64,000 bases of DNA, taken from Candidatus Omnitrophota bacterium. GTDB taxonomy: Bacteria; Omnitrophota; Gorgyraeia; Duberdicusellales; 4484-171. The position numbers were made by a program, and so were the translations under genes. Within the stretch, counting starts at the first letter, position 1. Every line of letters starts with the position of its first letter. The notes under the pieces are model-generated. The model was not told the origin of the DNA and made no database searches. It saw nothing but the letters and a program-made list of their open reading frames with translations. The DNA lies in assembly GCA_021735655.1 (NCBI GenBank), contig JAIPGM010000003.1, forward strand, positions 160,001 through 224,000, read 5' to 3'. This document shows, piece by piece, positions 1 through 64,000 of the stretch.

Positions 1-887
1 CTCTGATGGCTTCGGGGTAGTTTTTTAGTTTTCCGTAGGCTGCCCCGAGATTAATATAAGATTTTACAAACGAAGGATCCTGCTTAATTGCTTCTTCAAA
101 GTATTCAGCGGCTAGATCAAAATTATTTAGGTAAGCATAGATCACACCTAGTCGATAATGAGCCTGAGGGTTGTTAGGATTAAGCGAAATACTTTGTTGC
201 AGGCAGTCAATTGCCTTTTCGGTTTCATTATTTTTAAAATGAGCTGAAGCCTTCCTTAGGAGATTCATTGCTTCTAGGGTTTTATGGCTTTGGGGAGTTT
301 GAGAATCTTTTGATATTGCATCCAGATCTTTGGCATATATAGTTTTGGTTATTGTTTGAGGGTCGATTTCTTCACTTTCGGTAATTTCTTGAGGCTCTGG
401 CTTTCGGAGAATATTTTGCTGGGCTAGACTTAAACCATTAAGGGCTTCTTTTAAGCCGGGCTTTAATTCTAGGCATTGAGAAAAATAATCAACCGCTTCT
501 TGGTAGTTTTCTTTTTGATAGGCGCATAGCCCGAGATTATAGAAGATAATATATTTTTTCGGATAGTTTTCTTTAGCTAGCTTTTTTGCTTGGCTGAGTT
601 CCTCTTGAGCTTGATTATACTCGTAGCGATTGATATGGATAATGGCGAGATTGATATAACTTTCGGGAAATTCCGGAAAGAGGAATTTAGCCTTTTCAAA
701 TTCAAATTTAGCATCAGAATATTTTTTGTTTTCAAGTAATTCTAATCCGACAGCAATATTTCGGTCGTAAAGGTATTTAAGTGGTGGCTCTTGTTCATTT
801 TCTTCCAGGAAATCAAAGGCATAAGCAAGAGGGATATTTAATGCAAATAGAAATAATATGGCAAGGAGTAAAGACCTTATTTTCATT
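1..887 (-). CDS. Secreted TPR-repeat protein, 3' partial (runs off the window start)
   Basis: Reverse-strand ORF starting at the ATG whose complement is at 885-887. It has an N-terminal signal-like segment (MKIRSLLLAILFLFALNIPLAYA), then repeated TPR-like A/Y/L-rich helices. It is absent from the ORF track because it is truncated by the window edge. Confidence 0.55.
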
Positions 888-949
888 GATTCTATTCTAA
901 TACAGAATGTTTTGTTTTTCAACTAATAAAGGAACTTTAATTTCTTGAG

Positions 950-2887
950 CTATAGATCTTGGCGTAATTGATTTTCGGCGTTAACGATATCGCGATTTAC
1001 TTTTTTCAAAGTCTGCGATATTTTTATCGCTAGTTGAGGGTTGATTATGTTTGATGAGCGTATTTCCCGCAAGACCTGAATCCCCATTCTGAAATAACGT
1101 ACTAGTTCACCTTCGTCAACAAAACATTGTTTATGTGTGTTGATGAAGCTTTGCCCTTGATACCACATTTTTGAGGCTTGACCTAGGTGGAAGAAGAACT
1201 TTTTGCTTAAAGGGTATATTCTAAAAAGACGTTCTTTTTTGTGAATATTTTTTATGAACTTATTTAGGCTTTGTTTAGTAGCTTTCATTTTTTTGCTTAG
1301 CTTAGGCCTGATTTCACCTTTTCGCGGCTCATAAACTAGAGCGATTATCAGAATAAATAGGCTTTCTGAATCAAGCGAATCAAGAAAGCCCCCCTCAAAC
1401 AGTTCACCGATAGTGAGTTCAAAACTGTATACTCGGGCTGCTAGTTCTCCTTTTTGGCTTAAACTATTACCAGTGATATAGTTTAAGTCTTTGAGAAGTT
1501 TTATTTTTCTTTTGAACAGGTCCAGAGTTTCTTTTTTCTCCCAAGATTTGCTTTGGTAACAGTGGAAGCTTTTAGGGTAGATATCATAGATTCGATCGCC
1601 CATTATTTGATATAGATTAAGAATTGTTGCATAGCGGGAGTTAAGTTGACTTTTTATCGGCTCATAGTTTCCGTAGATGATGCTTTCTAGGCTTCGGCCA
1701 TCAATATGAGATGGGTTTATTCTTGAAAAGACAAATCCTTCTTGGTCAATTCCCCGCCGACCGGCTCGTCCAGCCATTTGATAAAAGTCACGAGTTTTAA
1801 GGTAACCATGGTAATGGCCGTAGAATTTACTCATAGTGTCAAAGACAACTGTTTTTGCTGGCATGTTTACCCCAAGAGCAAAAGTTTCGGTGGTAAAGAT
1901 TAGCTTTATTAGACCGGTAGTAAAGAGACGTTCGATAAGTTCTTTTAAGGTTGGCAGTAGCCCAGCATGGTGATAGGCAATGCCTTTTTTGATCAAGGGT
2001 ATTAAGAAATTTATATGCGGAGATGAATCGATGTTAAATTTTTTAACCAACTGGTCAAAAAGGTTTATTATTTTAGTTTTTTCATCAAGGGTGAGAAAAT
2101 CAAAGTAGCTTACCTCTTGAGCTAATTCTTCACAGCGACGCCGTGAGAAGGAAAAATAAACACAAGGTTGAGCTTTTTTCTGGCTAATGGCGGTAATAAG
2201 TGTTTTTATTCGGTTCGGCTTAGAAAATACGTAGCGTTCTTGGTAGGAGGGATTTTTTAAGTTTTTGCGCAAGTGCGGTGATTTTTTCAGACTTGAGAAA
2301 TCGTAAAATATTTCATTATTGCATTGAAAGAAAAAATGGAGCGGTACTGGCCTATTTTCTTCAATAATTGTCTTAAGTTGAAAGGAATGAACTTTTTGCA
2401 GCCAGCCGGTAAACTGTTTAATGTTAGGAATCGTTGCGCTCAGAGCTAATATTTTCATCTGTGGCGGTAGGAGGATTATTGCTTCCTCCCAGACAGTCCC
2501 TCGTTCAATATCATCAAGATAATGGATTTCGTCAAAAATAATCCATTCTCGGTGTTCAAATTCATGAGGGTTTACCAGAATAGCGTTGCGGAATATCTCA
2601 GTGGTCATAATTAAAATCGGGGCTTGGCGGTTGATACTTACGTCGCCGGTTAGGATGCCAACTTGTTCGGGGTATTTTTTAGAAAAGTCTCGGAATTTTT
2701 GATTACTGAGAGCTTTGATTGGAGCGGTATAGATTATACCTTTTTTTTTCTTTAGTGAGTCTTCAATAATGTATTCAGCAATTAAGGTTTTGCCAGCCCC
2801 GGTGGGTGCACTGACAATTACTGAATTGTTATTTCGGGAAGCCTCAATAGCTTGGTTTTGAAATTTGTCGAGCTTGAAAGGTTTCAT
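950..2887 (-). CDS. Superfamily-2 DEAD/DEAH-box (Ski2/Lhr-like) ATP-dependent helicase
   Basis: 645 aa. Walker A motif APTGAGKT, motif II DEIH, motif III SAT, motif VI QMAGRAGRRG. Confidence 0.75.
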   Translation of the reverse strand: MKPFKLDKFQNQAIEASRNNNSVIVSAPTGAGKTLIAEYIIEDSLKKKKGIIYTAPIKALSNQKFRDFSKKYPEQVGILTGDVSINRQAPILIMTTEIFRNAILVNPHEFEHREWIIFDEIHYLDDIERGTVWEEAIILLPPQMKILALSATIPNIKQFTGWLQKVHSFQLKTIIEENRPVPLHFFFQCNNEIFYDFSSLKKSPHLRKNLKNPSYQERYVFSKPNRIKTLITAISQKKAQPCVYFSFSRRRCEELAQEVSYFDFLTLDEKTKIINLFDQLVKKFNIDSSPHINFLIPLIKKGIAYHHAGLLPTLKELIERLFTTGLIKLIFTTETFALGVNMPAKTVVFDTMSKFYGHYHGYLKTRDFYQMAGRAGRRGIDQEGFVFSRINPSHIDGRSLESIIYGNYEPIKSQLNSRYATILNLYQIMGDRIYDIYPKSFHCYQSKSWEKKETLDLFKRKIKLLKDLNYITGNSLSQKGELAARVYSFELTIGELFEGGFLDSLDSESLFILIIALVYEPRKGEIRPKLSKKMKATKQSLNKFIKNIHKKERLFRIYPLSKKFFFHLGQASKMWYQGQSFINTHKQCFVDEGELVRYFRMGIQVLREIRSSNIINPQLAIKISQTLKKVNRDIVNAENQLRQDL

Positions 2888-2895
2888 TTAAAAAT

Positions 2896-2971
2896 TGGTG
2901 GAGCCGGAGGGATTTGAACCCTCGACCTCAACACTGCCAGTGTTGCGTGCTCCCAACTGCACCACGGCCCC
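2896..2971 (-). tRNA. tRNA-Ala (anticodon GGC)
   Basis: The reverse complement folds as a cloverleaf: acceptor GGGGCCG/CGGCTCC with the G3:U70 Ala identity pair, anticodon loop CTGGCAG, T-loop TTCAAAT. A CCA is encoded at the 3' end. Confidence 0.85.
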
Positions 2972-2994
2972 AAGATCGCTGTAATTTATAAAGA

Positions 2995-3052
2995 ATATTA
3001 TCATTTAGCTGGCAAATTGTCAATTGACAAAGAAATTGGGGGGTGTTATGAT
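2995..3052. promoter_or_regulatory. Bidirectional sigma70-type promoter serving the divergent tRNA-Ala and tRNA-Leu genes
   Basis: Plus strand: TTGACA (3024-3029), 17-nt spacer, TATGAT (3047-3052), 22 nt before the tRNA-Leu 5' end. Minus strand: TTGACA (3023-3018), 17-nt spacer, TAATAT (3000-2995), 23 nt before the tRNA-Ala 5' end. Both -35 hexamers lie inside the perfect palindrome TTGTCAATTGACAA (3017-3030). Confidence 0.6.
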
Positions 3053-3074
3053 TTTTTATCTGTATTTTGTTTTA

Positions 3075-3158
3075 GCCGGAGTGGCGGAATTGGCAGACGC
3101 GCGGGATTCAAAATCCCGTCCTGGCGACAGGGTGTGGGTTCAAGTCCCTCCTCCGGCA
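3075..3158 (+). tRNA. tRNA-Leu (anticodon CAA)
   Basis: Acceptor GCCGGAG/CTCCGGC, anticodon stem CGGGA/TCCCG with loop TTCAAAA, long variable arm, T-loop GGTTCAAGTCC. The 61-aa track ORF 3017..3202 overlaps it and is spurious. Confidence 0.85.
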
Positions 3159-3189
3159 TATGTAAAATAATCAGAGGAGCAAGAGCTAG

Positions 3190-4038
3190 TTGCTTAGATT
3201 AGGTGTTCACGTATCAATTGCCGGTAAGATCTATAAGTCTGTAGATAGGGCAGCGGAATTAGGTTGCAACACCATGCAGATTTTTTCCCGTAGCCCCCGA
3301 CAATGGCGCAAAACCGATATTAGTCAGGAAGATGCTGATATATTTAAAAAAAGAGCAAAGGAAAAAAATATCAGCCCAATCGTTGTTCATATACCTTATA
3401 CGCTTAACTTAGCTTCTTGCCGACAATCATTTCATAAAATTACGATAAAAGATTTTATCGCTGATCTTCTTGAAGTTGATAAATTAGGGGCCGATTATCT
3501 TGTAACTCATATGGGTTCATATAAGGGTGGAACCGAACTCGGTGGCCTTTCACGCATAGTTAATGCTTTGAAGAAAATACTTAAAGAGACTAAAGGGGTT
3601 AAAACTATGGTTCTTCTTGAAAATACTTCAGGCTCTGGTAGTTGGCTAGGCTATAAATTTTCTCATCAAAAGTTTATCTTTGATGAACTTAGTCATACCA
3701 AGCGTGTTGGCTTGTGTCTAGATACTGCTCATGCCTGGGCTGCTGGATATAAAATAAACGATGCTGTTGGCCTTAGTGGATTATTGAGGGAGATTGACCG
3801 GGAAGTTGGCCTTGAGCGAGTAAAAGTAATTCATATTAATGATACCTTAGAAGAATTAGATTCACGTCACGATCGTCATTTTGCAATCGGTGAGGGAAAA
3901 ATCGGTAAAAGGGGATTTAGTTTGATACTAAATCATCCTAAGTTGAAAGATATTCCGTTTATCTTAGAGACTCCGAGGAAAGATGAAGGTGATGATCAGA
4001 AAAATATAAAGATGGTGCGGCAATTGTATAAAGGTTAG
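3190..4038 (+). CDS. nfo: Endonuclease IV (AP endonuclease family 2)
   Basis: 282 aa with a TTG start. Nfo-type TIM-barrel signature: LGVHVSIAG, HIPYTLNLAS, and conserved His/Asp/Glu metal ligands toward the C-terminus. Confidence 0.8.
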   Translation: MLRLGVHVSIAGKIYKSVDRAAELGCNTMQIFSRSPRQWRKTDISQEDADIFKKRAKEKNISPIVVHIPYTLNLASCRQSFHKITIKDFIADLLEVDKLGADYLVTHMGSYKGGTELGGLSRIVNALKKILKETKGVKTMVLLENTSGSGSWLGYKFSHQKFIFDELSHTKRVGLCLDTAHAWAAGYKINDAVGLSGLLREIDREVGLERVKVIHINDTLEELDSRHDRHFAIGEGKIGKRGFSLILNHPKLKDIPFILETPRKDEGDDQKNIKMVRQLYKG

Positions 4039-4057
4039 TTATAAGAGGTTTAGTTAT

Positions 4058-6511
4058 ATGAATTACAATAAGAAGATTGATAAAAAATGGCAAAATAAAT
4101 GGATAAAGCAGGGAATTTTTTCTGTAGATAATAAAGACTCAGCAAAACCTAAATATTACTGCCTGGTAATGTTTCCTTATCCATCGAGTGAACTCCATGT
4201 TGGTCATGCCCGAAACTATGTAATTGGCGACGCTGTTGGTCGCTATAAAAGAATGCAGGGGCTTGGTGTTCTTTCTCCGATGGGTTGGGATGCTTTTGGG
4301 CTGCCGGCTGAGAATCAGGCAATTAAACATAAGATTCATCCCAAGACCTGGACTTTTAAAAATATTAAGCGGATAAAGGAGCAATTGGCAAGTTGGGGGG
4401 TAGGCTATGATTGGCCACGAGAAATCGCAACTTGTGATCCGGAATATTATAAGTGGACCCAGTGGCTTTTTTTGAGGTTATATAAAAAAGGTTTAGCCTA
4501 TCGCAAAGAAGCCCCGGTTAACTGGTGCGAATCTTGTAAAACCGTTTTAGCTAATGAACAGGTAACTAACGGAAAGTGTGAGCGTTGTTCAAATGAGGTT
4601 AACCAGAAAAATTTAGAGCAATGGTTTTTTAAAATTACTGACTATGCTGACCGTCTTTTAGATGATTTAAAACTTTTAGAACAGTGGCCGGAGCGGGTAA
4701 GAACGATGCAGGATAACTGGATTGGTAAGTCTTTCGGTGCTGAGATTAACTTTCCGGTTGAAAATTCAGAACTTAAGTTTAACTGTTTTACTACTCGAGC
4801 CGACACTATCTTTGGGGCAACTTTTTTGGGTTTAAGTTGGGGCCATCCTTATGTGGTTGAGTTAATAAAAGATCTTGCCAATAAAGACGAGATTGAAGCT
4901 TTTATTGAAAAGGTAAAAAAGCAACCTCAGTCAGCTCGTCTAATAGATAATTTTGAAAAGGAAGGAGTTTTTACCGGAAAGTTCGCAATTAATCCGATGA
5001 CCGGTGAAAAGATACCGATTTGGATTGCTAATTATATTCTTTCCGGATATGGAACCGGAGCAATCATGTGCGTTCCGGCTCATGATTCAAGAGACTTGGA
5101 ATTTGCTAAGAAGTATAGCCTACCGATTGTTGAAGTCATTGAAGCCGAAGATAAACAAAAGCGCCTTAGCATAAGCCAAGAAGCTTACGAAGGGGAAGGG
5201 TCTTTAATTAATTCGGGAAAGTTTGATCGCCTAGGCTCGGAAGAAGCTAAAGAGCAAATCGTTGATTTTATGGAAAATAACAATATTGGGAAAAGGTCGG
5301 TTAATTATAAGCTTAGGGATTGGCTGGTGTCGCGTCAGCGTTATTGGGGGGCACCGATTCCGATTATTTATTGTGAGGCTTGCGGTGAGGTTGCAGTGGA
5401 GGATAAAGATTTACCGGTTCTTTTACCGGAAGTAAAAGAGTTCTTACCTACTGGGCAATCTCCTTTAACTTATATTGATAAGTTTATTAAGGTTAAATGT
5501 CCTAAATGTGGTAAGCCAGCTCGTAGGGAAACCGATACCATGGATACCTTTGTGGATTCTAGTTGGTACTATTTACGTTACATATCGCCTAAAGAGAAAA
5601 AAACAGCTTTTGTAAGTAATGATGTAAATAAGTGGCTACCGGTAGATCAATATATCGGAGGGGTAGAGCATGCAATTTTACATTTGATGTATTCGCGTTT
5701 TATTAATAAGTTTCTTCAAGATGAGGGGCTGATAGATTTTTCTGAGCCATTTAAGCGTTTGTTTACTCAAGGCATGATTGTGAAAGATGGCAATAAGATG
5801 TCTAAGTCCAAGGGTAATGTGGTTGCTCCTGATTATATTATTGATAAGTACGGAGCCGATACCATGCGGCTTTACATTCTTTTTATCGGCCCGCCGGAGA
5901 AAGATGCCGAATGGCAGGATGAGGGATTGCTCGGCGCTTGGCGGTTCATTCAAAGGTCATTAAAGTTGGTTGATATGTTTAAGGAGTGTTCAAAAGAAGA
6001 TAACCATGAGCCAAATAATCAAGAAAAGGCTTTACTCAGAAAAGTACATTCAACGATTAAAGAAGTTACCAAGGACTTAGAGGGAAATTTTCAATTTAAT
6101 ACGGCTATTTCAAAAATTATGGAGTTAGTGAACCAGGCCTATAAGGGTATTAGCGAGGCAGCCTTAAGTAAGGATATTTTAAGGCAAACTGTTGATACGG
6201 TGTTTTTGCTTTTATCTCCTTTTACTCCGCACATCAGTGAAGAGGTTAATGAAATTCTTGGCAATAAAGAGTCTGTTTTGAAGCGTTCTTGGCCGGTAGT
6301 CAAAGAAGAGTATTTAAAGCAAGCTGAGGTTGAGATCGCAGTTTCAATAAATGGTAAGGTGAAGGATAGATTAAAGATAGATGTTAATTGGTCTAAGGAA
6401 GAAGTTGAAGTTAAAGCCTTAGCCTTAGAGAAGATAAAAAAATCACTACAAGAAAAACCGCCCAAGAAAGTCGTCTACATCGATAAGAGAATTGTTAATA
6501 TTGTGGTTTAA
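4058..6511 (+). CDS. leuS: Leucyl-tRNA synthetase
   Basis: 817 aa. HIGH motif (HVGHARNY) and KMSKS motif (KMSKSKGN). Class I LeuS architecture. Confidence 0.95.
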   Translation: MNYNKKIDKKWQNKWIKQGIFSVDNKDSAKPKYYCLVMFPYPSSELHVGHARNYVIGDAVGRYKRMQGLGVLSPMGWDAFGLPAENQAIKHKIHPKTWTFKNIKRIKEQLASWGVGYDWPREIATCDPEYYKWTQWLFLRLYKKGLAYRKEAPVNWCESCKTVLANEQVTNGKCERCSNEVNQKNLEQWFFKITDYADRLLDDLKLLEQWPERVRTMQDNWIGKSFGAEINFPVENSELKFNCFTTRADTIFGATFLGLSWGHPYVVELIKDLANKDEIEAFIEKVKKQPQSARLIDNFEKEGVFTGKFAINPMTGEKIPIWIANYILSGYGTGAIMCVPAHDSRDLEFAKKYSLPIVEVIEAEDKQKRLSISQEAYEGEGSLINSGKFDRLGSEEAKEQIVDFMENNNIGKRSVNYKLRDWLVSRQRYWGAPIPIIYCEACGEVAVEDKDLPVLLPEVKEFLPTGQSPLTYIDKFIKVKCPKCGKPARRETDTMDTFVDSSWYYLRYISPKEKKTAFVSNDVNKWLPVDQYIGGVEHAILHLMYSRFINKFLQDEGLIDFSEPFKRLFTQGMIVKDGNKMSKSKGNVVAPDYIIDKYGADTMRLYILFIGPPEKDAEWQDEGLLGAWRFIQRSLKLVDMFKECSKEDNHEPNNQEKALLRKVHSTIKEVTKDLEGNFQFNTAISKIMELVNQAYKGISEAALSKDILRQTVDTVFLLLSPFTPHISEEVNEILGNKESVLKRSWPVVKEEYLKQAEVEIAVSINGKVKDRLKIDVNWSKEEVEVKALALEKIKKSLQEKPPKKVVYIDKRIVNIVV

Positions 6512-6716
6512 CTTTTCTTTGATGACAAAATCACCATATTATACGAACTTCGTATTTGCTGCTATTATGGACATTTTACGAAACAATATTATAAGGAAAA
6601 ACCTTATAATTGGTTATATTATTATGATAAAATGGCAACAATAGAATAAATAATTTAAGCAATTAGGTAGTTCGTCTGTTAATTGTTAGATATAAAATAA
6701 AGAAATGAGGAGAAAA

Positions 6717-7310
6717 ATGAAAAAAGTATTTACCTTGATCGAACTAATTGTAGTCATCGCTATCATCGCAATTTTAGCTGCTATCATTGCTCCCAATGCC
6801 TTTAAGGCCATTGAAAAAGCGAAGGTATCTGAAGCAATTGGAGATTTTAAAGCATATAAAACCGCGGCCTATAGTTTATATGCTGATACTGGTAAATGGG
6901 TTATGGAGGGTGCGGGTATTGAGTCTACTCCTGCTGGTGTATGTTGTTTTTTATTCTTGGAATCCGATAATAATGATTTATCTGTAGACCTTACTGGCTG
7001 GGTTGGTTGGGATGGACCATACATTGAGAAAATTAAATCAGAGCACCCTTGGGGAGGTTGGTATGCTTTTCAAAGTTGGGACGCTGGTAGAGGCCCAGAG
7101 GTAGATATGTGGGTTGATTTCGAAGATGATTGTTATCAAATTCCTAAAGATTGGGGAAACGGTGGCTGTCCTGTGCCATTAAAGGCTCAACTGAAAATTG
7201 ACAGCATGGTTGATGACGGGGATCTTACGAATGGAAGTATCTTAGATGGCCCATCTACAAATCAGGTAGAAGGCGATCTAAGTTGGATTTTGGTTTGGGA
7301 TGCTTTATAG
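6717..7310 (+). CDS. Type IV pilin / pseudopilin-like protein (prepilin-type N-terminal methylation domain), paralogue 1
   Basis: GAGGAG RBS 5 nt upstream of the ATG at 6717; the track's ATG at 6705 lies inside the RBS. N-terminus MKKVFTLIELIVVIAIIAILAAIIAPNAF is a class III signal, with Glu5 present and V at -1. Shares GWDGPY and DDGDL motifs with the paralogue at 45881. Confidence 0.8.
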   Translation: MKKVFTLIELIVVIAIIAILAAIIAPNAFKAIEKAKVSEAIGDFKAYKTAAYSLYADTGKWVMEGAGIESTPAGVCCFLFLESDNNDLSVDLTGWVGWDGPYIEKIKSEHPWGGWYAFQSWDAGRGPEVDMWVDFEDDCYQIPKDWGNGGCPVPLKAQLKIDSMVDDGDLTNGSILDGPSTNQVEGDLSWILVWDAL

Positions 7311-7369
7311 TTTCAACCAAATGGAGACAGAGTTGATAGTTTTCTGATAAAATTATCTAACAAGTTGAT

Positions 7370-7402
7370 CCACCTGGGCGTCTCAGTAGGTGGATATTTT
7401 TG
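7370..7402 (+). terminator. Putative rho-independent terminator after pilin gene 1
   Basis: CCACCT (7370-7375), 12-nt loop, AGGTGG (7388-7393), followed by the T-rich ATATTTTTGCG. Confidence 0.45.
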
Positions 7403-7447
7403 CGTTATGAATATAAAAATTAACAAAAAGCAAGAAAGGAGGTAGTT

Positions 7448-7840
7448 ATGGATCAATCAAACGTATCATCAGGACAAGTTGGGGGTCAGAAAGAATCGCA
7501 GCACAATATCAGCATCCCAGTGTATCTTATTTTAACTCTTCTGTCTTGTGGGTTCTTCAATATTTATTGGAATTATCGACAGATGGAGGCTTGTAATGAT
7601 TTGTTAGGCAAGAAAGAGTTTGATTTTTGGCTTTGGTTTCTTCTTACGATTGTTACTTGCGGGATTTATCATATTTTTTATCAATACAAAATGGGATCAG
7701 CTATCGTTGAGATTCAACACAATAAAAATAAGGTCGTATTTGATAACTTGCCGATTATCAGTGTGCTGGTAACTATTTTTGGTATGACCGTAATAGTTGA
7801 TTGCATACATCAAAGTGAGATCAATAAGATAGTTAGCTAA
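7448..7840 (+). CDS. Small membrane protein, DUF4234-like
   Basis: 130 aa with two hydrophobic helices and conserved CG(F/I)YxI(F)YW-type motifs (CGFFNIYWNY, CGIYHIFYQY). The assignment rests on my recollection of this motif and needs HMM confirmation. Confidence 0.4.
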   Translation: MDQSNVSSGQVGGQKESQHNISIPVYLILTLLSCGFFNIYWNYRQMEACNDLLGKKEFDFWLWFLLTIVTCGIYHIFYQYKMGSAIVEIQHNKNKVVFDNLPIISVLVTIFGMTVIVDCIHQSEINKIVS

Positions 7841-7848
7841 TTAATAAG

Positions 7849-8235
7849 ATGCAGAGCAAGACCCAGGCGTCTAGATATGTTCTCCGGGCGCTCATTGGTT
7901 CTATTTTTTTGATCGTTGTTCTTTCTGGTGTTTGTTTTTTCTTTTTTGGAATAGACCTCAAAGAACATCTTTCGTATTTGCCTTTGTGCCCTTTTCGGGC
8001 GATTACCAAAATTCCTTGTCCCGGTTGCGGCATGACTCATGCTTTTTTGGACATCGGACAATTTAAAATTAAAGAGGCGATCACCTACAATCCTTTTTCA
8101 GTACCTTTATTTTGTTTAATGGCAATTTACTTATTCTTTGGGCGTATTCCTTTATGGCTGAAACATAAGCGTTTAGTTTATTTAGCAGTAGTTAGCGTTT
8201 TAGTGGTTTGGGTATTAGGTTTGGTAGCAAGCTAA
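7849..8235 (+). CDS. Membrane protein, DUF2752-like (CPxCG motif)
   Basis: 128 aa. N-terminal TM helix, then CPFRAITKIPCPGCGMTHAF, then two more TM helices. DUF2752 is often found beside DUF4234 genes. Confidence 0.45.
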   Translation: MQSKTQASRYVLRALIGSIFLIVVLSGVCFFFFGIDLKEHLSYLPLCPFRAITKIPCPGCGMTHAFLDIGQFKIKEAITYNPFSVPLFCLMAIYLFFGRIPLWLKHKRLVYLAVVSVLVVWVLGLVAS

Positions 8236-8274
8236 AGGTTTAGTCAATCCAATTTAATTTATTTAGCAATAACT

Positions 8275-8625
8275 ATGTTTTGCCTTACTCCTCAAGAAAG
8301 AAAGGTTATTTTTTTAATCGCTGGTTTGATTTTGTTGGGTGGTATTTTAAGATTTTTAAATACTGACAAAATAAATAAAATATTTTTAGAGAATGCCAGT
8401 AAAACTTCTGCTGAGGAAGCTAGTGGTCGGCAAATACTGATCAATATTAATAAGGCTGACAGAGGACAACTTGAGCTTTTGCCGGGTATTGGTACGGTAA
8501 CCGCAGAAAGAATTATTAATTACCGTTCTGATTACGGTATTTTTAAAAGTTTCGAAGATTTAGAAAAAGTTAAAGGAATCGGAAGCGAAAAGGCTAAAAA
8601 TTTGGCCGAGTTAATTGTTTTTTAA
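8275..8625 (+). CDS. comEA: Competence protein ComEA (helix-hairpin-helix DNA-binding)
   Basis: 116 aa. N-terminal TM helix and C-terminal HhH repeats (LELLPGIGTVTAERII and LEKVKGIGSEKAKNL). Confidence 0.8.
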   Translation: MFCLTPQERKVIFLIAGLILLGGILRFLNTDKINKIFLENASKTSAEEASGRQILININKADRGQLELLPGIGTVTAERIINYRSDYGIFKSFEDLEKVKGIGSEKAKNLAELIVF

Positions 8626-8638
8626 GAGTTAAGTCATT

Positions 8639-10075
8639 GTGGTAAATATAAATTATGGTTCTTTTTTTAATTTTTTTCTTTTTATTTTTTTTGCCTTAGG
8701 TATCATAGTTAGCGCATTTTTTCCATCATTCTTGACCTCCCTTTGTTGTTTTTTTGTTGTAAGTTTTTTTAGCTATTTTTTTTATCGGAGAAATCGACGG
8801 TTTCTTTCTGATATCTTAATTTTGGTTATCTTTTTTGTTCTTGGAGGTATTTGGTATCTGGCTAATTCGCATCATCAACCGGAATCCCTTTTAAATAAAG
8901 ATAAGCGATTTGTTCTTAAGGTAATATCTTTACCTAAAAATACAAAATTGCGCAGTAGTTTCGCTGCCGAGATAGATCAAGCAGACGGTCATCCCTTTAG
9001 ACAAACTTTAAGAGTTTATGATTATACGAAGTCTTTGGAATACTTAAATAGTTATGAGGTTTTGGGTAAGTTAACCAGAAGGAGCTATCATGATCGCTGG
9101 TTTTATTATCTTTGGATAAAGTCTAAAGCTAGGATAAATGAGCTTTCTTTGAATCCCTGGGACAAGTTTGTTAAAGGGACTAGCCTGTATATTCTTGATA
9201 TTTTTAGAAAGAATTCTACGGATCAGGCTTATCGGTTTCTGGCAGCGGTATTTTTAGGAAGAAGGGAGTTGCTGGGTGGCGAGCGTGAATTTTTCTCTCG
9301 GGCTGGAGCATCACATCTTTTGGCGATAAGTGGATTGCATGTTGGTCTTACCGCTTTAATTTTGTTTTCTTTCTTGGGATTCTTCGGCCTTTCTTTTAGG
9401 CTCCGTTTAGGAATTTCTTTAGTTTTTCTTTATCTTTATACTTTTTTGACCGGGGTCAGTCCGTCAACTTTACGGGCGGTTATTATGTACTCGGTATTTG
9501 CTTTTAGTTTTTTCTTAAAACGAAGACCACACTCTTTCAATTCTTTAGGTTTGGCCGGACTAATTTGTTTGTTAATAGATCCGGCAATGCTTTTTACAAT
9601 TGGCTTTCAACTATCTTTTATGGCAGTTTTTGCCATCCTTGTTGGTTATCGAATTTTTCCGGTTAAGTTAGTTGGCAGTCGAGCTCTGGTTTACTCTGGG
9701 CAGATTTTCTTTTGCTCTTTGTTTGTAAATGTATTTGTCACACCGTTAACCGCTTATTATTTCGGCAATATTAATACTTTGGGGATAGTCTATAATATTG
9801 TTTTGATTCCTTTTTTTACTTTTATTCTTACGATAAACTTCTTTTTAATTATATTGGCTCCAGTAAGTTTTATTGCTCAAAATTTAGGGGCTTTACTTTC
9901 ATTTCTTATTTTGATTTTTGTTTATTTGGTCCGGTTTTTAGGTTCTTTTAGCTTTTCTTATTTTAGCTGGCAATTTTCTCTAACCGGCGTGTTTGGCTAC
10001 TATTTTGTTCTGGCCGGGATTCTTGTGTTTTTCAAGCTCAAGAGTAGTCTCAAGCTCCAAAGTCCAGATAGTTAA
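8639..10075 (+). CDS. comEC: ComEC/Rec2 DNA-internalization channel protein (no metallo-beta-lactamase domain)
   Basis: 478 aa polytopic membrane protein. Competence-domain signature HLLAISGLHVG. GTG start at 8639; an alternative ATG is at 8654. Confidence 0.75.
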   Translation: MVNINYGSFFNFFLFIFFALGIIVSAFFPSFLTSLCCFFVVSFFSYFFYRRNRRFLSDILILVIFFVLGGIWYLANSHHQPESLLNKDKRFVLKVISLPKNTKLRSSFAAEIDQADGHPFRQTLRVYDYTKSLEYLNSYEVLGKLTRRSYHDRWFYYLWIKSKARINELSLNPWDKFVKGTSLYILDIFRKNSTDQAYRFLAAVFLGRRELLGGEREFFSRAGASHLLAISGLHVGLTALILFSFLGFFGLSFRLRLGISLVFLYLYTFLTGVSPSTLRAVIMYSVFAFSFFLKRRPHSFNSLGLAGLICLLIDPAMLFTIGFQLSFMAVFAILVGYRIFPVKLVGSRALVYSGQIFFCSLFVNVFVTPLTAYYFGNINTLGIVYNIVLIPFFTFILTINFFLIILAPVSFIAQNLGALLSFLILIFVYLVRFLGSFSFSYFSWQFSLTGVFGYYFVLAGILVFFKLKSSLKLQSPDS

Positions 10076-10090
10076 GGGTTGATTAATGGT

Positions 10091-10119
10091 TTGACAAGAA
10101 TAGCCTCCTTTGATATAGT
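10091..10119 (+). promoter_or_regulatory. Sigma70 consensus-like promoter immediately upstream of the BamD-like gene
   Basis: TTGACA (10091-10096), 17-nt spacer, TATAGT (10114-10119). The predicted transcription start is about 2-3 nt before the ATG at 10129 and there is no SD sequence, so the mRNA may be leaderless. Confidence 0.5.
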
Positions 10120-10128
10120 TTTTTATCA

Positions 10129-12114
10129 ATGAAGAAGGCCATTTTTCTTTTAATTCTACTTACCTTTTCTTGGTCGGTTTACCCTTTTTGGGTTTGGTCT
10201 CCTAAGACTCAGAAGTGGAAGAACCCTAAATATTCAGCCCTTTCCACTCCTTACCTTCAGTATAAAGCAGCTTTAAAGATTTTTGAAGAAGGACGCTACA
10301 AGGAAGCCCATAAGGAATTTAAGAAATTCTTAGCTCACTATCCTGATGCTAAAGAAGCGGCTGAAAGCCAATATTACCTGGGTAGATGCCTTGAGAAGTT
10401 TGATAAGTCTTATGAGGCCTTTTTAGTTTATCAAAAACTAATCGATTCTTATCCTAATAGCCAGCGGATTAACGAAGTAATTGAGAGGGAGTACAATATT
10501 GGTGAGTCCTTTTTGAATCGTGAACATAAGAAATGGCTGGGTTTGTCATTGTATGATTTTGTAGAGCATCCTTCGATATTAATTTTTAATAGTTTGGTCA
10601 ATAAGGCTCCTTATTCAGAATATGCGCCGCGAGCTCAATATAAGCTGGGGATCATTCTTTTTGAATTAGGCCGGTTTGACGAAGCTCGAGATGCTTTTCA
10701 GAAGGTAGTTGATAATTATTCTGATACTGAATGGGCTCCTCCGGCAAAGTATCAATTAGCTATAGCGACTTCGAAGGCCTTTCCGGGGGCCGACTATGAT
10801 TCTTCTTACTTACAGGAGGCTACTGCCAGGCTTGATGAGTTTATTAAAGAACATCCTGAAGCTAAGATTTCCGATCAGGCTGAGGATCAACTGAAGATTT
10901 TAAGGAACCGAGAAGCTAAAAAGAACTTTGAGATAGCTCAATTTTATGAAAATCAGGATCAATATGAAAGTGCGGTGATTTATTATCGTAAAGTCCTTGA
11001 TGAGTATATTGATAGTGATTATTATGATAGTTCTTTAGAGAAGGTTCAGGAGTTGAATCAGTTAATCGAAGGAAACTTGACTAAGAAAGATTTAATCTTA
11101 AGCCATAAAAAAGAAGCAGCTCAAACTAAGAAGGCAGAGAAGATTAGGGCAAAGGATAGAAAAAAGGACAACAAACAGGAGCTTCGACAGAATAAAATAG
11201 ATACAAAAAAGAGAATTCGACAGGAAGCAAAGATATCCAAAGAGCTTCGTCGTAAGGAAAAGCTTGCGCTTAAGTCTGAGGCCAGAGCTAAAAAAGAAAT
11301 AGCTAGGGCTAAGAAGTTAAGAGAGAAGCAGGATCGGGCACAGGAGAAGAAGAACCGTGCCAAAGAGAGACGCGAGGAAAAACTTGCCCGAAAGAATGAG
11401 GCTAAGGCGAAAAAACAGGCCCTAAGAGCTAAAGAGTTAAAAAAGAGGGAAGCTCCGACACAGGGAAAAAAAGAGTTGGTTGAAGAAAAAAGTAAGGAAA
11501 AGTTTGTTGAATTAGAATCGGCTAAAGCCAAGAAGGTACCTTTAAAGAGTCCAAAGCTAAAAAAGAAACAAGATCAGCGAGAACGAAAGCAGGCTCTTCT
11601 TGCCGAGAAGCGACAAAGAAAAATTGAGCGTAAAGCTCAAAAAAGAGCTAAAAAAGAATTTACTCGAATTAAAAAGTTAAAGAAAAAAGAAGAGCTTATC
11701 CAGAAAAAGAAAGATTCAATTGCAGCTAAGCAAAAAGCAAAGCTTGATCGGAGCAACGAAGCTAAAGCGAGGAAGGAAGCAGCCAGAGAAGAGAAACTAA
11801 GACAGAAAGCAGAACGCTTAAAAGATAAACAAGCTCTTATTGAAAAAAAGCGAGCCGAAAAATTAGCTCGTCGAATTGAAGCTAAAGTTAGAAAAGAGGC
11901 GATTAGGGAAAAGAAGTTAAAGGCCAAGCAGGAATGTATTCAAAAAGCAAAGCAGATTAAAGCCCAAAAGCGTCAAGAGAAGCTAATTAAAAAACAAAAA
12001 GCTAAAGCTAAAAAAATGGCACTTAAGGAAAAAAAGCGTAAAGAAAAATTAGCTAAAGAAAGTCGGACTGAGCCTAAAGTAGAAGCTCAAGATAAGGAGA
12101 CAGAAAATGATTAA
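10129..12114 (+). CDS. BamD(YfiO)-like TPR protein fused to a long K/E/R/A-rich charged repeat tail
   Basis: 661 aa. Signal peptide with no lipobox Cys. Residues ~40-320 are BamD-like TPR, including a SYPNSQR match to the BamD GYPNSQY motif. Residues ~320-661 are ~24-aa charged repeats (EKLARKNEAKAKKQALRAKELKK and similar), resembling TolA domain II. Confidence 0.6.
   Translation: MKKAIFLLILLTFSWSVYPFWVWSPKTQKWKNPKYSALSTPYLQYKAALKIFEEGRYKEAHKEFKKFLAHYPDAKEAAESQYYLGRCLEKFDKSYEAFLVYQKLIDSYPNSQRINEVIEREYNIGESFLNREHKKWLGLSLYDFVEHPSILIFNSLVNKAPYSEYAPRAQYKLGIILFELGRFDEARDAFQKVVDNYSDTEWAPPAKYQLAIATSKAFPGADYDSSYLQEATARLDEFIKEHPEAKISDQAEDQLKILRNREAKKNFEIAQFYENQDQYESAVIYYRKVLDEYIDSDYYDSSLEKVQELNQLIEGNLTKKDLILSHKKEAAQTKKAEKIRAKDRKKDNKQELRQNKIDTKKRIRQEAKISKELRRKEKLALKSEARAKKEIARAKKLREKQDRAQEKKNRAKERREEKLARKNEAKAKKQALRAKELKKREAPTQGKKELVEEKSKEKFVELESAKAKKVPLKSPKLKKKQDQRERKQALLAEKRQRKIERKAQKRAKKEFTRIKKLKKKEELIQKKKDSIAAKQKAKLDRSNEAKARKEAAREEKLRQKAERLKDKQALIEKKRAEKLARRIEAKVRKEAIREKKLKAKQECIQKAKQIKAQKRQEKLIKKQKAKAKKMALKEKKRKEKLAKESRTEPKVEAQDKETEND
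11100..12110 (+). repeat. In-frame coding tandem repeats (~72-nt units encoding K/E/R/A-rich helix)
   Basis: Recurrent gaaaaacttgcccgaaagaatgaggctaaggcgaaaaaa-type units at the nucleotide level. The antisense frames read as the low-complexity track ORFs 11121..11531 and 11637..11927. Confidence 0.7.
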
Positions 12115-12622
12115 ATTATTAATTCTAGCTGTATTTTTTTTAAGTTCTGGATGCGGTTATACTACTCGAGGTTCTATTTATGCCGGGAAAAAAATAATGG
12201 TTCGGCCGGTAATTAATACCATTGATGTAACTTCTCTGAGTGAAAGAACATCGGGGTATGTTAATTTTCCTATTTTGATTGAAAATAAATTAACTAATGA
12301 GATAGTAAGTAAATTTAACAATGATGGCCAACTTAAGGTAGTCAGTCAGGATCAACAGGCGCTTACACTTACTTGTTCAGTGGATAGTTACACCAAACAG
12401 ACTTTGCGTTATGAAGAGGCTAATGATGGCGAGGTGAAGGAGCAACGCTTGAGGCTGCATACACACATCAAGCTTACCTCAGCCACAGGTGAAGTATTAA
12501 TTGAAGAAGATGTTGTTGGTGAGACCGAGTATCTTGTTTCCGGAAGTGAGACCACAGCCCAAATCGCTTTAGTAAGCGATACAGCGCGAAGAATTTCCGA
12601 AGCGGTTTTGGAGCAATGGTGA
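12107..12622 (+). CDS. Lipoprotein, LptE(RlpB)-like
   Basis: 171 aa. Lipobox LSSGCGY followed by TTRGS, compare LptE CGWHLRD. Overlaps the upstream stop by 8 nt, which suggests an operon. The lptE-holA adjacency is conserved in proteobacteria. Confidence 0.45.
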   Translation: MIKLLILAVFFLSSGCGYTTRGSIYAGKKIMVRPVINTIDVTSLSERTSGYVNFPILIENKLTNEIVSKFNNDGQLKVVSQDQQALTLTCSVDSYTKQTLRYEEANDGEVKEQRLRLHTHIKLTSATGEVLIEEDVVGETEYLVSGSETTAQIALVSDTARRISEAVLEQW

Positions 12623-12685
12623 TTCGTTAGTCTTTTTATGTCAAAGCACAAGAATTGCCCGCCTTTGTTTTGAGTCAATAAAATT

Positions 12686-13378
12686 ATGAAAGTTAGAGAA
12701 AGACTTTTTTTAATTTCCGGTGGTAACTTCGACCAGCGACAACGTACACTCAGTGGTATAAAGAAAAGGTTATTTAAGGAGAAGGATTCCCCTTTAGATA
12801 CTTTTACTTTTTATGGGAAAGAGGTAGAGTTGAAGGGTTTAAATGACAAGCTGCTCACTGCTTCCTTTGGTCAGCGGAGGATGATTATTTTTAGAAATTT
12901 TCATCAGTTGGCATCTCCGGTGAGAAAGTTTATTTTTAAAAATATAAAGAGGATTCTTCTTGCGAATTATGTTGTTTTTGACAGCGATAAGGAGTATTAT
13001 CAGCTACAAAGAGATAAACGGTTTATGTCAGATAGTTTATTTACCTTGGCTATAAAGCAAGCTGCGGTATATAAGGTTAGTCCGGTAAAAAAAGATTTTT
13101 CGTTTCAGGATTTAATGAGTAGCTTGCGAAAGAATGATTTAAATAGTTCGCTTTATATTATTGAGAGTCTTTTTCGTTCCGGTAGCAACGCACACATGCT
13201 GGGCCCGCAAATCATTGGTGTATTGGTTCATAAATGTTCCGGTTTTAGTAATCCGCGGAGAGAGATTTGTCTAGAATATTTATGGGAGGCTGACCGAGCG
13301 CTTAAAGAAAAAGGAGTTGATAGTCGTCTGGCTATTGAAACTCTGTTAGTGAAGATATTTACCCCTTCAGCTGGTTGA
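12686..13378 (+). CDS. holA: DNA polymerase III delta subunit-like protein (short)
   Basis: 230 aa. The central segment (FSFQDLMSSLRKNDLNSSLYIIESLFRSG) resembles HolA domain III. Synteny fits both the proteobacterial (lptE-holA) and Firmicute (comEC-holA-rpsT) arrangements. Confidence 0.45.
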   Translation: MKVRERLFLISGGNFDQRQRTLSGIKKRLFKEKDSPLDTFTFYGKEVELKGLNDKLLTASFGQRRMIIFRNFHQLASPVRKFIFKNIKRILLANYVVFDSDKEYYQLQRDKRFMSDSLFTLAIKQAAVYKVSPVKKDFSFQDLMSSLRKNDLNSSLYIIESLFRSGSNAHMLGPQIIGVLVHKCSGFSNPRREICLEYLWEADRALKEKGVDSRLAIETLLVKIFTPSAG

Positions 13379-13669
13379 GGATTTTTTCTTAGCTGAAGTT
13401 GTTTTTTTAGTCGAAGGATTGACGAGCTTTGATAGACGTGATTTCTTATTGGCTGCCTTGTTTTTGTGAATAACATTACTTGAAACAGCCTTATCCAAAA
13501 GCTTGCATATTTTTTCTAGTGCTTTGGCGCGTGCTTTTGAGTCTTTTTCTTCAAGGCTTTTTTTAAGCGTTTTTAAGGCAACCCTAATGTTACGCTTTAC
13601 AGCAAGGTTCCGATGGTAGCGTTTTTTGCTTTGTCGTAAATCCTTTTTTGCAGCTCTTCTTTGTGGCAT
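13367..13669 (-). CDS. rpsT: 30S ribosomal protein S20 with a basic C-terminal extension
   Basis: MPQRRAAKKDLRQSKKRYHRNLAVKRNIRVALKTL matches the bS20 N-terminus. AAGGAG RBS. Its 3' end overlaps holA by 12 nt in convergent orientation. Confidence 0.85.
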   Translation of the reverse strand: MPQRRAAKKDLRQSKKRYHRNLAVKRNIRVALKTLKKSLEEKDSKARAKALEKICKLLDKAVSSNVIHKNKAANKKSRLSKLVNPSTKKTTSAKKKSSTS

Positions 13670-13693
13670 ATTTTCTCCTTAGTATTAGGAAGG

Positions 13694-13722
13694 ATTCTAT
13701 AAGAATACTTATGGACTGTCAA
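13694..13722 (-). promoter_or_regulatory. Sigma70 consensus promoter for rpsT
   Basis: Minus strand TTGACA (13722-13717), 17-nt spacer, TAGAAT (13699-13694). It lies in the divergent rpsT/murJ intergenic region. Confidence 0.55.
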
Positions 13723-13741
13723 GACTTTTTTTAGACTAGCT

Positions 13742-15277
13742 ATGCGTAGTAAAATTATTAAAAATACTTATATTTTAGGAACGGGAACTTTGATTTCTCG
13801 TATTTTAGGCTTTGTTCGGGATATCTTGATAGCTAGCTTTTTTGGAACTTCTGGATTGCTTGAGGCCTTTCTTGTCTCTTTTCGTCTACCGAATATATTT
13901 AGGAGTGTATTTGCTGAGGGTTTTTCAGATTCGGTAGCGACTCCGGTGTTGAGTGAATATCAAGAGGATCATCAGCAGATTTTTAAGCTGGGGAACCATT
14001 TACTTTCATTGTTTTGTGTTATTTTGCTTATTTGCACCATTCTTGGTATCATTTTTGCTAAATTTTTAGTCATGCTGATTGCTCCTGGCTTCATTAGCCA
14101 AGTTTTCAAATTTAATCTGGCTGTATCGTTTACTAGAATTACTTTTATCTATCTTTTTTTGATCGGCCTATCATCAGTAATGGTATCTGTTCTTTACTCA
14201 CTAAAGAAATTTTTTATCCCAGCAATTAACCCGATTTTTTTGAATATCTCGTTTATTTTAGGAATAGTTTTTTTTAGTCAATCTTTAAAAAATTATATTC
14301 TGATTATCTGCGTTATAGTTGCTGGAATTTTACAGTTGATATTTCCTTATTTTTCACTAAGAAGGCAAGGCTTTAGGTTCCGCTTTAGTTTCGCTGAGGC
14401 CTTGAAAAATGCGGCAGTCTTGCGAATGTTTAAGCTTTTTATTCCGCGAGCATGGTCGAGTATCGTTTATCATTTAAGTGTATTTATTGATACCATTTTT
14501 TCTTCATTGACAGTAATTGTTGGTTCGGGGGCTCTAGCCTCGGTTTATTACGCTAACCGGTTGATCCAATTTCCTTTTGCTATTATCGCTCTTTCAATAT
14601 CGCGGGTGGCAATCGTTGATCTTTCTTCTTATCATAGTCAGGGAAAATCCGAAGATTTCAAGGAACTTTTTGTTTTCTCTTTTCAGAACATCATTTTTTT
14701 TATTATACCGCTTTCAGTTATTTTTTTGTTTATTCCTGAAGCGATTATAAACATTATTTTTACTAGAGGGGCTTTTGACTCTTATTCATTGGCAATGACC
14801 TCTTCAGTCCTTTTTTTCTACTCTTTTGGATTATTTTTCTTTTGTGGTATCAAACTTTTGGTTAATTCGTTTTATTCTTTAAAGGATACTGTTCTGCCGG
14901 CGAAAACAGCTACTTTTTCACTTATCGTAAATGTAATCTTGAGTTCGATTCTTATGTTTCCTCTAAAGATTGGCGGTGTAGCCTTAGGCAGTAGTTTAGC
15001 GGCTATTTGTAATTTTTTCTTGTTGTATTATTTTTTTAAAAAAAGAATTGGTCCGATAGATTGGCAGGATACAAGATCTCAATTACTAAAGGTTTTGTCG
15101 CTTAGCCTAGTGGTCGGATTATTGGCGCGTTTTCTTTGGTATTATTCACCTTACAACAAGTATCTTAATGCTTTAGTGATAATCGTCGCTGTGGCGGTTG
15201 TTTTTTTTGGTGGTGGATACCTTGTTGGCTTAAGGCAGATTCGTCACCTAAAAGTATGGATATCCGCAAAAAAATAG
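13742..15277 (+). CDS. murJ: Lipid II flippase MurJ/MviN
   Basis: 511 aa, about 14 TM segments. N-terminus GTGTLISRILGFVRDILIASFFG is typical of MurJ. Confidence 0.85.
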   Translation: MRSKIIKNTYILGTGTLISRILGFVRDILIASFFGTSGLLEAFLVSFRLPNIFRSVFAEGFSDSVATPVLSEYQEDHQQIFKLGNHLLSLFCVILLICTILGIIFAKFLVMLIAPGFISQVFKFNLAVSFTRITFIYLFLIGLSSVMVSVLYSLKKFFIPAINPIFLNISFILGIVFFSQSLKNYILIICVIVAGILQLIFPYFSLRRQGFRFRFSFAEALKNAAVLRMFKLFIPRAWSSIVYHLSVFIDTIFSSLTVIVGSGALASVYYANRLIQFPFAIIALSISRVAIVDLSSYHSQGKSEDFKELFVFSFQNIIFFIIPLSVIFLFIPEAIINIIFTRGAFDSYSLAMTSSVLFFYSFGLFFFCGIKLLVNSFYSLKDTVLPAKTATFSLIVNVILSSILMFPLKIGGVALGSSLAAICNFFLLYYFFKKRIGPIDWQDTRSQLLKVLSLSLVVGLLARFLWYYSPYNKYLNALVIIVAVAVVFFGGGYLVGLRQIRHLKVWISAKK

Positions 15278-16473
15278 AGAAGTTGACTTTAGGTCCTGGT
15301 GTATATATTATGAAATCGGCCAACGGTGAAGTTTTCTATATCGGTAAAGCCTCTTCAATAAAAAAACGCATCATGAGTCATTTCTCTCGATCAGAATCTA
15401 AAAATAGTAATTTTCTTGGTGAGGTTTGTGATATTGAATGTATAGAATGCACAACCCCCGAGCAGGCATTAATTTTGGAGGCAGCCTTAATTAAAGAAAG
15501 AAAACCTAAATATAACATTGCTTTGCGTGATAACAAAAGCTATCCTTACGTAGCGGTTAGCAAAGATGATTTTCCGCGCATTTTTATCACTCGCCCTAAG
15601 ACAAAGTCGCCAGCAATTCTTTTTGGTCCTTATCCAGCGGCCAAAACCTTAAAGTCAGCTTTAGAGTCAATACGAAAAGTGTTTCCTTTTCGTTCTTGCT
15701 CAAGGTTACCTAAGACAGCTTGTCTTTTTTTTCATCTTAAACTTTGTTCGGCGCCCTGTGAAGGGAAGATTGTTTCTAGGGAGTACAAGGAAATCATTAG
15801 CAATGCTACAAAAATATTAAACGGTGAGCGAAGGCAGTTAACACAAAACTTAAAGGTAAAGATGAAGCGTTTAGCTGACAAGCAAAAGTTTGAACAAGCT
15901 GCCAAAATTAGAAATATTATTATAGCTATTGATAGTCTTTATGAGGGTAGGCCTAAAGCTCATGAAACAATTTCTTTAAAAGAGACTTTGGGCTTGGCTA
16001 AGCTCCCTTTATACTTAGAGGCTATTGATATATCTTCTTTGGGTGCTAGTGAGGCCACTGGTTCAGTAGTCGTCTTCAAGGATGGGTTGCCGGATAAAGG
16101 GAGCTATCGTCGTTTTCTAATAAGGGAAGTTAAGGGCAAGGATGACTATGCAATGATTGCTGAGGTAGTTAAGCGGCGTTACTCCAGATTAATAAGAGAA
16201 AAGAAGTCCTTACCGGATTTAGTTGTCATTGATGGAGGTAGGGGGCATGTAGGAATTGCCCAGAAGGTGTTTTCAAGCTTAGGTATTTCTATAGCCGTAA
16301 TCGGCATAGCTAAGAAAAATGAAGAGGTTTGGTTTGCCGACAGAAGAGTTTCTTTATCAATAGCTAAAGATCAGCCTTGTTTACATCTTCTACAGCGGAT
16401 AAGAGATGAGGCCCATAGATTTGCCCATAGCTATCAGCTTCATCGTAGAAAAGGAAAGGTTTTTAAGAAATGA
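15256..16473 (+). CDS. uvrC: UvrC-like excinuclease lacking the C-terminal (HhH)2 domain
   Basis: 405 aa. GIY-YIG domain (GPGVYIMKSANGEVFYIGKA), a Cys cluster, a UVR domain (KQKFEQAAKIRNII), and an RNase H-like 5'-incision domain (EAIDISSLGASEATGSVVVF). No HhH tail. Overlaps murJ by 22 nt. Confidence 0.65.
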   Translation: MDIRKKIEKLTLGPGVYIMKSANGEVFYIGKASSIKKRIMSHFSRSESKNSNFLGEVCDIECIECTTPEQALILEAALIKERKPKYNIALRDNKSYPYVAVSKDDFPRIFITRPKTKSPAILFGPYPAAKTLKSALESIRKVFPFRSCSRLPKTACLFFHLKLCSAPCEGKIVSREYKEIISNATKILNGERRQLTQNLKVKMKRLADKQKFEQAAKIRNIIIAIDSLYEGRPKAHETISLKETLGLAKLPLYLEAIDISSLGASEATGSVVVFKDGLPDKGSYRRFLIREVKGKDDYAMIAEVVKRRYSRLIREKKSLPDLVVIDGGRGHVGIAQKVFSSLGISIAVIGIAKKNEEVWFADRRVSLSIAKDQPCLHLLQRIRDEAHRFAHSYQLHRRKGKVFKK

Positions 16474-16739
16474 CTAATTTTGAGAAAAAGGTGTTACGGA
16501 TAGTTTCAAAGATACCTTTGGGCCAGGTGCGTAGCTATAAATGGGTAGCTATAAAGACCGGTCGCCCTAAGGCTTATCGGGCAGTAGCCAATGCTCTTAG
16601 GAAAAATCCTTATCCTTTGTTTGTTCCTTGTCATCGGGTAGTTAAATCATCGAATCAGGCCGGCGGGTATTCCTTGGGAAGCGACCTTAAGGTAAACTTA
16701 ATAAATTTAGAGAAAAAAATTAAAGATATGGTAAAATAA
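16470..16739 (+). CDS. Stand-alone MGMT (O6-alkylguanine-DNA alkyltransferase) DNA-binding domain protein with active-site Cys retained
   Basis: 89 aa. PCHRVV motif with the cysteine retained, plus the HTH of the Ogt C-terminal domain. The ATGA start overlaps the uvrC-like stop, so the two genes are translationally coupled. Confidence 0.7.
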   Translation: MTNFEKKVLRIVSKIPLGQVRSYKWVAIKTGRPKAYRAVANALRKNPYPLFVPCHRVVKSSNQAGGYSLGSDLKVNLINLEKKIKDMVK

Positions 16740-16810
16740 TAAATACAGATATGAGGAAAGACTAATTATTCAAATTGTAAAAATTAAAGATTTTACTTAG
16801 GAGGTAAAAG

Positions 16811-17887
16811 ATGGATTTTAAAAATATTTTAGAGTTGATGATTGAGAAAAGCGCTACCGATATTTTCTTGCGAGTAGGTAGTCCTTTACGTGGCAGGATT
16901 AATACTGAAGTTGAAGTCCTCAGGGAAGATAGATTTACTTTTGATGAAATTAAACAGATTATCGAAATGATTACTAGGGAGCGAGACCGGGAAAGGTTAG
17001 AGAAACACCGAGGTTGCGAATTTACTTATTGGTATCGAGAGTATTGGCGTTTTCGGGTCGGTATATTTTATCAACGAAACACTCCGGCCTTGGTCGTGCG
17101 TAAAATTGACTTAAGAATACCTTCATTTCTAGAACTTAATTTGCCTTCGGCGGTGTTAGAAAATTTCTGCACCGAGCGAAGAGGGTTGATTTTGCTTACC
17201 GGTATTACCGGAAGTGGTAAATCAACAACGATCGCCAGCATGATTCAATTTATCAATAATAACTATGGGCGTCATATACTCACGGTTGAGGAACCGGTCG
17301 AATTTACTTTTCAGGATGACAAATCAGTGGTTAATCAAAGGGAGATTGGAACTGATGTTGAGAGTTATCATGATGCTCTCAGGCAGTTTGCTTTACATTC
17401 ACCGGACGTTATGTATATTGGTAATATCCTTGATGCTGAAACATGTCATGCGGCACTCACTGCCGCTGAAACCGGAGTTTTGGTTTTGTCTACGCTTCAT
17501 ACGGTGAATGCTACTTCTACTATAGAGAGGATTGTGAACTTTTTCCATCCTCATCAGCATGCCTTTGTTATGAATCAGCTTTCTTTTCTGCTCAAAGGAG
17601 TTCTTTCTCAGCGCTTGATTCCTCGTGCTGACAATTTGGGAATGATTCCAGCCTATGAAGTTATGACTCTTAGCCCATCGGTATCCCGACTTATAAAGGA
17701 GAACAAAATTTGGGAAATTCCTAAATATATTGCTTCTGGTGAGCATTACGGAATGATGAGTTTTCAACAATGTTTGTTGAAATTTGTCGAGGAAGGAAAA
17801 GTAACTGCAGATCATGCCTTACAGTTTTCCGATACCCGCGAAGAGTTAGAGCTGCTAATGCGTAATAAGGGATTAATAAAGGATTAA
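16811..17887 (+). CDS. pilT: Type IV pilus retraction ATPase PilT/PilU family
   Basis: 358 aa. Walker A LLTGITGSGKSTT and a conserved Asp box / His box. GGAGG RBS. Confidence 0.8.
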   Translation: MDFKNILELMIEKSATDIFLRVGSPLRGRINTEVEVLREDRFTFDEIKQIIEMITRERDRERLEKHRGCEFTYWYREYWRFRVGIFYQRNTPALVVRKIDLRIPSFLELNLPSAVLENFCTERRGLILLTGITGSGKSTTIASMIQFINNNYGRHILTVEEPVEFTFQDDKSVVNQREIGTDVESYHDALRQFALHSPDVMYIGNILDAETCHAALTAAETGVLVLSTLHTVNATSTIERIVNFFHPHQHAFVMNQLSFLLKGVLSQRLIPRADNLGMIPAYEVMTLSPSVSRLIKENKIWEIPKYIASGEHYGMMSFQQCLLKFVEEGKVTADHALQFSDTREELELLMRNKGLIKD

Positions 17888-17970
17888 AATAGGCAAGGCT
17901 TATCTAAAATATCGAGAAATAATTGCCATCAGTACCCTTCTTGCAATTATTATAAGAAAAGACTAGATTT

Positions 17971-19071
17971 ATGACTCAGGATATAAAAAAAAGAATTCAA
18001 CAGCTAGAGAAAGATCTTGTTCGTTTTGGGCAAATTTTAAAGATAGAGGATAAAAAGGGGCTAATTGAAAAATTGCAACTTAAGATGGCTCAACCCGGAT
18101 TTTGGAATGATCAAAAGATAGCAGCTAGCGTGGTTGATGAGCTAAAAGTTATTAAAAGTGACGTCGATGACTGGCAGGATTTATATAGTGCTTTTAAAAA
18201 TGTAGCCGAGATTGAAAGTCTAAACGATTCGGCTTTTGAAAAGGATATCATTAAGGAGCTGAGTAAACTAGAAGTTAACGCTGAGCAGTTTAAGCTCAAA
18301 ATTTTGTTTTCTGGTAAGTTTGACAATAATAATGCAATAGTAGAAATTAATTCCGGAGCCGGCGGAACTGAAGCTTGTGATTGGGCTTCAATGATTTTTA
18401 GGATGTATTGTCGCTGGGCCGAGGACAAAGGTTTTAAGCTCAAAGTTTTGGATGAATTGAGAGGAGACGAGGCCGGTTTAAAGAGCGTTACTTTTTTTAT
18501 CCAGGGAATTAGGGCCTATGGCCTTTTGCGTTCTGAACGGGGGGTACATCGCTTAGTAAGGATTTCTCCTTTTGATTCTAATAAACGTCGTCATACTTCA
18601 TTTGCTTCGGTAGATGTTCTTCCTGAGATAAAAGATGATGTTGAAATTGAAATAAGGCCTGAAGAGTTAAAAATAGATACCTATCGGGCGTCCGGTGCTG
18701 GCGGCCAGCACGTAAATGTTACTGATTCGGCAGTGCGGATTACTCATATGCCTAGTGGTATTGTGGTGGCTTGTCAAAATGAGCGTTCGCAACATCAAAA
18801 TAAACAGGCTGCTTTTGGAGTGTTAAAAGCAAAGTTATATGAGCGCAAAGAAGAGGAGAATCGAAAGGAGCTGGAAGAAGTTTCCGGAATCAAACAAAGA
18901 ATAGAGTGGGGTTCCCAGATTCGTTCTTATGTGTTACATCCTTATCTTTTAGTCAAGGATCATCGAACTAACTTAGAGGTTCATAATGCTAAGAACGTTC
19001 TTGAAGGTAAATTAGATGATTTTATTTATGCTTATTTAAGATTCATGAGTGAGGTTAAGAAAAGTGCTTAA
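17971..19071 (+). CDS. prfB: Peptide chain release factor 2
   Basis: 366 aa. GGQ motif (SGAGGQHVN) and the RF2-specific SPF tripeptide (RISPFDS). It is a single continuous ORF, so no +1 programmed frameshift is present. Confidence 0.9.
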   Translation: MTQDIKKRIQQLEKDLVRFGQILKIEDKKGLIEKLQLKMAQPGFWNDQKIAASVVDELKVIKSDVDDWQDLYSAFKNVAEIESLNDSAFEKDIIKELSKLEVNAEQFKLKILFSGKFDNNNAIVEINSGAGGTEACDWASMIFRMYCRWAEDKGFKLKVLDELRGDEAGLKSVTFFIQGIRAYGLLRSERGVHRLVRISPFDSNKRRHTSFASVDVLPEIKDDVEIEIRPEELKIDTYRASGAGGQHVNVTDSAVRITHMPSGIVVACQNERSQHQNKQAAFGVLKAKLYERKEEENRKELEEVSGIKQRIEWGSQIRSYVLHPYLLVKDHRTNLEVHNAKNVLEGKLDDFIYAYLRFMSEVKKSA

Positions 19072-21922
19072 AAATATAATTTTTAAAAATTGTCAAAGAA
19101 AAATTAATAAGCTTAAGCCCCAGGTAGAGATTTTGTTAAACAAAGAGATTCCTACTCCGGCTTTAAAGATTATTACTAGTTTTGCGCCGCTGGTGGTTAA
19201 GGTTAACTCTTATGAGCATGAGCTCGAATCAAAGCCCAAAGAGTTTTTTAAGGGCAAATCTAATGAATTTAAAAGCCTGATTAAAGCAAGGATTGCCAAA
19301 GCTTCAGTTGATGAGCATAAAGATATAACCGAAGCTGTTTTAGACGAGATTTTGCCATTTTATTTTGCTATGGTTAGAGAGGCAGCTAAACGAACAGTTA
19401 AAATGCGTCACTTTGACGTACAGATTCTCGGTGGAATTATTTTGCATAAAAATAAAATAGCTGAAATGGTGACTGGTGAGGGAAAGACTCTTGTTGCAAC
19501 TTTGGCAGCATCTTTAAATGCTCTTTTAGGCCAAGGGGTGCATATTGTTACGGTTAATGATTATCTAGCTAAGCGCGACCGAGAATGGATGGGGCCAATT
19601 TATGAATATTTAGGGTTTTCGGTGGGAGTTATTCAACAAGATATGTCTCCGCTTGAGCGAAAAGTAGCCTATGCTTGTGATCTTACTTATGGAACTAACA
19701 ATGAGTTTGGGTTTGATTATCTTCGTGATAACATGACAACTTCTCCTCAAAGCATGGTTCAGCGTAAGCATTGTTACGCAATTGTTGATGAGGTTGATTC
19801 GATCTTAATTGATGAAGCCAGAACCCCGTTGATTATTTCTGGTCCGGCCGAGAGTTATATTCAGAAATACTATCTTGCTGATCGAGCCGTCCGCCAGATT
19901 AAGGTTAAGGTTATTATTCAAAGGTATGATAATACTAAGGAAGGAACAGTTACTATAAAAAATAGAGATGGCTCTCAGGTCGTAATGACACCGCAAGAGT
20001 TGGAGGATCATTACGAGGCGATCATCGAGGAAAAGACCCATCAGGCCTATTTTACTCCTGCTGGAGAAAAGCATTGCGAGAAATTATTAGGGATAAAGAG
20101 TATTTCCGATGAATCCCCGGATAAGCTTTCTAATCCTTGGTCACATTATCTTACACAATCTTTAAGGGCGCATCATCTTTTCGCTGCCGATAAAGAGTAT
20201 ATTGTAAAAGAGGGCAAGGTTTTAATAGTTGATGAGTTTACTGGAAGGCTTATGTCTGGTCGGCGTTGGTCAGACGGTCTTCATCAGGCTGTTGAGGCTA
20301 AGGAGAATTTGAAGATACAAGAGGAATCACAAACTCTGGCTACGATAACTCTTCAGAATTATTTTCGAATGTATGATAAATTAGCCGGGATGACCGGAAC
20401 AGCTTACACCGAAGCCAATGAGTTTAATCATATTTATAAATTAGATGTTGTAGTTATACCAACTAATCGTCCGCTCCTCAGGGTTAATCATGCTGATAGA
20501 ATTTATAAGACCAAGAAAGGTAAATTTGCTGCCGTAGTTAGCGAAGTAGAAGAGCTTTCTAAGTTAAAACGCCCAGTTTTGGTTGGGACAACATCAATCG
20601 ACGATTCAGAGCAGCTTTCTTTTTTGCTTAATAAAAGCGGTGTCACTCATAGTATACTTAATGCAAAATATCATGAAAAAGAGGCCCGTATTGTTGCTCA
20701 GGCTGGACGATTAGCCCAAGTGACTATTGCGACTAATATGGCTGGCCGAGGAACCGATATTGTTTTAGGTGGCAATCTTGATTACTTTATAAAAGATATT
20801 CTGGCTAAAAATAATATATCTTTAGAAGATGAATCTTATCAAGAGGAGTATTCTCGGCTTTATCAGCAATATAAGGAAAAGTTTAAAAAAGATCATGATC
20901 AGGTTGTAGCTTTAGGTGGAGTGCATATTATTGGAACTCAACGCCATGAGTCAAGAAGAATAGATAACCAGTTACGGGGAAGATCAGGAAGACAAGGCGA
21001 TCCCGGATCATCTCGTTTTTACGTTTCCCTAGAAGATGATTTAATGCGTCTTTTTGGGTCCGAAAAAATATACGGGTTAATGGATACTCTTGGTTTTCCC
21101 GAAGACCAGCCAATAGAGCACACAATTATCAATCATTCTTTAGCCGTAGCTCAAAAGAGAGTTGAAGGGCATAACTTTGAAATACGTAAACAGCTATTGC
21201 AGTATGATAATATAATGAATAAGCAGCGGGAAGTTGTCTATCGTCAGAGAAGGGAGATTTTAGAGAGTAGCGATATGCGCGAGGAGATCTTTTTAATGCT
21301 TGATGATACAATTGATAAGAATGTACCGTTATACTTTCAAGAGGAAAGCGATATTTCCGGTCTCATCCAATGGGTAAAATCAAAGTTTGACTTAGAGCTA
21401 GAGAATGAAGAGATTGCTAAATTAGCGGTTGAAAAAATAGCTGAATTTGTAAAGGCTCAATTAAAAGAGGGCTATCATCAGAAAGAGGCTAAGTCTGTAG
21501 TTGATCAGATGCGCCAAATGGAGAGGGCGGCCAGTCTTTGGATAGTTGACTCGCGTTGGAAAGAGCATCTTTTAGTGATGGATCACCTTCGGGAAGGAAT
21601 ACATTTGAGAGCTCATGCTCATGTAGATCCTTTGGTTGAGTATCAACGAGAGTCATATCTTGCTTTTCAAGATATGATTTCAACTATCAAGGAGGGGATA
21701 GTTGAAATGGTTTTTAAAGCTAAAGTTAAACTGCTTCCTGAAGATGTCGGTGTTTTTTCAGAATCACCCAAAGATTTTATTCATTCTGAATACACACCCT
21801 TAGAGAATAAGTCTTCTAAGGAAAAGGCCGCTCCGCCTAAAGTAGGAGAAAAAAGGGTTGGTCGTAACGAACCCTGTCCTTGTGGGAGTGGAAAGAAATA
21901 TAAGAAGTGTTGTGGAGTCTAA
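19049..21922 (+). CDS. secA: Preprotein translocase ATPase SecA
   Basis: 957 aa. GTG start at 19049, or GTG at 19064. DEAD motor (MVTGEGKTLVATLA) and a C-terminal zinc finger (CPCGSGKKYKKCC). Confidence 0.95.
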   Translation: MRLRKVLKNIIFKNCQRKINKLKPQVEILLNKEIPTPALKIITSFAPLVVKVNSYEHELESKPKEFFKGKSNEFKSLIKARIAKASVDEHKDITEAVLDEILPFYFAMVREAAKRTVKMRHFDVQILGGIILHKNKIAEMVTGEGKTLVATLAASLNALLGQGVHIVTVNDYLAKRDREWMGPIYEYLGFSVGVIQQDMSPLERKVAYACDLTYGTNNEFGFDYLRDNMTTSPQSMVQRKHCYAIVDEVDSILIDEARTPLIISGPAESYIQKYYLADRAVRQIKVKVIIQRYDNTKEGTVTIKNRDGSQVVMTPQELEDHYEAIIEEKTHQAYFTPAGEKHCEKLLGIKSISDESPDKLSNPWSHYLTQSLRAHHLFAADKEYIVKEGKVLIVDEFTGRLMSGRRWSDGLHQAVEAKENLKIQEESQTLATITLQNYFRMYDKLAGMTGTAYTEANEFNHIYKLDVVVIPTNRPLLRVNHADRIYKTKKGKFAAVVSEVEELSKLKRPVLVGTTSIDDSEQLSFLLNKSGVTHSILNAKYHEKEARIVAQAGRLAQVTIATNMAGRGTDIVLGGNLDYFIKDILAKNNISLEDESYQEEYSRLYQQYKEKFKKDHDQVVALGGVHIIGTQRHESRRIDNQLRGRSGRQGDPGSSRFYVSLEDDLMRLFGSEKIYGLMDTLGFPEDQPIEHTIINHSLAVAQKRVEGHNFEIRKQLLQYDNIMNKQREVVYRQRREILESSDMREEIFLMLDDTIDKNVPLYFQEESDISGLIQWVKSKFDLELENEEIAKLAVEKIAEFVKAQLKEGYHQKEAKSVVDQMRQMERAASLWIVDSRWKEHLLVMDHLREGIHLRAHAHVDPLVEYQRESYLAFQDMISTIKEGIVEMVFKAKVKLLPEDVGVFSESPKDFIHSEYTPLENKSSKEKAAPPKVGEKRVGRNEPCPCGSGKKYKKCCGV

Positions 21923-21931
21923 TTTAGTAAA

Positions 21932-23383
21932 ATGACTTTGACCTTACTAGCCTTATGCGGTGGTATACTCACCGGTTTGAGTTTTAATTCAGAACCAACT
22001 TCTTTTTTAATCTGGTTTTCTTTAGTTCCTTTTATTCAAGTAATAAGTAAGAGCTCGCTTAAGGCGGGAATTTTTAGAGCTTTTTTATTTGGCTTTGCCT
22101 ATTATCTGGTAGTTATTTTTTGGATAGCTAAAGTTACCTTTTTGGGATTGATTGCCTTGGTTGTTTATCTTTCTTTGTATTGTGTATTGTTCTTTTTAGT
22201 CGGTCGTTACTTTTTAAAGAAACCTTTGAGACTTATCAGCCTACCTTGTTTTTGGGTTTTGATTGAGTTTTTGAAGGAGAATATTTGGACTGGTTTTGGC
22301 TGGGCTAACCTAGGGTATTCTCAGTATAATAATCTTCATTTAATCCAGGTAGCTGATATTGGCGGAGTTAAGCTGATTTCTTTTTTAGTCGTAATGGCTA
22401 ATGTTTTTATTTGGGAAGTAATCACAACCAAAGGGCCAAAACAGAAAAAGGCGATCGTCAAGAAAGCTCTTTTTGTGTGTTTGATCTTTCTGGCTTGTTT
22501 TTCTTATGGAGCTTATCGGCTTAAGAACTTAACCGAGGCAGGTTCTTTAGAAGTTACAGTAGCTCAGCCAAATATTCCCCAAAGTTTAAAATGGGATCCT
22601 AGCGCAGCTTCTTCAATTGTAGATAAGTTGGGGTCATTAGCTAAAGAAACAAAGAAAGAATCTTTAGTCATTTTCCCTGAGGCAGCTTGGCCGTATACTG
22701 TAGCTCAAGAAGATGTAGAAGATTTGAGAAGTTTTGCTGAAAGTATAGATCGGCACATTCTCATTGGTTCAGTTATCAAAGAAGGAGATAAGTTTTATAA
22801 TTCAGCCTTATTGTTTCAGTGGAGGGCATCAGCAATCCGTTTGTGTGGTTCTTATCGTAAAATAAAACTAGTTCCTTTTGGTGAGTATGTTCCTCTTAGG
22901 AAATTGTTTAGTTTTATTGAGGTGCTGAATACAATTGGAGACATAAGCCCCGGAGAAACACTTTCAGGATTTTCGCAATCCGGACATAACTATTCGGTTT
23001 TGATTTGTTTTGAGGATGTTTTAGCGAGTTATGTTACTCAGATGGTTGGTGATAGTGATTTTTTAGTTAATATTACTAATGATGCTTGGTTTGGTGGAAA
23101 CCCCCAGAGCTTTCAGCATTTGGGCGTTATGACTTTAAGAGCTGTTGAGAACAGAGTTTCTATTGTCCGCAGTGCTAATACTGGAATTAGCGGTTGGGTA
23201 TCTTTTAAAGGAGAAATTGAGAAACTAACCCATCAAGGTAAGGAAGTTTTTTTTCCGGCTATTAAAACTTTTCGAATTTCTTTGAATCGGGTACGAGGGG
23301 TTTATACTTTTTGGGGTGAGCTTTTCCCGGTTTTTTGTGGTATGTTTCTTTTAGCGGTTTTTATCAAAAGCAGCAAAGATTAG
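21932..23383 (+). CDS. lnt: Apolipoprotein N-acyltransferase
   Basis: 483 aa. N-terminal polytopic membrane domain plus a CN-hydrolase domain (VAQPNIPQSLKWDP; FPEAAWP). Confidence 0.8.
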   Translation: MTLTLLALCGGILTGLSFNSEPTSFLIWFSLVPFIQVISKSSLKAGIFRAFLFGFAYYLVVIFWIAKVTFLGLIALVVYLSLYCVLFFLVGRYFLKKPLRLISLPCFWVLIEFLKENIWTGFGWANLGYSQYNNLHLIQVADIGGVKLISFLVVMANVFIWEVITTKGPKQKKAIVKKALFVCLIFLACFSYGAYRLKNLTEAGSLEVTVAQPNIPQSLKWDPSAASSIVDKLGSLAKETKKESLVIFPEAAWPYTVAQEDVEDLRSFAESIDRHILIGSVIKEGDKFYNSALLFQWRASAIRLCGSYRKIKLVPFGEYVPLRKLFSFIEVLNTIGDISPGETLSGFSQSGHNYSVLICFEDVLASYVTQMVGDSDFLVNITNDAWFGGNPQSFQHLGVMTLRAVENRVSIVRSANTGISGWVSFKGEIEKLTHQGKEVFFPAIKTFRISLNRVRGVYTFWGELFPVFCGMFLLAVFIKSSKD

Positions 23384-23392
23384 GGGTTTTTA

Positions 23393-23881
23393 ATGAAAGT
23401 TAATTTAGAAGTAATAAAAGTTAATAAACCGAAAGATTTAAACGTAATCATCGGTCAAGCCCATTTCATTAAAACAGTTGAAGATATCTATGAAGCACTC
23501 ATTAGCAGTTCTCCGACGATAAAATTTGGCTTGGCTTTCTCCGAAGCTTCCGGTGAGTGTTTAGTCAGGACAGAAGGTAATGATCCAGAGCTAAAAAAAA
23601 TAGCCAGCGATAATGTGTTAAGCTTGGCTTGCGGACATATGTTTTTTATAGCCTTAAAGGAGTCCTATCCGATTAACGTTTTAAATCAGATAAAAAATAT
23701 TCCTGAAGTCTGTCGCATTTTTTGCGCTACAGCTAATCCGTTGGAGGTTATAGTTTGTGAGACTGCCCAGGGAAGAGCGCTTTTAGGAGTTGTTGATGGC
23801 GCTAAGCCCAAAGGCCTTGAGACTGAGGATGATGTTAGGGCGAGAAAAGATCTTTTAAGGAAGTTTGGATACAAGCTTTAA
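23393..23881 (+). CDS. Conserved small protein, possibly adenosine-specific kinase (PF04008/DUF355) family
   Basis: 162 aa soluble protein. The family assignment is from memory of overall similarity and is unverified. Confidence 0.3.
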   Translation: MKVNLEVIKVNKPKDLNVIIGQAHFIKTVEDIYEALISSSPTIKFGLAFSEASGECLVRTEGNDPELKKIASDNVLSLACGHMFFIALKESYPINVLNQIKNIPEVCRIFCATANPLEVIVCETAQGRALLGVVDGAKPKGLETEDDVRARKDLLRKFGYKL

Positions 23882-23895
23882 GGAACAAAGAGTAT

Positions 23896-24834
23896 ATGGC
23901 TAAAGAAAAAAAGAAATTCTTGCGTCGTAACGCTGGCTGGATTGCCATGCGAATTTTTACTTATCTTAACGGAATAACTCCTTTAGGCTGGAACTACTTT
24001 TTGGGTAGTGTTTTAGGAAGTATTGCTTACTTAGTGGTTAGGCGCCATCGTAAGATTGCTCTTGAAGGCCTAGAACTTGCTTTCCCGGAAAAAACAGTTA
24101 AACAACGCAAAAAAATAGCTCGTCAGGTATTCATTTTTATGGCTCAGAGTTCTTTTGAGCTGCTTCATTGCTTAAAGAATATTCATCAGCTGAAGAATAT
24201 CAGTATTGAGGGGGAAGAATATTTAAGGCAAGCCTTAGCAAAGAAAAAAGGAGTTATAATTGTAACCGCCCATCTAGGTAATTTTCCGCTAATGAGTTTA
24301 AAGCTAGCAAAAGCCGGGTATCCGGTTAGCTTTGTTACTCGGCCGATGCGTGATGAGAAGACTAGTGATTATATTCATGGCCTAAGGAGTGCTACCGGAG
24401 TTAAAACAATTTTTTCTTATCCACGTCGTGAATGCGTAAATGGTATTATTAAGGCTTTAGCTAATAATGAGATAGTAGTAATGCAAATGGATCAGAATTT
24501 TGGTACTGGCGGCGTTTGGGTGAAATTTTTCGGCCAGTTGGCGGCTACACCAGTGGGGCCGATAGTTTTAGCTCTACGTACTCAAAGTGCGGTAGTACCG
24601 GCATATATATATCGTCAAACAACTGGTAAACATTGCATAAAGATATCTTCTGAACAGCAGTTAGACGTCGCCAAAGAAAAAGATGAAACCGTATTGGCTA
24701 ATGCAATTGAGCTTACTCGGATTATCGAAGCATGGGTGAGAGAACATGATTTTCAGTGGTCATGGATTCATCGCCGTTGGAAATCGAGGCCTTCAAAAGA
24801 AGTTGAAAGATTAAAATTTAAAATAGAACAATAA
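23896..24834 (+). CDS. lpxL: Lipid A biosynthesis late acyltransferase (LpxL/LpxM/HtrB family)
   Basis: 312 aa. N-terminal membrane anchor and an acyltransferase motif (VTAHLGNFPLMS), compare LpxL HxGNWE. Confidence 0.7.
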   Translation: MAKEKKKFLRRNAGWIAMRIFTYLNGITPLGWNYFLGSVLGSIAYLVVRRHRKIALEGLELAFPEKTVKQRKKIARQVFIFMAQSSFELLHCLKNIHQLKNISIEGEEYLRQALAKKKGVIIVTAHLGNFPLMSLKLAKAGYPVSFVTRPMRDEKTSDYIHGLRSATGVKTIFSYPRRECVNGIIKALANNEIVVMQMDQNFGTGGVWVKFFGQLAATPVGPIVLALRTQSAVVPAYIYRQTTGKHCIKISSEQQLDVAKEKDETVLANAIELTRIIEAWVREHDFQWSWIHRRWKSRPSKEVERLKFKIEQ

Positions 24835-24888
24835 AACTTGTAATCGCTAGATTTTTTTGTTAAAATTTTCTAAGATGAGAGATTTAAT

Positions 24889-25845
24889 ATGAGTAAGAAA
24901 TATTCTTTAGGTATTGGTCTTAATCTTTTTGATGCCCGAGCAGTTCTTTTGAATGATGAAGGTAAAGTTTTAGCAAAGGTGATCAAAAATAGGAGTACCG
25001 TTAATGCCAACGAAACTTTGGCAACTTTACTAGAGTTGTTTGAAGGGATTCTTGCTAAGTCTAAGCGATATAAATCTTCGATAGAGGGAGTGGGTCTTGC
25101 CTTAGGCGGAATTGTAAATAGTAAAAAAGGAATTGTTTACTGGCCTCAGCCGCCGGATTCTTATGTGGCAGTCCCTTTGGGAGATTATCTCAGGAAGAAA
25201 TTTGGCCTTAGCGTTTATATTGAAAATGATGCCAATGCTTGCGCTTGGGCTGAGTACCAAGCTAATTTTTCAAAATACAAAAATATTGTTTATTTGTTTT
25301 CAGGGGTGGGTTGCGGCGTTATTGCCAACGGCAACATATATAAAGGTAGAGATGGGGCTGCTGGAGAGTTGTTTTTAAATCCCAAAGCAGTTATGTCTTC
25401 ATATCTAGGCGATTTTTCTTTTCTTAAAGCTTGGCCGGCTGACTTGGATATAGTTAAGCGGGCTAAAACTGCCATTTCCTTGGGTCAAGAAACTAGCTTA
25501 GTAAAAAAGATAAGTTCTAGCGGCGAATTGTTTTTAGAATCTATATTTGAGGAGGCTAATAAGAAAGATAAACTTGCTCGGGATTTAATAAAAGAGGCTG
25601 CTCGAACTTTAGGCGTAAAAGCTGCCTTTTTAATTAACTTACTTAACCCGGAAGCAGTTGTTATTGGTGGCGGTTTAGAGAGTGCCGGAGAATTCTTTTT
25701 AGAAGAATGTATAAACTCGGTAAAGAAGTTTTCTTTTAACGAGATGAGAAAGGGCTGTAAAATAACCCTTTCTTGCTTGGGTAATGATGCGACTTCTCTT
25801 GGGGCAGCAATGTTAGTTTTTAAAGAAAATACTTTACAGAGATAG
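24889..25845 (+). CDS. ROK-family sugar kinase (glucokinase / N-acetylglucosamine kinase-like)
   Basis: 318 aa. ASKHA fold with an N-terminal LGIGLN and ROK-type Gly-rich segments (GVGCGVIANGNIYKG). Confidence 0.65.
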   Translation: MSKKYSLGIGLNLFDARAVLLNDEGKVLAKVIKNRSTVNANETLATLLELFEGILAKSKRYKSSIEGVGLALGGIVNSKKGIVYWPQPPDSYVAVPLGDYLRKKFGLSVYIENDANACAWAEYQANFSKYKNIVYLFSGVGCGVIANGNIYKGRDGAAGELFLNPKAVMSSYLGDFSFLKAWPADLDIVKRAKTAISLGQETSLVKKISSSGELFLESIFEEANKKDKLARDLIKEAARTLGVKAAFLINLLNPEAVVIGGGLESAGEFFLEECINSVKKFSFNEMRKGCKITLSCLGNDATSLGAAMLVFKENTLQR

Positions 25846-25897
25846 TATATATGCTAGTATATTATATACGTTATAATTAATTAAAAGGAGGTCACTA

Positions 25898-27082
25898 ATG
25901 GACAAATCAAAAATAATTCCGATCATTCTCTTGATTTTTATTTTAGGTATAGGATTTATTGCCTACACTTTCTATCAGCAGTCTCAGGAATTAGGCAAAA
26001 AAAATCAAGATTTAACGAAGGAGAATTCCGCCTTAATCCAAGAGAAAGAAGACTTAAAAGAGCAATATAATACTCAGCGAGAGAGAAATAATGCCTTAGA
26101 AGAGAGGCAATCAGCGATGAATGCTGAACTTTCACGATTAGAGAATGAACGAGATAGTTTCCAGACAAAGTTAGCTGAAGTTACCCAGGAAAGAGATCTG
26201 TTGGTTGAGAAGCTAAGTAGTAAGCCTACTCAGTCAAGCTCAAGTTCAAGCTCAGTCCAAAGCTTTAGCCCCTCAACGGTTTCTGGAGGACAGCTTTCTG
26301 AAGATCATTGGGCAGATTTTGTTAAGGAAAAAGCTTCCTTGGAAGCAAAAGTTGGTACTTTGAATAAAGTATTGCTTGATGCAAAAAGTAAGATATCGGA
26401 ATTAGATAAAGATAATAAAGAGCTCAGTATAAAAATTGATCAGCTTAATAAAACAAGAGAAAGACTTGACGAAGAAGTACGCTTTAAAGAAAGAACCTTA
26501 CGTGTCCTGAGTATGGATTTGGTTAGCGAGAGAGAAGAGCGGGCTTCAGCTGTTACTGAATTGAGAAAACTTCGAAGCGAAAATATAAGTTTAAAGAGAG
26601 AGATTGTTTTATCGAATAAAGAAAAAATGAATTTGCAAAGTACTCTCAGAGGCGCATTGGACAGAAAAGAAAGTTTGGAAAGTAGAATTTCTGATGCCGA
26701 GAATGTTTTAAAAGAAAAATCTTTAGCTTTCGGCGAATTACAAGAGCAGCTTGAACATGCAATAATTGGCAGTAAACGTATTACTGCTTCTGAGTCAGCA
26801 TCGGTGCAGTTGCCTCCGATTGTAGTTAAACCGGAAGCTCCTGGTTTGCGAGGACTTCGTGGCGAAGTTATAGCTGTAAATAAAGAAGAAAAGTTCATAG
26901 TTGTTGATATCGGAGAAGCTTCTGGTTTACGTCCTGGCGCTTTGTTAAAAGTTATGCGTGGAGATAGAGAAATCGCAACTTTAGAGGTTATTGAGACTCG
27001 TAGGGAAATTTCTGCCGCGGACATAAAAGAAGTAGTTGGCGGGACGACTATTCAAGAAGGCGATATCGTTATAAGTCGGTAA
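25898..27082 (+). CDS. Membrane-anchored long coiled-coil protein with Ser-run linker and C-terminal beta-rich domain; function unknown
   Basis: 394 aa. N-terminal TM helix (IIPIILLIFILGIGFIAY), ~250 aa of heptad coiled coil, an SSSSSSS run, and a C-terminal ~80-aa domain (GEVIAVNKEEKFIVVDIGEASGLRPGALLKVMRGDREIATLEVIE). Confidence 0.5.
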   Translation: MDKSKIIPIILLIFILGIGFIAYTFYQQSQELGKKNQDLTKENSALIQEKEDLKEQYNTQRERNNALEERQSAMNAELSRLENERDSFQTKLAEVTQERDLLVEKLSSKPTQSSSSSSSVQSFSPSTVSGGQLSEDHWADFVKEKASLEAKVGTLNKVLLDAKSKISELDKDNKELSIKIDQLNKTRERLDEEVRFKERTLRVLSMDLVSEREERASAVTELRKLRSENISLKREIVLSNKEKMNLQSTLRGALDRKESLESRISDAENVLKEKSLAFGELQEQLEHAIIGSKRITASESASVQLPPIVVKPEAPGLRGLRGEVIAVNKEEKFIVVDIGEASGLRPGALLKVMRGDREIATLEVIETRREISAADIKEVVGGTTIQEGDIVISR

Positions 27083-27125
27083 GTTTCTTCTTACTTCATC
27101 CAGCCTATTTTAAAACGGGATAGCA

Positions 27126-28118
27126 ATGTCTTCTAAAATAACCATCAAGGATGTTGCCAGAAAGGCGGGCGTTTCAATCGCTACGGTTTCTCGTTTTATC
27201 AATAATTTTCCTCTACGTCAAGAAAATAAAGATAAGGTTGAGCGGGCAATAAATGAGTTGAATTATCAACCTTTACTCTACGCTCGCAGACTCGCCGGCG
27301 GCAAACTTAATACTTTTGGCCTAATTCTTCCTGGTTATGAAGGGATATTTTATTCTTTTTACGCTTTAGAGATAATTCGTGAAGTCGCTGCATCAACGGC
27401 TCAAAACTCAATTGATTTGCATCTGAATATTTTTTGGGATAAAGACAACTTCCAAAGTTCCTTAGTCGACGGAGTCATAATGGCTGATGTTATTGGCAAT
27501 GATCAGCAACTTGAGCGATTAACTAAGGAGGAGGTGCCCCTAATAGTTATAAATCGAAGGATTGATGATCCTAGGATTAGCTCGATATCTGTTGATAATT
27601 TTAAGGGAGCTTACGAGGCAGTAGAGTTTCTTATCCATCATGGACATAAAAGAATCGCCCATCTTGCCGGTGATTTACGCGTCCAATGCTCTCAGGAGAG
27701 GATTGATGGCTACAAAAGCGCTTTGGTTAAGAATAAAATTGAATTTCGGGAAGATTACGTTAAATCAACTAACTTTTCACGTAAGGATGCCCGGGAAGGC
27801 CTCGATGAGCTATTTGCTAAGGTTGATGAGGCTCCGACAGCAATTTTTTGCTGCAGTGATGAGGTAGCCTCAGAAGTTTTGAGTTTTGCCGAGGAAAAAA
27901 GAATCGAGGTTCCGAGATCTCTGAGCGTTATCGGTTTTGATGATAACCCTCACTGTCTTTATGGTAATTTAATGCTTACTACAGTTCGGCAACCCCTGAA
28001 AGCAATGGTCCAACAAGGGGTCAAGATTTTAAAAGATACTATCGATGAGAATAAACCTCCTCAGAAGCTGGTTCTTGATACAGAACTTATCATCAGAGAC
28101 ACAGTAGGATTTCTTTAA
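27126..28118 (+). CDS. LacI-family transcriptional regulator
   Basis: HTH (IKDVARKAGVSIATVSRFINN) plus a periplasmic-binding-protein-like sugar-binding domain. Confidence 0.85.
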   Translation: MSSKITIKDVARKAGVSIATVSRFINNFPLRQENKDKVERAINELNYQPLLYARRLAGGKLNTFGLILPGYEGIFYSFYALEIIREVAASTAQNSIDLHLNIFWDKDNFQSSLVDGVIMADVIGNDQQLERLTKEEVPLIVINRRIDDPRISSISVDNFKGAYEAVEFLIHHGHKRIAHLAGDLRVQCSQERIDGYKSALVKNKIEFREDYVKSTNFSRKDAREGLDELFAKVDEAPTAIFCCSDEVASEVLSFAEEKRIEVPRSLSVIGFDDNPHCLYGNLMLTTVRQPLKAMVQQGVKILKDTIDENKPPQKLVLDTELIIRDTVGFL

Positions 28119-28206
28119 GGCGTACTGTTTAGCGCTTAGGTGCCAAACAGATAAGTTATTTTTTTAATCTTCGTATCAATATGTTGAGTTTGAAGCTTAA
28201 CCTACA

Positions 28207-28222
28207 TACTATATATAGTATT
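28207..28222. promoter_or_regulatory. Perfect 16-bp palindrome ATACTATATATAGTAT, NrdR-box-like
   Basis: Seen directly in sequence. It matches the NrdR box core (CwAtATaTwG) and sits just upstream of the nrdJ -35. A weaker ATAC-N5-GTAT element at ~28250-28264 overlaps the -10. Confidence 0.45.
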
Positions 28223-28227
28223 TTTTC

Positions 28228-28256
28228 TTGACACAGTTCATTAGCTATGATATACA
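28228..28256 (+). promoter_or_regulatory. Putative sigma70 promoter of nrdJ
   Basis: TTGACA (28228-28233), 17-nt spacer, TATACA (28251-28256). About 60 nt upstream of the nrdJ ATG. Confidence 0.45.
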
Positions 28257-28315
28257 ATAAGTATTCTACTAGAAGCATTAATAATCAATAATTAAACATT
28301 AAGGAGAAGGGGGTT

Positions 28316-30607
28316 ATGCAGGAAGAGTTAAATTTTTCATCGAATGCAATTGTTGTTTTACGTAAACGTTATCTTAAGAAAAACAATCAAGGTGCGGTGT
28401 CAGAAACTCCAAAAGAGTTACTAGAAAGAGTTTCTCAGGCAATCGCTAGCGTCGAGGCAAACTACGGTCAAGATGCAAAGAGAGTAAAGGAAGTTAGAGC
28501 CGAATTTTTAGAGATGATGACTAATTTAGAGTTTATGCCTAATTCCCCCACCTTAATGAATGCCGGAAAAGATTTGGGTCAGCTTTCGGCTTGTTTTGTA
28601 GTGCCGGTAGAGGATTCAATGGAATCTATTTTTGATGCTATAAAATCAACCGCTTTAATTCATAAAACTGGTGGTGGTACCGGTTTTAGCTTTTCGCGTT
28701 TACGCCCTACAAATAGTGTTGTTAAGTCTACCGGCGGAGTTGCTTCTGGCCCGGTTTCTTTTATGAAGGTTTTTGACGCAGCTACCCAAGCGGTCAAGCA
28801 GGGGGGTACTCGTCGGGGAGCAAATATGGGGATATTACGCGTAGACCATCCCGATATTTTAGAGTTTGTAAAATGTAAAGAGAAAGAGGGGCAAATTTCT
28901 AATTTTAATATTTCGATAGCCCTAACTGATGAGTTTATGGATAAAGTTCTTCAAAAACAAGATTACTCTCTTATTGATCCTTTCAATAAAGAGATTGTTG
29001 GGAAATTAGATGCTAGCGAAGTTTTTAATCTAATTGCAACCTATGCTCATAAAAATGGGGAACCAGGGATTGTTTTCATCGATAAGATTAACCGTGATAA
29101 TCCTACTCCTAATCTTGGACTCATTGAAAGCACCAATCCTTGTGGCGAACAACCACTCCTACCTTTTGAAAGTTGCAATCTTGGTTCGATTAATCTTGCC
29201 AAGATGTTGACGAAAACTGATCAAGGTTTTGAAGTTGATTGGAAAAGATTGGAAAAGATTACAAAATCGGCGGTACGTTTTTTAGATAATGTAATCGATG
29301 CCAATAAATTTCCGCTTGAACAGATTAAAGAAAATACTCGTAATACAAGAAAAATTGGCTTAGGAGTAATGGGTTGGGCAACTATGCTTGGTTTTATGGG
29401 TATTCCTTACGATAGTGATGATGCAATTCACTTGGCCAAAGATGTAATGCGTTTTATTCGCGAGGCAGCCAAGAAGCAATCATTACAGCTAGCCGCAGAA
29501 AGAGATGTTTTCCCAGCTTGGAAAGGAAGTTCTTGGCATAAGAAGGGGATAAAGATACGTAATGCAACTTTAACTACTATTGCTCCTACCGGGACAATAA
29601 GTATTATTGCTGGGCCGACTTCAGGCGGAGTTGAGCCTAACTTTTCTCTTTGTTATTTTCGTAATGTTCTAGACGGAGAGAAGCTTCTTGAAGTTGATCC
29701 GGCCTTTGAGTATACAGCTAAAAAGCAAGGCTTTTATTCAGATGATTTAATGCAGCGGATTGCTAAAGGTGAAGATGTCCAGAGCATGGAGGAAGTTCCT
29801 GAAGAAACAAAAAGAATTTTTAGAACCGCAATGAACATATCACCTTTTTGGCATCTAAAGACTCAGGCTGCCTTTCAAGAGTTCACCGACAATGCTGTTT
29901 CAAAGACAATAAATTTACCTAATAGCGCAGTTGTTGATGATGTTAAGGAATCGTATCTACTAGCTTATAAGCTAGGTTGTAAGGGGGTTACCGTTTATCG
30001 TGATGGTTCAAGAAGCGTGCAGGTTTTGACCTTAGATAAGGCTGATAAGAAAAAGGAAGATAAGGAAATCCAGGGCTACTCAATAGCCGTACCTTATCCT
30101 AAACCGAGACCGGAAGTTATTTTGGGGACTACTACCAAGGTTACCACTGGATGTGGTAACCTTTATATTACCGTTAATCAAGATGAGGAAGATAATCTTT
30201 TTGAAGTTTTTACTCAGATGGGTAAGGCGGGCGGTTGTGCAGCTTCCCAACTTGAGGCTGTTGGTCGGTTAGTTTCATTAGCTCTTCGTGGCGGAATAGA
30301 TATAAAAGTTATTGTTGAGCAGTTGAAAGGAATTAGATGTCCTTCACCTTCCTGGGATAAGGGAAAGAAGATTTTTTCCTGTGCTGACGCAATAGCCAGA
30401 GTTTTAGAAAAAAGAGGAACCGATCAAAAAGAGATAGTTAATGTTGTGACCCAACCGGCTAAAAGTGAAGAGGCAGATAAAGTTTTTGCTCCAGTTGCGA
30501 CTAGAGACTCTCATACTATCGTTGGAGTATGCGTTGAATGCGGTTACGCTCTGCGTCATCAAGAAGGCTGCCTTGTTTGTGATGCTTGTGGCTATTCTAA
30601 GTGCTGA
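28316..30607 (+). CDS. nrdJ: Adenosylcobalamin-dependent (class II) ribonucleotide reductase
   Basis: 763 aa. B12-RNR type N-terminus ([13 protein letters not shown]), active-site Cys and NPCGE region, and a C-terminal Cys cluster ([25 protein letters not shown]). Confidence 0.85.
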
Positions 30608-30638
30608 CAACAGACAAATAGATTTTATTGATAAATTT

Positions 30639-30674
30639 GTGCCTGCTGGTAGGGGAAAAGCAGGCACTTTTTTT
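30639..30674 (+). terminator. Rho-independent terminator downstream of nrdJ
   Basis: Perfect 9-bp stem GTGCCTGCT / AGCAGGCAC with an 11-nt loop, followed by TTTTTTT. Confidence 0.75.
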
Positions 30675-30688
30675 AAGAAGGAGAAGAG

Positions 30689-31432
30689 ATGATTAAGCTA
30701 GTTTTATTGCGTCACGGTGAAAGCATTTGGAATTTAGAAAATCGTTTTACTGGCTGGACCGATGTTGGTTTATCCGACAAAGGAGCAAAAGAGGCCCATG
30801 AAGGAGCTAAGTGGTTAAAAAAAGAAGGTTTTACTTTTGACGTAGCGTATACTTCAGTTTTAAGAAGGGCAATTCAGACTCTTTGGATGGTTTTAGATGA
30901 TTTAGATTTAATGTGGATTCCGGTTCAACGCTCCTGGCGTCTTAATGAGCGTCATTATGGAGCTCTCCAGGGATTAAATAAGCTAGAGACGGTTAAGAAA
31001 TACGGTGAGGAACAAGTTTTGATTTGGCGAAGGAGTTATGACACCCAGCCGCCGGCCTTAACACCTGATGATGAGCGGTCTCCGGCTAAAGACCTACGTT
31101 ATCAGAATTTAAAGCCTGAAGAAGTACCTTTAACCGAGTGCTTAAAGGATACGGTGAATAGATTCTTGCCTTATTGGCATGAGACAATAGTTCCTACCTT
31201 AAAAGACGGTAAAAAGGTTATCATTGCTGCTCATGGAAACAGTCTTAGGGCTTTAGTTAAATATCTCGATAATGTTAGCGATCAGGAAATTGTAAGCTTG
31301 AATATACCAACCGGAATACCGTTGGTTTATGAGTTAGACGACAATTTGAAACCAATCAGACACTATTATTTGGGAGATCCAGAAGTAATTAAGAAAGCAA
31401 TTGATTCAGTTGCTAAGCAGACTAAGAAATAA
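30689..31432 (+). CDS. gpmA: 2,3-bisphosphoglycerate-dependent phosphoglycerate mutase
   Basis: 247 aa. [12 protein letters not shown] catalytic-His motif. Confidence 0.9.
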
Positions 31433-31518
31433 CAGCAAACGAATAGTTAACTAGGGGGCAGATCCGAATTTTAAAAATAGGGTGTGCCCTTTTTTTATTT
31501 GTGATACAATTTTAATCT

Positions 31519-33330
31519 ATGAAGCAATATGATTGTATTGTAGTTGGCTCAGGTCACGCCGGAATTGAGGCTGCTTATTTAGCCTCTAGGCTTGATTGTG
31601 AGGTGTTATTTTTAACCCTCGATATCGATGCCATTGGCAAGTTATCTTGTAATCCGGCTGTCGGCGGAGTGGCTAAGGGGCATTTGGTGCGTGAGGTTGA
31701 TGCTTTGGGTGGTTTAATCGGGAGAATAACCGATCGAGCTGCCTTAGGTTATCGAATTCTAAACCGTAGTAAGGGTAAGGCTGTCTGGGCTCATCGGGCT
31801 CAGGTGGATATGTTAACCTACCCCAAAATAGCGAGAGACTTTATCGAAAAGAGTGGCAAGATTAGAATATTACAGGCTAAGGTCGATAAAATTTTGGTCA
31901 AGGGCAAAAAAGTGTACGGAGTTCAAACTAATTTCGGTGAACTATTGTTATCGAGAAAAGTAATTATTTGCGCTGGAACATTTTTAAAGAGTACAATTCA
32001 TATCGGCATGAAAAGTTTTCCTGGCGGAAGGCTGAATGAAGAGTCCAGTGATGGCTTATTTAATAGTATCAAAGGGCTAGGCTTTAAAACTAAGCATTTT
32101 AAAACTGGGACTTGCGCTCGACTTGATTCTCGGACGATTAATTTTTCTAAAATGATCGAACAGGTTCCTGATTCTGACGCTGTGCCATTTTCATTTACTA
32201 ATAAAAGGATATCCAAAGATGCCTTAAGTTGTTTTATCGCCCACACTAACAAAAAAACTCATAACATAATTAAAAGAAACTTAAAATATTCGCCGCTTTA
32301 TTCAGGAAAAATAAAATCTCAAGGCGTGCGTTATTGTCCATCACTTGAAGACAAGGTGGTTAAGTTTTCTGATCGAGACCGTCATCAGGTTTTTATTGAG
32401 CCTCAAAGTAGAAATTCTTATGAGGTTTACCCTAACGGAATCTCAACTTCCCTGCCCTATGAGGTTCAAATAAAGTTTATTCAAAGCATAGAAGGTCTAG
32501 GAAAGGCTGAAGTTTTACGTCCTGGCTATGGTATCGAGCATGGTTTAATTGATGCCCGAGAGCTTGAACTAACCTTAGAAGCGAAAAAGATCAGCGGGCT
32601 TTACTTTGCCGGTCAACTTAACGGAACTACTGGCTATGAAGAAGCAGCCGCTCAAGGTGCGATAGCTGGAATAAATGCTGCATTGTCAGTCAAGAAAAAG
32701 AAGCCGTTTATTTTAGCTAGAAATCAAGCTTATATCGGGGTTTTAATTGATGATTTAACCATCAAGGGTACTAATGAGCCTTATCGAATGTTTACCTCGC
32801 GTAGTGAGTTTCGTCTTTCTTTGCGTGAAATGAATGCTGATTTACGTCTTGGACCTTTAGCTTATAATTTAGGGCTATTAACTAGAGGTGAGTATAAGCT
32901 GATCAGCGATAAGAGGCGGTCGATTGAGGACTGTTTAAAAGAAGCAAAATCTAAAAAGATTTTTTTTCAAGGAAAGCGTCTTTCGCTTCTTGAGATTGTA
33001 AGACGTCCGAAGATAAGTTTTAGTAAGGTGAACAAGCATTTCGATAAATCAGTTGATAACTTAGCGGTTCAGCGCGAAATAGAGGTGGCGGCTAAGTATG
33101 AGAGTTTTCTAATTAGAGAGCTGGCTCAGGCTAAAGAGATAGAAAGGTTTGATCGGGTAAAGTTACCTAAGATGGATTATGCTAAGATTTCATCAATTTC
33201 TAGAGAAATAGTTGAAAAGTTAAAGAAGTTTAAGCCTAAAACCTTAGGTGAGGCTTTGAGAATAAGCGGAGTTACTCCGGCGGCGATTTTAACTATTTAT
33301 AATGAGGTAAAAAAGAAGCAGAAAGTATAG
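31519..33330 (+). CDS. mnmG: tRNA uridine-5-carboxymethylaminomethyl modification enzyme MnmG (GidA)
   Basis: 603 aa. FAD-binding N-terminus YDCIVVGSGHAGIEAA. Confidence 0.9.
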   Translation: MKQYDCIVVGSGHAGIEAAYLASRLDCEVLFLTLDIDAIGKLSCNPAVGGVAKGHLVREVDALGGLIGRITDRAALGYRILNRSKGKAVWAHRAQVDMLTYPKIARDFIEKSGKIRILQAKVDKILVKGKKVYGVQTNFGELLLSRKVIICAGTFLKSTIHIGMKSFPGGRLNEESSDGLFNSIKGLGFKTKHFKTGTCARLDSRTINFSKMIEQVPDSDAVPFSFTNKRISKDALSCFIAHTNKKTHNIIKRNLKYSPLYSGKIKSQGVRYCPSLEDKVVKFSDRDRHQVFIEPQSRNSYEVYPNGISTSLPYEVQIKFIQSIEGLGKAEVLRPGYGIEHGLIDARELELTLEAKKISGLYFAGQLNGTTGYEEAAAQGAIAGINAALSVKKKKPFILARNQAYIGVLIDDLTIKGTNEPYRMFTSRSEFRLSLREMNADLRLGPLAYNLGLLTRGEYKLISDKRRSIEDCLKEAKSKKIFFQGKRLSLLEIVRRPKISFSKVNKHFDKSVDNLAVQREIEVAAKYESFLIRELAQAKEIERFDRVKLPKMDYAKISSISREIVEKLKKFKPKTLGEALRISGVTPAAILTIYNEVKKKQKV

Positions 33331-33353
33331 TTCAGGTTGGTGCTATAAAAGTG

Positions 33354-34454
33354 CTAATTCAATTTTAAATATTTACCAATATACTCGGCAAATTTTTCGC
33401 TTGCTCCGTAAGGAGAGAGGGTTTCTTTTACTTTTTTTAGTTTTTCTTTTAATTGGTTGCATTTCTGATCGTTAGTTAAATAGCTAAAAGTAGCTTTAGC
33501 TATTTTGTTTGAGCTAGCTTCGTTTTGTAATAGTTCATCAACTATCTTTTCTTTTGATAGGATATTAACCATACCGATAAATTTAGTTTTCACTAATTTT
33601 TTTAAAATATGCCAGGTTAATGGATTAACCTTATAAATTATTAAATAAGGTACTTCAAGGATGGCTATCTCTACGGTTGCTGTACCTGAAGAGGCAATGA
33701 TAAATTTTGATTCAGCTAGTGCAAGGTATGAGTGATTAACTATGTCCATATCCGGTGAGAATTGTCGATAGAACTCTTGGCTTAAACTCTCAGGTTTTAT
33801 TATTTGGAATTGATACCCGGGGAGTTGTTTTTCGATAATTTTTTTAGCCTCACTCATAACTGGCAGATGTTTTTTTACTTCGTTTTTGCGTGAGCCAGGC
33901 ATAAATGAAATTATATTTTTTGTTTTTGAGTTTTCAGGTCTCTCAATAATTTCTAAAAGCGGGTGACCAAAGTAAAGAGCATCAATATTTTTAGTTTGAT
34001 AAAAATCTTTTTCAAACTTAAAGATTACTATTATTTGGTCGATAAACTTTTTAATTAAGTTTACCCTTTTTTCTCTCCAAGCCCAAACCTGAGGACTTAC
34101 GTAGTAAAAGACAGGGTATTTTTTATTAATTTTTTTAGCCAATCGAAGATTGAAGTCAGGAAAGTCAATCAATATTACTAAGTCTGGCTTTACTTTTTCT
34201 ATGTGCTCATAAGCTTGGTTAAAGATAGCAAAGATACCTTTCAGAGAAGAGATTACCTCAACCAGTCCGCTTACTGAATGCGCCAGAAGGTTAACTATTT
34301 GTTGAGAGTGTTCAGCAAGCGCCGGCCCACCGAAGGAATCGATTTCAAGGCTTGAGTACTTTTCTTTGAGTTTTTTAGCTAGGAGGCCTCCATAGAGGTC
34401 GCCTGAAGTGTCGCCGGCAATAATGACAATTTTTCTTGTTCCGTCGGGGTTCAT
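33354..34454 (-). CDS. lpxB: Lipid-A-disaccharide synthase
   Basis: 366 aa. N-terminus KIVIIAGDTSGDLYGGLLAKKLK is typical of LpxB. Confidence 0.85.
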   Translation of the reverse strand: MNPDGTRKIVIIAGDTSGDLYGGLLAKKLKEKYSSLEIDSFGGPALAEHSQQIVNLLAHSVSGLVEVISSLKGIFAIFNQAYEHIEKVKPDLVILIDFPDFNLRLAKKINKKYPVFYYVSPQVWAWREKRVNLIKKFIDQIIVIFKFEKDFYQTKNIDALYFGHPLLEIIERPENSKTKNIISFMPGSRKNEVKKHLPVMSEAKKIIEKQLPGYQFQIIKPESLSQEFYRQFSPDMDIVNHSYLALAESKFIIASSGTATVEIAILEVPYLIIYKVNPLTWHILKKLVKTKFIGMVNILSKEKIVDELLQNEASSNKIAKATFSYLTNDQKCNQLKEKLKKVKETLSPYGASEKFAEYIGKYLKLN

Positions 34455-34457
34455 TAT

Positions 34458-35393
34458 TTACTTTGCAATGTTCCTTTGGATTTTTAAGGCAAGGCCGAGG
34501 GCATCTTTTGCTTTTTCGGCATATTCAGTTTTATATTTTTTAGCTTTCACTAATTTTATGAATTCAGAAATTTCTTTTTTTAACGGCTCTTCCTTATTAA
34601 TCCCCAGCGATTTCTTTACTATTTTTTCACCTAACTTTTGATAGATTTCAACTTCTTGATTGGCATAGTCTAAAGATACATAAAGGTTTGACATAAAAAT
34701 TCTGATTTTTCTTTCTCGCTTGGCTGATATTCTTGAAGAAGTGATATTAGCCACACAGCCTTTTTTAAACTCAAGACGCACATTGGCGATATCATCGGAG
34801 GCCGAGAGAACCTTTACTCCTTTGGCTTGAACTTTTTTTACTTCATCTCTTACCAAATCAAGAATTATGTCTAAATCATGAATCATTAGATCTAAAACTA
34901 CACTGATGTCCAGTGAGCGGTTGGGGTAAGGGTTTAGGCGATGACATTCGATAAATAAGGGATTTTTAATAAATTCTTTCACGGCTAGATAGGCGCTGTT
35001 GTACCGCTCAACATGGCCAACAAAAAGAAGAGTGCGCATTTTTCTCGATAGATTAACTAGCTCTTCGGCTTCTTTTAAATTTTGAGTTAGCGGTTTTTCA
35101 ACTAAGACTGGAATCCGATGATTTAAGAAGAACTTGGCGATTTCAAAGTGGCTGGTAGTGGGGGTAGCAATACTTACTAAGTCTACCTTGTCTTTTAGTT
35201 CTTTATAGTCTTTAAATGAGGGGCAATTGTTGTTATTTTTAAGCGTAGTTTCATTGGTGTCAACAAGGTAGATATTCGCTATCCCTTTGATTTCCTTATA
35301 TATACGCAGGTGGATACTGCCTAGTTTGCCTATTCCGATGACTCCTACCTTTAACATAGGACCTATCTTATCAAATCGCTTGTGAAAAGTCAA
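34458..35393 (-). CDS. Gfo/Idh/MocA-family NAD(P)-dependent oxidoreductase (possibly a GnnA-like UDP-GlcNAc 3-dehydrogenase)
   Basis: Rossmann motif VGVIGIGKLGS and an EKP motif (VLVEKPL). The likely real start is the internal M (MLKVGVIG). It sits directly upstream of lpxB on the minus strand. Confidence 0.55.
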   Translation of the reverse strand: MTFHKRFDKIGPMLKVGVIGIGKLGSIHLRIYKEIKGIANIYLVDTNETTLKNNNNCPSFKDYKELKDKVDLVSIATPTTSHFEIAKFFLNHRIPVLVEKPLTQNLKEAEELVNLSRKMRTLLFVGHVERYNSAYLAVKEFIKNPLFIECHRLNPYPNRSLDISVVLDLMIHDLDIILDLVRDEVKKVQAKGVKVLSASDDIANVRLEFKKGCVANITSSRISAKRERKIRIFMSNLYVSLDYANQEVEIYQKLGEKIVKKSLGINKEEPLKKEISEFIKLVKAKKYKTEYAEKAKDALGLALKIQRNIAK

Positions 35394-35409
35394 TTGATGT
35401 GATACAATT

Positions 35410-37209
35410 TTGGCTATGAAAAATTACTTAAAACTACTAAAATTCTTAAGACCACAGCTGGGAATTTTTTGTATTGCTTTGCTGGCGACTGCAATTTCTG
35501 CGGCCTTAAACGGAATAACCATTCTTTCAATTTTACCCTTAGTTGATATTGTTTTTACCGGTAAACAGATAATAATTCCTACTACTTTGCCGCCATTTCT
35601 CTCAGGTTTAGTGGATAAGCTAAATGCTGTTGATCCGGCCGTCTTATTTAAGGTCTTGGTTATCTCTATTGTGCCTTATTTCTTTGTTAAAGGAATATTT
35701 TTCTGGCTTCAAGGTTATTTAATGAATGCGGTGGCCTATCGTACGGTAAGAGAGGTAAGGAATAAGCTTTTTCAGAAACTTCAGGAACTTTCTTTGGCTT
35801 TTTACTCACGTCAGAGAACCGGAGAGCTAATGAGTCGGATTACTAATGACGTTGGATGTATTAATAATGCGATTTCTTTTGCTTTCAGAGATTTAATTCA
35901 TGAATCGTTTCGTTTCCTTATTTATGTCGGGTTTGCTTTTGCTATTGGCGGAAAGGTAGCCTTAATAACGGTTATTTTTCTACCGTTAATTGTTATGCCA
36001 ATAGCTAGAATTGGCAGGCGGCTTAAAAAAATATCAACTCAGACTCAGGAAAAAGTGGCTGATATAAGTTCATTGCTTTCTGAGACTATTTCTGGAGTGA
36101 GAATAGTTAAGGCTTTTTCAATGGAAGATTATGAGCTAGGCAGATTTAAAGCGCAGAATCAGCGTTATTTTAGCTACTTGATGAAGGCAACTAAAAGAAT
36201 GCTTTTGTCTACTCCGATTTCTGAGATGGCTGGAGCAATAGCCACAACGGTTATTCTAGCTATTTGGGGAAGGGAGGTAGCTCGGGGTAATATTTCCTTT
36301 GGTGGCTTTAGCGTGGTCATGGGTTCACTTATGTCTTTAATGCAGCCGCTAAAGAAGTTAACCGGAGTTCACTTTACTACTCAGCAGGGTTTAGCTGCTA
36401 ATAAGCGTATTTACGAGATACTTGATACTGAAGTTTTAGTTAAGGATTCAGTTGGTGCCATCGATATACCGATTTTAAAAGATAAGATTGTTTTTAAGGA
36501 TGTTTGGTTTAAATATGAGGGTTCTTCAGAAGATGTTCTAAGTGGCACTAACCTTGAGGTTAAAAGAGGCGAGATGATAGCTGTGGTTGGCCCTTCGGGG
36601 GCCGGAAAAACCACCATGATAAATCTAATTCCTCGTTTTTATGATCCTTATAAGGGGAGTATTTTGTTTGACGGGAAAAATATAAAGGATGCAAGTTTAA
36701 AATCTGTGCGCAATCTTGTCGGTATGGTTACTCAAGAGATGATTCTTTTTAACGATACAATAAGAGCTAATATTGCTTACGGAAATCAGGATACTACTAA
36801 TCAACAGATTGAAGAGGCAGCTAAAAAAGCCTCAGCCCATGAGTTTATCATGAACTTGCCGGAAAAATATGATACAGTTATCGGCGATAGAGGATTTAGG
36901 CTTTCTGGTGGTGAGAAGCAGAGAGTGGCAATTGCCCGGGCTATTCTAAAAGATGCGCCGATATTAATCTTAGACGAAGCCACTAGCAATCTTGATTCAG
37001 CCTCAGAACAGTTGGTAAAAGATGCCCTTTACACCTTAATGCAAGGGAAGACTTCTTTTGTTATTGCTCATCGACTTTCTACAGTCCAAAAGGCCGATAA
37101 AATCGTAGTTTTAGACAAGGGAAATATTGTCGGAATAGGAACGCACGCCCACCTTATCGAGACCAATTCCCTTTATAAAAAGCTGCATGATTTGCAGTTT
37201 AATGCCTAA
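35410..37209 (+). CDS. msbA: ABC transporter permease/ATPase, MsbA-like lipid A exporter
   Basis: 599 aa. Six-TM domain plus NBD (Walker A GPSGAGKTT, signature LSGGEKQR, Walker B ILILDEAT). Divergent from the lpxB cluster. Confidence 0.7.
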   Translation: MAMKNYLKLLKFLRPQLGIFCIALLATAISAALNGITILSILPLVDIVFTGKQIIIPTTLPPFLSGLVDKLNAVDPAVLFKVLVISIVPYFFVKGIFFWLQGYLMNAVAYRTVREVRNKLFQKLQELSLAFYSRQRTGELMSRITNDVGCINNAISFAFRDLIHESFRFLIYVGFAFAIGGKVALITVIFLPLIVMPIARIGRRLKKISTQTQEKVADISSLLSETISGVRIVKAFSMEDYELGRFKAQNQRYFSYLMKATKRMLLSTPISEMAGAIATTVILAIWGREVARGNISFGGFSVVMGSLMSLMQPLKKLTGVHFTTQQGLAANKRIYEILDTEVLVKDSVGAIDIPILKDKIVFKDVWFKYEGSSEDVLSGTNLEVKRGEMIAVVGPSGAGKTTMINLIPRFYDPYKGSILFDGKNIKDASLKSVRNLVGMVTQEMILFNDTIRANIAYGNQDTTNQQIEEAAKKASAHEFIMNLPEKYDTVIGDRGFRLSGGEKQRVAIARAILKDAPILILDEATSNLDSASEQLVKDALYTLMQGKTSFVIAHRLSTVQKADKIVVLDKGNIVGIGTHAHLIETNSLYKKLHDLQFNA

Positions 37210-37231
37210 AGCTTTCGGGGCATAATATATA

Positions 37232-37259
37232 TTGAATATATTAAGAAGTATGATATACT
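37232..37259 (+). promoter_or_regulatory. Putative promoter of the rpsB-tsf-pyrH-frr operon
   Basis: TTGAAT (37232-37237), 16-nt spacer, TATACT (37254-37259). It leaves a ~115-nt leader containing a decoy AGAGGAGG before the real AAGGAGG SD. Confidence 0.35.
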
Positions 37260-37377
37260 TTGAGTCAAGATTGCCAACGGTCAAGAGGAGGAAATTGGCT
37301 GTCTGGTAAGGTAAAATACTGCCCAATGAGGCAAAAAAGCTCACAAATATTAAGTTCAAGTAAGGAGGAAGAAACTA

Positions 37378-38196
37378 ATGGCGTTACCCGATCTTATTAA
37401 AAACTTACTAGAAAGTGGCGTTCACTTCGGCCATTTGAGTAAGCATTGGAATCCCAAGATGAAGCGATTTATTTTCGGGAAGAAGAAGAATGTCTATATT
37501 ATTGACTTAGAGAAAACAGCTCTAAAGTTACAGGAAGCAAAAGATTTTGCAAAAGAGAAGGCGAAGCTGAGCGAGAAAATTCTGTTCGTAGGGACTAAGA
37601 AGCAACTACGTGGAGAAATGAGGCAGCTAGCGACTTCTTGTAGCATGCCTTATGTGGTAGAGCGTTGGGTTGGTGGTTTGCTTACCAATTTTTCCACAGT
37701 AAGGACTAGGGTGAATAAGTATTTAGAACTTATTGAGAAAAGAGACACTGGTAAGTTTGAGACAATGATGAAAAAGGAAGTGGTACGCTTAAACCGGGAT
37801 ATAGAGAGAATGGAAAAGGTTTATAGTGGGGTTACCACAATGGATGGGCTACCGGGTTGTGTTTTCATCATTGATCCTAAAAAAGAGATGGCTTGTGTGA
37901 GAGAGGCCCGTAAGCTTTCCATACCGATTATTGCCTTGATTGACACTGATGCTGATCCGGAAATGATCGATTATCCGATACCGGGTAATGACGATTCAAT
38001 AAAATCGGTAAAGTATATAGTTTCTTGTTTGGTTGATGCGGTTAATGAGGGACAAAAGGCAGCAACCGATTTAACCAAACAGGTAAAAACTGAGGAATCT
38101 AAAAAAAGCCCAGCCAAAGAAAATAAGGCTTCTAGCGAAGGGTCCCAAGAGGAAAAGTTAGAAGAAGATCAGAAAAAAACCGAAAAAAAAGCATAG
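37378..38196 (+). CDS. rpsB: 30S ribosomal protein S2
   Basis: Uniquely S2-like N-terminus (LLESGVHFGHLSKHWNPKM), plus an acidic C-terminal tail. Confidence 0.95.
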   Translation: MALPDLIKNLLESGVHFGHLSKHWNPKMKRFIFGKKKNVYIIDLEKTALKLQEAKDFAKEKAKLSEKILFVGTKKQLRGEMRQLATSCSMPYVVERWVGGLLTNFSTVRTRVNKYLELIEKRDTGKFETMMKKEVVRLNRDIERMEKVYSGVTTMDGLPGCVFIIDPKKEMACVREARKLSIPIIALIDTDADPEMIDYPIPGNDDSIKSVKYIVSCLVDAVNEGQKAATDLTKQVKTEESKKSPAKENKASSEGSQEEKLEEDQKKTEKKA

Positions 38197-38238
38197 AGAT
38201 CCAGTTCGCGGATATCTACAACTTCAAGGAGGACGAGG

Positions 38239-38763
38239 ATGAGCCTAACCGATATTAAAAAATTAAGAGATATGACCTCTCTAGGTATTAATGATTGCAA
38301 AAAAGCCTTATCGGAATCAAAGGGTGACTTTAGTAAGGCTTTAGAGATTTTAAGGAATAAAGGTGTGCAAACTTTAAAAAATAAGAGTTCACGAAGTGCA
38401 ACCCAAGGTCGCATAGAGTCATATGTTCATTTTGGAGGCAATCTTGGCGTATTGGTTGAGATAAATTGCGAAACTGATTTTGTTGCTCGAACCGATGTAT
38501 TTAAGGCTTTTGTCAAAGATATCGCAATGCAAATTGCTGCTGCTAGTCCGGAGTACATAAAAAAAGAAGATATTCCTAAAGAAATTTTGGAACCAATTGA
38601 AGATAAAGATGCATATTGTAAACAGCATTGCCTTATCGATCAGTCCTTTATAAAGAATAGCAAGCTTTCAGTTGCTCAATATCTTCACGAGGTAGTATCA
38701 AAAACTGGAGAGAATGTTGTAATCAAAAGGTTTATTCGTTTTTCTTTAGGAGAAGAAGCTTAG
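38239..38763 (+). CDS. tsf: Elongation factor Ts (short form)
   Basis: 174 aa. UBA-like N-terminus (IKKLRDMTSLGINDCKKAL) and a single core domain. Confidence 0.85.
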   Translation: MSLTDIKKLRDMTSLGINDCKKALSESKGDFSKALEILRNKGVQTLKNKSSRSATQGRIESYVHFGGNLGVLVEINCETDFVARTDVFKAFVKDIAMQIAAASPEYIKKEDIPKEILEPIEDKDAYCKQHCLIDQSFIKNSKLSVAQYLHEVVSKTGENVVIKRFIRFSLGEEA

Positions 38764-38779
38764 AGGTTTTTTAGGTTGA

Positions 38780-39496
38780 TTGATGAAGGCTAAATATAAA
38801 AGAATTCTTCTTAAACTAAGTGGAGAGGCGTTTCAAGGGAAATATTCACACGGAATCGATAGTTCAGTCTGCGCTCTTTTAGCTAAACAGATTAAAGAGA
38901 TAGTAGAATTAGGCACTGAGATAGCTTTGGTGGTTGGTGGTGGAAATATCTTTCGCGGGGTGCCGAAATCTACTGAGTTTCAAATGCAGCGAACCGTTGC
39001 CGATTATATGGGAATGTTGGCGACTGTCTTGAATGGTTTAGCTCTTCAGAATGCTTTAGAGAATCAAGGCATTACAACTAGAGTTATGACTTCGATTGGA
39101 ATGGAAAGAATTGCTGAGCCTTATATTCGCAGGCGCGCCGTTAGACACCTAGAGAAAAAGAGGGTAGTAATATTTGTTGCCGGCACTGGCAATCCTTATT
39201 TTACCACTGATACGGCAGCAGCTTTAAAGGGAGTTGAAATTGGCGTTGATGTATTGTTTAAGGCAACTAAGGTAGATGGCGTATATTCATCGGATCCTTT
39301 TAAAAACAAAAAAGCCAAAATGTTTAAGAACTTGAAATATATGGAAGTGATCAGTAAAGAGTTAAAAATAATGGACTCAACAGCAGTTACTTTATGTATG
39401 GAAAATAAGTTACCGATAATTGTTTTCAATTTTTTAAAGAAAGATAATTTAAAAAAAGTAGTTTGTGGTAGCGATTTAGGAACTCTAATTACTTAA
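38780..39496 (+). CDS. pyrH: Uridylate kinase
   Basis: 238 aa. KRILLKLSGEAF, VVGGGNIFRG. Confidence 0.9.
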   Translation: MMKAKYKRILLKLSGEAFQGKYSHGIDSSVCALLAKQIKEIVELGTEIALVVGGGNIFRGVPKSTEFQMQRTVADYMGMLATVLNGLALQNALENQGITTRVMTSIGMERIAEPYIRRRAVRHLEKKRVVIFVAGTGNPYFTTDTAAALKGVEIGVDVLFKATKVDGVYSSDPFKNKKAKMFKNLKYMEVISKELKIMDSTAVTLCMENKLPIIVFNFLKKDNLKKVVCGSDLGTLIT

Positions 39497-39508
39497 GCGG
39501 AGGCAGAT

Positions 39509-40069
39509 ATGATTGCAAAACAAGTTCTTAGTGAAATAGAGGCAACTATGAAGAAGGGGATTGAAGCAACTAAACGAGAGTTGTCTGAGCTCCGTTCAGG
39601 GCGGGCAAATCCGAAGATGGTCGAAGGGGTAAGGGTTAATTATTATGGAACGCCAACCTTACTAAAAGAAATAGCCACTATTGGTGTTCCTGAGGCCAGG
39701 ATGGTAGTTATACATGCTTATGACCCGACATCTTTGAAAGAGATTGAGAAAGCAATATTGCAATCAGAGTTAGGTATTACCCCGGTGAATGACGGAAAGA
39801 TTATCCGTTTAATTGTCCCCCCTCTAAGTGAAGAAAGGCGGGAGGAATTAATAAAGATAGTGAAGAAAGTTGTTGAGGAAGGTAAGGTGTCGATTAGAAC
39901 TGTGAGAAGAGATGGTAAAGAGAGGATAAAACAACTCGAAAAAGATAAAAAGATTTCTGAAGATGAACGATTTAAGTCTGAGGAAGACCTTCAGAAGCTG
40001 ACCGATAAATCGATAAAAGATTTAGAAGTTATTTTAGAAGAGAAAGAAAAAGAATTGAAAGAATTTTAA
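39509..40069 (+). CDS. frr: Ribosome recycling factor
   Basis: 186 aa. RF-like fold and the conserved IRTVRRDG segment. Confidence 0.9.
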   Translation: MIAKQVLSEIEATMKKGIEATKRELSELRSGRANPKMVEGVRVNYYGTPTLLKEIATIGVPEARMVVIHAYDPTSLKEIEKAILQSELGITPVNDGKIIRLIVPPLSEERREELIKIVKKVVEEGKVSIRTVRRDGKERIKQLEKDKKISEDERFKSEEDLQKLTDKSIKDLEVILEEKEKELKEF

Positions 40070-40073
40070 CTAT

Positions 40074-40146
40074 GGGCCGCTAGCTCAGTTGGTAGAGCAC
40101 CGCCCTTTTAAGGCGGCTGTCCCCAGTTCGACCCTGGGGCGGCTCA
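40074..40146 (+). tRNA. tRNA-Lys (anticodon UUU)
   Basis: Acceptor GGGCCGC/GCGGCTC, anticodon stem CCGCC/GGCGG with loop CTTTTAA, T-loop TTCGACC. Confidence 0.85.
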
Positions 40147-40154
40147 CTTGTTAC

Positions 40155-40236
40155 GCCGCGGTGGCGGAACTGGCAGACGCGCATGGCTTAGGACCATGTC
40201 TCGTAAGGGGTGGGAGTTCGACTCTCCCCCGCGGCA
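40155..40236 (+). tRNA. tRNA-Leu (anticodon UAG)
   Basis: Acceptor GCCGCGG/CCGCGGC, anticodon stem CATGG/CCATG with loop CTTAGGA, a 13-nt variable arm, T-arm GGGAG-TTCGACT-CTCCC. Confidence 0.85.
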
Positions 40237-40249
40237 TTTGTAGTTTTTC

Positions 40250-40323
40250 GCGGGGGTAGCTCAATCGGCTAGAGCGTCACGTTGCCAACGTGAAGGTTGA
40301 GGGTTCGATTCCCTTCCTCCGCT
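40250..40323 (+). tRNA. tRNA-Gly (anticodon GCC)
   Basis: Acceptor GCGGGGG/CCTCCGC, anticodon stem TCACG/CGTGA with loop TTGCCAA, discriminator U, followed by a T-run. Confidence 0.8.
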
Positions 40324-40347
40324 GTTTTTTTAGTTTAAAATTCAATA

Positions 40348-40818
40348 ATGAACGTTTTAGATTATTTAGATTCAGAAAGCATTATTTTAGGTTTAAAAGC
40401 CAAAAATAAAAAGGCTGCTGTTTCGTCTATGCTTGATTATCTTGTTCAAAAAAAGAAGATAACCAAGGATGACAAAAAAACTATTGCCCGGGCCATATTT
40501 CGTCGAGAAGAAATGGGCTCTACCGCGATTGGAAACCACATAGCATTTCCCCACGCTCGAGTGAATTCGGTTAAAGATATTATCATCTGCGTAGGAGTAT
40601 CTAAAGAAGGGGTTGATTTTGATTCTTTAGACCAAGAACCAGTTAGCATTATTGCTTTACTTTTATCGAACCAGAGTGAAGCGGGTTTACATCTTAAAAT
40701 GTTGGCTTTCTTGGCACGAATGTTGCGGGATAAATATCTCGTTCAGAGATTGAAGAACGCAAAAAGTCAGACTGAAGTCATAGCGTTGTTGCGTCAGCAA
40801 CAGCAAGCGATTGGTTAG
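40348..40818 (+). CDS. ptsN: PTS EIIA(Ntr)-type regulatory protein PtsN
   Basis: 156 aa PTS EIIA type-2 domain with active-site His (GNHIAFPHAR). Confidence 0.75.
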   Translation: MNVLDYLDSESIILGLKAKNKKAAVSSMLDYLVQKKKITKDDKKTIARAIFRREEMGSTAIGNHIAFPHARVNSVKDIIICVGVSKEGVDFDSLDQEPVSIIALLLSNQSEAGLHLKMLAFLARMLRDKYLVQRLKNAKSQTEVIALLRQQQQAIG

Positions 40819-40845
40819 AGGAAAATCTTTTTAAAGTAAAAAAGT

Positions 40846-42108
40846 ATGAAAAAATTTATAAAAGTTATACGTTGGTTATACCCAGGCTTGCGGATAAAGC
40901 GGTGGGTAGGATTATTAGTTTTAAGTAGTTTTTTCGTGATTTTTTCTACGGTTCGTTTTATCTATGATGTTGATCCGGTTTTGCGAATATTCGATTTGGT
41001 TTTATTTGTATTTTCTTTCGCCGGTTTTATTGCTGGGGTAAAATCATTGATTGAGAGTTTTTTTGAAGCCATTTATCCTGGGAAGAATAAAGAACTGATT
41101 GATATAATTTACGAAAAACGATTTCTTTCCAAGGGACCAAAAATTGTAGCTATTGGTGGAGGAACTGGCTTGTCAACCATCCTTGAAGGCTTAAAGAAAT
41201 ACACCGCGAATATAACCGCAATCGTTACTGTGGCTGATGAAGGAGGGTCTTCGGGGCGATTGCGTGAAGAATTTGGAATATTGCCACCGGGTGATATACG
41301 TAACTGCCTTGTTTCCTTGGCTGAGGTTCCTCAGATGATGCGTGATTTGTTTCAATATCGTTTTGAGGAAGGAGATGGTATCAAAGGCCATAGCTTTGGT
41401 AATCTTTTCATCACGGCTATGACTCAGGTGACCGGAAGTTTTAAGGATGCTGTAGAAGAATCAAGCATTGTTTTAGCCATCCGGGGAAGGGTTTTGCCTT
41501 CGAGCCTTGATCGGATTCGTCTTAAGGCTGAATACGGTGATGGGACAACTAAAGAGGGAGAAGATAAGATTCCTGACGAGGGAAGATCAATAAAGAACAT
41601 TTGTCTTATTCCTGATGACCCTAAGCCAAATCCCGAAGCAATTGAAGCAATCCGCGAGGCTGAAATAATAGTTTTTGGTCCGGGAAGTCTATTCACTAGC
41701 GTTATTCCAAATCTTTTGATTGGTCAGATTAAAGATGAGATTTCGAAGCGCGATGTTATGAAGTTGTATATTTGTAATGTTATGACTCAAAATGGCGAAA
41801 CTGATGGTTTTACAGCTTTTGATCATTTCAATACAATTGTTTCACACACTAAGAAAAATGTGATTAATAGCTGTTTGGTGAATTCGGGACGTCTTGAACA
41901 TCGTCTTTTAGTTAAATATGCTCAGGAGAAGTCTTTTCCGGTTATCTTTGATCGTGAGCGTTTTAAAAAGAAAGGCGTGGGAATATTTGAGGCCAATGTT
42001 GTTAGTAGAAGCAATTATTTAAGGCATGATTCAGAAAGAGTGTCTAAGGAAATTATAAATATTTATAACTATCGGAAGCGACGATGGAAAGTTTGGAAAA
42101 GAAAATAA
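40846..42108 (+). CDS. YvcK/UPF0052 (CofD-like, gluconeogenesis factor) family protein with N-terminal membrane anchor
   Basis: 420 aa. Residues ~1-90 form two hydrophobic helices. The remainder is a YvcK core (KIVAIGGGTGLSTILEGLK; ADEGGSSGRLREEFGILPPGDIRN). Confidence 0.75.
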   Translation: MKKFIKVIRWLYPGLRIKRWVGLLVLSSFFVIFSTVRFIYDVDPVLRIFDLVLFVFSFAGFIAGVKSLIESFFEAIYPGKNKELIDIIYEKRFLSKGPKIVAIGGGTGLSTILEGLKKYTANITAIVTVADEGGSSGRLREEFGILPPGDIRNCLVSLAEVPQMMRDLFQYRFEEGDGIKGHSFGNLFITAMTQVTGSFKDAVEESSIVLAIRGRVLPSSLDRIRLKAEYGDGTTKEGEDKIPDEGRSIKNICLIPDDPKPNPEAIEAIREAEIIVFGPGSLFTSVIPNLLIGQIKDEISKRDVMKLYICNVMTQNGETDGFTAFDHFNTIVSHTKKNVINSCLVNSGRLEHRLLVKYAQEKSFPVIFDRERFKKKGVGIFEANVVSRSNYLRHDSERVSKEIINIYNYRKRRWKVWKRK

Positions 42109-42350
42109 TAGTAAATAAAGAGCATGGTTTACATGCACGGCCAGCAACTATTTTTGTCCAGTTAGCCAATAAGTTTAATTCTTCCGTTAAGGTTGTCAAG
42201 GATGGCGAAGCGGTAGACGGTAAGTCAATAATCGCTATTTTAAGTTTAGGGGTAAGCAAGGGGGCAGAAGTGGCTTTAGTTGTTGAGGGTGGTGATTCCC
42301 AAGAGGCTATGGACGAACTCAAAAAATTTTTAGAGGCTGAAAATGATTAA
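42084..42350 (+). CDS. ptsH: Phosphocarrier protein HPr
   Basis: 88 aa. His15 motif (EHGLHARPA) and Ser46 region (GKSIIAI). Confidence 0.9.
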   Translation: MESLEKKIIVNKEHGLHARPATIFVQLANKFNSSVKVVKDGEAVDGKSIIAILSLGVSKGAEVALVVEGGDSQEAMDELKKFLEAEND

Positions 42351-44100
42351 ATTAAAAGGCATTGCTGTTAGTGGCGGAGTTGGGATCGGAACAGTTCTAA
42401 CCTTGAGAAAGGATGAGCTTTCGATTCCTAGGAGAAAAATTGCTCATGATGAGATTTCTCGCGAGATCTATCGTTTGGAAGAGGCTTTGATTGAAACTCG
42501 TCGGCAAATTTCGGACCTTCAAAAGAAGATTTCTCAAGACATTGGCTTTGATCACGGAAGGATATTCGAAGCTCATTTTTTGGTTCTTGAAGACAGGATG
42601 CTTATCGAAGATATTATTAAACAAATTAAAAATAATAAAGTTAACGTAGAGTACGCGTTTTCTCAAAGTGTAAAGAAGTATGTTGATACGCTTTTACATT
42701 TGAACGATGAATACTTAAGAGAAAGAGTTGTCGATATCGAAGATATTGCCCGCAGAGTTTTACGGACAATGTTGAAGGAAAAGGCAACTACTTTAAGTAA
42801 TTTAAAAGAAAAGGTAGTTGTTGTTGCTCATGATCTTGGCCCTTCTCAAACTGCGTCTTTGCCAAAAGAAAATGTTCTTGGGTTTGTTACTGATATCGGA
42901 GGTAGGACATCACATACTGCGATTATTGCTCGTACCTTAAGAATTCCGGCAGTCGTTGGTCTCGAAACAGCTACTGATAATATTAAGTCTGGAGATAAAA
43001 TTATAGTTGATGGGTCAACTGGCGAAGTTATAGTCAACCCGACTGATAAGGTTCTTAAAGAATATGAAAAAAAGTCAACCCTTTATGATAAAGAAATTAA
43101 AGCTATCCATATTCCCAAGGCTTTAAAGGCAACAACCAAGGATGGTAAAGAAGTTATTATTTCAGCTAATATTGAGTTACCTGAAGAATTATCTTTAGTT
43201 AAACAATACGGAGCAGAGGGTATTGGTCTTTATCGGACAGAGTATATTTTTCTGGGCCGGAGGGATTTACCTTCCGAGGAAGAGCAATATGAGGCTTATC
43301 GGTTAGTAGCTAAAAAGGTTAAGCCAAATACAGTAGTTTTTAGGACTATTGATATTGGTGGGGATAAGTTTCTTTCTCGACCAGAAGTTCCCCATGAGAT
43401 GAGTCCTTTTTTAGGTTGGCGGGCAATTAGGTTTTGTTTAGCCCGACCAGAAGTGTTTAAAGCTCAGCTACGGGCAATTTTGAGAGCTTCGGTTGAGAAA
43501 AACGTAAATGTAATGTTTCCGATGATTTCGGGGGTAGAGGAACTCAGGGCGGCCAAAGCTATTCTTAATGAGTGTAAAGGTGAACTACGTAAAGAAAACA
43601 AACATTTTGATGAAAAATTGGCAGTTGGCACGATGATTGAAGTTCCTTCGGCAGCTTTAACGGCTGATGCCTTAGCTAAAGAGAGTGATTTTTTTAGTAT
43701 TGGAACTAATGATTTGATTCAATATTCTTTAGCCGTTGATCGGGGAAACGAAAAGGTTGCTTATCTTTATGAACCGGGGCACCCGGCAGTATTGAAACTT
43801 ATAAAACAGGTTATCGATGCGGCTCATAAAAATAAGATTTGGGCAGGCATGTGCGGGGAAATGAGTGGTGAGCCTATTTTTTCATTTTTACTTTTAGGTT
43901 TAGGGCTTGATAAGTTTAGTATGTCTCCGCCTCAGATTCCTAAAATAAAAGAGTTAATCTCTAACGTTAAATTTTCTGACGCTCAAAAGATTGCCGTCAA
44001 GGCTTTAAATATTTTAACCGCCAAGGAAGTTGAAAAGTATTTTCAGGGCGAGCTAAAGAAGATTTTAAAAGATAAATTTAACCATATTTTAATGGTTTAA
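42343..44100 (+). CDS. ptsI: PEP-protein phosphotransferase Enzyme I
   Basis: 585 aa. Phospho-His domain (GGRTSHTAIIAR) and a PEP-utilising TIM barrel. Confidence 0.9.
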   Translation: MIKLKGIAVSGGVGIGTVLTLRKDELSIPRRKIAHDEISREIYRLEEALIETRRQISDLQKKISQDIGFDHGRIFEAHFLVLEDRMLIEDIIKQIKNNKVNVEYAFSQSVKKYVDTLLHLNDEYLRERVVDIEDIARRVLRTMLKEKATTLSNLKEKVVVVAHDLGPSQTASLPKENVLGFVTDIGGRTSHTAIIARTLRIPAVVGLETATDNIKSGDKIIVDGSTGEVIVNPTDKVLKEYEKKSTLYDKEIKAIHIPKALKATTKDGKEVIISANIELPEELSLVKQYGAEGIGLYRTEYIFLGRRDLPSEEEQYEAYRLVAKKVKPNTVVFRTIDIGGDKFLSRPEVPHEMSPFLGWRAIRFCLARPEVFKAQLRAILRASVEKNVNVMFPMISGVEELRAAKAILNECKGELRKENKHFDEKLAVGTMIEVPSAALTADALAKESDFFSIGTNDLIQYSLAVDRGNEKVAYLYEPGHPAVLKLIKQVIDAAHKNKIWAGMCGEMSGEPIFSFLLLGLGLDKFSMSPPQIPKIKELISNVKFSDAQKIAVKALNILTAKEVEKYFQGELKKILKDKFNHILMV

Positions 44101-44103
44101 ACT

Positions 44104-44835
44104 ATGAAAGTAATAATTCTTGCCGCCGGTTATGGAACCAGACTTTATCCTTTAACTTATCATATTGCTAAACCGTTATTGCTGGTGAATAAAAAGCCGA
44201 TGCTTAATTTTTTGATTGATAAGATAGCTATTTTAAAAAAGAGCTTTCCGATTGATGAGGTACGAGTTGTAGTTAATGATAAGTTTTATAAAGATTTTTT
44301 AGCCTGGGAGAAAAGATATAAAATAAAAGTAAAGATTGTCAATGATGGTTCAACTAGCCCTGATGATCGTCTAGGTGCAATAAAAGATATGAGATTTGCA
44401 ATGGGTAAAGAAAAGTGTGATTGGTTGATACTTGGTGGAGATAATTTATTTGAGGATAGTTTGACCAGTTTCTTGGATTTTGCTTTAGATAAAGAATCTA
44501 ATCCATCAATTGGCCTTTACGATCTGAAATCAAAAAAAGAGGCAACCCGGTTTGGCATAGTTAGTTTAAACACCAAGTCACGAATTGTAAAATTTGCCGA
44601 GAAACCAAAGAAACCAGCCTCAACCCTTGCGGCATCATGTGTTTATTTTTTTCCTAAGAAATCCCTAGGGTTACTAAATACATTTGTTAAGGGTCATAGA
44701 AGTGTTGATGCTTCCGGGCGCTATATTGCTTGGCTTGTTAGGACGGCTAAGGTTTTCGGTTATATCTTAAAAGGCAAGTGGATTGATATTGGACATATTG
44801 ATTCTTTAAAGTTAGCCGAAAAAGCATTTAAATAA
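44104..44835 (+). CDS. Sugar-phosphate nucleotidyltransferase (NTP-transferase family)
   Basis: 243 aa. N-terminus ILAAGYGTRLYPLT(x)KPLL is a G(x)GTRL signature. Confidence 0.65.
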   Translation: MKVIILAAGYGTRLYPLTYHIAKPLLLVNKKPMLNFLIDKIAILKKSFPIDEVRVVVNDKFYKDFLAWEKRYKIKVKIVNDGSTSPDDRLGAIKDMRFAMGKEKCDWLILGGDNLFEDSLTSFLDFALDKESNPSIGLYDLKSKKEATRFGIVSLNTKSRIVKFAEKPKKPASTLAASCVYFFPKKSLGLLNTFVKGHRSVDASGRYIAWLVRTAKVFGYILKGKWIDIGHIDSLKLAEKAFK

Positions 44836-44859
44836 GATTTAGATTTATGGAGGATTAGT

Positions 44860-45918
44860 ATGCAGTTAAAACAGATGAGAGGAAAAATTGATAAGATAGA
44901 CAAAAGAATAGTCGAGTTGCTTAACCAGCGGGCTCAGGAAGTAATAAAAATAAGCCTTCTTAAGAAGAAAAAGAAATTATCTCTTTATTCTCCGGAAAGA
45001 GAGGCTAGCATGCTTGAGTCTCTTAAAAAGCTAAGCCAGGGGCCTTTGCGTGGAGAAGATATTGAAAATGTTTTTCGGGAAGTTTTATCAGCCTGTCGTT
45101 CTCAGAAGGCCAATTTGGAGATTGCCTACTTAGGGCCTCAAGGCACTTTTACTCATCTTGCGGCAATAAAGAAATTCGGCAAAAGACCGGACTATCTTCC
45201 GGTAGCAAGTATTAGTGATGTTTTTGATGCCGTCGACAGAGACCAAGCGCAATACGGAGTTGTTCCGGTTGAGAACTCTACCGAAGGGGTAATTAACTAT
45301 ACTTTGGATATGTTTTTTGGCTCATCGTTAAACATTTGCGCTGAGATAACTATGAATATTTCGCACGCCCTCTTAGCTAAAGGGTCTGAGAGTATAAAAC
45401 GGGTTTACTCTAATCCTGAAGTATTTGCTCAGTGTCGAAACTGGATAGCTGCTTCCTTAAAGGATGTTGAGTTAGTTCCAGTTTCATCGACGGCTAAAGC
45501 GGCTAAAGAAGCTAAAAAAGATAAAAATGGTGCTTGTATCGGGAATAAAATTTTGGCCAATCTTTATGGTTTGAGAATAATAGCTTCTTCAATTCAAGAC
45601 TCATCAAACAATTACACAAGATTTTTGGTAATTGCTAAAAATGATAGTCCACCTTCTGGTAAAGATAAGACCTCTATTTTGTTTTCAACTAAAGATAAAG
45701 TAGGGGCTTTGCATGATATTTTGTCATCGTTTAAGGCTTCGGGCTTAAATCTTACTAAAATAGAGTCTCGGCCTTCTAAGAAAAAAGCCTGGGAGTACTA
45801 TTTCTTTGTCGATTTTCAAGGACACAAGAGCTCTGCTTTGGTTAAGAAGTCTTTGAAGAAATTAGAGAAACAATGTTCCTTTGTTAAACTTCTTGGTTCT
45901 TACCCCTGTGAAAATTAG
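44860..45918 (+). CDS. pheA: Bifunctional chorismate mutase / prephenate dehydratase (P-protein)
   Basis: 352 aa. N-terminal chorismate mutase helix pair, PDT domain (YLGPQGTF), C-terminal ACT domain. Confidence 0.85.
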   Translation: MQLKQMRGKIDKIDKRIVELLNQRAQEVIKISLLKKKKKLSLYSPEREASMLESLKKLSQGPLRGEDIENVFREVLSACRSQKANLEIAYLGPQGTFTHLAAIKKFGKRPDYLPVASISDVFDAVDRDQAQYGVVPVENSTEGVINYTLDMFFGSSLNICAEITMNISHALLAKGSESIKRVYSNPEVFAQCRNWIAASLKDVELVPVSSTAKAAKEAKKDKNGACIGNKILANLYGLRIIASSIQDSSNNYTRFLVIAKNDSPPSGKDKTSILFSTKDKVGALHDILSSFKASGLNLTKIESRPSKKKAWEYYFFVDFQGHKSSALVKKSLKKLEKQCSFVKLLGSYPCEN

Positions 45919-46501
45919 CCTGTTAGTTGAGGCGTTAAAAAATATTAAGGAGATAAAAATCAAAAAAAGCTTTACTTTAATTGAATTAATTGTAGTCATC
46001 GCAATCATTGCCATTTTAGCGGCGATCATTGCACCGAATGCTTTTCGAGCAATTGAGAAAGCTAAAATATCTGCCACAGTTCAGGATTTTAAATCTTTTA
46101 AAACTGCGACTCAGGCTTATTATGCTGATGTTGGAAAGTGGCCTTGGGAGGGCGCAGTTTGGAATCCACCCAATTGGGACACCAGCAATGGCGAAGGGTA
46201 TATCAACAATGATGGTGCCTCAGGTTGGGATGGACCTTATTTGGAAGGTTGGCCAAAAGCCAATTGGGGTATGGATTTTGTTTGTTATTATTATTTGAGT
46301 GATTGGGATGCAGATGGGATAGCTGAAAGTCATTTTGTTTCAATTCGCAAGAATGCCTTCGTTACTCCTACAGGCAATTCTACAGCCTTGCCAGAACATG
46401 TTCGACAAAGGATAGATGAGATTCTTGATGACGGAGATTTGGATACCGGAAAACTTCAGATGGCTAGCGATTTGTATTTTGACTATCTACTAGTTAGATG
46501 A
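45881..46501 (+). CDS. Type IV pilin / pseudopilin-like protein, paralogue 2
   Basis: The mature-like N-terminus KKSFTLIELIVVIAIIAILAAIIAPNAF is near-identical to paralogue 1; GWDGPY and DDGDL motifs are shared. The track start (ATG 45881) overlaps pheA by 38 nt. An AAGGAG RBS (45947-45952) lies 6 nt before an ATC at 45959 that aligns with paralogue 1's ATG, so the true start is uncertain (ATG 45881, GTG 45908 or ATC 45959). Confidence 0.75.
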   Translation: MLNFLVLTPVKISLLVEALKNIKEIKIKKSFTLIELIVVIAIIAILAAIIAPNAFRAIEKAKISATVQDFKSFKTATQAYYADVGKWPWEGAVWNPPNWDTSNGEGYINNDGASGWDGPYLEGWPKANWGMDFVCYYYLSDWDADGIAESHFVSIRKNAFVTPTGNSTALPEHVRQRIDEILDDGDLDTGKLQMASDLYFDYLLVR

Positions 46502-46529
46502 AGGCCATTAAAAGCCTAACTAAAACTTT

Positions 46530-47621
46530 ATGGGGACATATCGTAAAGAATTAAAAAAGATCGATAACTATAAGCCGGGAAAACCAATCGAAGAAGTAAA
46601 AAGAGCTTTGGGATTGGGTGAGGTCTATAAACTGGCTTCTAACGAGATTCCTTTTGAACCGACCTATATAAAAAAAGCTGTTTTGGCTGAGATTAAGAAC
46701 ATTAATCGTTATCCAGAAAGTGGTTCATTTTACCTGAGGCAAAAATTAGCTAAAAAACTAAAAGTTAACGAAGAACAGCTAGTTTTTGGTAACGGATCTG
46801 ACGAGTTGATTGTTCTGGCACTTAAGGCCTTTGTTGAAAAGGGTGACCAGGTTATAGTGTCTTATCCGACCTTTTTGATTTATGAAATTCAAGCAAAAAT
46901 AGCCGGTGCTAAAGTTATTAGAGTTCCTTCCAGCGGCTTGCGTTACGATTTAGAGGAAATAGCAAAGAAGGTAAATAAGAAGACAAAGATTATTTTTATT
47001 GCTAATCCTGATAATCCTACCGGAACCTATTTGACTCAGCGAGAAATTAATAATTTTTTAGCTAAAATTCCTAAGTCGATATTAGTTTTTTTTGATGAGG
47101 CTTACTTTGAATTTGCACCAAAGAATTTTCCTAAAAGTTTGGCTTTTTTAAAGAAAAGAGGCAATATCATTGTAACTAGAACATTTTCTAAGGCCTATGG
47201 CTTGGCTGGCTTGCGTATTGGTTATGGAGTTACTACTAAAGAGATAGCCGGTATTTTAAATAAAATTAGGGAGCCGTTTAATATTAATCGCTTTGCTCAA
47301 GTAGCGGCCGTTGCCGCTTTAGGAAACAACAGTTTTTTAAAAAAGGCAGTAAGCTATGTAAATAATGAAAAGAGCTATTTTTATCGAGAATTAAAAAAAT
47401 GCAAACTTTCATTCGTTGAGAGCGCGACTAATTTTGTAGTGGTTGATTTTAAGAAGAGCACTAAGGGGCTTTATGATTATTTGTTGAAAAATGGCGTTAT
47501 TGTTCGTGAACTTAAGGGTTGGGGCTTGTCGCGTTACTTTCGAGTGACTGTGGGCCTAGCTAAGGAAAATAGAAAATTTATAAGTTGTTTAAAGGCTTAT
47601 TTAGCCAAAATTAAAGGATAA
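46530..47621 (+). CDS. hisC: Histidinol-phosphate / aromatic aminotransferase (class II)
   Basis: 363 aa. PLP-Lys region (RTFSKAYGLAGLRIGY). It sits within the aromatic-amino-acid cluster. Confidence 0.8.
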   Translation: MGTYRKELKKIDNYKPGKPIEEVKRALGLGEVYKLASNEIPFEPTYIKKAVLAEIKNINRYPESGSFYLRQKLAKKLKVNEEQLVFGNGSDELIVLALKAFVEKGDQVIVSYPTFLIYEIQAKIAGAKVIRVPSSGLRYDLEEIAKKVNKKTKIIFIANPDNPTGTYLTQREINNFLAKIPKSILVFFDEAYFEFAPKNFPKSLAFLKKRGNIIVTRTFSKAYGLAGLRIGYGVTTKEIAGILNKIREPFNINRFAQVAAVAALGNNSFLKKAVSYVNNEKSYFYRELKKCKLSFVESATNFVVVDFKKSTKGLYDYLLKNGVIVRELKGWGLSRYFRVTVGLAKENRKFISCLKAYLAKIKG

Positions 47622-47624
47622 ACT

Positions 47625-48641
47625 ATGATTATTGTATTTAAAAAAGGCGCAACTGAACAGGAAGTTTCAAATTTAATCAGCCGAATTGAAAAATTAGGAT
47701 TGAAGGCAATGATTTCCAAAGGTACTGAACGAACTATTGTCGGAGTCATCGGTCCGGAAGACATAATTCGTTTGCATCCTTTAGAGGTTTTTCCCGGTGT
47801 TGAAAAAGTAATGCCGGTCTTGGCGCCCTATAAGCTTGTATCTCGAGAGTTTAAAAAAGATGACACAGTAGTAAAAATTGCAAGAGGCGTTGAAGTTGGC
47901 GGTAAGAAAATAACAGTTATCGCTGGTCCTTGTTCCATAGAGAGTGAAGCTCAGCTTATGGAGGTTGCTAAGAAAGTCAAAAAATCCGGAGCTTCAATTT
48001 TAAGGGGAGGCGCTTTTAAGCCTAGAAGCTCTCCTTATACTTTTCAAGGTTTAGGCCAGGAAGGTTTAAAGATTCTAAAAGATGCATCGGATAAATTTTC
48101 AATAGCTACAGCTACTGAAGTTATGGACACCCGCGATGTCGAGCTAGTTGCAAGGTACAGTGATTGTTTGCAAATCGGGGCTCGCAATATGCAGAATTTT
48201 AATCTTTTAAAGGAAGTCGGCCAAACCAAGAAGCCGGTTATTTTAAAGCGCGGCCTGAATGCTACGATAAAAGAGCTTTTGATGAGTGCTGAATATATAT
48301 TAAGCGAAGGAAATTTTAATGTAATCCTTTGTGAGCGGGGGATACGCACCTTTGAAGATTTTACCCGTAATACTTTAGATATCAGCGCAGTCCCAGTAAT
48401 AAAGTTGCTATCACACCTACCAATTGTAGTTGATCCGTCTCATGCTGCCGGAAAGTGGGGGTTGGTTGGTCCGTTAAGTAAAGCTGCTATTGCAGCTGGT
48501 TGTGATGGTTTATTAATTGAGGTCCATCCTAATCCTCAAGAGGCTTTAAGCGATGGGCCACAGCAGTTATTGCCCGAGAACTTTGCAAGTTTGATGAATG
48601 AATTAAAGGATATAGCTAAAATAGTAAAAAGACAAATGTAG
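47625..48641 (+). CDS. aroF: 3-deoxy-7-phosphoheptulonate (DAHP) synthase, class I-beta with N-terminal regulatory domain
   Basis: 338 aa. A ~70-aa N-terminal ferredoxin-like domain, then the DAHPS/KDO8PS core (VIAGPCSIES; KPRSSPYTFQGLG). Confidence 0.8.
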   Translation: MIIVFKKGATEQEVSNLISRIEKLGLKAMISKGTERTIVGVIGPEDIIRLHPLEVFPGVEKVMPVLAPYKLVSREFKKDDTVVKIARGVEVGGKKITVIAGPCSIESEAQLMEVAKKVKKSGASILRGGAFKPRSSPYTFQGLGQEGLKILKDASDKFSIATATEVMDTRDVELVARYSDCLQIGARNMQNFNLLKEVGQTKKPVILKRGLNATIKELLMSAEYILSEGNFNVILCERGIRTFEDFTRNTLDISAVPVIKLLSHLPIVVDPSHAAGKWGLVGPLSKAAIAAGCDGLLIEVHPNPQEALSDGPQQLLPENFASLMNELKDIAKIVKRQM

Positions 48642-48642
48642 G

Positions 48643-49491
48643 GTGAAGATGGATTTGAAAAGAGTTAAAAAAATAGCAATAATCGGTGTTGGATTTATGG
48701 GCGGATCTTTAGCTTTAGCTTTGAAGAAGAAGCTGCCTTATGCGAAGATTTGGGGGTTTGCCCGCAGTCAGAAGTCTTTTAATAAGCTTAAAAGGTTAAG
48801 TTTGCTGGATCGGGTTGAGAAAGATCTAGCTAAACTGGTGGTTGATTCAGATCTAGTAGTTTTTGCTTTACCGGTTAAGGTTATTTGTAGTTACTTTAAA
48901 AAAGTTTCTCCTTTTTTAAAAGAAGGGGCTACGGTTATCGATTTAGGAAGCACAAAACAGTTAGTCGAAAAATCGGCCAAAATGAATTTACCGCGTTCGA
49001 TCGATTTCATTGCTTGCCATCCTTTAGCCGGAAGTGAAAAGAGTGGCGCTGAATTTAGCCACGAAAATCTTTATCAAGGTTCAGTTTGCTTGATTACTTC
49101 TTCGCCCAAAGCCAAGGCAGCTAAATCAGTAAAGAATTTTTGGCAAAAGCTAGGCTGTCGGGTTGTTTTTATTAGCGCTAGTCAGCACGATAAAGTTCTT
49201 TCTGGTATATCTCACCTGCCGCATTTAATTTCTTTTTCGCTCAGTGAGCTTATTTCTGAAGATTATTTGAAGTTTTCTACTAACAGTTTTAAAGATTTAA
49301 CTCGCATAGCTAACTCGCCAGCTTTAGTTTGGGCAGATATTTTTATTTCTAATAGTGACAACATTGTAAGGGATTTGAAAGGCTATATTAAAATTTTAAA
49401 AAAATATCAAGCTTTGTTAAAAAAAGGCGATCGGGAGCTAATTGTTAAGTTAATCACCAAGGTAAATCACAAACAAAAAAAGATTATATGA
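48643..49491 (+). CDS. tyrA: Prephenate/arogenate dehydrogenase
   Basis: 282 aa. Rossmann motif IAIIGVGFMGGS. Confidence 0.8.
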   Translation: MKMDLKRVKKIAIIGVGFMGGSLALALKKKLPYAKIWGFARSQKSFNKLKRLSLLDRVEKDLAKLVVDSDLVVFALPVKVICSYFKKVSPFLKEGATVIDLGSTKQLVEKSAKMNLPRSIDFIACHPLAGSEKSGAEFSHENLYQGSVCLITSSPKAKAAKSVKNFWQKLGCRVVFISASQHDKVLSGISHLPHLISFSLSELISEDYLKFSTNSFKDLTRIANSPALVWADIFISNSDNIVRDLKGYIKILKKYQALLKKGDRELIVKLITKVNHKQKKII

Positions 49492-50132
49492 TTATTGCTA
49501 TTGATGGGCCAGCCGGATCAGGCAAAACTACTGTGGCTCGACTTTTGGCTAAAAGATTAGGTATTTCTTATCTTGATACCGGAGCCATTTATCGTGTTTT
49601 AACCTATCTTGCCTTAGAGCGTAAAATTGGCGCTTGGGACGAAGAGGCTTTAACCGAGCTGGCTAAAATTCTCAATTTGGATTTAAAGGGGAGCGAAGTT
49701 TATCTCGACGGTGTTGACCTTAGCGAGAAGATTAGGACCCCGCAAATAGATAAGTCTATCTCAGCGGTAGTTTCTCATCCCGAGGTACGAAAGGTAATCG
49801 TAGAGCTACAGAGAAAAATCGTTGAAAAAGGAGATTTTGTCGTAGAGGGTCGCGATATTACTACAGTTGTTTTTCCGGATACCGAATACAAGTTTTATCT
49901 TGATGCTGACCCGAACATTCGCGCTGAAAGGCGATCGAAAGAACTGCAAACTAAAGGAGTAAGCATTGAGCTTTCTGAGGTTCAGGAGGATTTAGAGAAA
50001 CGAGATTATGCTGATAAGAATAGAGAAGTTGGAGCTTTAAAAAAAGCTCCTGATGCCTTTTTTATTGATACCAGCAATTTAACTATCGAGCAATCCGTTG
50101 AGGAGATAGCAAAGCATATTCAAGTGAAGTAA
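49488..50132 (+). CDS. cmk: Cytidylate kinase
   Basis: 214 aa. IAIDGPAGSGKTT, LDTGAIYR. Confidence 0.9.
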   Translation: MIIAIDGPAGSGKTTVARLLAKRLGISYLDTGAIYRVLTYLALERKIGAWDEEALTELAKILNLDLKGSEVYLDGVDLSEKIRTPQIDKSISAVVSHPEVRKVIVELQRKIVEKGDFVVEGRDITTVVFPDTEYKFYLDADPNIRAERRSKELQTKGVSIELSEVQEDLEKRDYADKNREVGALKKAPDAFFIDTSNLTIEQSVEEIAKHIQVK

Positions 50133-50146
50133 CTTCTAAGGTTTAC

Positions 50147-51943
50147 GTGGAAGAAAAAAATAACATCCGCAATTTTTGTATTATTGCCCACATCGATCAT
50201 GGAAAGTCTACCCTTGCCGATAGATTTCTAGGTTTGTCCGGAGCTCTCGCAAGAAGCAAGACTAAAGAGCAGATGCTTGACAGTATGGAGCTTGAGCGAG
50301 AACGGGGAATTACTATAAAGGCAAAAGCGGTTAGATTGAATATAACTTGGCAAGGCAAAGAATATATTTTGAATCTTGTTGATACTCCTGGGCATGTTGA
50401 TTTTAGCTATGAGGTAGCTAAGTCGTTAAAAGGTTGTGAGGGGGCTATTATTTTGGTAGATGCTTCTCAGGGTATAGAAGCTCAGACTGTAGCCAATTTT
50501 CATCTAGCCTTAGAAAGTGACTTAAAAATTATGCCGGCTCTTAATAAAATAGATTTACCAAGCGCTGATCCTAAAAGGTGCATAAACCAACTTTTTGAAG
50601 TTTTTGGTTTTAAGGAGGAAGAAATTTCCTTAATTTCGGCTAAAGACGGAAAAGGTGTGGAAGAATTACTGGCTAGAGTTATCAATGAAATACCACCGCC
50701 CTTTGGTGATGTCAATAAGCCGCTTAAGGCTCTTCTGTTTGATTCAGCTTATGATTCTTATCGGGGGGTTATTCTTTTCCTAAGAATTTTTGACGGTAAA
50801 ATTTACCGCGGTGATTCAATCGTTCTTATGCACCAAAATAAAACTTACAAGGTTGAGGAGGTAGGGGTATTTTTACCTCAGGCTGAAAAAAGAGACAGTC
50901 TTTCTTGTGGTGAGGTTGGTTATATTTGTTGTAATATTAAAAATCCTCAGGAGATCGATGTCGGCGATACGGTAACTAGCGCTAAAAATCCTACAAAAGA
51001 AGCTTTCGCTGGTTACAAGAAGCTACCGCCAATGGTCTTTTCGGGAATTTTCCCTTCATCGCCTAAAGATTATCCGGCCTTACGTCGGGCAATGGAGAAG
51101 TTAAAGCTTTCTGATCCATCTTTTGTTTATGAGCCTGATAACTTGGGTAATCTCGGGCACGGTTTTAGATGTGGTTTTCTAGGCCTTCTTCATATGGAAA
51201 TAGTTCAGGAGCGCTTAGAGCGTGAGTATAATCTTGACTTGATACTTACTTCACCTAGCGTCCGCTATAGAATAAAGCGTAGAGGTGCCAAGGAGTTTGA
51301 GGATGTAGATATTCCTCATCAGTTTCCTGATCCGGGAGTTATTGAGGAAATGCAGGAGCCTTATGTTCGGGCTATAATAATCGCTCCTCCTGATAATATG
51401 GATGATTTATGCGAATTGGCAAAGAACCGGCGCGGTGAATTTGTTAAAATGGATTATATCGGTCGAGATCGAGTAAATATTATTTTTGATTTACCGTTAG
51501 GGGAAATAGTGATTGATTTTTATGATAACATAAAGTCTCTTACTAAGGGGTATGCTTCATTTGATTATGAGTTTGTTGGGTATCGAAAAACCGAAATCGT
51601 AAAATTAGATATTCTTTTTAATCAGAAAAAAGCTGAAGCCTTTTCTTTTTTAGTGCATAAACAAAAGTGTGACGTTAAAGCTCGCTCGGTAGCTGATCGC
51701 CTGAAGGATTTAATTCCTCGCCAGATGTATGAGGTGAAAGTTCAGGTAGCGATTGGGGCGAAAATAATTGCTTCCAGTCGAATATCAGCTTTAAAGAAGA
51801 ACGTTACCGCTAAGTGCTATGGAGGAGATATTAGCCGTAAGCGTAAACTTTGGGAAAAACAGAAAAAGGGTAAGAAAAAGATGAAACAGTTGGGTAATGT
51901 TACTTTTCCTAACGATGCCTTTTTAGAAGTATTAAAGATGTAG
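50147..51943 (+). CDS. lepA: Elongation factor 4 (LepA)
   Basis: 598 aa with a GTG start. G1 motif AHIDHGKST, DTPGHVDF, and the LepA-specific C-terminal domain. Confidence 0.95.
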   Translation: MEEKNNIRNFCIIAHIDHGKSTLADRFLGLSGALARSKTKEQMLDSMELERERGITIKAKAVRLNITWQGKEYILNLVDTPGHVDFSYEVAKSLKGCEGAIILVDASQGIEAQTVANFHLALESDLKIMPALNKIDLPSADPKRCINQLFEVFGFKEEEISLISAKDGKGVEELLARVINEIPPPFGDVNKPLKALLFDSAYDSYRGVILFLRIFDGKIYRGDSIVLMHQNKTYKVEEVGVFLPQAEKRDSLSCGEVGYICCNIKNPQEIDVGDTVTSAKNPTKEAFAGYKKLPPMVFSGIFPSSPKDYPALRRAMEKLKLSDPSFVYEPDNLGNLGHGFRCGFLGLLHMEIVQERLEREYNLDLILTSPSVRYRIKRRGAKEFEDVDIPHQFPDPGVIEEMQEPYVRAIIIAPPDNMDDLCELAKNRRGEFVKMDYIGRDRVNIIFDLPLGEIVIDFYDNIKSLTKGYASFDYEFVGYRKTEIVKLDILFNQKKAEAFSFLVHKQKCDVKARSVADRLKDLIPRQMYEVKVQVAIGAKIIASSRISALKKNVTAKCYGGDISRKRKLWEKQKKGKKKMKQLGNVTFPNDAFLEVLKM

Positions 51944-51944
51944 T

Positions 51945-52511
51945 ATGAATAAAAAAAGTCAGTTACGAGAGTGGATTGAAGCTTTGGTTGTTGCTGGGGC
52001 GATAGCTATATTTGCCAGGAGTTTTTTCTTTCAAATTTATAAGATCCCTACGACTTCTATGGTTCCAACCCTTATGCCTGGCGATAAGATTTTTGTGAGC
52101 AAATTAACCTATGGCCCTAAGGTACCATTTACGCCTTTTCGTATTAAAGGTTTTGCTAAACCGCAAAGGGGAGAAGTGGTAGTGTTTATACCTCCACATG
52201 ATCGAAAGAAAGCCTATATTAAAAGATTGATTGGGCTACCTGGGGATAAAGTAGTTATTAAGGGAGGGAATATCTATATTAACGAGAAGATGGTGGTTGA
52301 TTCGAAAATGACACATTATTATTATAATCAGGGAGAATATGCAAAAGAGGAAGAGCCTATAGTTGTTCCCGAAGACCAGTATTTTTTTCTCGGCGACAAT
52401 AGTATTTCATCATTGGATAGCCGATACTGGGGATTTGTTGATAAAAAAGATGTTGTTGGTAAGGCTATATTTATTTGGTGGCCGCCTAGGCGGATAACCA
52501 TGATTGAGTAA
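51945..52511 (+). CDS. lepB: Signal peptidase I
   Basis: 188 aa. Catalytic Ser box (SMVPTL) and Lys box (YIKRLIGLPGD). The lepA-lepB order is classic. Confidence 0.9.
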   Translation: MNKKSQLREWIEALVVAGAIAIFARSFFFQIYKIPTTSMVPTLMPGDKIFVSKLTYGPKVPFTPFRIKGFAKPQRGEVVVFIPPHDRKKAYIKRLIGLPGDKVVIKGGNIYINEKMVVDSKMTHYYYNQGEYAKEEEPIVVPEDQYFFLGDNSISSLDSRYWGFVDKKDVVGKAIFIWWPPRRITMIE

Positions 52512-52526
52512 CTAAGGAGGTATCCT

Positions 52527-52832
52527 ATGAATTCAAAAGGGTTAGCTTTGGTATTGTTGTCAGTAGTTTTTGTTTTTACCGGATGCACAACAACTCAGAA
52601 AGGGGCAGCTACCGGGGCAGTCGTCGGTGGAGGTCTAGGGGCGATAATTGGGCATCAATCCGGTAAAACCGGTGCTGGTGCAGCAGTTGGCGCAGCAGTT
52701 GGGGGTATTGGCGGGGCTATAGTTGGAGAAAAATTAGATAATAAGTTTTGTCCTACTTGCGGTAGAAGGTTTGCTGGTTCGGTTCAGTATTGTCCTTATG
52801 ATGGGGCAACTTTAAAGAATATTGATAAGTAA
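52527..52832 (+). CDS. Small lipoprotein with glycine-zipper segment and C-terminal Cys motif
   Basis: 101 aa. Lipobox VFTGCTT, a Gly-zipper (GAVVGGGLGAIIG...GAAVGGIGGAIVG), and a C-terminal CPTCx(10)CPYD. Confidence 0.55.
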   Translation: MNSKGLALVLLSVVFVFTGCTTTQKGAATGAVVGGGLGAIIGHQSGKTGAGAAVGAAVGGIGGAIVGEKLDNKFCPTCGRRFAGSVQYCPYDGATLKNIDK

Positions 52833-52848
52833 ACGGTAACCATAAACT

Positions 52849-53394
52849 ATGAGTTTAGCTGATAAAGTATCTACCATAAGAATTATCCTTATTCCGGTAT
52901 TTGTTTCTCTGCTTATTTACGCTCGTTACCATCCTTTTCTGCGATATCTAGCTATAGTGGTGTTTATCTTAGCGATTCTTAGCGATTTTTTTGATGGCTT
53001 GGTGGCGAGAATAAAGAAAGAGAAATCAGACTTAGGGCAGATTATTGATCCCTTAGCTGATAAGTTGTTACTTCTAACATCTTTCATTAGCCTTTACTTT
53101 CTTTCAAACTCTTTACAACTTAATGTGTATTTGTGGTTAGTTTTAGTGGTTATTAGCAGAGATTTTGTTATATTTTTAGGCTTTGCAATTTTACACTTCC
53201 TTAAGATTGAGGTGGTTATTGCGCCTTCAATTTGGGGAAAACTCACCACTTTCTTTCAGATGTTCACTATTCTTTGGATTTTGTTAGGAGCTCCTTATTA
53301 TTTTTTCGTTTCTTTGACAGCAGTAATTTTTACTTTGATTTCTGGTATTGATTACTTTATAAGAGGGGTAAGAGCCGCACAGTGCAACAATTAA
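52849..53394 (+). CDS. pgsA: CDP-alcohol phosphatidyltransferase (phosphatidylglycerophosphate synthase-like)
   Basis: 181 aa. D(x)2DG(x)2AR...G(x)3D(x)3D motif (DFFDGLVARIKKEKSDLGQIIDPLADK). Confidence 0.8.
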   Translation: MSLADKVSTIRIILIPVFVSLLIYARYHPFLRYLAIVVFILAILSDFFDGLVARIKKEKSDLGQIIDPLADKLLLLTSFISLYFLSNSLQLNVYLWLVLVVISRDFVIFLGFAILHFLKIEVVIAPSIWGKLTTFFQMFTILWILLGAPYYFFVSLTAVIFTLISGIDYFIRGVRAAQCNN

Positions 53395-53996
53395 TTCTTT
53401 TAATAGTTAGCTACCTTGTGGGCAGCATACCTTTTGGGTTTGTAGCTGTTTACTTAGTTAAAAAAGTAGACATTCGAACTCTTGGCTCAGGTAATATTGG
53501 TGCGACTAATGTAACCAGAGTTTTAGGTAAACCTTGGGGTATAGCAGTTTTCATTTTAGATTTTTTAAAAGGGTTTATTTGTCCTTTAATTGTGACCCGG
53601 TTAGTTGACGACCCGAAGATTTTGCTTTTTATTTTTGCCGCTTTATTAGCAGTGTCCGGGCACAACTGGACTTGTTTTTTAAAGTTTAAAGGTGGAAAAG
53701 GGGTTGCTACCAGTATTGGTGCGATTTGCGGACTAGCAGTTAAATTCCCAGTGTTAATTCCGGTTTTAGTTATTTCAATTATTGTTTGGATTGTGGTATT
53801 TTTTGTTTCGAAGGTGGTATCTTTGGCCTCATTAGCCAGTGCTTTTTCATTTTTAATTTTTTCAATTATTTTTTATTTTACAATCGGATTACCTTGGGAG
53901 TTTTTGATTCTTTCGGTATTGCTTTTTTTGTTCATAGTTCTAAGGCACAGAAAGAATATAAAGAACATTTTAGCTAAAAAAGAGTTACATTTTTGA
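53382..53996 (+). CDS. plsY: Glycerol-3-phosphate acyltransferase PlsY
   Basis: 204 aa. GSIPFGFVAVYLVKKVDIRTLGSGNIGATN. Confidence 0.85.
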   Translation: MQQLILLIVSYLVGSIPFGFVAVYLVKKVDIRTLGSGNIGATNVTRVLGKPWGIAVFILDFLKGFICPLIVTRLVDDPKILLFIFAALLAVSGHNWTCFLKFKGGKGVATSIGAICGLAVKFPVLIPVLVISIIVWIVVFFVSKVVSLASLASAFSFLIFSIIFYFTIGLPWEFLILSVLLFLFIVLRHRKNIKNILAKKELHF

Positions 53997-54002
53997 ATTT
54001 GT

Positions 54003-54031
54003 TTGACACTAAATATGGCAAAGAGTATAAT
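54003..54031 (+). promoter_or_regulatory. Perfect-consensus sigma70 promoter of recA
   Basis: TTGACA (54003-54008), 17-nt spacer, TATAAT (54026-54031). No CTGT-N8-ACAG or GAAC-N4-GTTC LexA-type box is evident nearby. Confidence 0.6.
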
Positions 54032-54065
54032 TGAAATATTAATTATTATATAAAGGGAGGATGAT

Positions 54066-55070
54066 ATGGTTAAAGAGAAAGATAACTCTGCTAACAAAAA
54101 GAAAGCTTTAGAATTAGCTCTTGCTCAGATTGAGAAACAGTTTGGCAAGGGAGCTATAATGCGTATGGGCGAGGATACTCATCTTGATATTGAGTCTATT
54201 CCTTCGGGAATAATTTCTTTAGATAAGGCTTTTGGGGTAGGTGGCTTACCACGGGGGAGAGTGGTTGAAATATTCGGACCAGAATCTTCCGGTAAAACTA
54301 CCCTTACGCTAAGCATTATTGCCCAGGGCCAAGGCAATTCAGGTGTAGCAGCCTTTATCGATGCTGAGCATGCCTTTGATCCTGCCTATGCTCGTTTAAT
54401 CGGTGTAAAATTAGACGAGCTTCTAATTTCGCAGCCGGATACCGGAGAGCAGGCTTTGGAAATTGTCGAAACCTTAGTAAGATCTAATGCGGTTGATTTA
54501 ATCGTTGTTGATTCAGTAGCAGCCTTGGTACCTAAGGCCGAAATCGAAGGGCAGATGGGTCAATCGCAAGTTGCGCTTCAAGCCCGTCTTATGAGTCAGG
54601 CTTTAAGAAAACTAACCGCGGCGATAAGTAAGTCTAAATCTTGTGTTGTGTTTATTAACCAGTTGCGGGAGAAAATCGGAGTTATGTTTGGTTCTCCAGA
54701 AGTTACTCCGGGAGGCAGGGCCTTGAAGTTTTACTCTTCAATGCGGATTGATTTAAGAAGAATTGCGACTATTACTGGACCTTCGGGTGCGATGGGTATA
54801 AGGGTTCGGGCTAAAATAGTTAAGAATAAAGTAGCCGCACCTTTTAAGGAAGCAATTTTTGAAATTATGTATACCGAGGGAGTATCTAAGGCCGGAGCCT
54901 TAATTGATGCTGCTATTGATGGAGGATTGATTAAGAAAGCCGGAAGTTGGTTTTCTTATAAAGATAAAAATTTAGCTCAAGGTAAAGAGCAGTTGAGAGC
55001 CTTAGTAAAGGAAGATGAAAGCTTACGTCGCGAGCTAGAAGAAGCTTTAGGCACAACTGCTTCTAGTTAA
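54066..55070 (+). CDS. recA: Recombinase RecA
   Basis: 334 aa. Walker [11 protein letters not shown], and L1/L2 loop regions. Confidence 0.95.
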
Positions 55071-55095
55071 TTCAACCAATCCTGATTTTTATCAG

Positions 55096-56526
55096 GTGAA
55101 TATGGAGGCCAAAATGAAGAAGATAATCAGTTTAATAACTATCGCTATCGTTTTTAGCTTGTCTACATATGCTCAGAGTGTAGCGACTTTAGAGAAATTA
55201 ACCATTGATGTTGCTGCTAGTACTGGAAAATCAGTAGTTTCAATAAGTAGCGAGGTCAAAGAAAAAGTCAACGGAAGACGTTACTTTGAGTCTCCCTTTG
55301 GAGATTCTGAGGATGATCCTTTTAGGGGATTTTTTGAGGATTTTTTTGGAGCGTTGCCGGATAGAGAATTCCGTCGGATGGGTTTAGGCAGTGGAGTGAT
55401 TATTGATAAAGACGGTTACATTCTTACTAATGCTCATGTTGTTGCTGGTGCCACTAAGGTAAAAGTTAAGCTTTATGATGGAAGAGAATTTGATGCCGAA
55501 GTGAAAGGATCCGATGAAAGAAGTGATTTGGCGGTAGTAAAAATAAAAGCTAAAGATCTTCCGGTGGCTAAGCTTGGTGATTCAAGTGAGTTGAAGATCG
55601 GAAACTGGGTAGTTGCCATAGGTAATCCTTTTGGGTTTGCCATTGAGAATCCTGAACCGACAGTTACTGTCGGAGTTGTCAGTGCCCTGCATCGTTATTT
55701 ACCGGCTTTAGGTAACCGTCAAGGTAGTCTTGATGATTTGATTCAAACCGATGCTGCGATTAATCCTGGGAATAGCGGTGGTCCATTGGTAAATTTAAAG
55801 GGTGAAGTCATCGGCATAAATACAGCAATAATAACTACTTCCGGAGGTTATCAAGGGTTAGGTTTTGCCACTCCGATTGATAAAGCTAAGCGAATTCTTA
55901 ATAAACTACTTAAGGGTGAAAGTATTCTCTACGGGTGGCTCGGGGTTAGTATACAGAATCTAAATGAAGATTTGCGCAATTATTTTGATATTAAGGAGAA
56001 GAAGGGCGTTATTATTCTAAAAGTTTACAAGGATTCTCCGGCTGAAAAAAGCAACCTCAACGAAGGAGATCTAATTACTGAGTTTGACGGGAAAGTGGTT
56101 GAGACTACAAGAGATTTGTCGCGGATGGTTTCTTCTTCCGAGGTCGGTAAACTGGTGCCAATTAAAATAGTTCGCTCAGGAAGTAAAATTTCTTTAACTG
56201 TAAAGATTGGTAAGATTCCTGAGAATGTTGAAGAGGTAGAGCTTTCGACTGCGAGCAAGACCTCTTTTAGGGGTTTGTCGGTAGAAGATTTAGATTTACA
56301 AACTAAGCGAAAATTCAAAATAAAGCTTGATGAAGGCGTTGTTGTGGTAGCTATCGAGAATGATTCCTTAGCTGACCAAAGTGGTTTGATGATAGGTGAC
56401 GTTATTACTAAGATTGAAAACAAGAATATAAAAAATAAAGCTGAATTCCAAGAAGTGGTTTCCAAAATAAAGGGTAACTGTTTGGTTAAAACTAATCGTG
56501 GTTATTTTGTTCTTAAAAGTAAGTGA
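55096..56526 (+). CDS. htrA: Periplasmic serine endoprotease HtrA/DegP/DegQ with two PDZ domains
   Basis: 476 aa. Signal peptide, catalytic triad context (TNAHVV ... GNSGGPL), two PDZ domains. Confidence 0.85.
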   Translation: MNMEAKMKKIISLITIAIVFSLSTYAQSVATLEKLTIDVAASTGKSVVSISSEVKEKVNGRRYFESPFGDSEDDPFRGFFEDFFGALPDREFRRMGLGSGVIIDKDGYILTNAHVVAGATKVKVKLYDGREFDAEVKGSDERSDLAVVKIKAKDLPVAKLGDSSELKIGNWVVAIGNPFGFAIENPEPTVTVGVVSALHRYLPALGNRQGSLDDLIQTDAAINPGNSGGPLVNLKGEVIGINTAIITTSGGYQGLGFATPIDKAKRILNKLLKGESILYGWLGVSIQNLNEDLRNYFDIKEKKGVIILKVYKDSPAEKSNLNEGDLITEFDGKVVETTRDLSRMVSSSEVGKLVPIKIVRSGSKISLTVKIGKIPENVEEVELSTASKTSFRGLSVEDLDLQTKRKFKIKLDEGVVVVAIENDSLADQSGLMIGDVITKIENKNIKNKAEFQEVVSKIKGNCLVKTNRGYFVLKSK

Positions 56527-57002
56527 AGGATTTTAACCAAGCGCTCAGTTATTCATTTTTACTTCTTAAGTATCGAGCTCGTTCAAAGACCGAACTTGTC
56601 CGGCGACTTAAGGAGAAGAAGTATAGTGGATCAGTAGTCAAGCAGACGGTTCAGTATTTAGAGAAGAATAATTATATTGATGATAAAGAATTCGCAAGAT
56701 TGTTTATTTTGAGCGCAATCGAAAAAGGATGGGGTCCACGAAAAGTAGATTTTCGTCTTAAACAGTTAGGCGTTTCTTATGATTTGCGAAAGCCCACACC
56801 AACTTTAAACACTGCTTTCAATAATAAGTTAAGTCAAATAGTAGAGGAAAGAGTAACTTGTCTTAAGAAGCAAAAACCGCCACTTTCTTCGAAAAAAATA
56901 TCACAGAAAGTGATGCGGCTGGTTTTATCAAGAGGGTTTAATTATTCTGAGGTTAGCAGGATAATTGATGGTTTAGGAGTAACTAATTTTGAAAACTGTT
57001 GA
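56523..57002 (+). CDS. recX: RecA regulator RecX
   Basis: 159 aa of three-helix repeats. N-terminus ALSYSFLLLKYRARSKTEL. Confidence 0.75.
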   Translation: MKDFNQALSYSFLLLKYRARSKTELVRRLKEKKYSGSVVKQTVQYLEKNNYIDDKEFARLFILSAIEKGWGPRKVDFRLKQLGVSYDLRKPTPTLNTAFNNKLSQIVEERVTCLKKQKPPLSSKKISQKVMRLVLSRGFNYSEVSRIIDGLGVTNFENC

Positions 57003-59544
57003 ATTAAGAAATGCATTTTTAGATTTTTTTAAAGCTAAGGGGCATAAGTTCTTTACATCTGATACTTTAGTTCCCGATGATCAGTCATTACTTTTTACTT
57101 CAGCCGGAATGAATCAGTTTAAGCCTTACTTTTTGGGTGAAAAGAAAGATATAAAAACAGCTACATCTTGTCAGAAGTGCTTGCGTACTGGTGACTTAGA
57201 GAATGTTGGTAAAACTGCCTATCACCATACTTTTTTTGAGATGCTTGGTAATTTTTCTTTCGGTGATTATTTCAAGAAAGAAGCTATAGTCTATGCTTGG
57301 GAGTTTATTACTAAAAAAGCAAAACTAAAGGAGAAAGATTTATGGGTTTCGGTATATAAAGATGATGTCGAGGCCTATAAGATTTGGAAGGATCAAATAG
57401 GGATTCCTAAAAACAAAATTGTTAAATTAGGAGAGGACAGCAACTTTTGGCCGGCAAATGCTCCTAGCCTAGGTCCTGATGGACCTTGCGGCCCGTGTTC
57501 AGAGATTTTTTTTGATCAAGGGGAAGAAGTTGGCTGTAGAAAAAAAGGCTGTAACCCCGATTGTAGTTGCGGCCGGTTTGTTGAAGTTTGGAATTTAGTT
57601 TTTACGCAGTTTAATCGAACAGGAAAAAATAAATTAGAACCTTTGCCTCAGAATAACATTGATACTGGTATGGGCCTTGAAAGGATGGCTTGCGTTTTGC
57701 AGGGTAAAAACTCTAACTTTGAAATTGATATTTTAGCGCCGATAGTTAGTCAAGCTAGACAGCTGATTGCTACAGAAAAGCAAGATAAGGCAACACTTGG
57801 GTTAATATACGCTATAGTTGATCATGTTCGAGCAGCAACCTTTTCTATTTCTGACGGAATATATCCTTCAAATGAAGATAGGGGATATGTAATTAGAAAA
57901 ATAATTCGTAAAGCTCTTTGGTCTGCACATCTTTTGGCTAAAAAAGAGCCTTTTCTTTATAGTTTGTCTGACTATGTTGTTGAGGTAATGAAAGATGTTT
58001 ATCCTGAACTAGATAAGAAAAGAGAAGCCATTGCTAAAGTTATCCGGGCCGAAGAGGAAAAATTTTTGGCAACTCTTAACGATGGACAGTATCAGATCTC
58101 GTTACTAGTTAAAGCTTTAAACAAAGAAAATAAAAAAACAATAAAATCCGAAGACCTATTTCGTTTTTATGATACTTATGGATTACCGCTTGAGCTTACT
58201 AAGGAGATAGCTAAGGAAGCCAGTTTGGGGGTAGATGAAAAAGGGTTTAATGATTTACTAAAGCAACAACAAGAACGTTCTCGGAAAAAGAGTATGTTTG
58301 ATGAAAATATATTTAAAAAAGGAAAGTTAAGCTTAACCGAGAAAACTAAGTTTGTTGGCTATGAACTTAATGAAATTAAAGTTTCAATAGAGAAGGTATT
58401 TTTAGGTGATGAGACCTTGGTTGTTTTAGATAAAACTCCTTTTTATCCTGAAGCTGGTGGCCAACTTTCAGACAAAGGTATTATTAAGTCAGATCAAGGT
58501 GAGTTTCAAGTAGAACAAGTTTTTAAAGTTAATGAAGCAATTGTCCATAAAGGTACAATCATTAAGGGGAACATAGAAAAAGGAGCTTGTTTGGCCGTTG
58601 TCGATACCAAAAGAAGAAAGGCTTTAGCTCGTTCGCATACGGCAACTCATCTTTTGCAGGCTGCTTTACGTAGAGTTTTGGGCGATCACGTTGTTCAGCA
58701 AGGCTCATTAGTTGATGAAGATAAATTTCGTTTTGATTTTACTCATTTTAATAAGTTAACTGAAGAAGAGAAGGCCAAGATTACCGCCTTAGTTAAAGAG
58801 TTTATCAAAGGCCGGGCTAAGGTTGAGAAGAAAGAACTTAGCTTTAAGCAGGCCAAAGAAGAAGGAGCCTTAGCTTTTTTTAAGGATAAGTATCAGGACA
58901 AGGTAAGGGTAGTTTCGATTTCTGATTATAGCAAAGAGCTTTGCGGCGGGACTCATGTTGATAACACTGCTGAAATAGAGGATTTTGAAATCGAGTCGGA
59001 GTCTTCAATCAGCAGCGGCATTAGAAGAATCAGGGCTTCAGTAGCTAAACAGGCTCAGCTAGTCATAGAGGTTCGTCAAAAAACAGAGGAAGAGCTAAAA
59101 AAGCGTTCTGAAGAGTCGAAGAAGCCGGATCGGGGAAAAATTACTCAAAAATTCAATCAAGGAAAGGAAGAACTTTTATTAAAGACTCCAGAAATTATAA
59201 AGGGAGTAAATCTTCTATATGTTTACAGTCAAGAGAGTCCCCTTACGATTAAGGAAGAGAAGGAAGTTATGCTTAAATTGTCAGATAGCTTAAAGAAAAA
59301 AATAAAATTGGCAGTTATATTCTTAGTTAGAAGAGTTGAGGGCAAGGATATTTTTATTTGCTCAGCTGGCGATGATCTAGTTAATAAGGGCTTTAGTTGC
59401 CGAAAACTAATTTCTGAGTTTGGAGAAAAATTATCCCTAAGAGGCGGTGGAAGTGATAAAATAGTCCAAGGATCAGTAGCTAACTGGAGTGATGGATTCT
59501 TAGACCAATTAAAAGAGGTTCTTAACCAATTTATAAAATTATGA
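56989..59544 (+). CDS. alaS: Alanyl-tRNA synthetase
   Basis: 851 aa. Class II catalytic core, editing domain with HxxxH...CxxxH (HTATHLL), C-terminal DHHA1. Confidence 0.95.
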   Translation: MKTVELRNAFLDFFKAKGHKFFTSDTLVPDDQSLLFTSAGMNQFKPYFLGEKKDIKTATSCQKCLRTGDLENVGKTAYHHTFFEMLGNFSFGDYFKKEAIVYAWEFITKKAKLKEKDLWVSVYKDDVEAYKIWKDQIGIPKNKIVKLGEDSNFWPANAPSLGPDGPCGPCSEIFFDQGEEVGCRKKGCNPDCSCGRFVEVWNLVFTQFNRTGKNKLEPLPQNNIDTGMGLERMACVLQGKNSNFEIDILAPIVSQARQLIATEKQDKATLGLIYAIVDHVRAATFSISDGIYPSNEDRGYVIRKIIRKALWSAHLLAKKEPFLYSLSDYVVEVMKDVYPELDKKREAIAKVIRAEEEKFLATLNDGQYQISLLVKALNKENKKTIKSEDLFRFYDTYGLPLELTKEIAKEASLGVDEKGFNDLLKQQQERSRKKSMFDENIFKKGKLSLTEKTKFVGYELNEIKVSIEKVFLGDETLVVLDKTPFYPEAGGQLSDKGIIKSDQGEFQVEQVFKVNEAIVHKGTIIKGNIEKGACLAVVDTKRRKALARSHTATHLLQAALRRVLGDHVVQQGSLVDEDKFRFDFTHFNKLTEEEKAKITALVKEFIKGRAKVEKKELSFKQAKEEGALAFFKDKYQDKVRVVSISDYSKELCGGTHVDNTAEIEDFEIESESSISSGIRRIRASVAKQAQLVIEVRQKTEEELKKRSEESKKPDRGKITQKFNQGKEELLLKTPEIIKGVNLLYVYSQESPLTIKEEKEVMLKLSDSLKKKIKLAVIFLVRRVEGKDIFICSAGDDLVNKGFSCRKLISEFGEKLSLRGGGSDKIVQGSVANWSDGFLDQLKEVLNQFIKL

Positions 59545-60761
59545 GAGTAGTAAGAAATTTAGACAGTTTAGAAAAAATACTTAGCAAGAAAAGGCTAAGA
59601 AAAAACAAAATTAACGAGAAGGTTGCTAAGATTATAAAGAGCGTTAGCGATAGTGGTGATATTGCCTTAGTTGAATTTACCAAGAAGTTCGATAAGGTAA
59701 AGATATCTCATCGCGAACTCAGGATAAGCGAATCGGAGATAAGCGCAGCCTTTAATGAGTTAGATTCAAAACTTATCTCGGCTTTTAAGGTAGCCATAGA
59801 TAACGTAACTAAATTCTATAAACACCAGATTCCTAAAACAACCAGAGTAAGAAACGCAAACGGTAAAACGCTTACCAGCCGTTATGTGCCACTTGAACGT
59901 GTCGGCGTGTATGTTCCAGCCGGAACCGCTCCTTTAGTTTCATCGGTCTATATGGCAGTTATCCCAGCTATAGTTGCTGGAGTAAAAGAAATAGTCTTAG
60001 CCTCGCCACCAGGAAAAGATAAGAGCCTGAATCCTTTCATTCTGGCGATGGCATCTTTGCTTAAAATAAAGGAAATTTATCGTATTGGTGGCGCTCAAGC
60101 AGTAGGTGCCTTGGCTTACGGAACTAAAACAATTAAAAAGGTTGATAAAATTGTTGGTCCGGGTAATGAATTTGTGACTGAAGCTAAGCGTCAGGTTTTC
60201 GGCAAGGTCGGTATTGATATGTTGGCCGGTCCTTCGGAAGTAGTTATTTTAGCCTCTAAGGATGCCAATGTAGAATATATTATTGCTGATTTAGAGTCAC
60301 AAATTGAGCATTATAATGGATCAGGTATTTTAATTACTAATTCTAGGAGAATTATTCGTGAAGTTAGGAAAAGGAAAACTCCTGGCTTAGCTTTAAGAGT
60401 TAGGAACCTTGAAGCTGGTTGCCAAGTGGTTAATCGGATCGCTCCTGAACATTTAGAAATTTTAACTAAGAAGCCGGCAGCCCTATTGAAAAAAATTAAA
60501 AACGCCGGCGCAATATTTTTAGGAGATTATACTCCGGTGGCTTTAGGAGACTATACGGCTGGGCCAAGTCACGTTCTCCCCACCGGTGGAAGCGCGCGTT
60601 TTTTCTCTTGTCTTTCAGTGAAGGATTTTTTGAAAGAAGTCCATGTGATAAATTACACTAAAAAGGCCTTGCAGGAAGAGGTAGAAGTTTTAGAGAAAAT
60701 AGCCGGATTGGAGGGGATGAATAAACACATTGAAAGTGTTAAGAAGAGGCTTCAAGCATAA
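59541..60761 (+). CDS. hisD: Histidinol dehydrogenase
   Basis: 406 aa. Confidence 0.85.
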   Translation: MRVVRNLDSLEKILSKKRLRKNKINEKVAKIIKSVSDSGDIALVEFTKKFDKVKISHRELRISESEISAAFNELDSKLISAFKVAIDNVTKFYKHQIPKTTRVRNANGKTLTSRYVPLERVGVYVPAGTAPLVSSVYMAVIPAIVAGVKEIVLASPPGKDKSLNPFILAMASLLKIKEIYRIGGAQAVGALAYGTKTIKKVDKIVGPGNEFVTEAKRQVFGKVGIDMLAGPSEVVILASKDANVEYIIADLESQIEHYNGSGILITNSRRIIREVRKRKTPGLALRVRNLEAGCQVVNRIAPEHLEILTKKPAALLKKIKNAGAIFLGDYTPVALGDYTAGPSHVLPTGGSARFFSCLSVKDFLKEVHVINYTKKALQEEVEVLEKIAGLEGMNKHIESVKKRLQA

Positions 60762-60770
60762 GGAGATCAG

Positions 60771-61388
60771 ATGAGAAAAGCCCAAATAAAAAGAAAGACT
60801 AATGAAGTGGACATAAAGGGTAATTTTGTTGTTGATGGGGAAGGCAAAACCAAGCTAAATACTAGTTTTGAGCCGCTCAATCATTTATTGACCCTTTTTG
60901 CCTTTCACGGTTTGTTTGATTTAGATTTAGCGGCTGAAGGCGATCTTCAGCATCATATAATTGAAGATATTGGCATAGCTTTAGGTAAGGCCTTCAAGGA
61001 AGCTTTGGGTGATAAAAGTGGTATCAATCGGTACGGTAGCTTTTCAGCAACCATGGATAAAGTGGTGGTTGAAGCTAATGTTGACATATCGGGTAGGCCA
61101 TCTTTACATAGAGAAATTACCGCGGCCAATAAAGTTGGTGTCGATACAATTTTAGATAGTGGGACCTTCGATGATACTAGCTTTACCGCTAAACATGCCG
61201 AAGAGTTTTTAGAAGCTTTTACTCAGCATGGGGGATTGAGCCTGGTCTATAACATAAAGTCAGGAGAAGGTGATCTTCATCACATTCTGGAAGCTCTTTT
61301 TAAAGCGATGGGCAAGGCTCTAGATCAAGCTACCCAGATTGATCCACGCCGCAAAGGCATTCCTTCGACAAAAGGAATAATTGATTAA
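60771..61388 (+). CDS. hisB: Imidazoleglycerol-phosphate dehydratase
   Basis: 205 aa. IGPD His-rich motifs (HHIIED). Confidence 0.85.
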   Translation: MRKAQIKRKTNEVDIKGNFVVDGEGKTKLNTSFEPLNHLLTLFAFHGLFDLDLAAEGDLQHHIIEDIGIALGKAFKEALGDKSGINRYGSFSATMDKVVVEANVDISGRPSLHREITAANKVGVDTILDSGTFDDTSFTAKHAEEFLEAFTQHGGLSLVYNIKSGEGDLHHILEALFKAMGKALDQATQIDPRRKGIPSTKGIID

Positions 61389-61403
61389 TTAGTAATTAAA
61401 ATT

Positions 61404-62003
61404 ATGATAGTAGTTGTTGATTACGGAATGGGTAATTTAAAAAGCGTAGCTAACGCTTGTAGGCTTTTAGGAAAACCGGCTATAGTTACTGATTCTAAGG
61501 AAGTAATAGCTAAGGCTGAGAAGATAATTTTTCCTGGTGTTGGTCATTTTGCTCAGGCGATGAAAGAGCTTAAAAAGCGAGGTTTGATTTCGGTAATTAA
61601 GAAAAAGATAGCCGAAGGCGCTCCTTTTTTCGGTATCTGTTTAGGTATGCAGATATTATTTGAGGAAAGCCAGGAAGCCCCGGGACTAAAGGGTCTAGGA
61701 GTTATTAAAGGAAAGGTTAAGAAGTTTAAAGATAAGAGTTTGCGTATTCCTCATATGGGTTGGAATCAGATAAATATTAAAAAGCCAACTATGTTTAAAG
61801 GGGTTAAAGACAGAAGTTTTCTTTACTTTGTTCACTCCTACTATTGTGAACCAAAAGATAAGAAAATAGTTGCAACTACTACTGATTATGGGGTTGAATT
61901 TGTTTCAAGCATAAGTGTTGAAAATATCTGGGCAGTTCAATTCCACGCTGAGAAAAGTCAAAGATTAGGCCTTAAGCTTTTCGATAACTTTTTAAAACAA
62001 TGA
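61404..62003 (+). CDS. hisH: Imidazole glycerol phosphate synthase, glutaminase subunit
   Basis: 199 aa class I GATase (GICLGMQ, HSY). Confidence 0.85.
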   Translation: MIVVVDYGMGNLKSVANACRLLGKPAIVTDSKEVIAKAEKIIFPGVGHFAQAMKELKKRGLISVIKKKIAEGAPFFGICLGMQILFEESQEAPGLKGLGVIKGKVKKFKDKSLRIPHMGWNQINIKKPTMFKGVKDRSFLYFVHSYYCEPKDKKIVATTTDYGVEFVSSISVENIWAVQFHAEKSQRLGLKLFDNFLKQ

Positions 62004-62710
62004 TTGTAATACCGGCTATCGATTTATATCAAGGAAAGGTTGTCCGCCTTATAAAAGGGGATATAAAATATTCTAAGGTTTACAGCGATAATCCTGTAGA
62101 GATTGCCAAAAAATGGGAAGCTGAGGGTGCAGAGCTTCTTCACTTAGTTGATCTTTCGGCTGCTCTTGGTGAAGGTGATAACTTAGAGGTAATAAAGGAT
62201 ATCATTGCTGAAGTTGACATCGAGGTTCAGGTTGGTGGTGGCATACGTGATATTAAGAAGGCTAAACAGCTTTTGTCCTTAGGCGTTGAAAGGGTAATTA
62301 TTGGAACCAAAGCTTTAGACGAGGACTTTCTTAATGAGGTTTTAAAATCTTTAGGTAAAGAGAAGTTTGCTATTGGCGTAGATGTTTTTAATTCTTGTTT
62401 GGCAATTGATGGCTGGAAGGAAAAGACTGATTTCAGCGGTTTAGATTTTGTAGCTTACCTGCAGCTTAAAGGTATAAGCTGGGTCATTTATACCGATGTT
62501 TGTCGCGATGGAACTTTGGAAGGCCTTGACTTCGATCAGATAACTAAGCTAGATATGTTTAGCGATATGAAAATTATAGCTTCCGGAGGAGTAGCTTCTT
62601 TAGATGATTTAAGGTTGTTGAAGAAACGTGCCCCTTTCATTTGGGGGGTTATAGTTGGCAAGGCTCTCTATGAAGGTAAATTTACCCTGACTGAAGCCCT
62701 TGGTGAGTAA
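62000..62710 (+). CDS. hisA: ProFAR isomerase HisA
   Basis: 236 aa. HisA-type N-terminus IIPAIDL(x)GKVVRLxKGD. Confidence 0.8.
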   Translation: MIVIPAIDLYQGKVVRLIKGDIKYSKVYSDNPVEIAKKWEAEGAELLHLVDLSAALGEGDNLEVIKDIIAEVDIEVQVGGGIRDIKKAKQLLSLGVERVIIGTKALDEDFLNEVLKSLGKEKFAIGVDVFNSCLAIDGWKEKTDFSGLDFVAYLQLKGISWVIYTDVCRDGTLEGLDFDQITKLDMFSDMKIIASGGVASLDDLRLLKKRAPFIWGVIVGKALYEGKFTLTEALGE

Positions 62711-62734
62711 TTCTGTCGGTTTGCAATTTAGCTG

Positions 62735-62762
62735 TTGACAATATTATCAAATATGATATAAA
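62735..62762 (+). promoter_or_regulatory. Putative sigma70 promoter of rplM-rpsI
   Basis: TTGACA (62735-62740), 16-nt spacer, TATAAA (62757-62762). Confidence 0.45.
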
Positions 62763-62788
62763 AGGCTCTTAAGAATTTCAAGAAAAAT

Positions 62789-63214
62789 ATGAAAAAGACT
62801 AAGTTTTTCAACCCTAAAGAGAGAAGGTGGGTAGTTATTGACGCCAAGGATAAGGTCTTAGGCCGTCTAGCTACGCGTATAGCCATAGTTTTGCAAGGTA
62901 AAAATAAGGCGACTTATACACCAAATTCTATTTGTGGTGATCGGGTCGTTGTGATTAACGCAAGGCATGCAAGACTTACTGCTAATAAGGCTGAAACTAA
63001 GAGCTATGATCGTTATTCAGGATATCCTAGTGGTCGCAAGGATTTAACTTTAAAAGAGTTAATGAAGAAAAATCCTACTCGGGTAATGTATCTGGCGGTA
63101 AAGGGCATGGTTCCCAAGAATAACCGTGGCAGAGAAATGATGAAATCTTTAAAAATATATGCTGAGGCTGAGCATAATCAGCAGGCTCAGAAACCGGAGT
63201 CAATTAATATTTAA
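62789..63214 (+). CDS. rplM: 50S ribosomal protein L13
   Basis: 141 aa. RWVVIDAKDKVLGRLAT. Confidence 0.95.
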   Translation: MKKTKFFNPKERRWVVIDAKDKVLGRLATRIAIVLQGKNKATYTPNSICGDRVVVINARHARLTANKAETKSYDRYSGYPSGRKDLTLKELMKKNPTRVMYLAVKGMVPKNNRGREMMKSLKIYAEAEHNQQAQKPESINI

Positions 63215-63216
63215 TT

Positions 63217-63627
63217 ATGAAAGCAAAAATAAAAGAAAAAGAAAATTTCGCTGCCACTGGCCGAAGGAAAAAAGCTATCGCTCGGGTACGTGTTTTTCCT
63301 CAAGGAAAAGGTAAATTAGTGATTAATGGTAGAGATTTTGAGGCTTACTTTTCTACAGTTGATAATAGAATGCAGGTTAGGAAAACATTAATTGTAACTG
63401 AGTCTGAAGGTAAAATGGATGTTTTCGCTAATGTTAGTGGGGGAGGCCTTAGCGGCCAGGCTGGAGCTGTAAGCTTAGGTATAGCTCGTTGTATGGTTGA
63501 ATGGAATCCAGAACTTCGTAGTTTATTGCGAAGGGAAGATCTTCTTACCCGTGATCCTCGCGCCAAAGAACGCAAGAAATACGGCCGTAAAGGCGCCCGC
63601 AAAAGATTTCAGTGGACGAAACGGTAA
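63217..63627 (+). CDS. rpsI: 30S ribosomal protein S9
   Basis: 136 aa ending GRKGARKRFQWTKR. Confidence 0.95.
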   Translation: MKAKIKEKENFAATGRRKKAIARVRVFPQGKGKLVINGRDFEAYFSTVDNRMQVRKTLIVTESEGKMDVFANVSGGGLSGQAGAVSLGIARCMVEWNPELRSLLRREDLLTRDPRAKERKKYGRKGARKRFQWTKR

Positions 63628-63738
63628 CTTTTACAGTTACTTTCAAGTCTTAATTCCAGTAAAACTATTTGATTGGGTTAATTGTTTAGGCCTGAAATGC
63701 CTTGACAATTCTAGCTATTTGGGTTAATTTATTTTATT

Positions 63739-64000
63739 ATGTTTAGTTCAATTGAAGATATTTTAGCTGATATTTTAGTCGGAAAGCCAGTAATCGTAGT
63801 CGACGATGAGGCTCGAGAAAATGAGGGGGATTTAGTAGTTGCTGCTGAATTCGCTACTCCTGAGGCGATTAATTTTATGATTAAGGAGGCTCGGGGTTTA
63901 GTTTGCGTTCCGATGGAGCGTTCGCGAATCGAAGCTCTTGATTTAGAGCCAATGCATCATAAGCCTTCCCGAGATCCTTTCAAAACAGCTTGGCGAGTTT
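63739..64000 (+). CDS. ribB: 3,4-dihydroxy-2-butanone-4-phosphate synthase (RibB or RibBA N-terminus), 3' partial at window end
   Basis: ATG at 63739. [47 protein letters not shown] is typical of DHBP synthase. No FMN riboswitch core is evident upstream. Confidence 0.7.

Follow-up and report, generated by a model that had tools for sequence, protein, structure and literature searches.

A probable BamD orthologue from Omnitrophota with a lipobox-free N-terminus and a long, basic, probably helical C-terminal tail

The gene at positions 10129 to 12114 of the window (by which we mean the whole 64-kb stretch of DNA analyzed here) very probably codes for a derived, PVC-type orthologue of BamD from Omnitrophota. 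Its product has no lipobox cysteine and ends in a polycationic tail of 342 residues. The explanation that we prefer, a lipid-free BamD whose helical, charge-striped tail serves as a tether or spacer, has a little better than an even chance of being correct in all its parts jointly.

No lipoprotein of the BAM complex other than BamD is both essential and near-universal, and the lipid anchor is taken to be one of the defining features of BamD. An entire branch of diderm bacteria, made up of Omnitrophota and their relatives in the Verrucomicrobiae, appears to run BAM with a lipid-free BamD processed by signal peptidase I, which begins with a conserved Trp-rich hairpin and whose C-terminus has repeatedly gained long extensions. 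In the searchable literature we found no description of a tailed, lipid-free BamD architecture, and nothing relevant on non-lipidated BamD, lysine-rich BamD, Omnitrophota BamD or BamD–LptE fusions; the sole precedent found is a C-terminal extension of about 60 residues in α-proteobacterial BamD (PMC3359395).

The features of the window that matter for the argument are the following.

8275..10075, + strand: comEA (8275..8625) and comEC (8639..10075), conserved upstream neighbors
10091..10119, + strand: putative sigma-70-type promoter-like site, from a consensus match only
10129..12114, + strand: bamD-family gene, 661 aa, non-lipidated, with a basic helical tail (open reading frame and profile matches)
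10129..10185, + strand: signal peptide, aa 1–19, MKKAIFLLILLTFSWSVYP, with a signal-peptidase-I-type site and no Cys (from the sequence; cleavage predicted)
10186..10236, + strand: Trp-rich motif FWVWSPKTQKWKNPKYS, aa 20–36, predicted mature N-terminus (alignments, AF2)
10246..11073, + strand: BamD-type TPR domain, aa 40–315 (profiles, structure neighbors, AF2)
11083..11439, + strand: tail helix 1, aa 319–437, 119 residues, about 18 nm if straight (AF2)
11155..12111, + strand: about eight diverged 40-aa (120-nt) repeats (repeat search and protein autocorrelation)
11440..11562, + strand: Pro/Gly-containing break, aa 438–478, pLDDT below 50 (AF2, alignment)
11563..12060, + strand: tail helix 2, aa 479–644, 166 residues, about 25 nm if straight, pLDDT 80–91 (AF2)
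12107..12622, + strand: lptE, 171 aa, lipoprotein with the lipobox FLSSGC|GYTTRG (PF04390 match)
12686..13378, + strand: short holA-like gene, 230 aa, conserved downstream neighbor (TIGR01128, E 1.2e-9, below the cutoff)
21932..23383, + strand: lnt, apolipoprotein N-acyltransferase
51945..52511, + strand: signal peptidase I (Peptidase_S26), the presumed processor of the window BamD

A sequence-only reading of this DNA had proposed a BamD-like N-terminal part with a YPNSQ motif, a signal peptide without a lipidation Cys, an 8-nt overlap with a gene for an LptE-like lipoprotein, and holA next downstream. All of this holds. The N-terminal part (about 315 aa) exceeds the cutoffs of both BamD/YfiO profiles (TIGR03302, 92.8 bits for a cutoff of 81.4; PF13525, 57.9 bits for a cutoff of 25); YPNSQ is at residues 108–112; the only Cys residues of the 661-aa protein are at 87 and 603, so that the first 86 residues contain none; the start of lptE, in the +1 frame, overlaps the bamD stop by 8 nt, and its product has a lipobox and matches PF04390; the short holA-like gene follows.

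The C-terminal tail

Lys (29%), Glu (14%), Ala (13%) and Arg (11%) dominate the C-terminal 342 residues, the net charge of which is +78; per 100 aa of tail the net charge is given as +25. The tail is built from about seven to eight copies of a 40-aa unit with the consensus.EAKAKKE..R.KKLK.K....Q.KK.....KR.EKL.RK; its self-identity at a lag of 40 is 0.34 (z = 11.2), with sub-periods of 7, 11, 18 and 22. The corresponding 120-nt units are only 60–70% identical; they are visible by repeat search and by autocorrelation of the protein, and Tandem Repeats Finder returns only trivial short arrays in the DNA of the tail. The richness in K, E, R and A noted in the sequence-only reading is real, but the repeats, described there as at least ten units of about 24 aa, have a period of 40 aa and are fewer.

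The Lys and Arg residues of the tail line up in a stripe at 99 degrees per residue (3.63 residues per turn), and the Asp and Glu residues in an opposite one. The same pattern recurs in most of 65 divergent tails of the family: the basic stripe peaks at 99–99.5 degrees in nearly all of them (z > 3 in 65%), the acidic residues have the same frequency and are about 170 degrees out of phase, and each of the repeat lengths (18, 29, 40, 47, 51 and 58) corresponds to an integral number of helical turns. In the window tail, residues of like charge are spaced at i+7, and those of opposite charge are on opposite faces. AF2 predicts two long helices on either side of the Pro/Gly-containing break, with a pLDDT that drops from about 90 to about 55 along the first; the distal end is a short, acidic, disordered stretch with neither a globular domain nor a membrane anchor. 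As modeled, the tail is probably a helical, charge-striped rod.

Two common types of helix were considered for the tail. A canonical coiled coil or hendecad (periods of 11, 18, 22 and 40) and a class-A lipid-binding amphipathic helix are both ruled out because the apolar residues form no coherent stripe and no hydrophobic seam, whether in the window tail (resultant 0.12) or over the 65 tails (median z −0.3).

The sequence-only reading had likened the tail to a single-alpha-helix (SAH) spacer or to domain II of TolA, and neither likeness survives. SAH domains are near-neutral and are stabilized by pairs of E with K or R at i to i+4 (and i+3). Like the tail, these ER-K domains are highly charged, rich in E, K and R, and predicted to form a long isolated helix, but opposite-charge pairs are not enriched in the tail, neither at i+4 (40, for 45.8 ± 5.3 expected) nor at i+3 (40, for 46.1 ± 5.0 expected), and its charge is far from neutral. 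Domain II of TolA and TonB likewise lies in the periplasm, is long, charged and of low complexity, and is predicted to be extended. However, the domain II of E. coli TolA (residues 48–310) is 40% Ala and carries +2.7 charges per 100 aa, versus 30% Lys and +25 in the window tail; side by side, opposite-charge pairs at i/i+4 number 45 in TolA (22 expected) and 39 in the window tail (42 expected), and the z score of the helical charge stripe at 99 degrees is −1.0 in the former and 9.3 in the latter. The two sequences are not similar (blastp E = 3.2), the window protein has no TolA or TonB Pfam match, and TolA has a transmembrane anchor and a C-terminal domain III, both of which are missing from the window tail. 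What stands of the architecture proposed earlier, a non-lipidated BamD with a rigid charged helix, is a TPR protein devoid of the lipidation Cys and a long, probably rigid helical tail.

The design of this tail, with straight basic and acidic stripes on opposite faces, no salt-bridge ladder and no hydrophobic seam, differs from those of SAH domains, coiled coils and TolA domain II, and is of potential interest to protein engineering and to envelope biology alike. A search of the PDB with the tail sequence alone returned nothing (the best match, with E = 0.88, is a designed protein). The 64-kb window contains only two other highly charged segments, both short, which suggests that charged tails are not a proteome-wide habit.

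Tailed orthologues exist in 19 species-representative genomes, while about 53 of the 72 species representatives have no tail. Within one Omnitrophota clade the length of the tail ranges from 44 to 478 aa, and all the members of this clade (about 53 leaves) have one. Compared to the window protein, its closest relative, P0001 (578 aa), lacks an 80-aa segment of two repeats that includes the helix break; between these two proteins the length has changed in whole 40-aa units. A homology search with the tail only (8000 candidates scored) retrieved the closest BamD orthologues and no other architecture. In related lineages, Pro/Ala-rich or otherwise different extensions occupy the same C-terminal site. 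The C-terminus of BamD is an evolutionary hot spot, where a 40-aa unit has been amplified to a 342-aa tail in the clade of the window protein; this tail is one of several alternative C-terminal extensions, fusion to LptE included.

It may be that the tail is a neutral, low-complexity expansion which arose by slippage of the 120-nt unit and is tolerated because it is harmless, in which case the protein works like its tail-less orthologues. We consider this unlikely. It fits with the tenfold range of lengths and the tail-less state of most species, with a rate of divergence that leaves only the closest orthologues within reach of a search, with the clean two-unit indel, and with the quite different extensions found at the same site in other lineages. 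On the other hand, neutrality does not predict phase-coherent K/R and D/E stripes (3.62–3.64 residues per turn) in most of 65 divergent tails, nor repeat lengths that all amount to whole helical turns, nor the retention of the tail by every member of a clade of about 53 leaves, nor long open frames kept despite A-rich DNA, nor a conserved LptE fusion that uses the same site. The tail is real and probably selected. Its tenfold length range and the number of tail-less representatives nevertheless disfavor a precise ruler and an essential function.

The TPR domain and the N-terminus

The TPR domain is modeled with high confidence (pLDDT > 90) as 13 helices, that is, about six TPR-like pairs and a cap. 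The closest sequence match among solved structures is the BamD from R. marinus (E 3e-11), and the structures of BamD, also called YfiO or ComL (2YHC and 3Q5M from E. coli, 3QKY from R. marinus, 5WAQ from N. gonorrhoeae, 9N2D from F. johnsoniae), which have a TPR fold such as the one predicted here, are the best structural and sequence neighbors of the window protein. The latter has the BamD signatures, namely YPNSQ, whose counterpart in E. coli BamD is GYPNSQY at 153–159, and the L..LR...AK..F.IA.FY helices, and its gene is in a neighborhood devoted to outer-membrane biogenesis, as is that of BamD. The orthologues are named BamD by NCBI, and there is a single BamD-family locus per genome in 79 Omnitrophota species representatives. 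The score obtained with the enterobacterial equivalog model of BamD (NF008119, 27 for a cutoff of 363) is as expected for a distant phylum.

The window protein differs from known BamD in several respects: it has a signal-peptidase-I site and a Trp-rich N-terminal hairpin in place of the lipobox Cys, an extra helical pair at about aa 114–159, and the tail. Residue R197 of E. coli BamD, which contacts BamA (its partner is E373), aligns with Y285, an invariant Tyr of the window family, a point against the BamD reading that is not decisive. A shift in the charge of the TPR domain (−6.3 versus +4.6) was recorded; we do not rely on it because the tailed species form a single clade.

In CpoB (YbgF), which belongs to the Tol-Pal system and is not lipidated in its natural state, a TPR domain and a long helical region (a coiled coil) occur together, as they do in the window protein; to judge from its signal peptide, the window protein would indeed be a soluble periplasmic protein. 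One could therefore suppose that it is a CpoB-like TPR protein that coordinates envelope processes, and that a canonical lipidated BamD is encoded elsewhere in the genome. The score of the CpoB model TIGR02795 (82.3 bits, over two separate stretches) is close to the cutoff of 90.1, and hhalign gives 96% for E. coli CpoB versus 89% for E. coli BamD. We nonetheless find this reading quite unlikely, since a curated cutoff is passed only with a BamD model, the score with NF008068, the full-length model of CpoB, being 39 bits for a cutoff of 383. The alignment with BamD covers 152 columns including the long-helix signature, where the alignment with CpoB (117 columns) has a gap. The domain architecture is different too: CpoB has three TPRs instead of about six pairs, and its coiled coil, which is trimeric, is N-terminal, whereas the helical region of the window protein is C-terminal, strongly basic and devoid of a hydrophobic seam. 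Last, the gene is never in a tol-pal context: tolQRAB and pal are absent from the flanks in the window and from those of all the related loci examined, which read comEC-bamD-lptE-holA, and in these loci bamD always adjoins or is fused to lptE, and is once beside lptF/lptG. Should these genomes encode a canonical BamD at another locus, the window family would represent a new, still undescribed envelope factor, similar to CpoB and linked to LptE.

Returning to the N-terminus of what we take to be BamD, the absence of a lipobox is not peculiar to the window gene: none was found in about 280 members of the family that were examined, which have an AxA-type signal-peptidase-I site instead, and the trait holds as a rule throughout a large family that extends over Omnitrophota and Verrucomicrobiae. 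In 236 relatives, the residues that flank the cleavage site are A, V, S, G, L or T at −3, A, P, S or G at −1 and F or Y at +1. The Pro at −1 in the subclade of the window protein is atypical for signal peptidase I, which makes the exact position of cleavage uncertain. The genes for lnt and signal peptidase I are both in the window, the former indicating that the organism has a lipoprotein maturation pathway, and the adjoining LptE keeps its lipobox (GC|GYTTRG) in 66 of 72 genomes; the predicted non-lipidation is therefore specific to the gene.

The Trp-rich motif that follows the signal peptide recurs in the nearest 150 representatives; F20, W21, W23, K26 and P33 are invariant in both alignments (A1 and A2), and AF2 models the motif as a β-hairpin with strands at 22–24 and 29–31.

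The link to LptE and the possible role of the tail

The gene order leuS-comEA-comEC-bamD-lptE-holA-rpsT-murJ-uvrC is invariant among the related loci examined; BamA was not found within the 64-kb window. In sister lineages of Omnitrophota, at least eight clusters (P0137, P0151, P0162 and P0283–P0287) consist of BamD::LptE fusions, which are found in the same synteny, with no separate lptE. These fusions have the signal peptide, the Trp motif and the TPR domain of the window protein, and a K-rich, net-basic, low-complexity segment that begins at the same C-terminal point of the TPR domain. This linker (81–205 aa, 17–27% Lys, net charge of +1 to +21) is shorter than the window tail and richer in Pro, and it runs on into an LptE that has lost both its signal peptide and its Cys. 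The window tail, on the contrary, ends at a stop codon, and LptE is there a separate, lipidated protein whose synthesis is translationally coupled to that of BamD. As far as can be read from these sequences, the tail sits exactly where sister lineages fuse BamD to LptE, in a protein that has lost its lipid anchor and gained a tail.

We propose that the window BamD is exported by Sec, cut by signal peptidase I and not lipidated. Its mature N-terminus would be the Trp-rich hairpin (FWIWSPKTQKWK), which, together with the TPR domain, would hold BamD on BamA or on the inner surface of the outer membrane and so replace the lipid anchor. The tail, predicted to consist of two α-helical rods of about 18 and about 25 nm that a flexible break connects, both of them with a Lys/Arg stripe on one face, a narrower Glu/Asp stripe on the opposite face and no hydrophobic seam, would extend from the BAM complex into the periplasm as a rigid polycationic arm, and may hold BAM against a polyanionic partner in the envelope. 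This function of electrostatic tether or spacer is advanced tentatively, the chances being somewhat against it. Candidate partners are the LptD/LptE translocon with its LPS cargo, the head groups of anionic phospholipids, and peptidoglycan; we favor LptE on account of the translational coupling between bamD and lptE, of the invariant gene order, and of the fusion of BamD, through a K-rich, net-basic linker, to a Cys-less LptE in sister lineages.

A bolder version, which we regard as unlikely, is that BAM and LptD/LptE form a single, physically coupled outer-membrane machine in Omnitrophota, covalent in the fusions and non-covalent, by way of the tail, in the window clade. The fusion lineages would then have lost both lipid anchors, and in the window clade a Lys/Arg stripe of 25–45 nm would keep LptDE, its LPS cargo or anionic lipids close to BamA. 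If this were true, it would be a new way of organizing the insertion of outer-membrane proteins and LPS, with natural lipid-free forms of BamD and LptE for which protein contacts and the Trp-rich hairpin would be the sole anchors. The fusions are Rosetta-stone-type evidence that outer-membrane protein assembly is physically linked to LPS insertion in the organisms that have them; in E. coli the link between BAM and LPS is discussed mainly in terms of the maturation of LptD on BAM, and the fusions make such a link directly testable.

The charge of LptE was also compared with the presence of a tail. We rejected co-evolution of this charge as evidence: the association is weak (p = 0.013, uncorrected for phylogeny), and there is no correlation within clades.

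A different role, analogous to that of TolA or TonB domain II, would be that of a connector that spans the periplasm between BAM, at the outer membrane, and either Sec/YidC or anionic lipids of the inner membrane, and that couples the two membranes or sets their distance. The predicted rods of 18 and 25 nm are comparable to the periplasm of E. coli (24 ± 5 nm, PMC13067283), and the occurrence of helical and Pro-rich versions in the window family, with Pro/Ala-rich extensions in related lineages, mirrors the alternation between helix and polyproline in TolA/TonB domain II (PMC12204202). Such a connector is improbable, however, since a fixed span is incompatible with a tail whose length is anywhere between 44 and 478 aa in close relatives, and which most species lack. 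In addition, the distal end of the tail has no binding domain or membrane anchor, and its physicochemical design is unlike that of TolA domain II.

The first description of BamD, in Neisseria, was as the competence lipoprotein ComL, and it could be imagined that the tail, being polycationic, binds DNA that has entered the periplasm and aids uptake by the adjacent ComEA/ComEC. In all relatives, bamD is directly 3′ of comEA-comEC, the positive charges of the tail are arranged as a Lys/Arg stripe, and the F. johnsoniae BamD entry is entitled "DNA uptake lipoprotein-like protein". This reading is nevertheless very improbable. Tail-less orthologues share the comEA-comEC neighborhood, so that this gene order is independent of the tail; the order comEA-comEC-holA-rpsT is of a housekeeping kind, occurs widely and is not known to reflect a functional link; and the partner in the covalent fusions is LptE rather than a competence protein. 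Moreover, a near-consensus promoter that seems to serve bamD itself is present between comEC and the ATG: the putative site (TTGACA, a 17-nt spacer and a TG-extended TATAGT) matches 11 of 12 consensus positions and ends 9 nt before the ATG, with no Shine–Dalgarno sequence in between.

Last, although A-rich, repetitive DNA could be prone to assembly errors, an origin of the tail in misassembly, in a frameshift or in the mistaken merging of bamD with another gene is refuted: in the tail-less relatives bamD abuts lptE, and no gene lies between them for bamD to have captured, the orthologues in related genomes do carry the tail (the 19 species representatives mentioned above), P0001 is found on 8 contigs, and an identical 661-aa protein is called on an independent (Logan) assembly.

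A BamD family without a lipobox

The plus-strand gene at 10129..12114 encodes, as the sequence-only reading had it, a 661-aa protein (the query) with a BamD/YfiO domain in its N-terminal part, which passes the cutoffs of both PF13525 (YfiO, Pfam; 57.9 bits, cutoff 25) and TIGR03302 (BamD, NCBIfam; 92.8 bits, cutoff 81.4).

Features of the window discussed here
10091-10119: promoter-like site by consensus match, near-consensus extended -10 (TTGACA, 17 nt, TG-n-TATAGT)
10129..12114 (+): bamD-family gene, 661-aa ORF
12107..12622: lptE (PF04390), lipobox present
12686-13378: holA-like gene, 230 aa
13722-13694 (-): promoter-like site of similar quality, 5' of rpsT
6705-7310 and 45881-46501: type IV pilin-like proteins with N-terminal methylation motifs
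16811-17887: T2SSE/PilB-like ATPase

Residues 1-320 have an ordinary composition, the closest solved structure by sequence is R. marinus BamD (E = 3e-11), four BamDs are among the top Foldseek matches, and AF2 predicts the TPR domain (aa 40-315) confidently (pLDDT above 90). We favour BamD over CpoB. It is quite improbable that the query is a CpoB-like factor and that a second, lipidated BamD is encoded elsewhere in the genome: hhalign with the family profile does give a higher probability for E. coli CpoB (96%, 117 columns) than for E. coli BamD (89%, 152 columns), but the YbgF/CpoB model TIGR02795 falls just short of its cutoff (82.3 vs 90.1 bits), so that only the BamD model passes a curated cutoff; the BamD alignment spans the long signature helix, where that of CpoB must be gapped; the array has about six TPR-like pairs instead of three; and the gene always adjoins lptE and is never found in a tol-pal context.

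The absence of a lipidation Cys is borne out (the only cysteines are at positions 87 and 603), and it is a trait of the family rather than a peculiarity of the query. In all close homologues, A-Y-[S/P/A] and then FWIWSPKTQKWKNPKYS come after the signal peptide. Among the 693 representatives collected by exhaustive profile search (E <= 1e-30), the nearest 150 all have a signal peptide, an AxA-type site and then [FY]W[IV]W[ST]P.TGKW.NPK, and none of these 150 has a lipobox. The residues found in 236 members at positions -3 (A143/V30/S23/G11/L10/T9), -1 (A109/P62/S52/G7) and +1 (F147/Y49) form a putative cleavage site of the signal-peptidase-I type, and the query would be cleaved by this enzyme; the Pro at -1 in its subclade is atypical, however, which makes the exact site uncertain. 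The adjacent LptE has kept its lipobox (GC|GYTTRG) in 66 of 72 genomes, and the window encodes an envelope set composed of Lnt, LpxB, an LpxL-type acyltransferase, an MsbA-like transporter, SecA, signal peptidase I and DegP. Judging from these genes, the organism is in all likelihood an LPS-bearing diderm whose lipoprotein pathway works, and the loss of lipidation would be specific to this BamD.

The Trp-rich motif directly behind the signal peptide (window 10186-10236, aa 20-36) is nearly invariant (F20, W21, W23, K26 and P33 do not vary), and is common to hundreds of relatives, including Verrucomicrobiae proteins. AF2 predicts a small, tryptophan-zipper-like beta-hairpin at aa 22-31, which may take the place of the lipid anchor or serve for docking onto BamA; the protein would then be anchored by the hairpin and by contacts of the TPR domain to BamA or the membrane.

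The locus and the growth of the tail

The pairing of bamD with lptE is invariant. The two genes overlap by 8 nt, as had been noted, with lptE in the +1 frame. The holA announced behind lptE is present as a short holA-like gene, but its TIGR01128 score (38 bits) is below the cutoff of 80. Close relatives encode similarly short orthologues (229-234 aa); the HolA of lineages in which BamD and LptE are fused has 285-331 aa and recognisable DNA_pol3_delta domains. Further 3' are rpsT (opposite strand) and murJ, while comEA and comEC lie 5' of bamD. The order leuS, comEA, comEC, bamD, lptE, holA, rpsT(-) (window 4058-13669), which is conserved across Omnitrophota, combines two classic arrangements: leuS-lptE-holA, as in E. 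coli, and comEA-comEC-holA-rpsT, as in Bacillus. The promoter-like site at 10091-10119 ends 9 nt before the bamD ATG and no Shine-Dalgarno sequence lies between them, which suggests that the bamD-lptE transcript is leaderless or nearly so.

The C-terminal tail (aa 321-661: K 29%, E 14%, A 13%, R 11%) is the only long charged segment in the 64-kb window. A short charged coiled-coil-like segment occurs at 26375-26503, in an ORF of 394 aa (25898-27082) with no Pfam match at E <= 1e-5. Instead of at least ten repeats of about 24 aa, the tail consists of about eight diverged 40-aa units: the DNA repeat spacing is 120 nt, and the protein autocorrelation peaks at lags 40 (identity 0.34, z = 11.2) and 80 (z = 10.0) and, less strongly, at 7, 11, 18 and 22.

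The tail is genuine, and not an assembly or frameshift artefact or a captured gene, since the identical protein is found on an independent Logan assembly and orthologues carry tails too. The 120 best homologues, all from Omnitrophota, are either tail-less (about 312-318 aa) or tailed (400-578 aa), the latter being the closer relatives. In 79 species-representative genomes, each with one bamD-family locus, tails of 88-478 aa occur in nineteen species, and about 53 are tail-less; intermediate lengths of 8, 21 and 44 aa exist, and the longest-tailed protein (locus L011) reaches about 797 aa and a net charge of +122. When 232 N-domains are placed on a neighbour-joining tree, K-rich and charged tails all fall into a single contiguous block of about 53 leaves, which has no tail-less member. 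The order leuS-comEA-comEC-bamD-lptE-holA-rpsT(-)-murJ-uvrC is identical in tailed and tail-less genomes, and in the latter bamD overlaps lptE directly; the tail has therefore grown in place. An alignment of the query with P0001 (578 aa), its closest relative, is collinear save for one gap of 80 aa, exactly two repeat units. The segment missing from P0001 (window 11425-11664, aa 433-512) includes the Pro/Gly break between the helices predicted in the query, so that the tail of P0001 would be one uninterrupted helix.

Charge stripes and the possible role of the tail

Tail of the query as predicted by AF2 (73-sequence alignment, mean pLDDT 82)
aa 319-437: helix 1, 119 aa, about 18 nm
aa 438-478: Pro/Gly-containing separating segment, low confidence
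aa 479-644: helix 2, 166 aa, about 25 nm, pLDDT 80-91

Along the whole tail, the basic residues are coherent at 99 degrees per residue (40/11 = 3.636 residues per turn; z = 10.9) and the acidic ones at the same frequency (z = 6.9), about 160 degrees away, with no apolar coherence (resultant 0.12). Opposite charges are not enriched at i+3/i+4 (40 pairs vs about 46 expected) and are depleted at i+7 (25 vs 45). In a survey of 65 tails that are 100 aa or longer, nearly all have their basic peak at 99-99.5 degrees, with z above 3 over a max-over-band shuffle in 65%; the acidic residues are shifted in phase by about 170 degrees, and there is again no apolar coherence (median z -0.3). The repeat lags that different tails prefer (18, 29, 40, 47, 51, 58) each correspond to a whole number of helical turns. 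If helical, the tail has one straight Lys/Arg stripe and a Glu/Asp stripe opposite, but no hydrophobic seam. Tails share this property; the sequence itself is not conserved, since a search with the tail alone retrieves the closest orthologues and nothing else. No solved structure matches the tail in sequence.

The proposed likeness to TolA domain II does not hold: that of E. coli is 40% Ala, carries +2.7 net charge per 100 aa, is rich in i/i+4 opposite-charge pairs (45 vs 22 expected) and has no basic stripe at 99 degrees (z = -1.0), whereas the query tail is 30% Lys, with +25 per 100 aa, 39 pairs vs 42 expected and z = 9.3, and blastp aligns the two with E = 3.2 only. Nor is the tail an SAH-like spacer, as it lacks the i/i+4 pairs with balanced charge that define one. 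A coiled coil or an amphipathic helix was also considered and rejected, the expected hydrophobic seam being absent.

We propose that the tail would be a helical rod that acts as a polycationic tether or spacer, holding BAM beside a polyanionic partner. LptDE/LPS is the most plausible candidate, followed by anionic lipids or peptidoglycan. The wide range of tail lengths and the number of species without a tail count against a strict ruler and against an essential role, and leave room for neutral expansion of the tail, which we consider unlikely. The TPR domain has a mean net charge of -6.3 in tailed species (query -8) and +4.6 in tail-less ones (p = 9e-8, kinship ignored; window, loci L007-L085 and P-series proteins), and is more acidic in proteins with any type of extension than in tail-less ones. 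This could be charge compensation, or a basic surface moved to the tail.

Other C-terminal extensions and fusions to LptE

The BamD C-terminus is a hot spot in this family. Most of the nearest 150 representatives are tail-less (about 315-330 aa), and some have Pro/Ala-rich tails (e.g. P0171, P 22%). A Verrucomicrobiae-type clade of 985-1139 aa (P0164 and about 28 other representatives, among them HTL48049.1 from a Verrucomicrobiae bacterium, named BamD by NCBI) has a C-terminal extension of about 700 aa with coiled-coil-like segments and Pro/Ala linkers, in which no Pfam domain is found. These alternative extensions can usefully be compared with the helix-versus-polyproline alternation of TolA/TonB domain II (PMC12204202).

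In sister Omnitrophota lineages, a full LptE domain follows the BamD domain (P0151, P0137, P0162). Further search brought these fusions, of 561-685 aa, to eight distinct clusters; P0283-P0287, from NCBI, JGI, ENA and Logan, are 38-60% identical to P0137. In all eight, the LptE part begins right after the position that the lipobox Cys has in stand-alone LptE, the junction sequence is [FL][FLA][FG]GY[TS][TS]G, without Cys or signal peptide, and the linker has 81-205 aa, 17-27% Lys, 5-20% Pro and a net charge of +1 to +21.

Loci of two BamD::LptE fusions
L089, 5001-6746: leuS-comEA-comEC-[bamD::lptE]-holA-rpsT-murJ-uvrC
L088, 5001-7058: lptG-lptF divergently upstream, holA-rpsT downstream

The synteny around the fusions agrees with that of the window. 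Neither locus has a separate lptE, and their genomic context establishes that these are evolved fusions, not frameshift artefacts. Literature searches returned no paper on a lipid-free BamD, a K-rich helical BamD tail or BamD-LptE fusions; the nearest precedent is the C-terminal extension of about 60 residues of alpha-proteobacterial BamD (PMC3359395). The window gene exemplifies a broader PVC/Omnitrophota-type BamD architecture, apparently undescribed.

An Omnitrophota-type bamD-lptE locus is present in many MAG records that bear the title 'uncultured Planctomycetia bacterium' (including L007, L009, L011, L012, L014, L017 and L021; protein 50-72% identical to the query); the automatic taxonomic labels of these records are probably mistaken or very coarse. 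All 2-kb bins of the window (1-64000) show a positive GC skew, and the plus strand carries 47 of the 52 ORFs that reach 150 aa, at least one of the five others being merely a shadow ORF within a plus-strand gene, which is consistent with a long leading-strand stretch of co-oriented housekeeping genes. Last, the two type IV pilin-like proteins and the T2SSE/PilB-like ATPase indicate that the organism encodes pilus or competence-pilus components near comEA-comEC.
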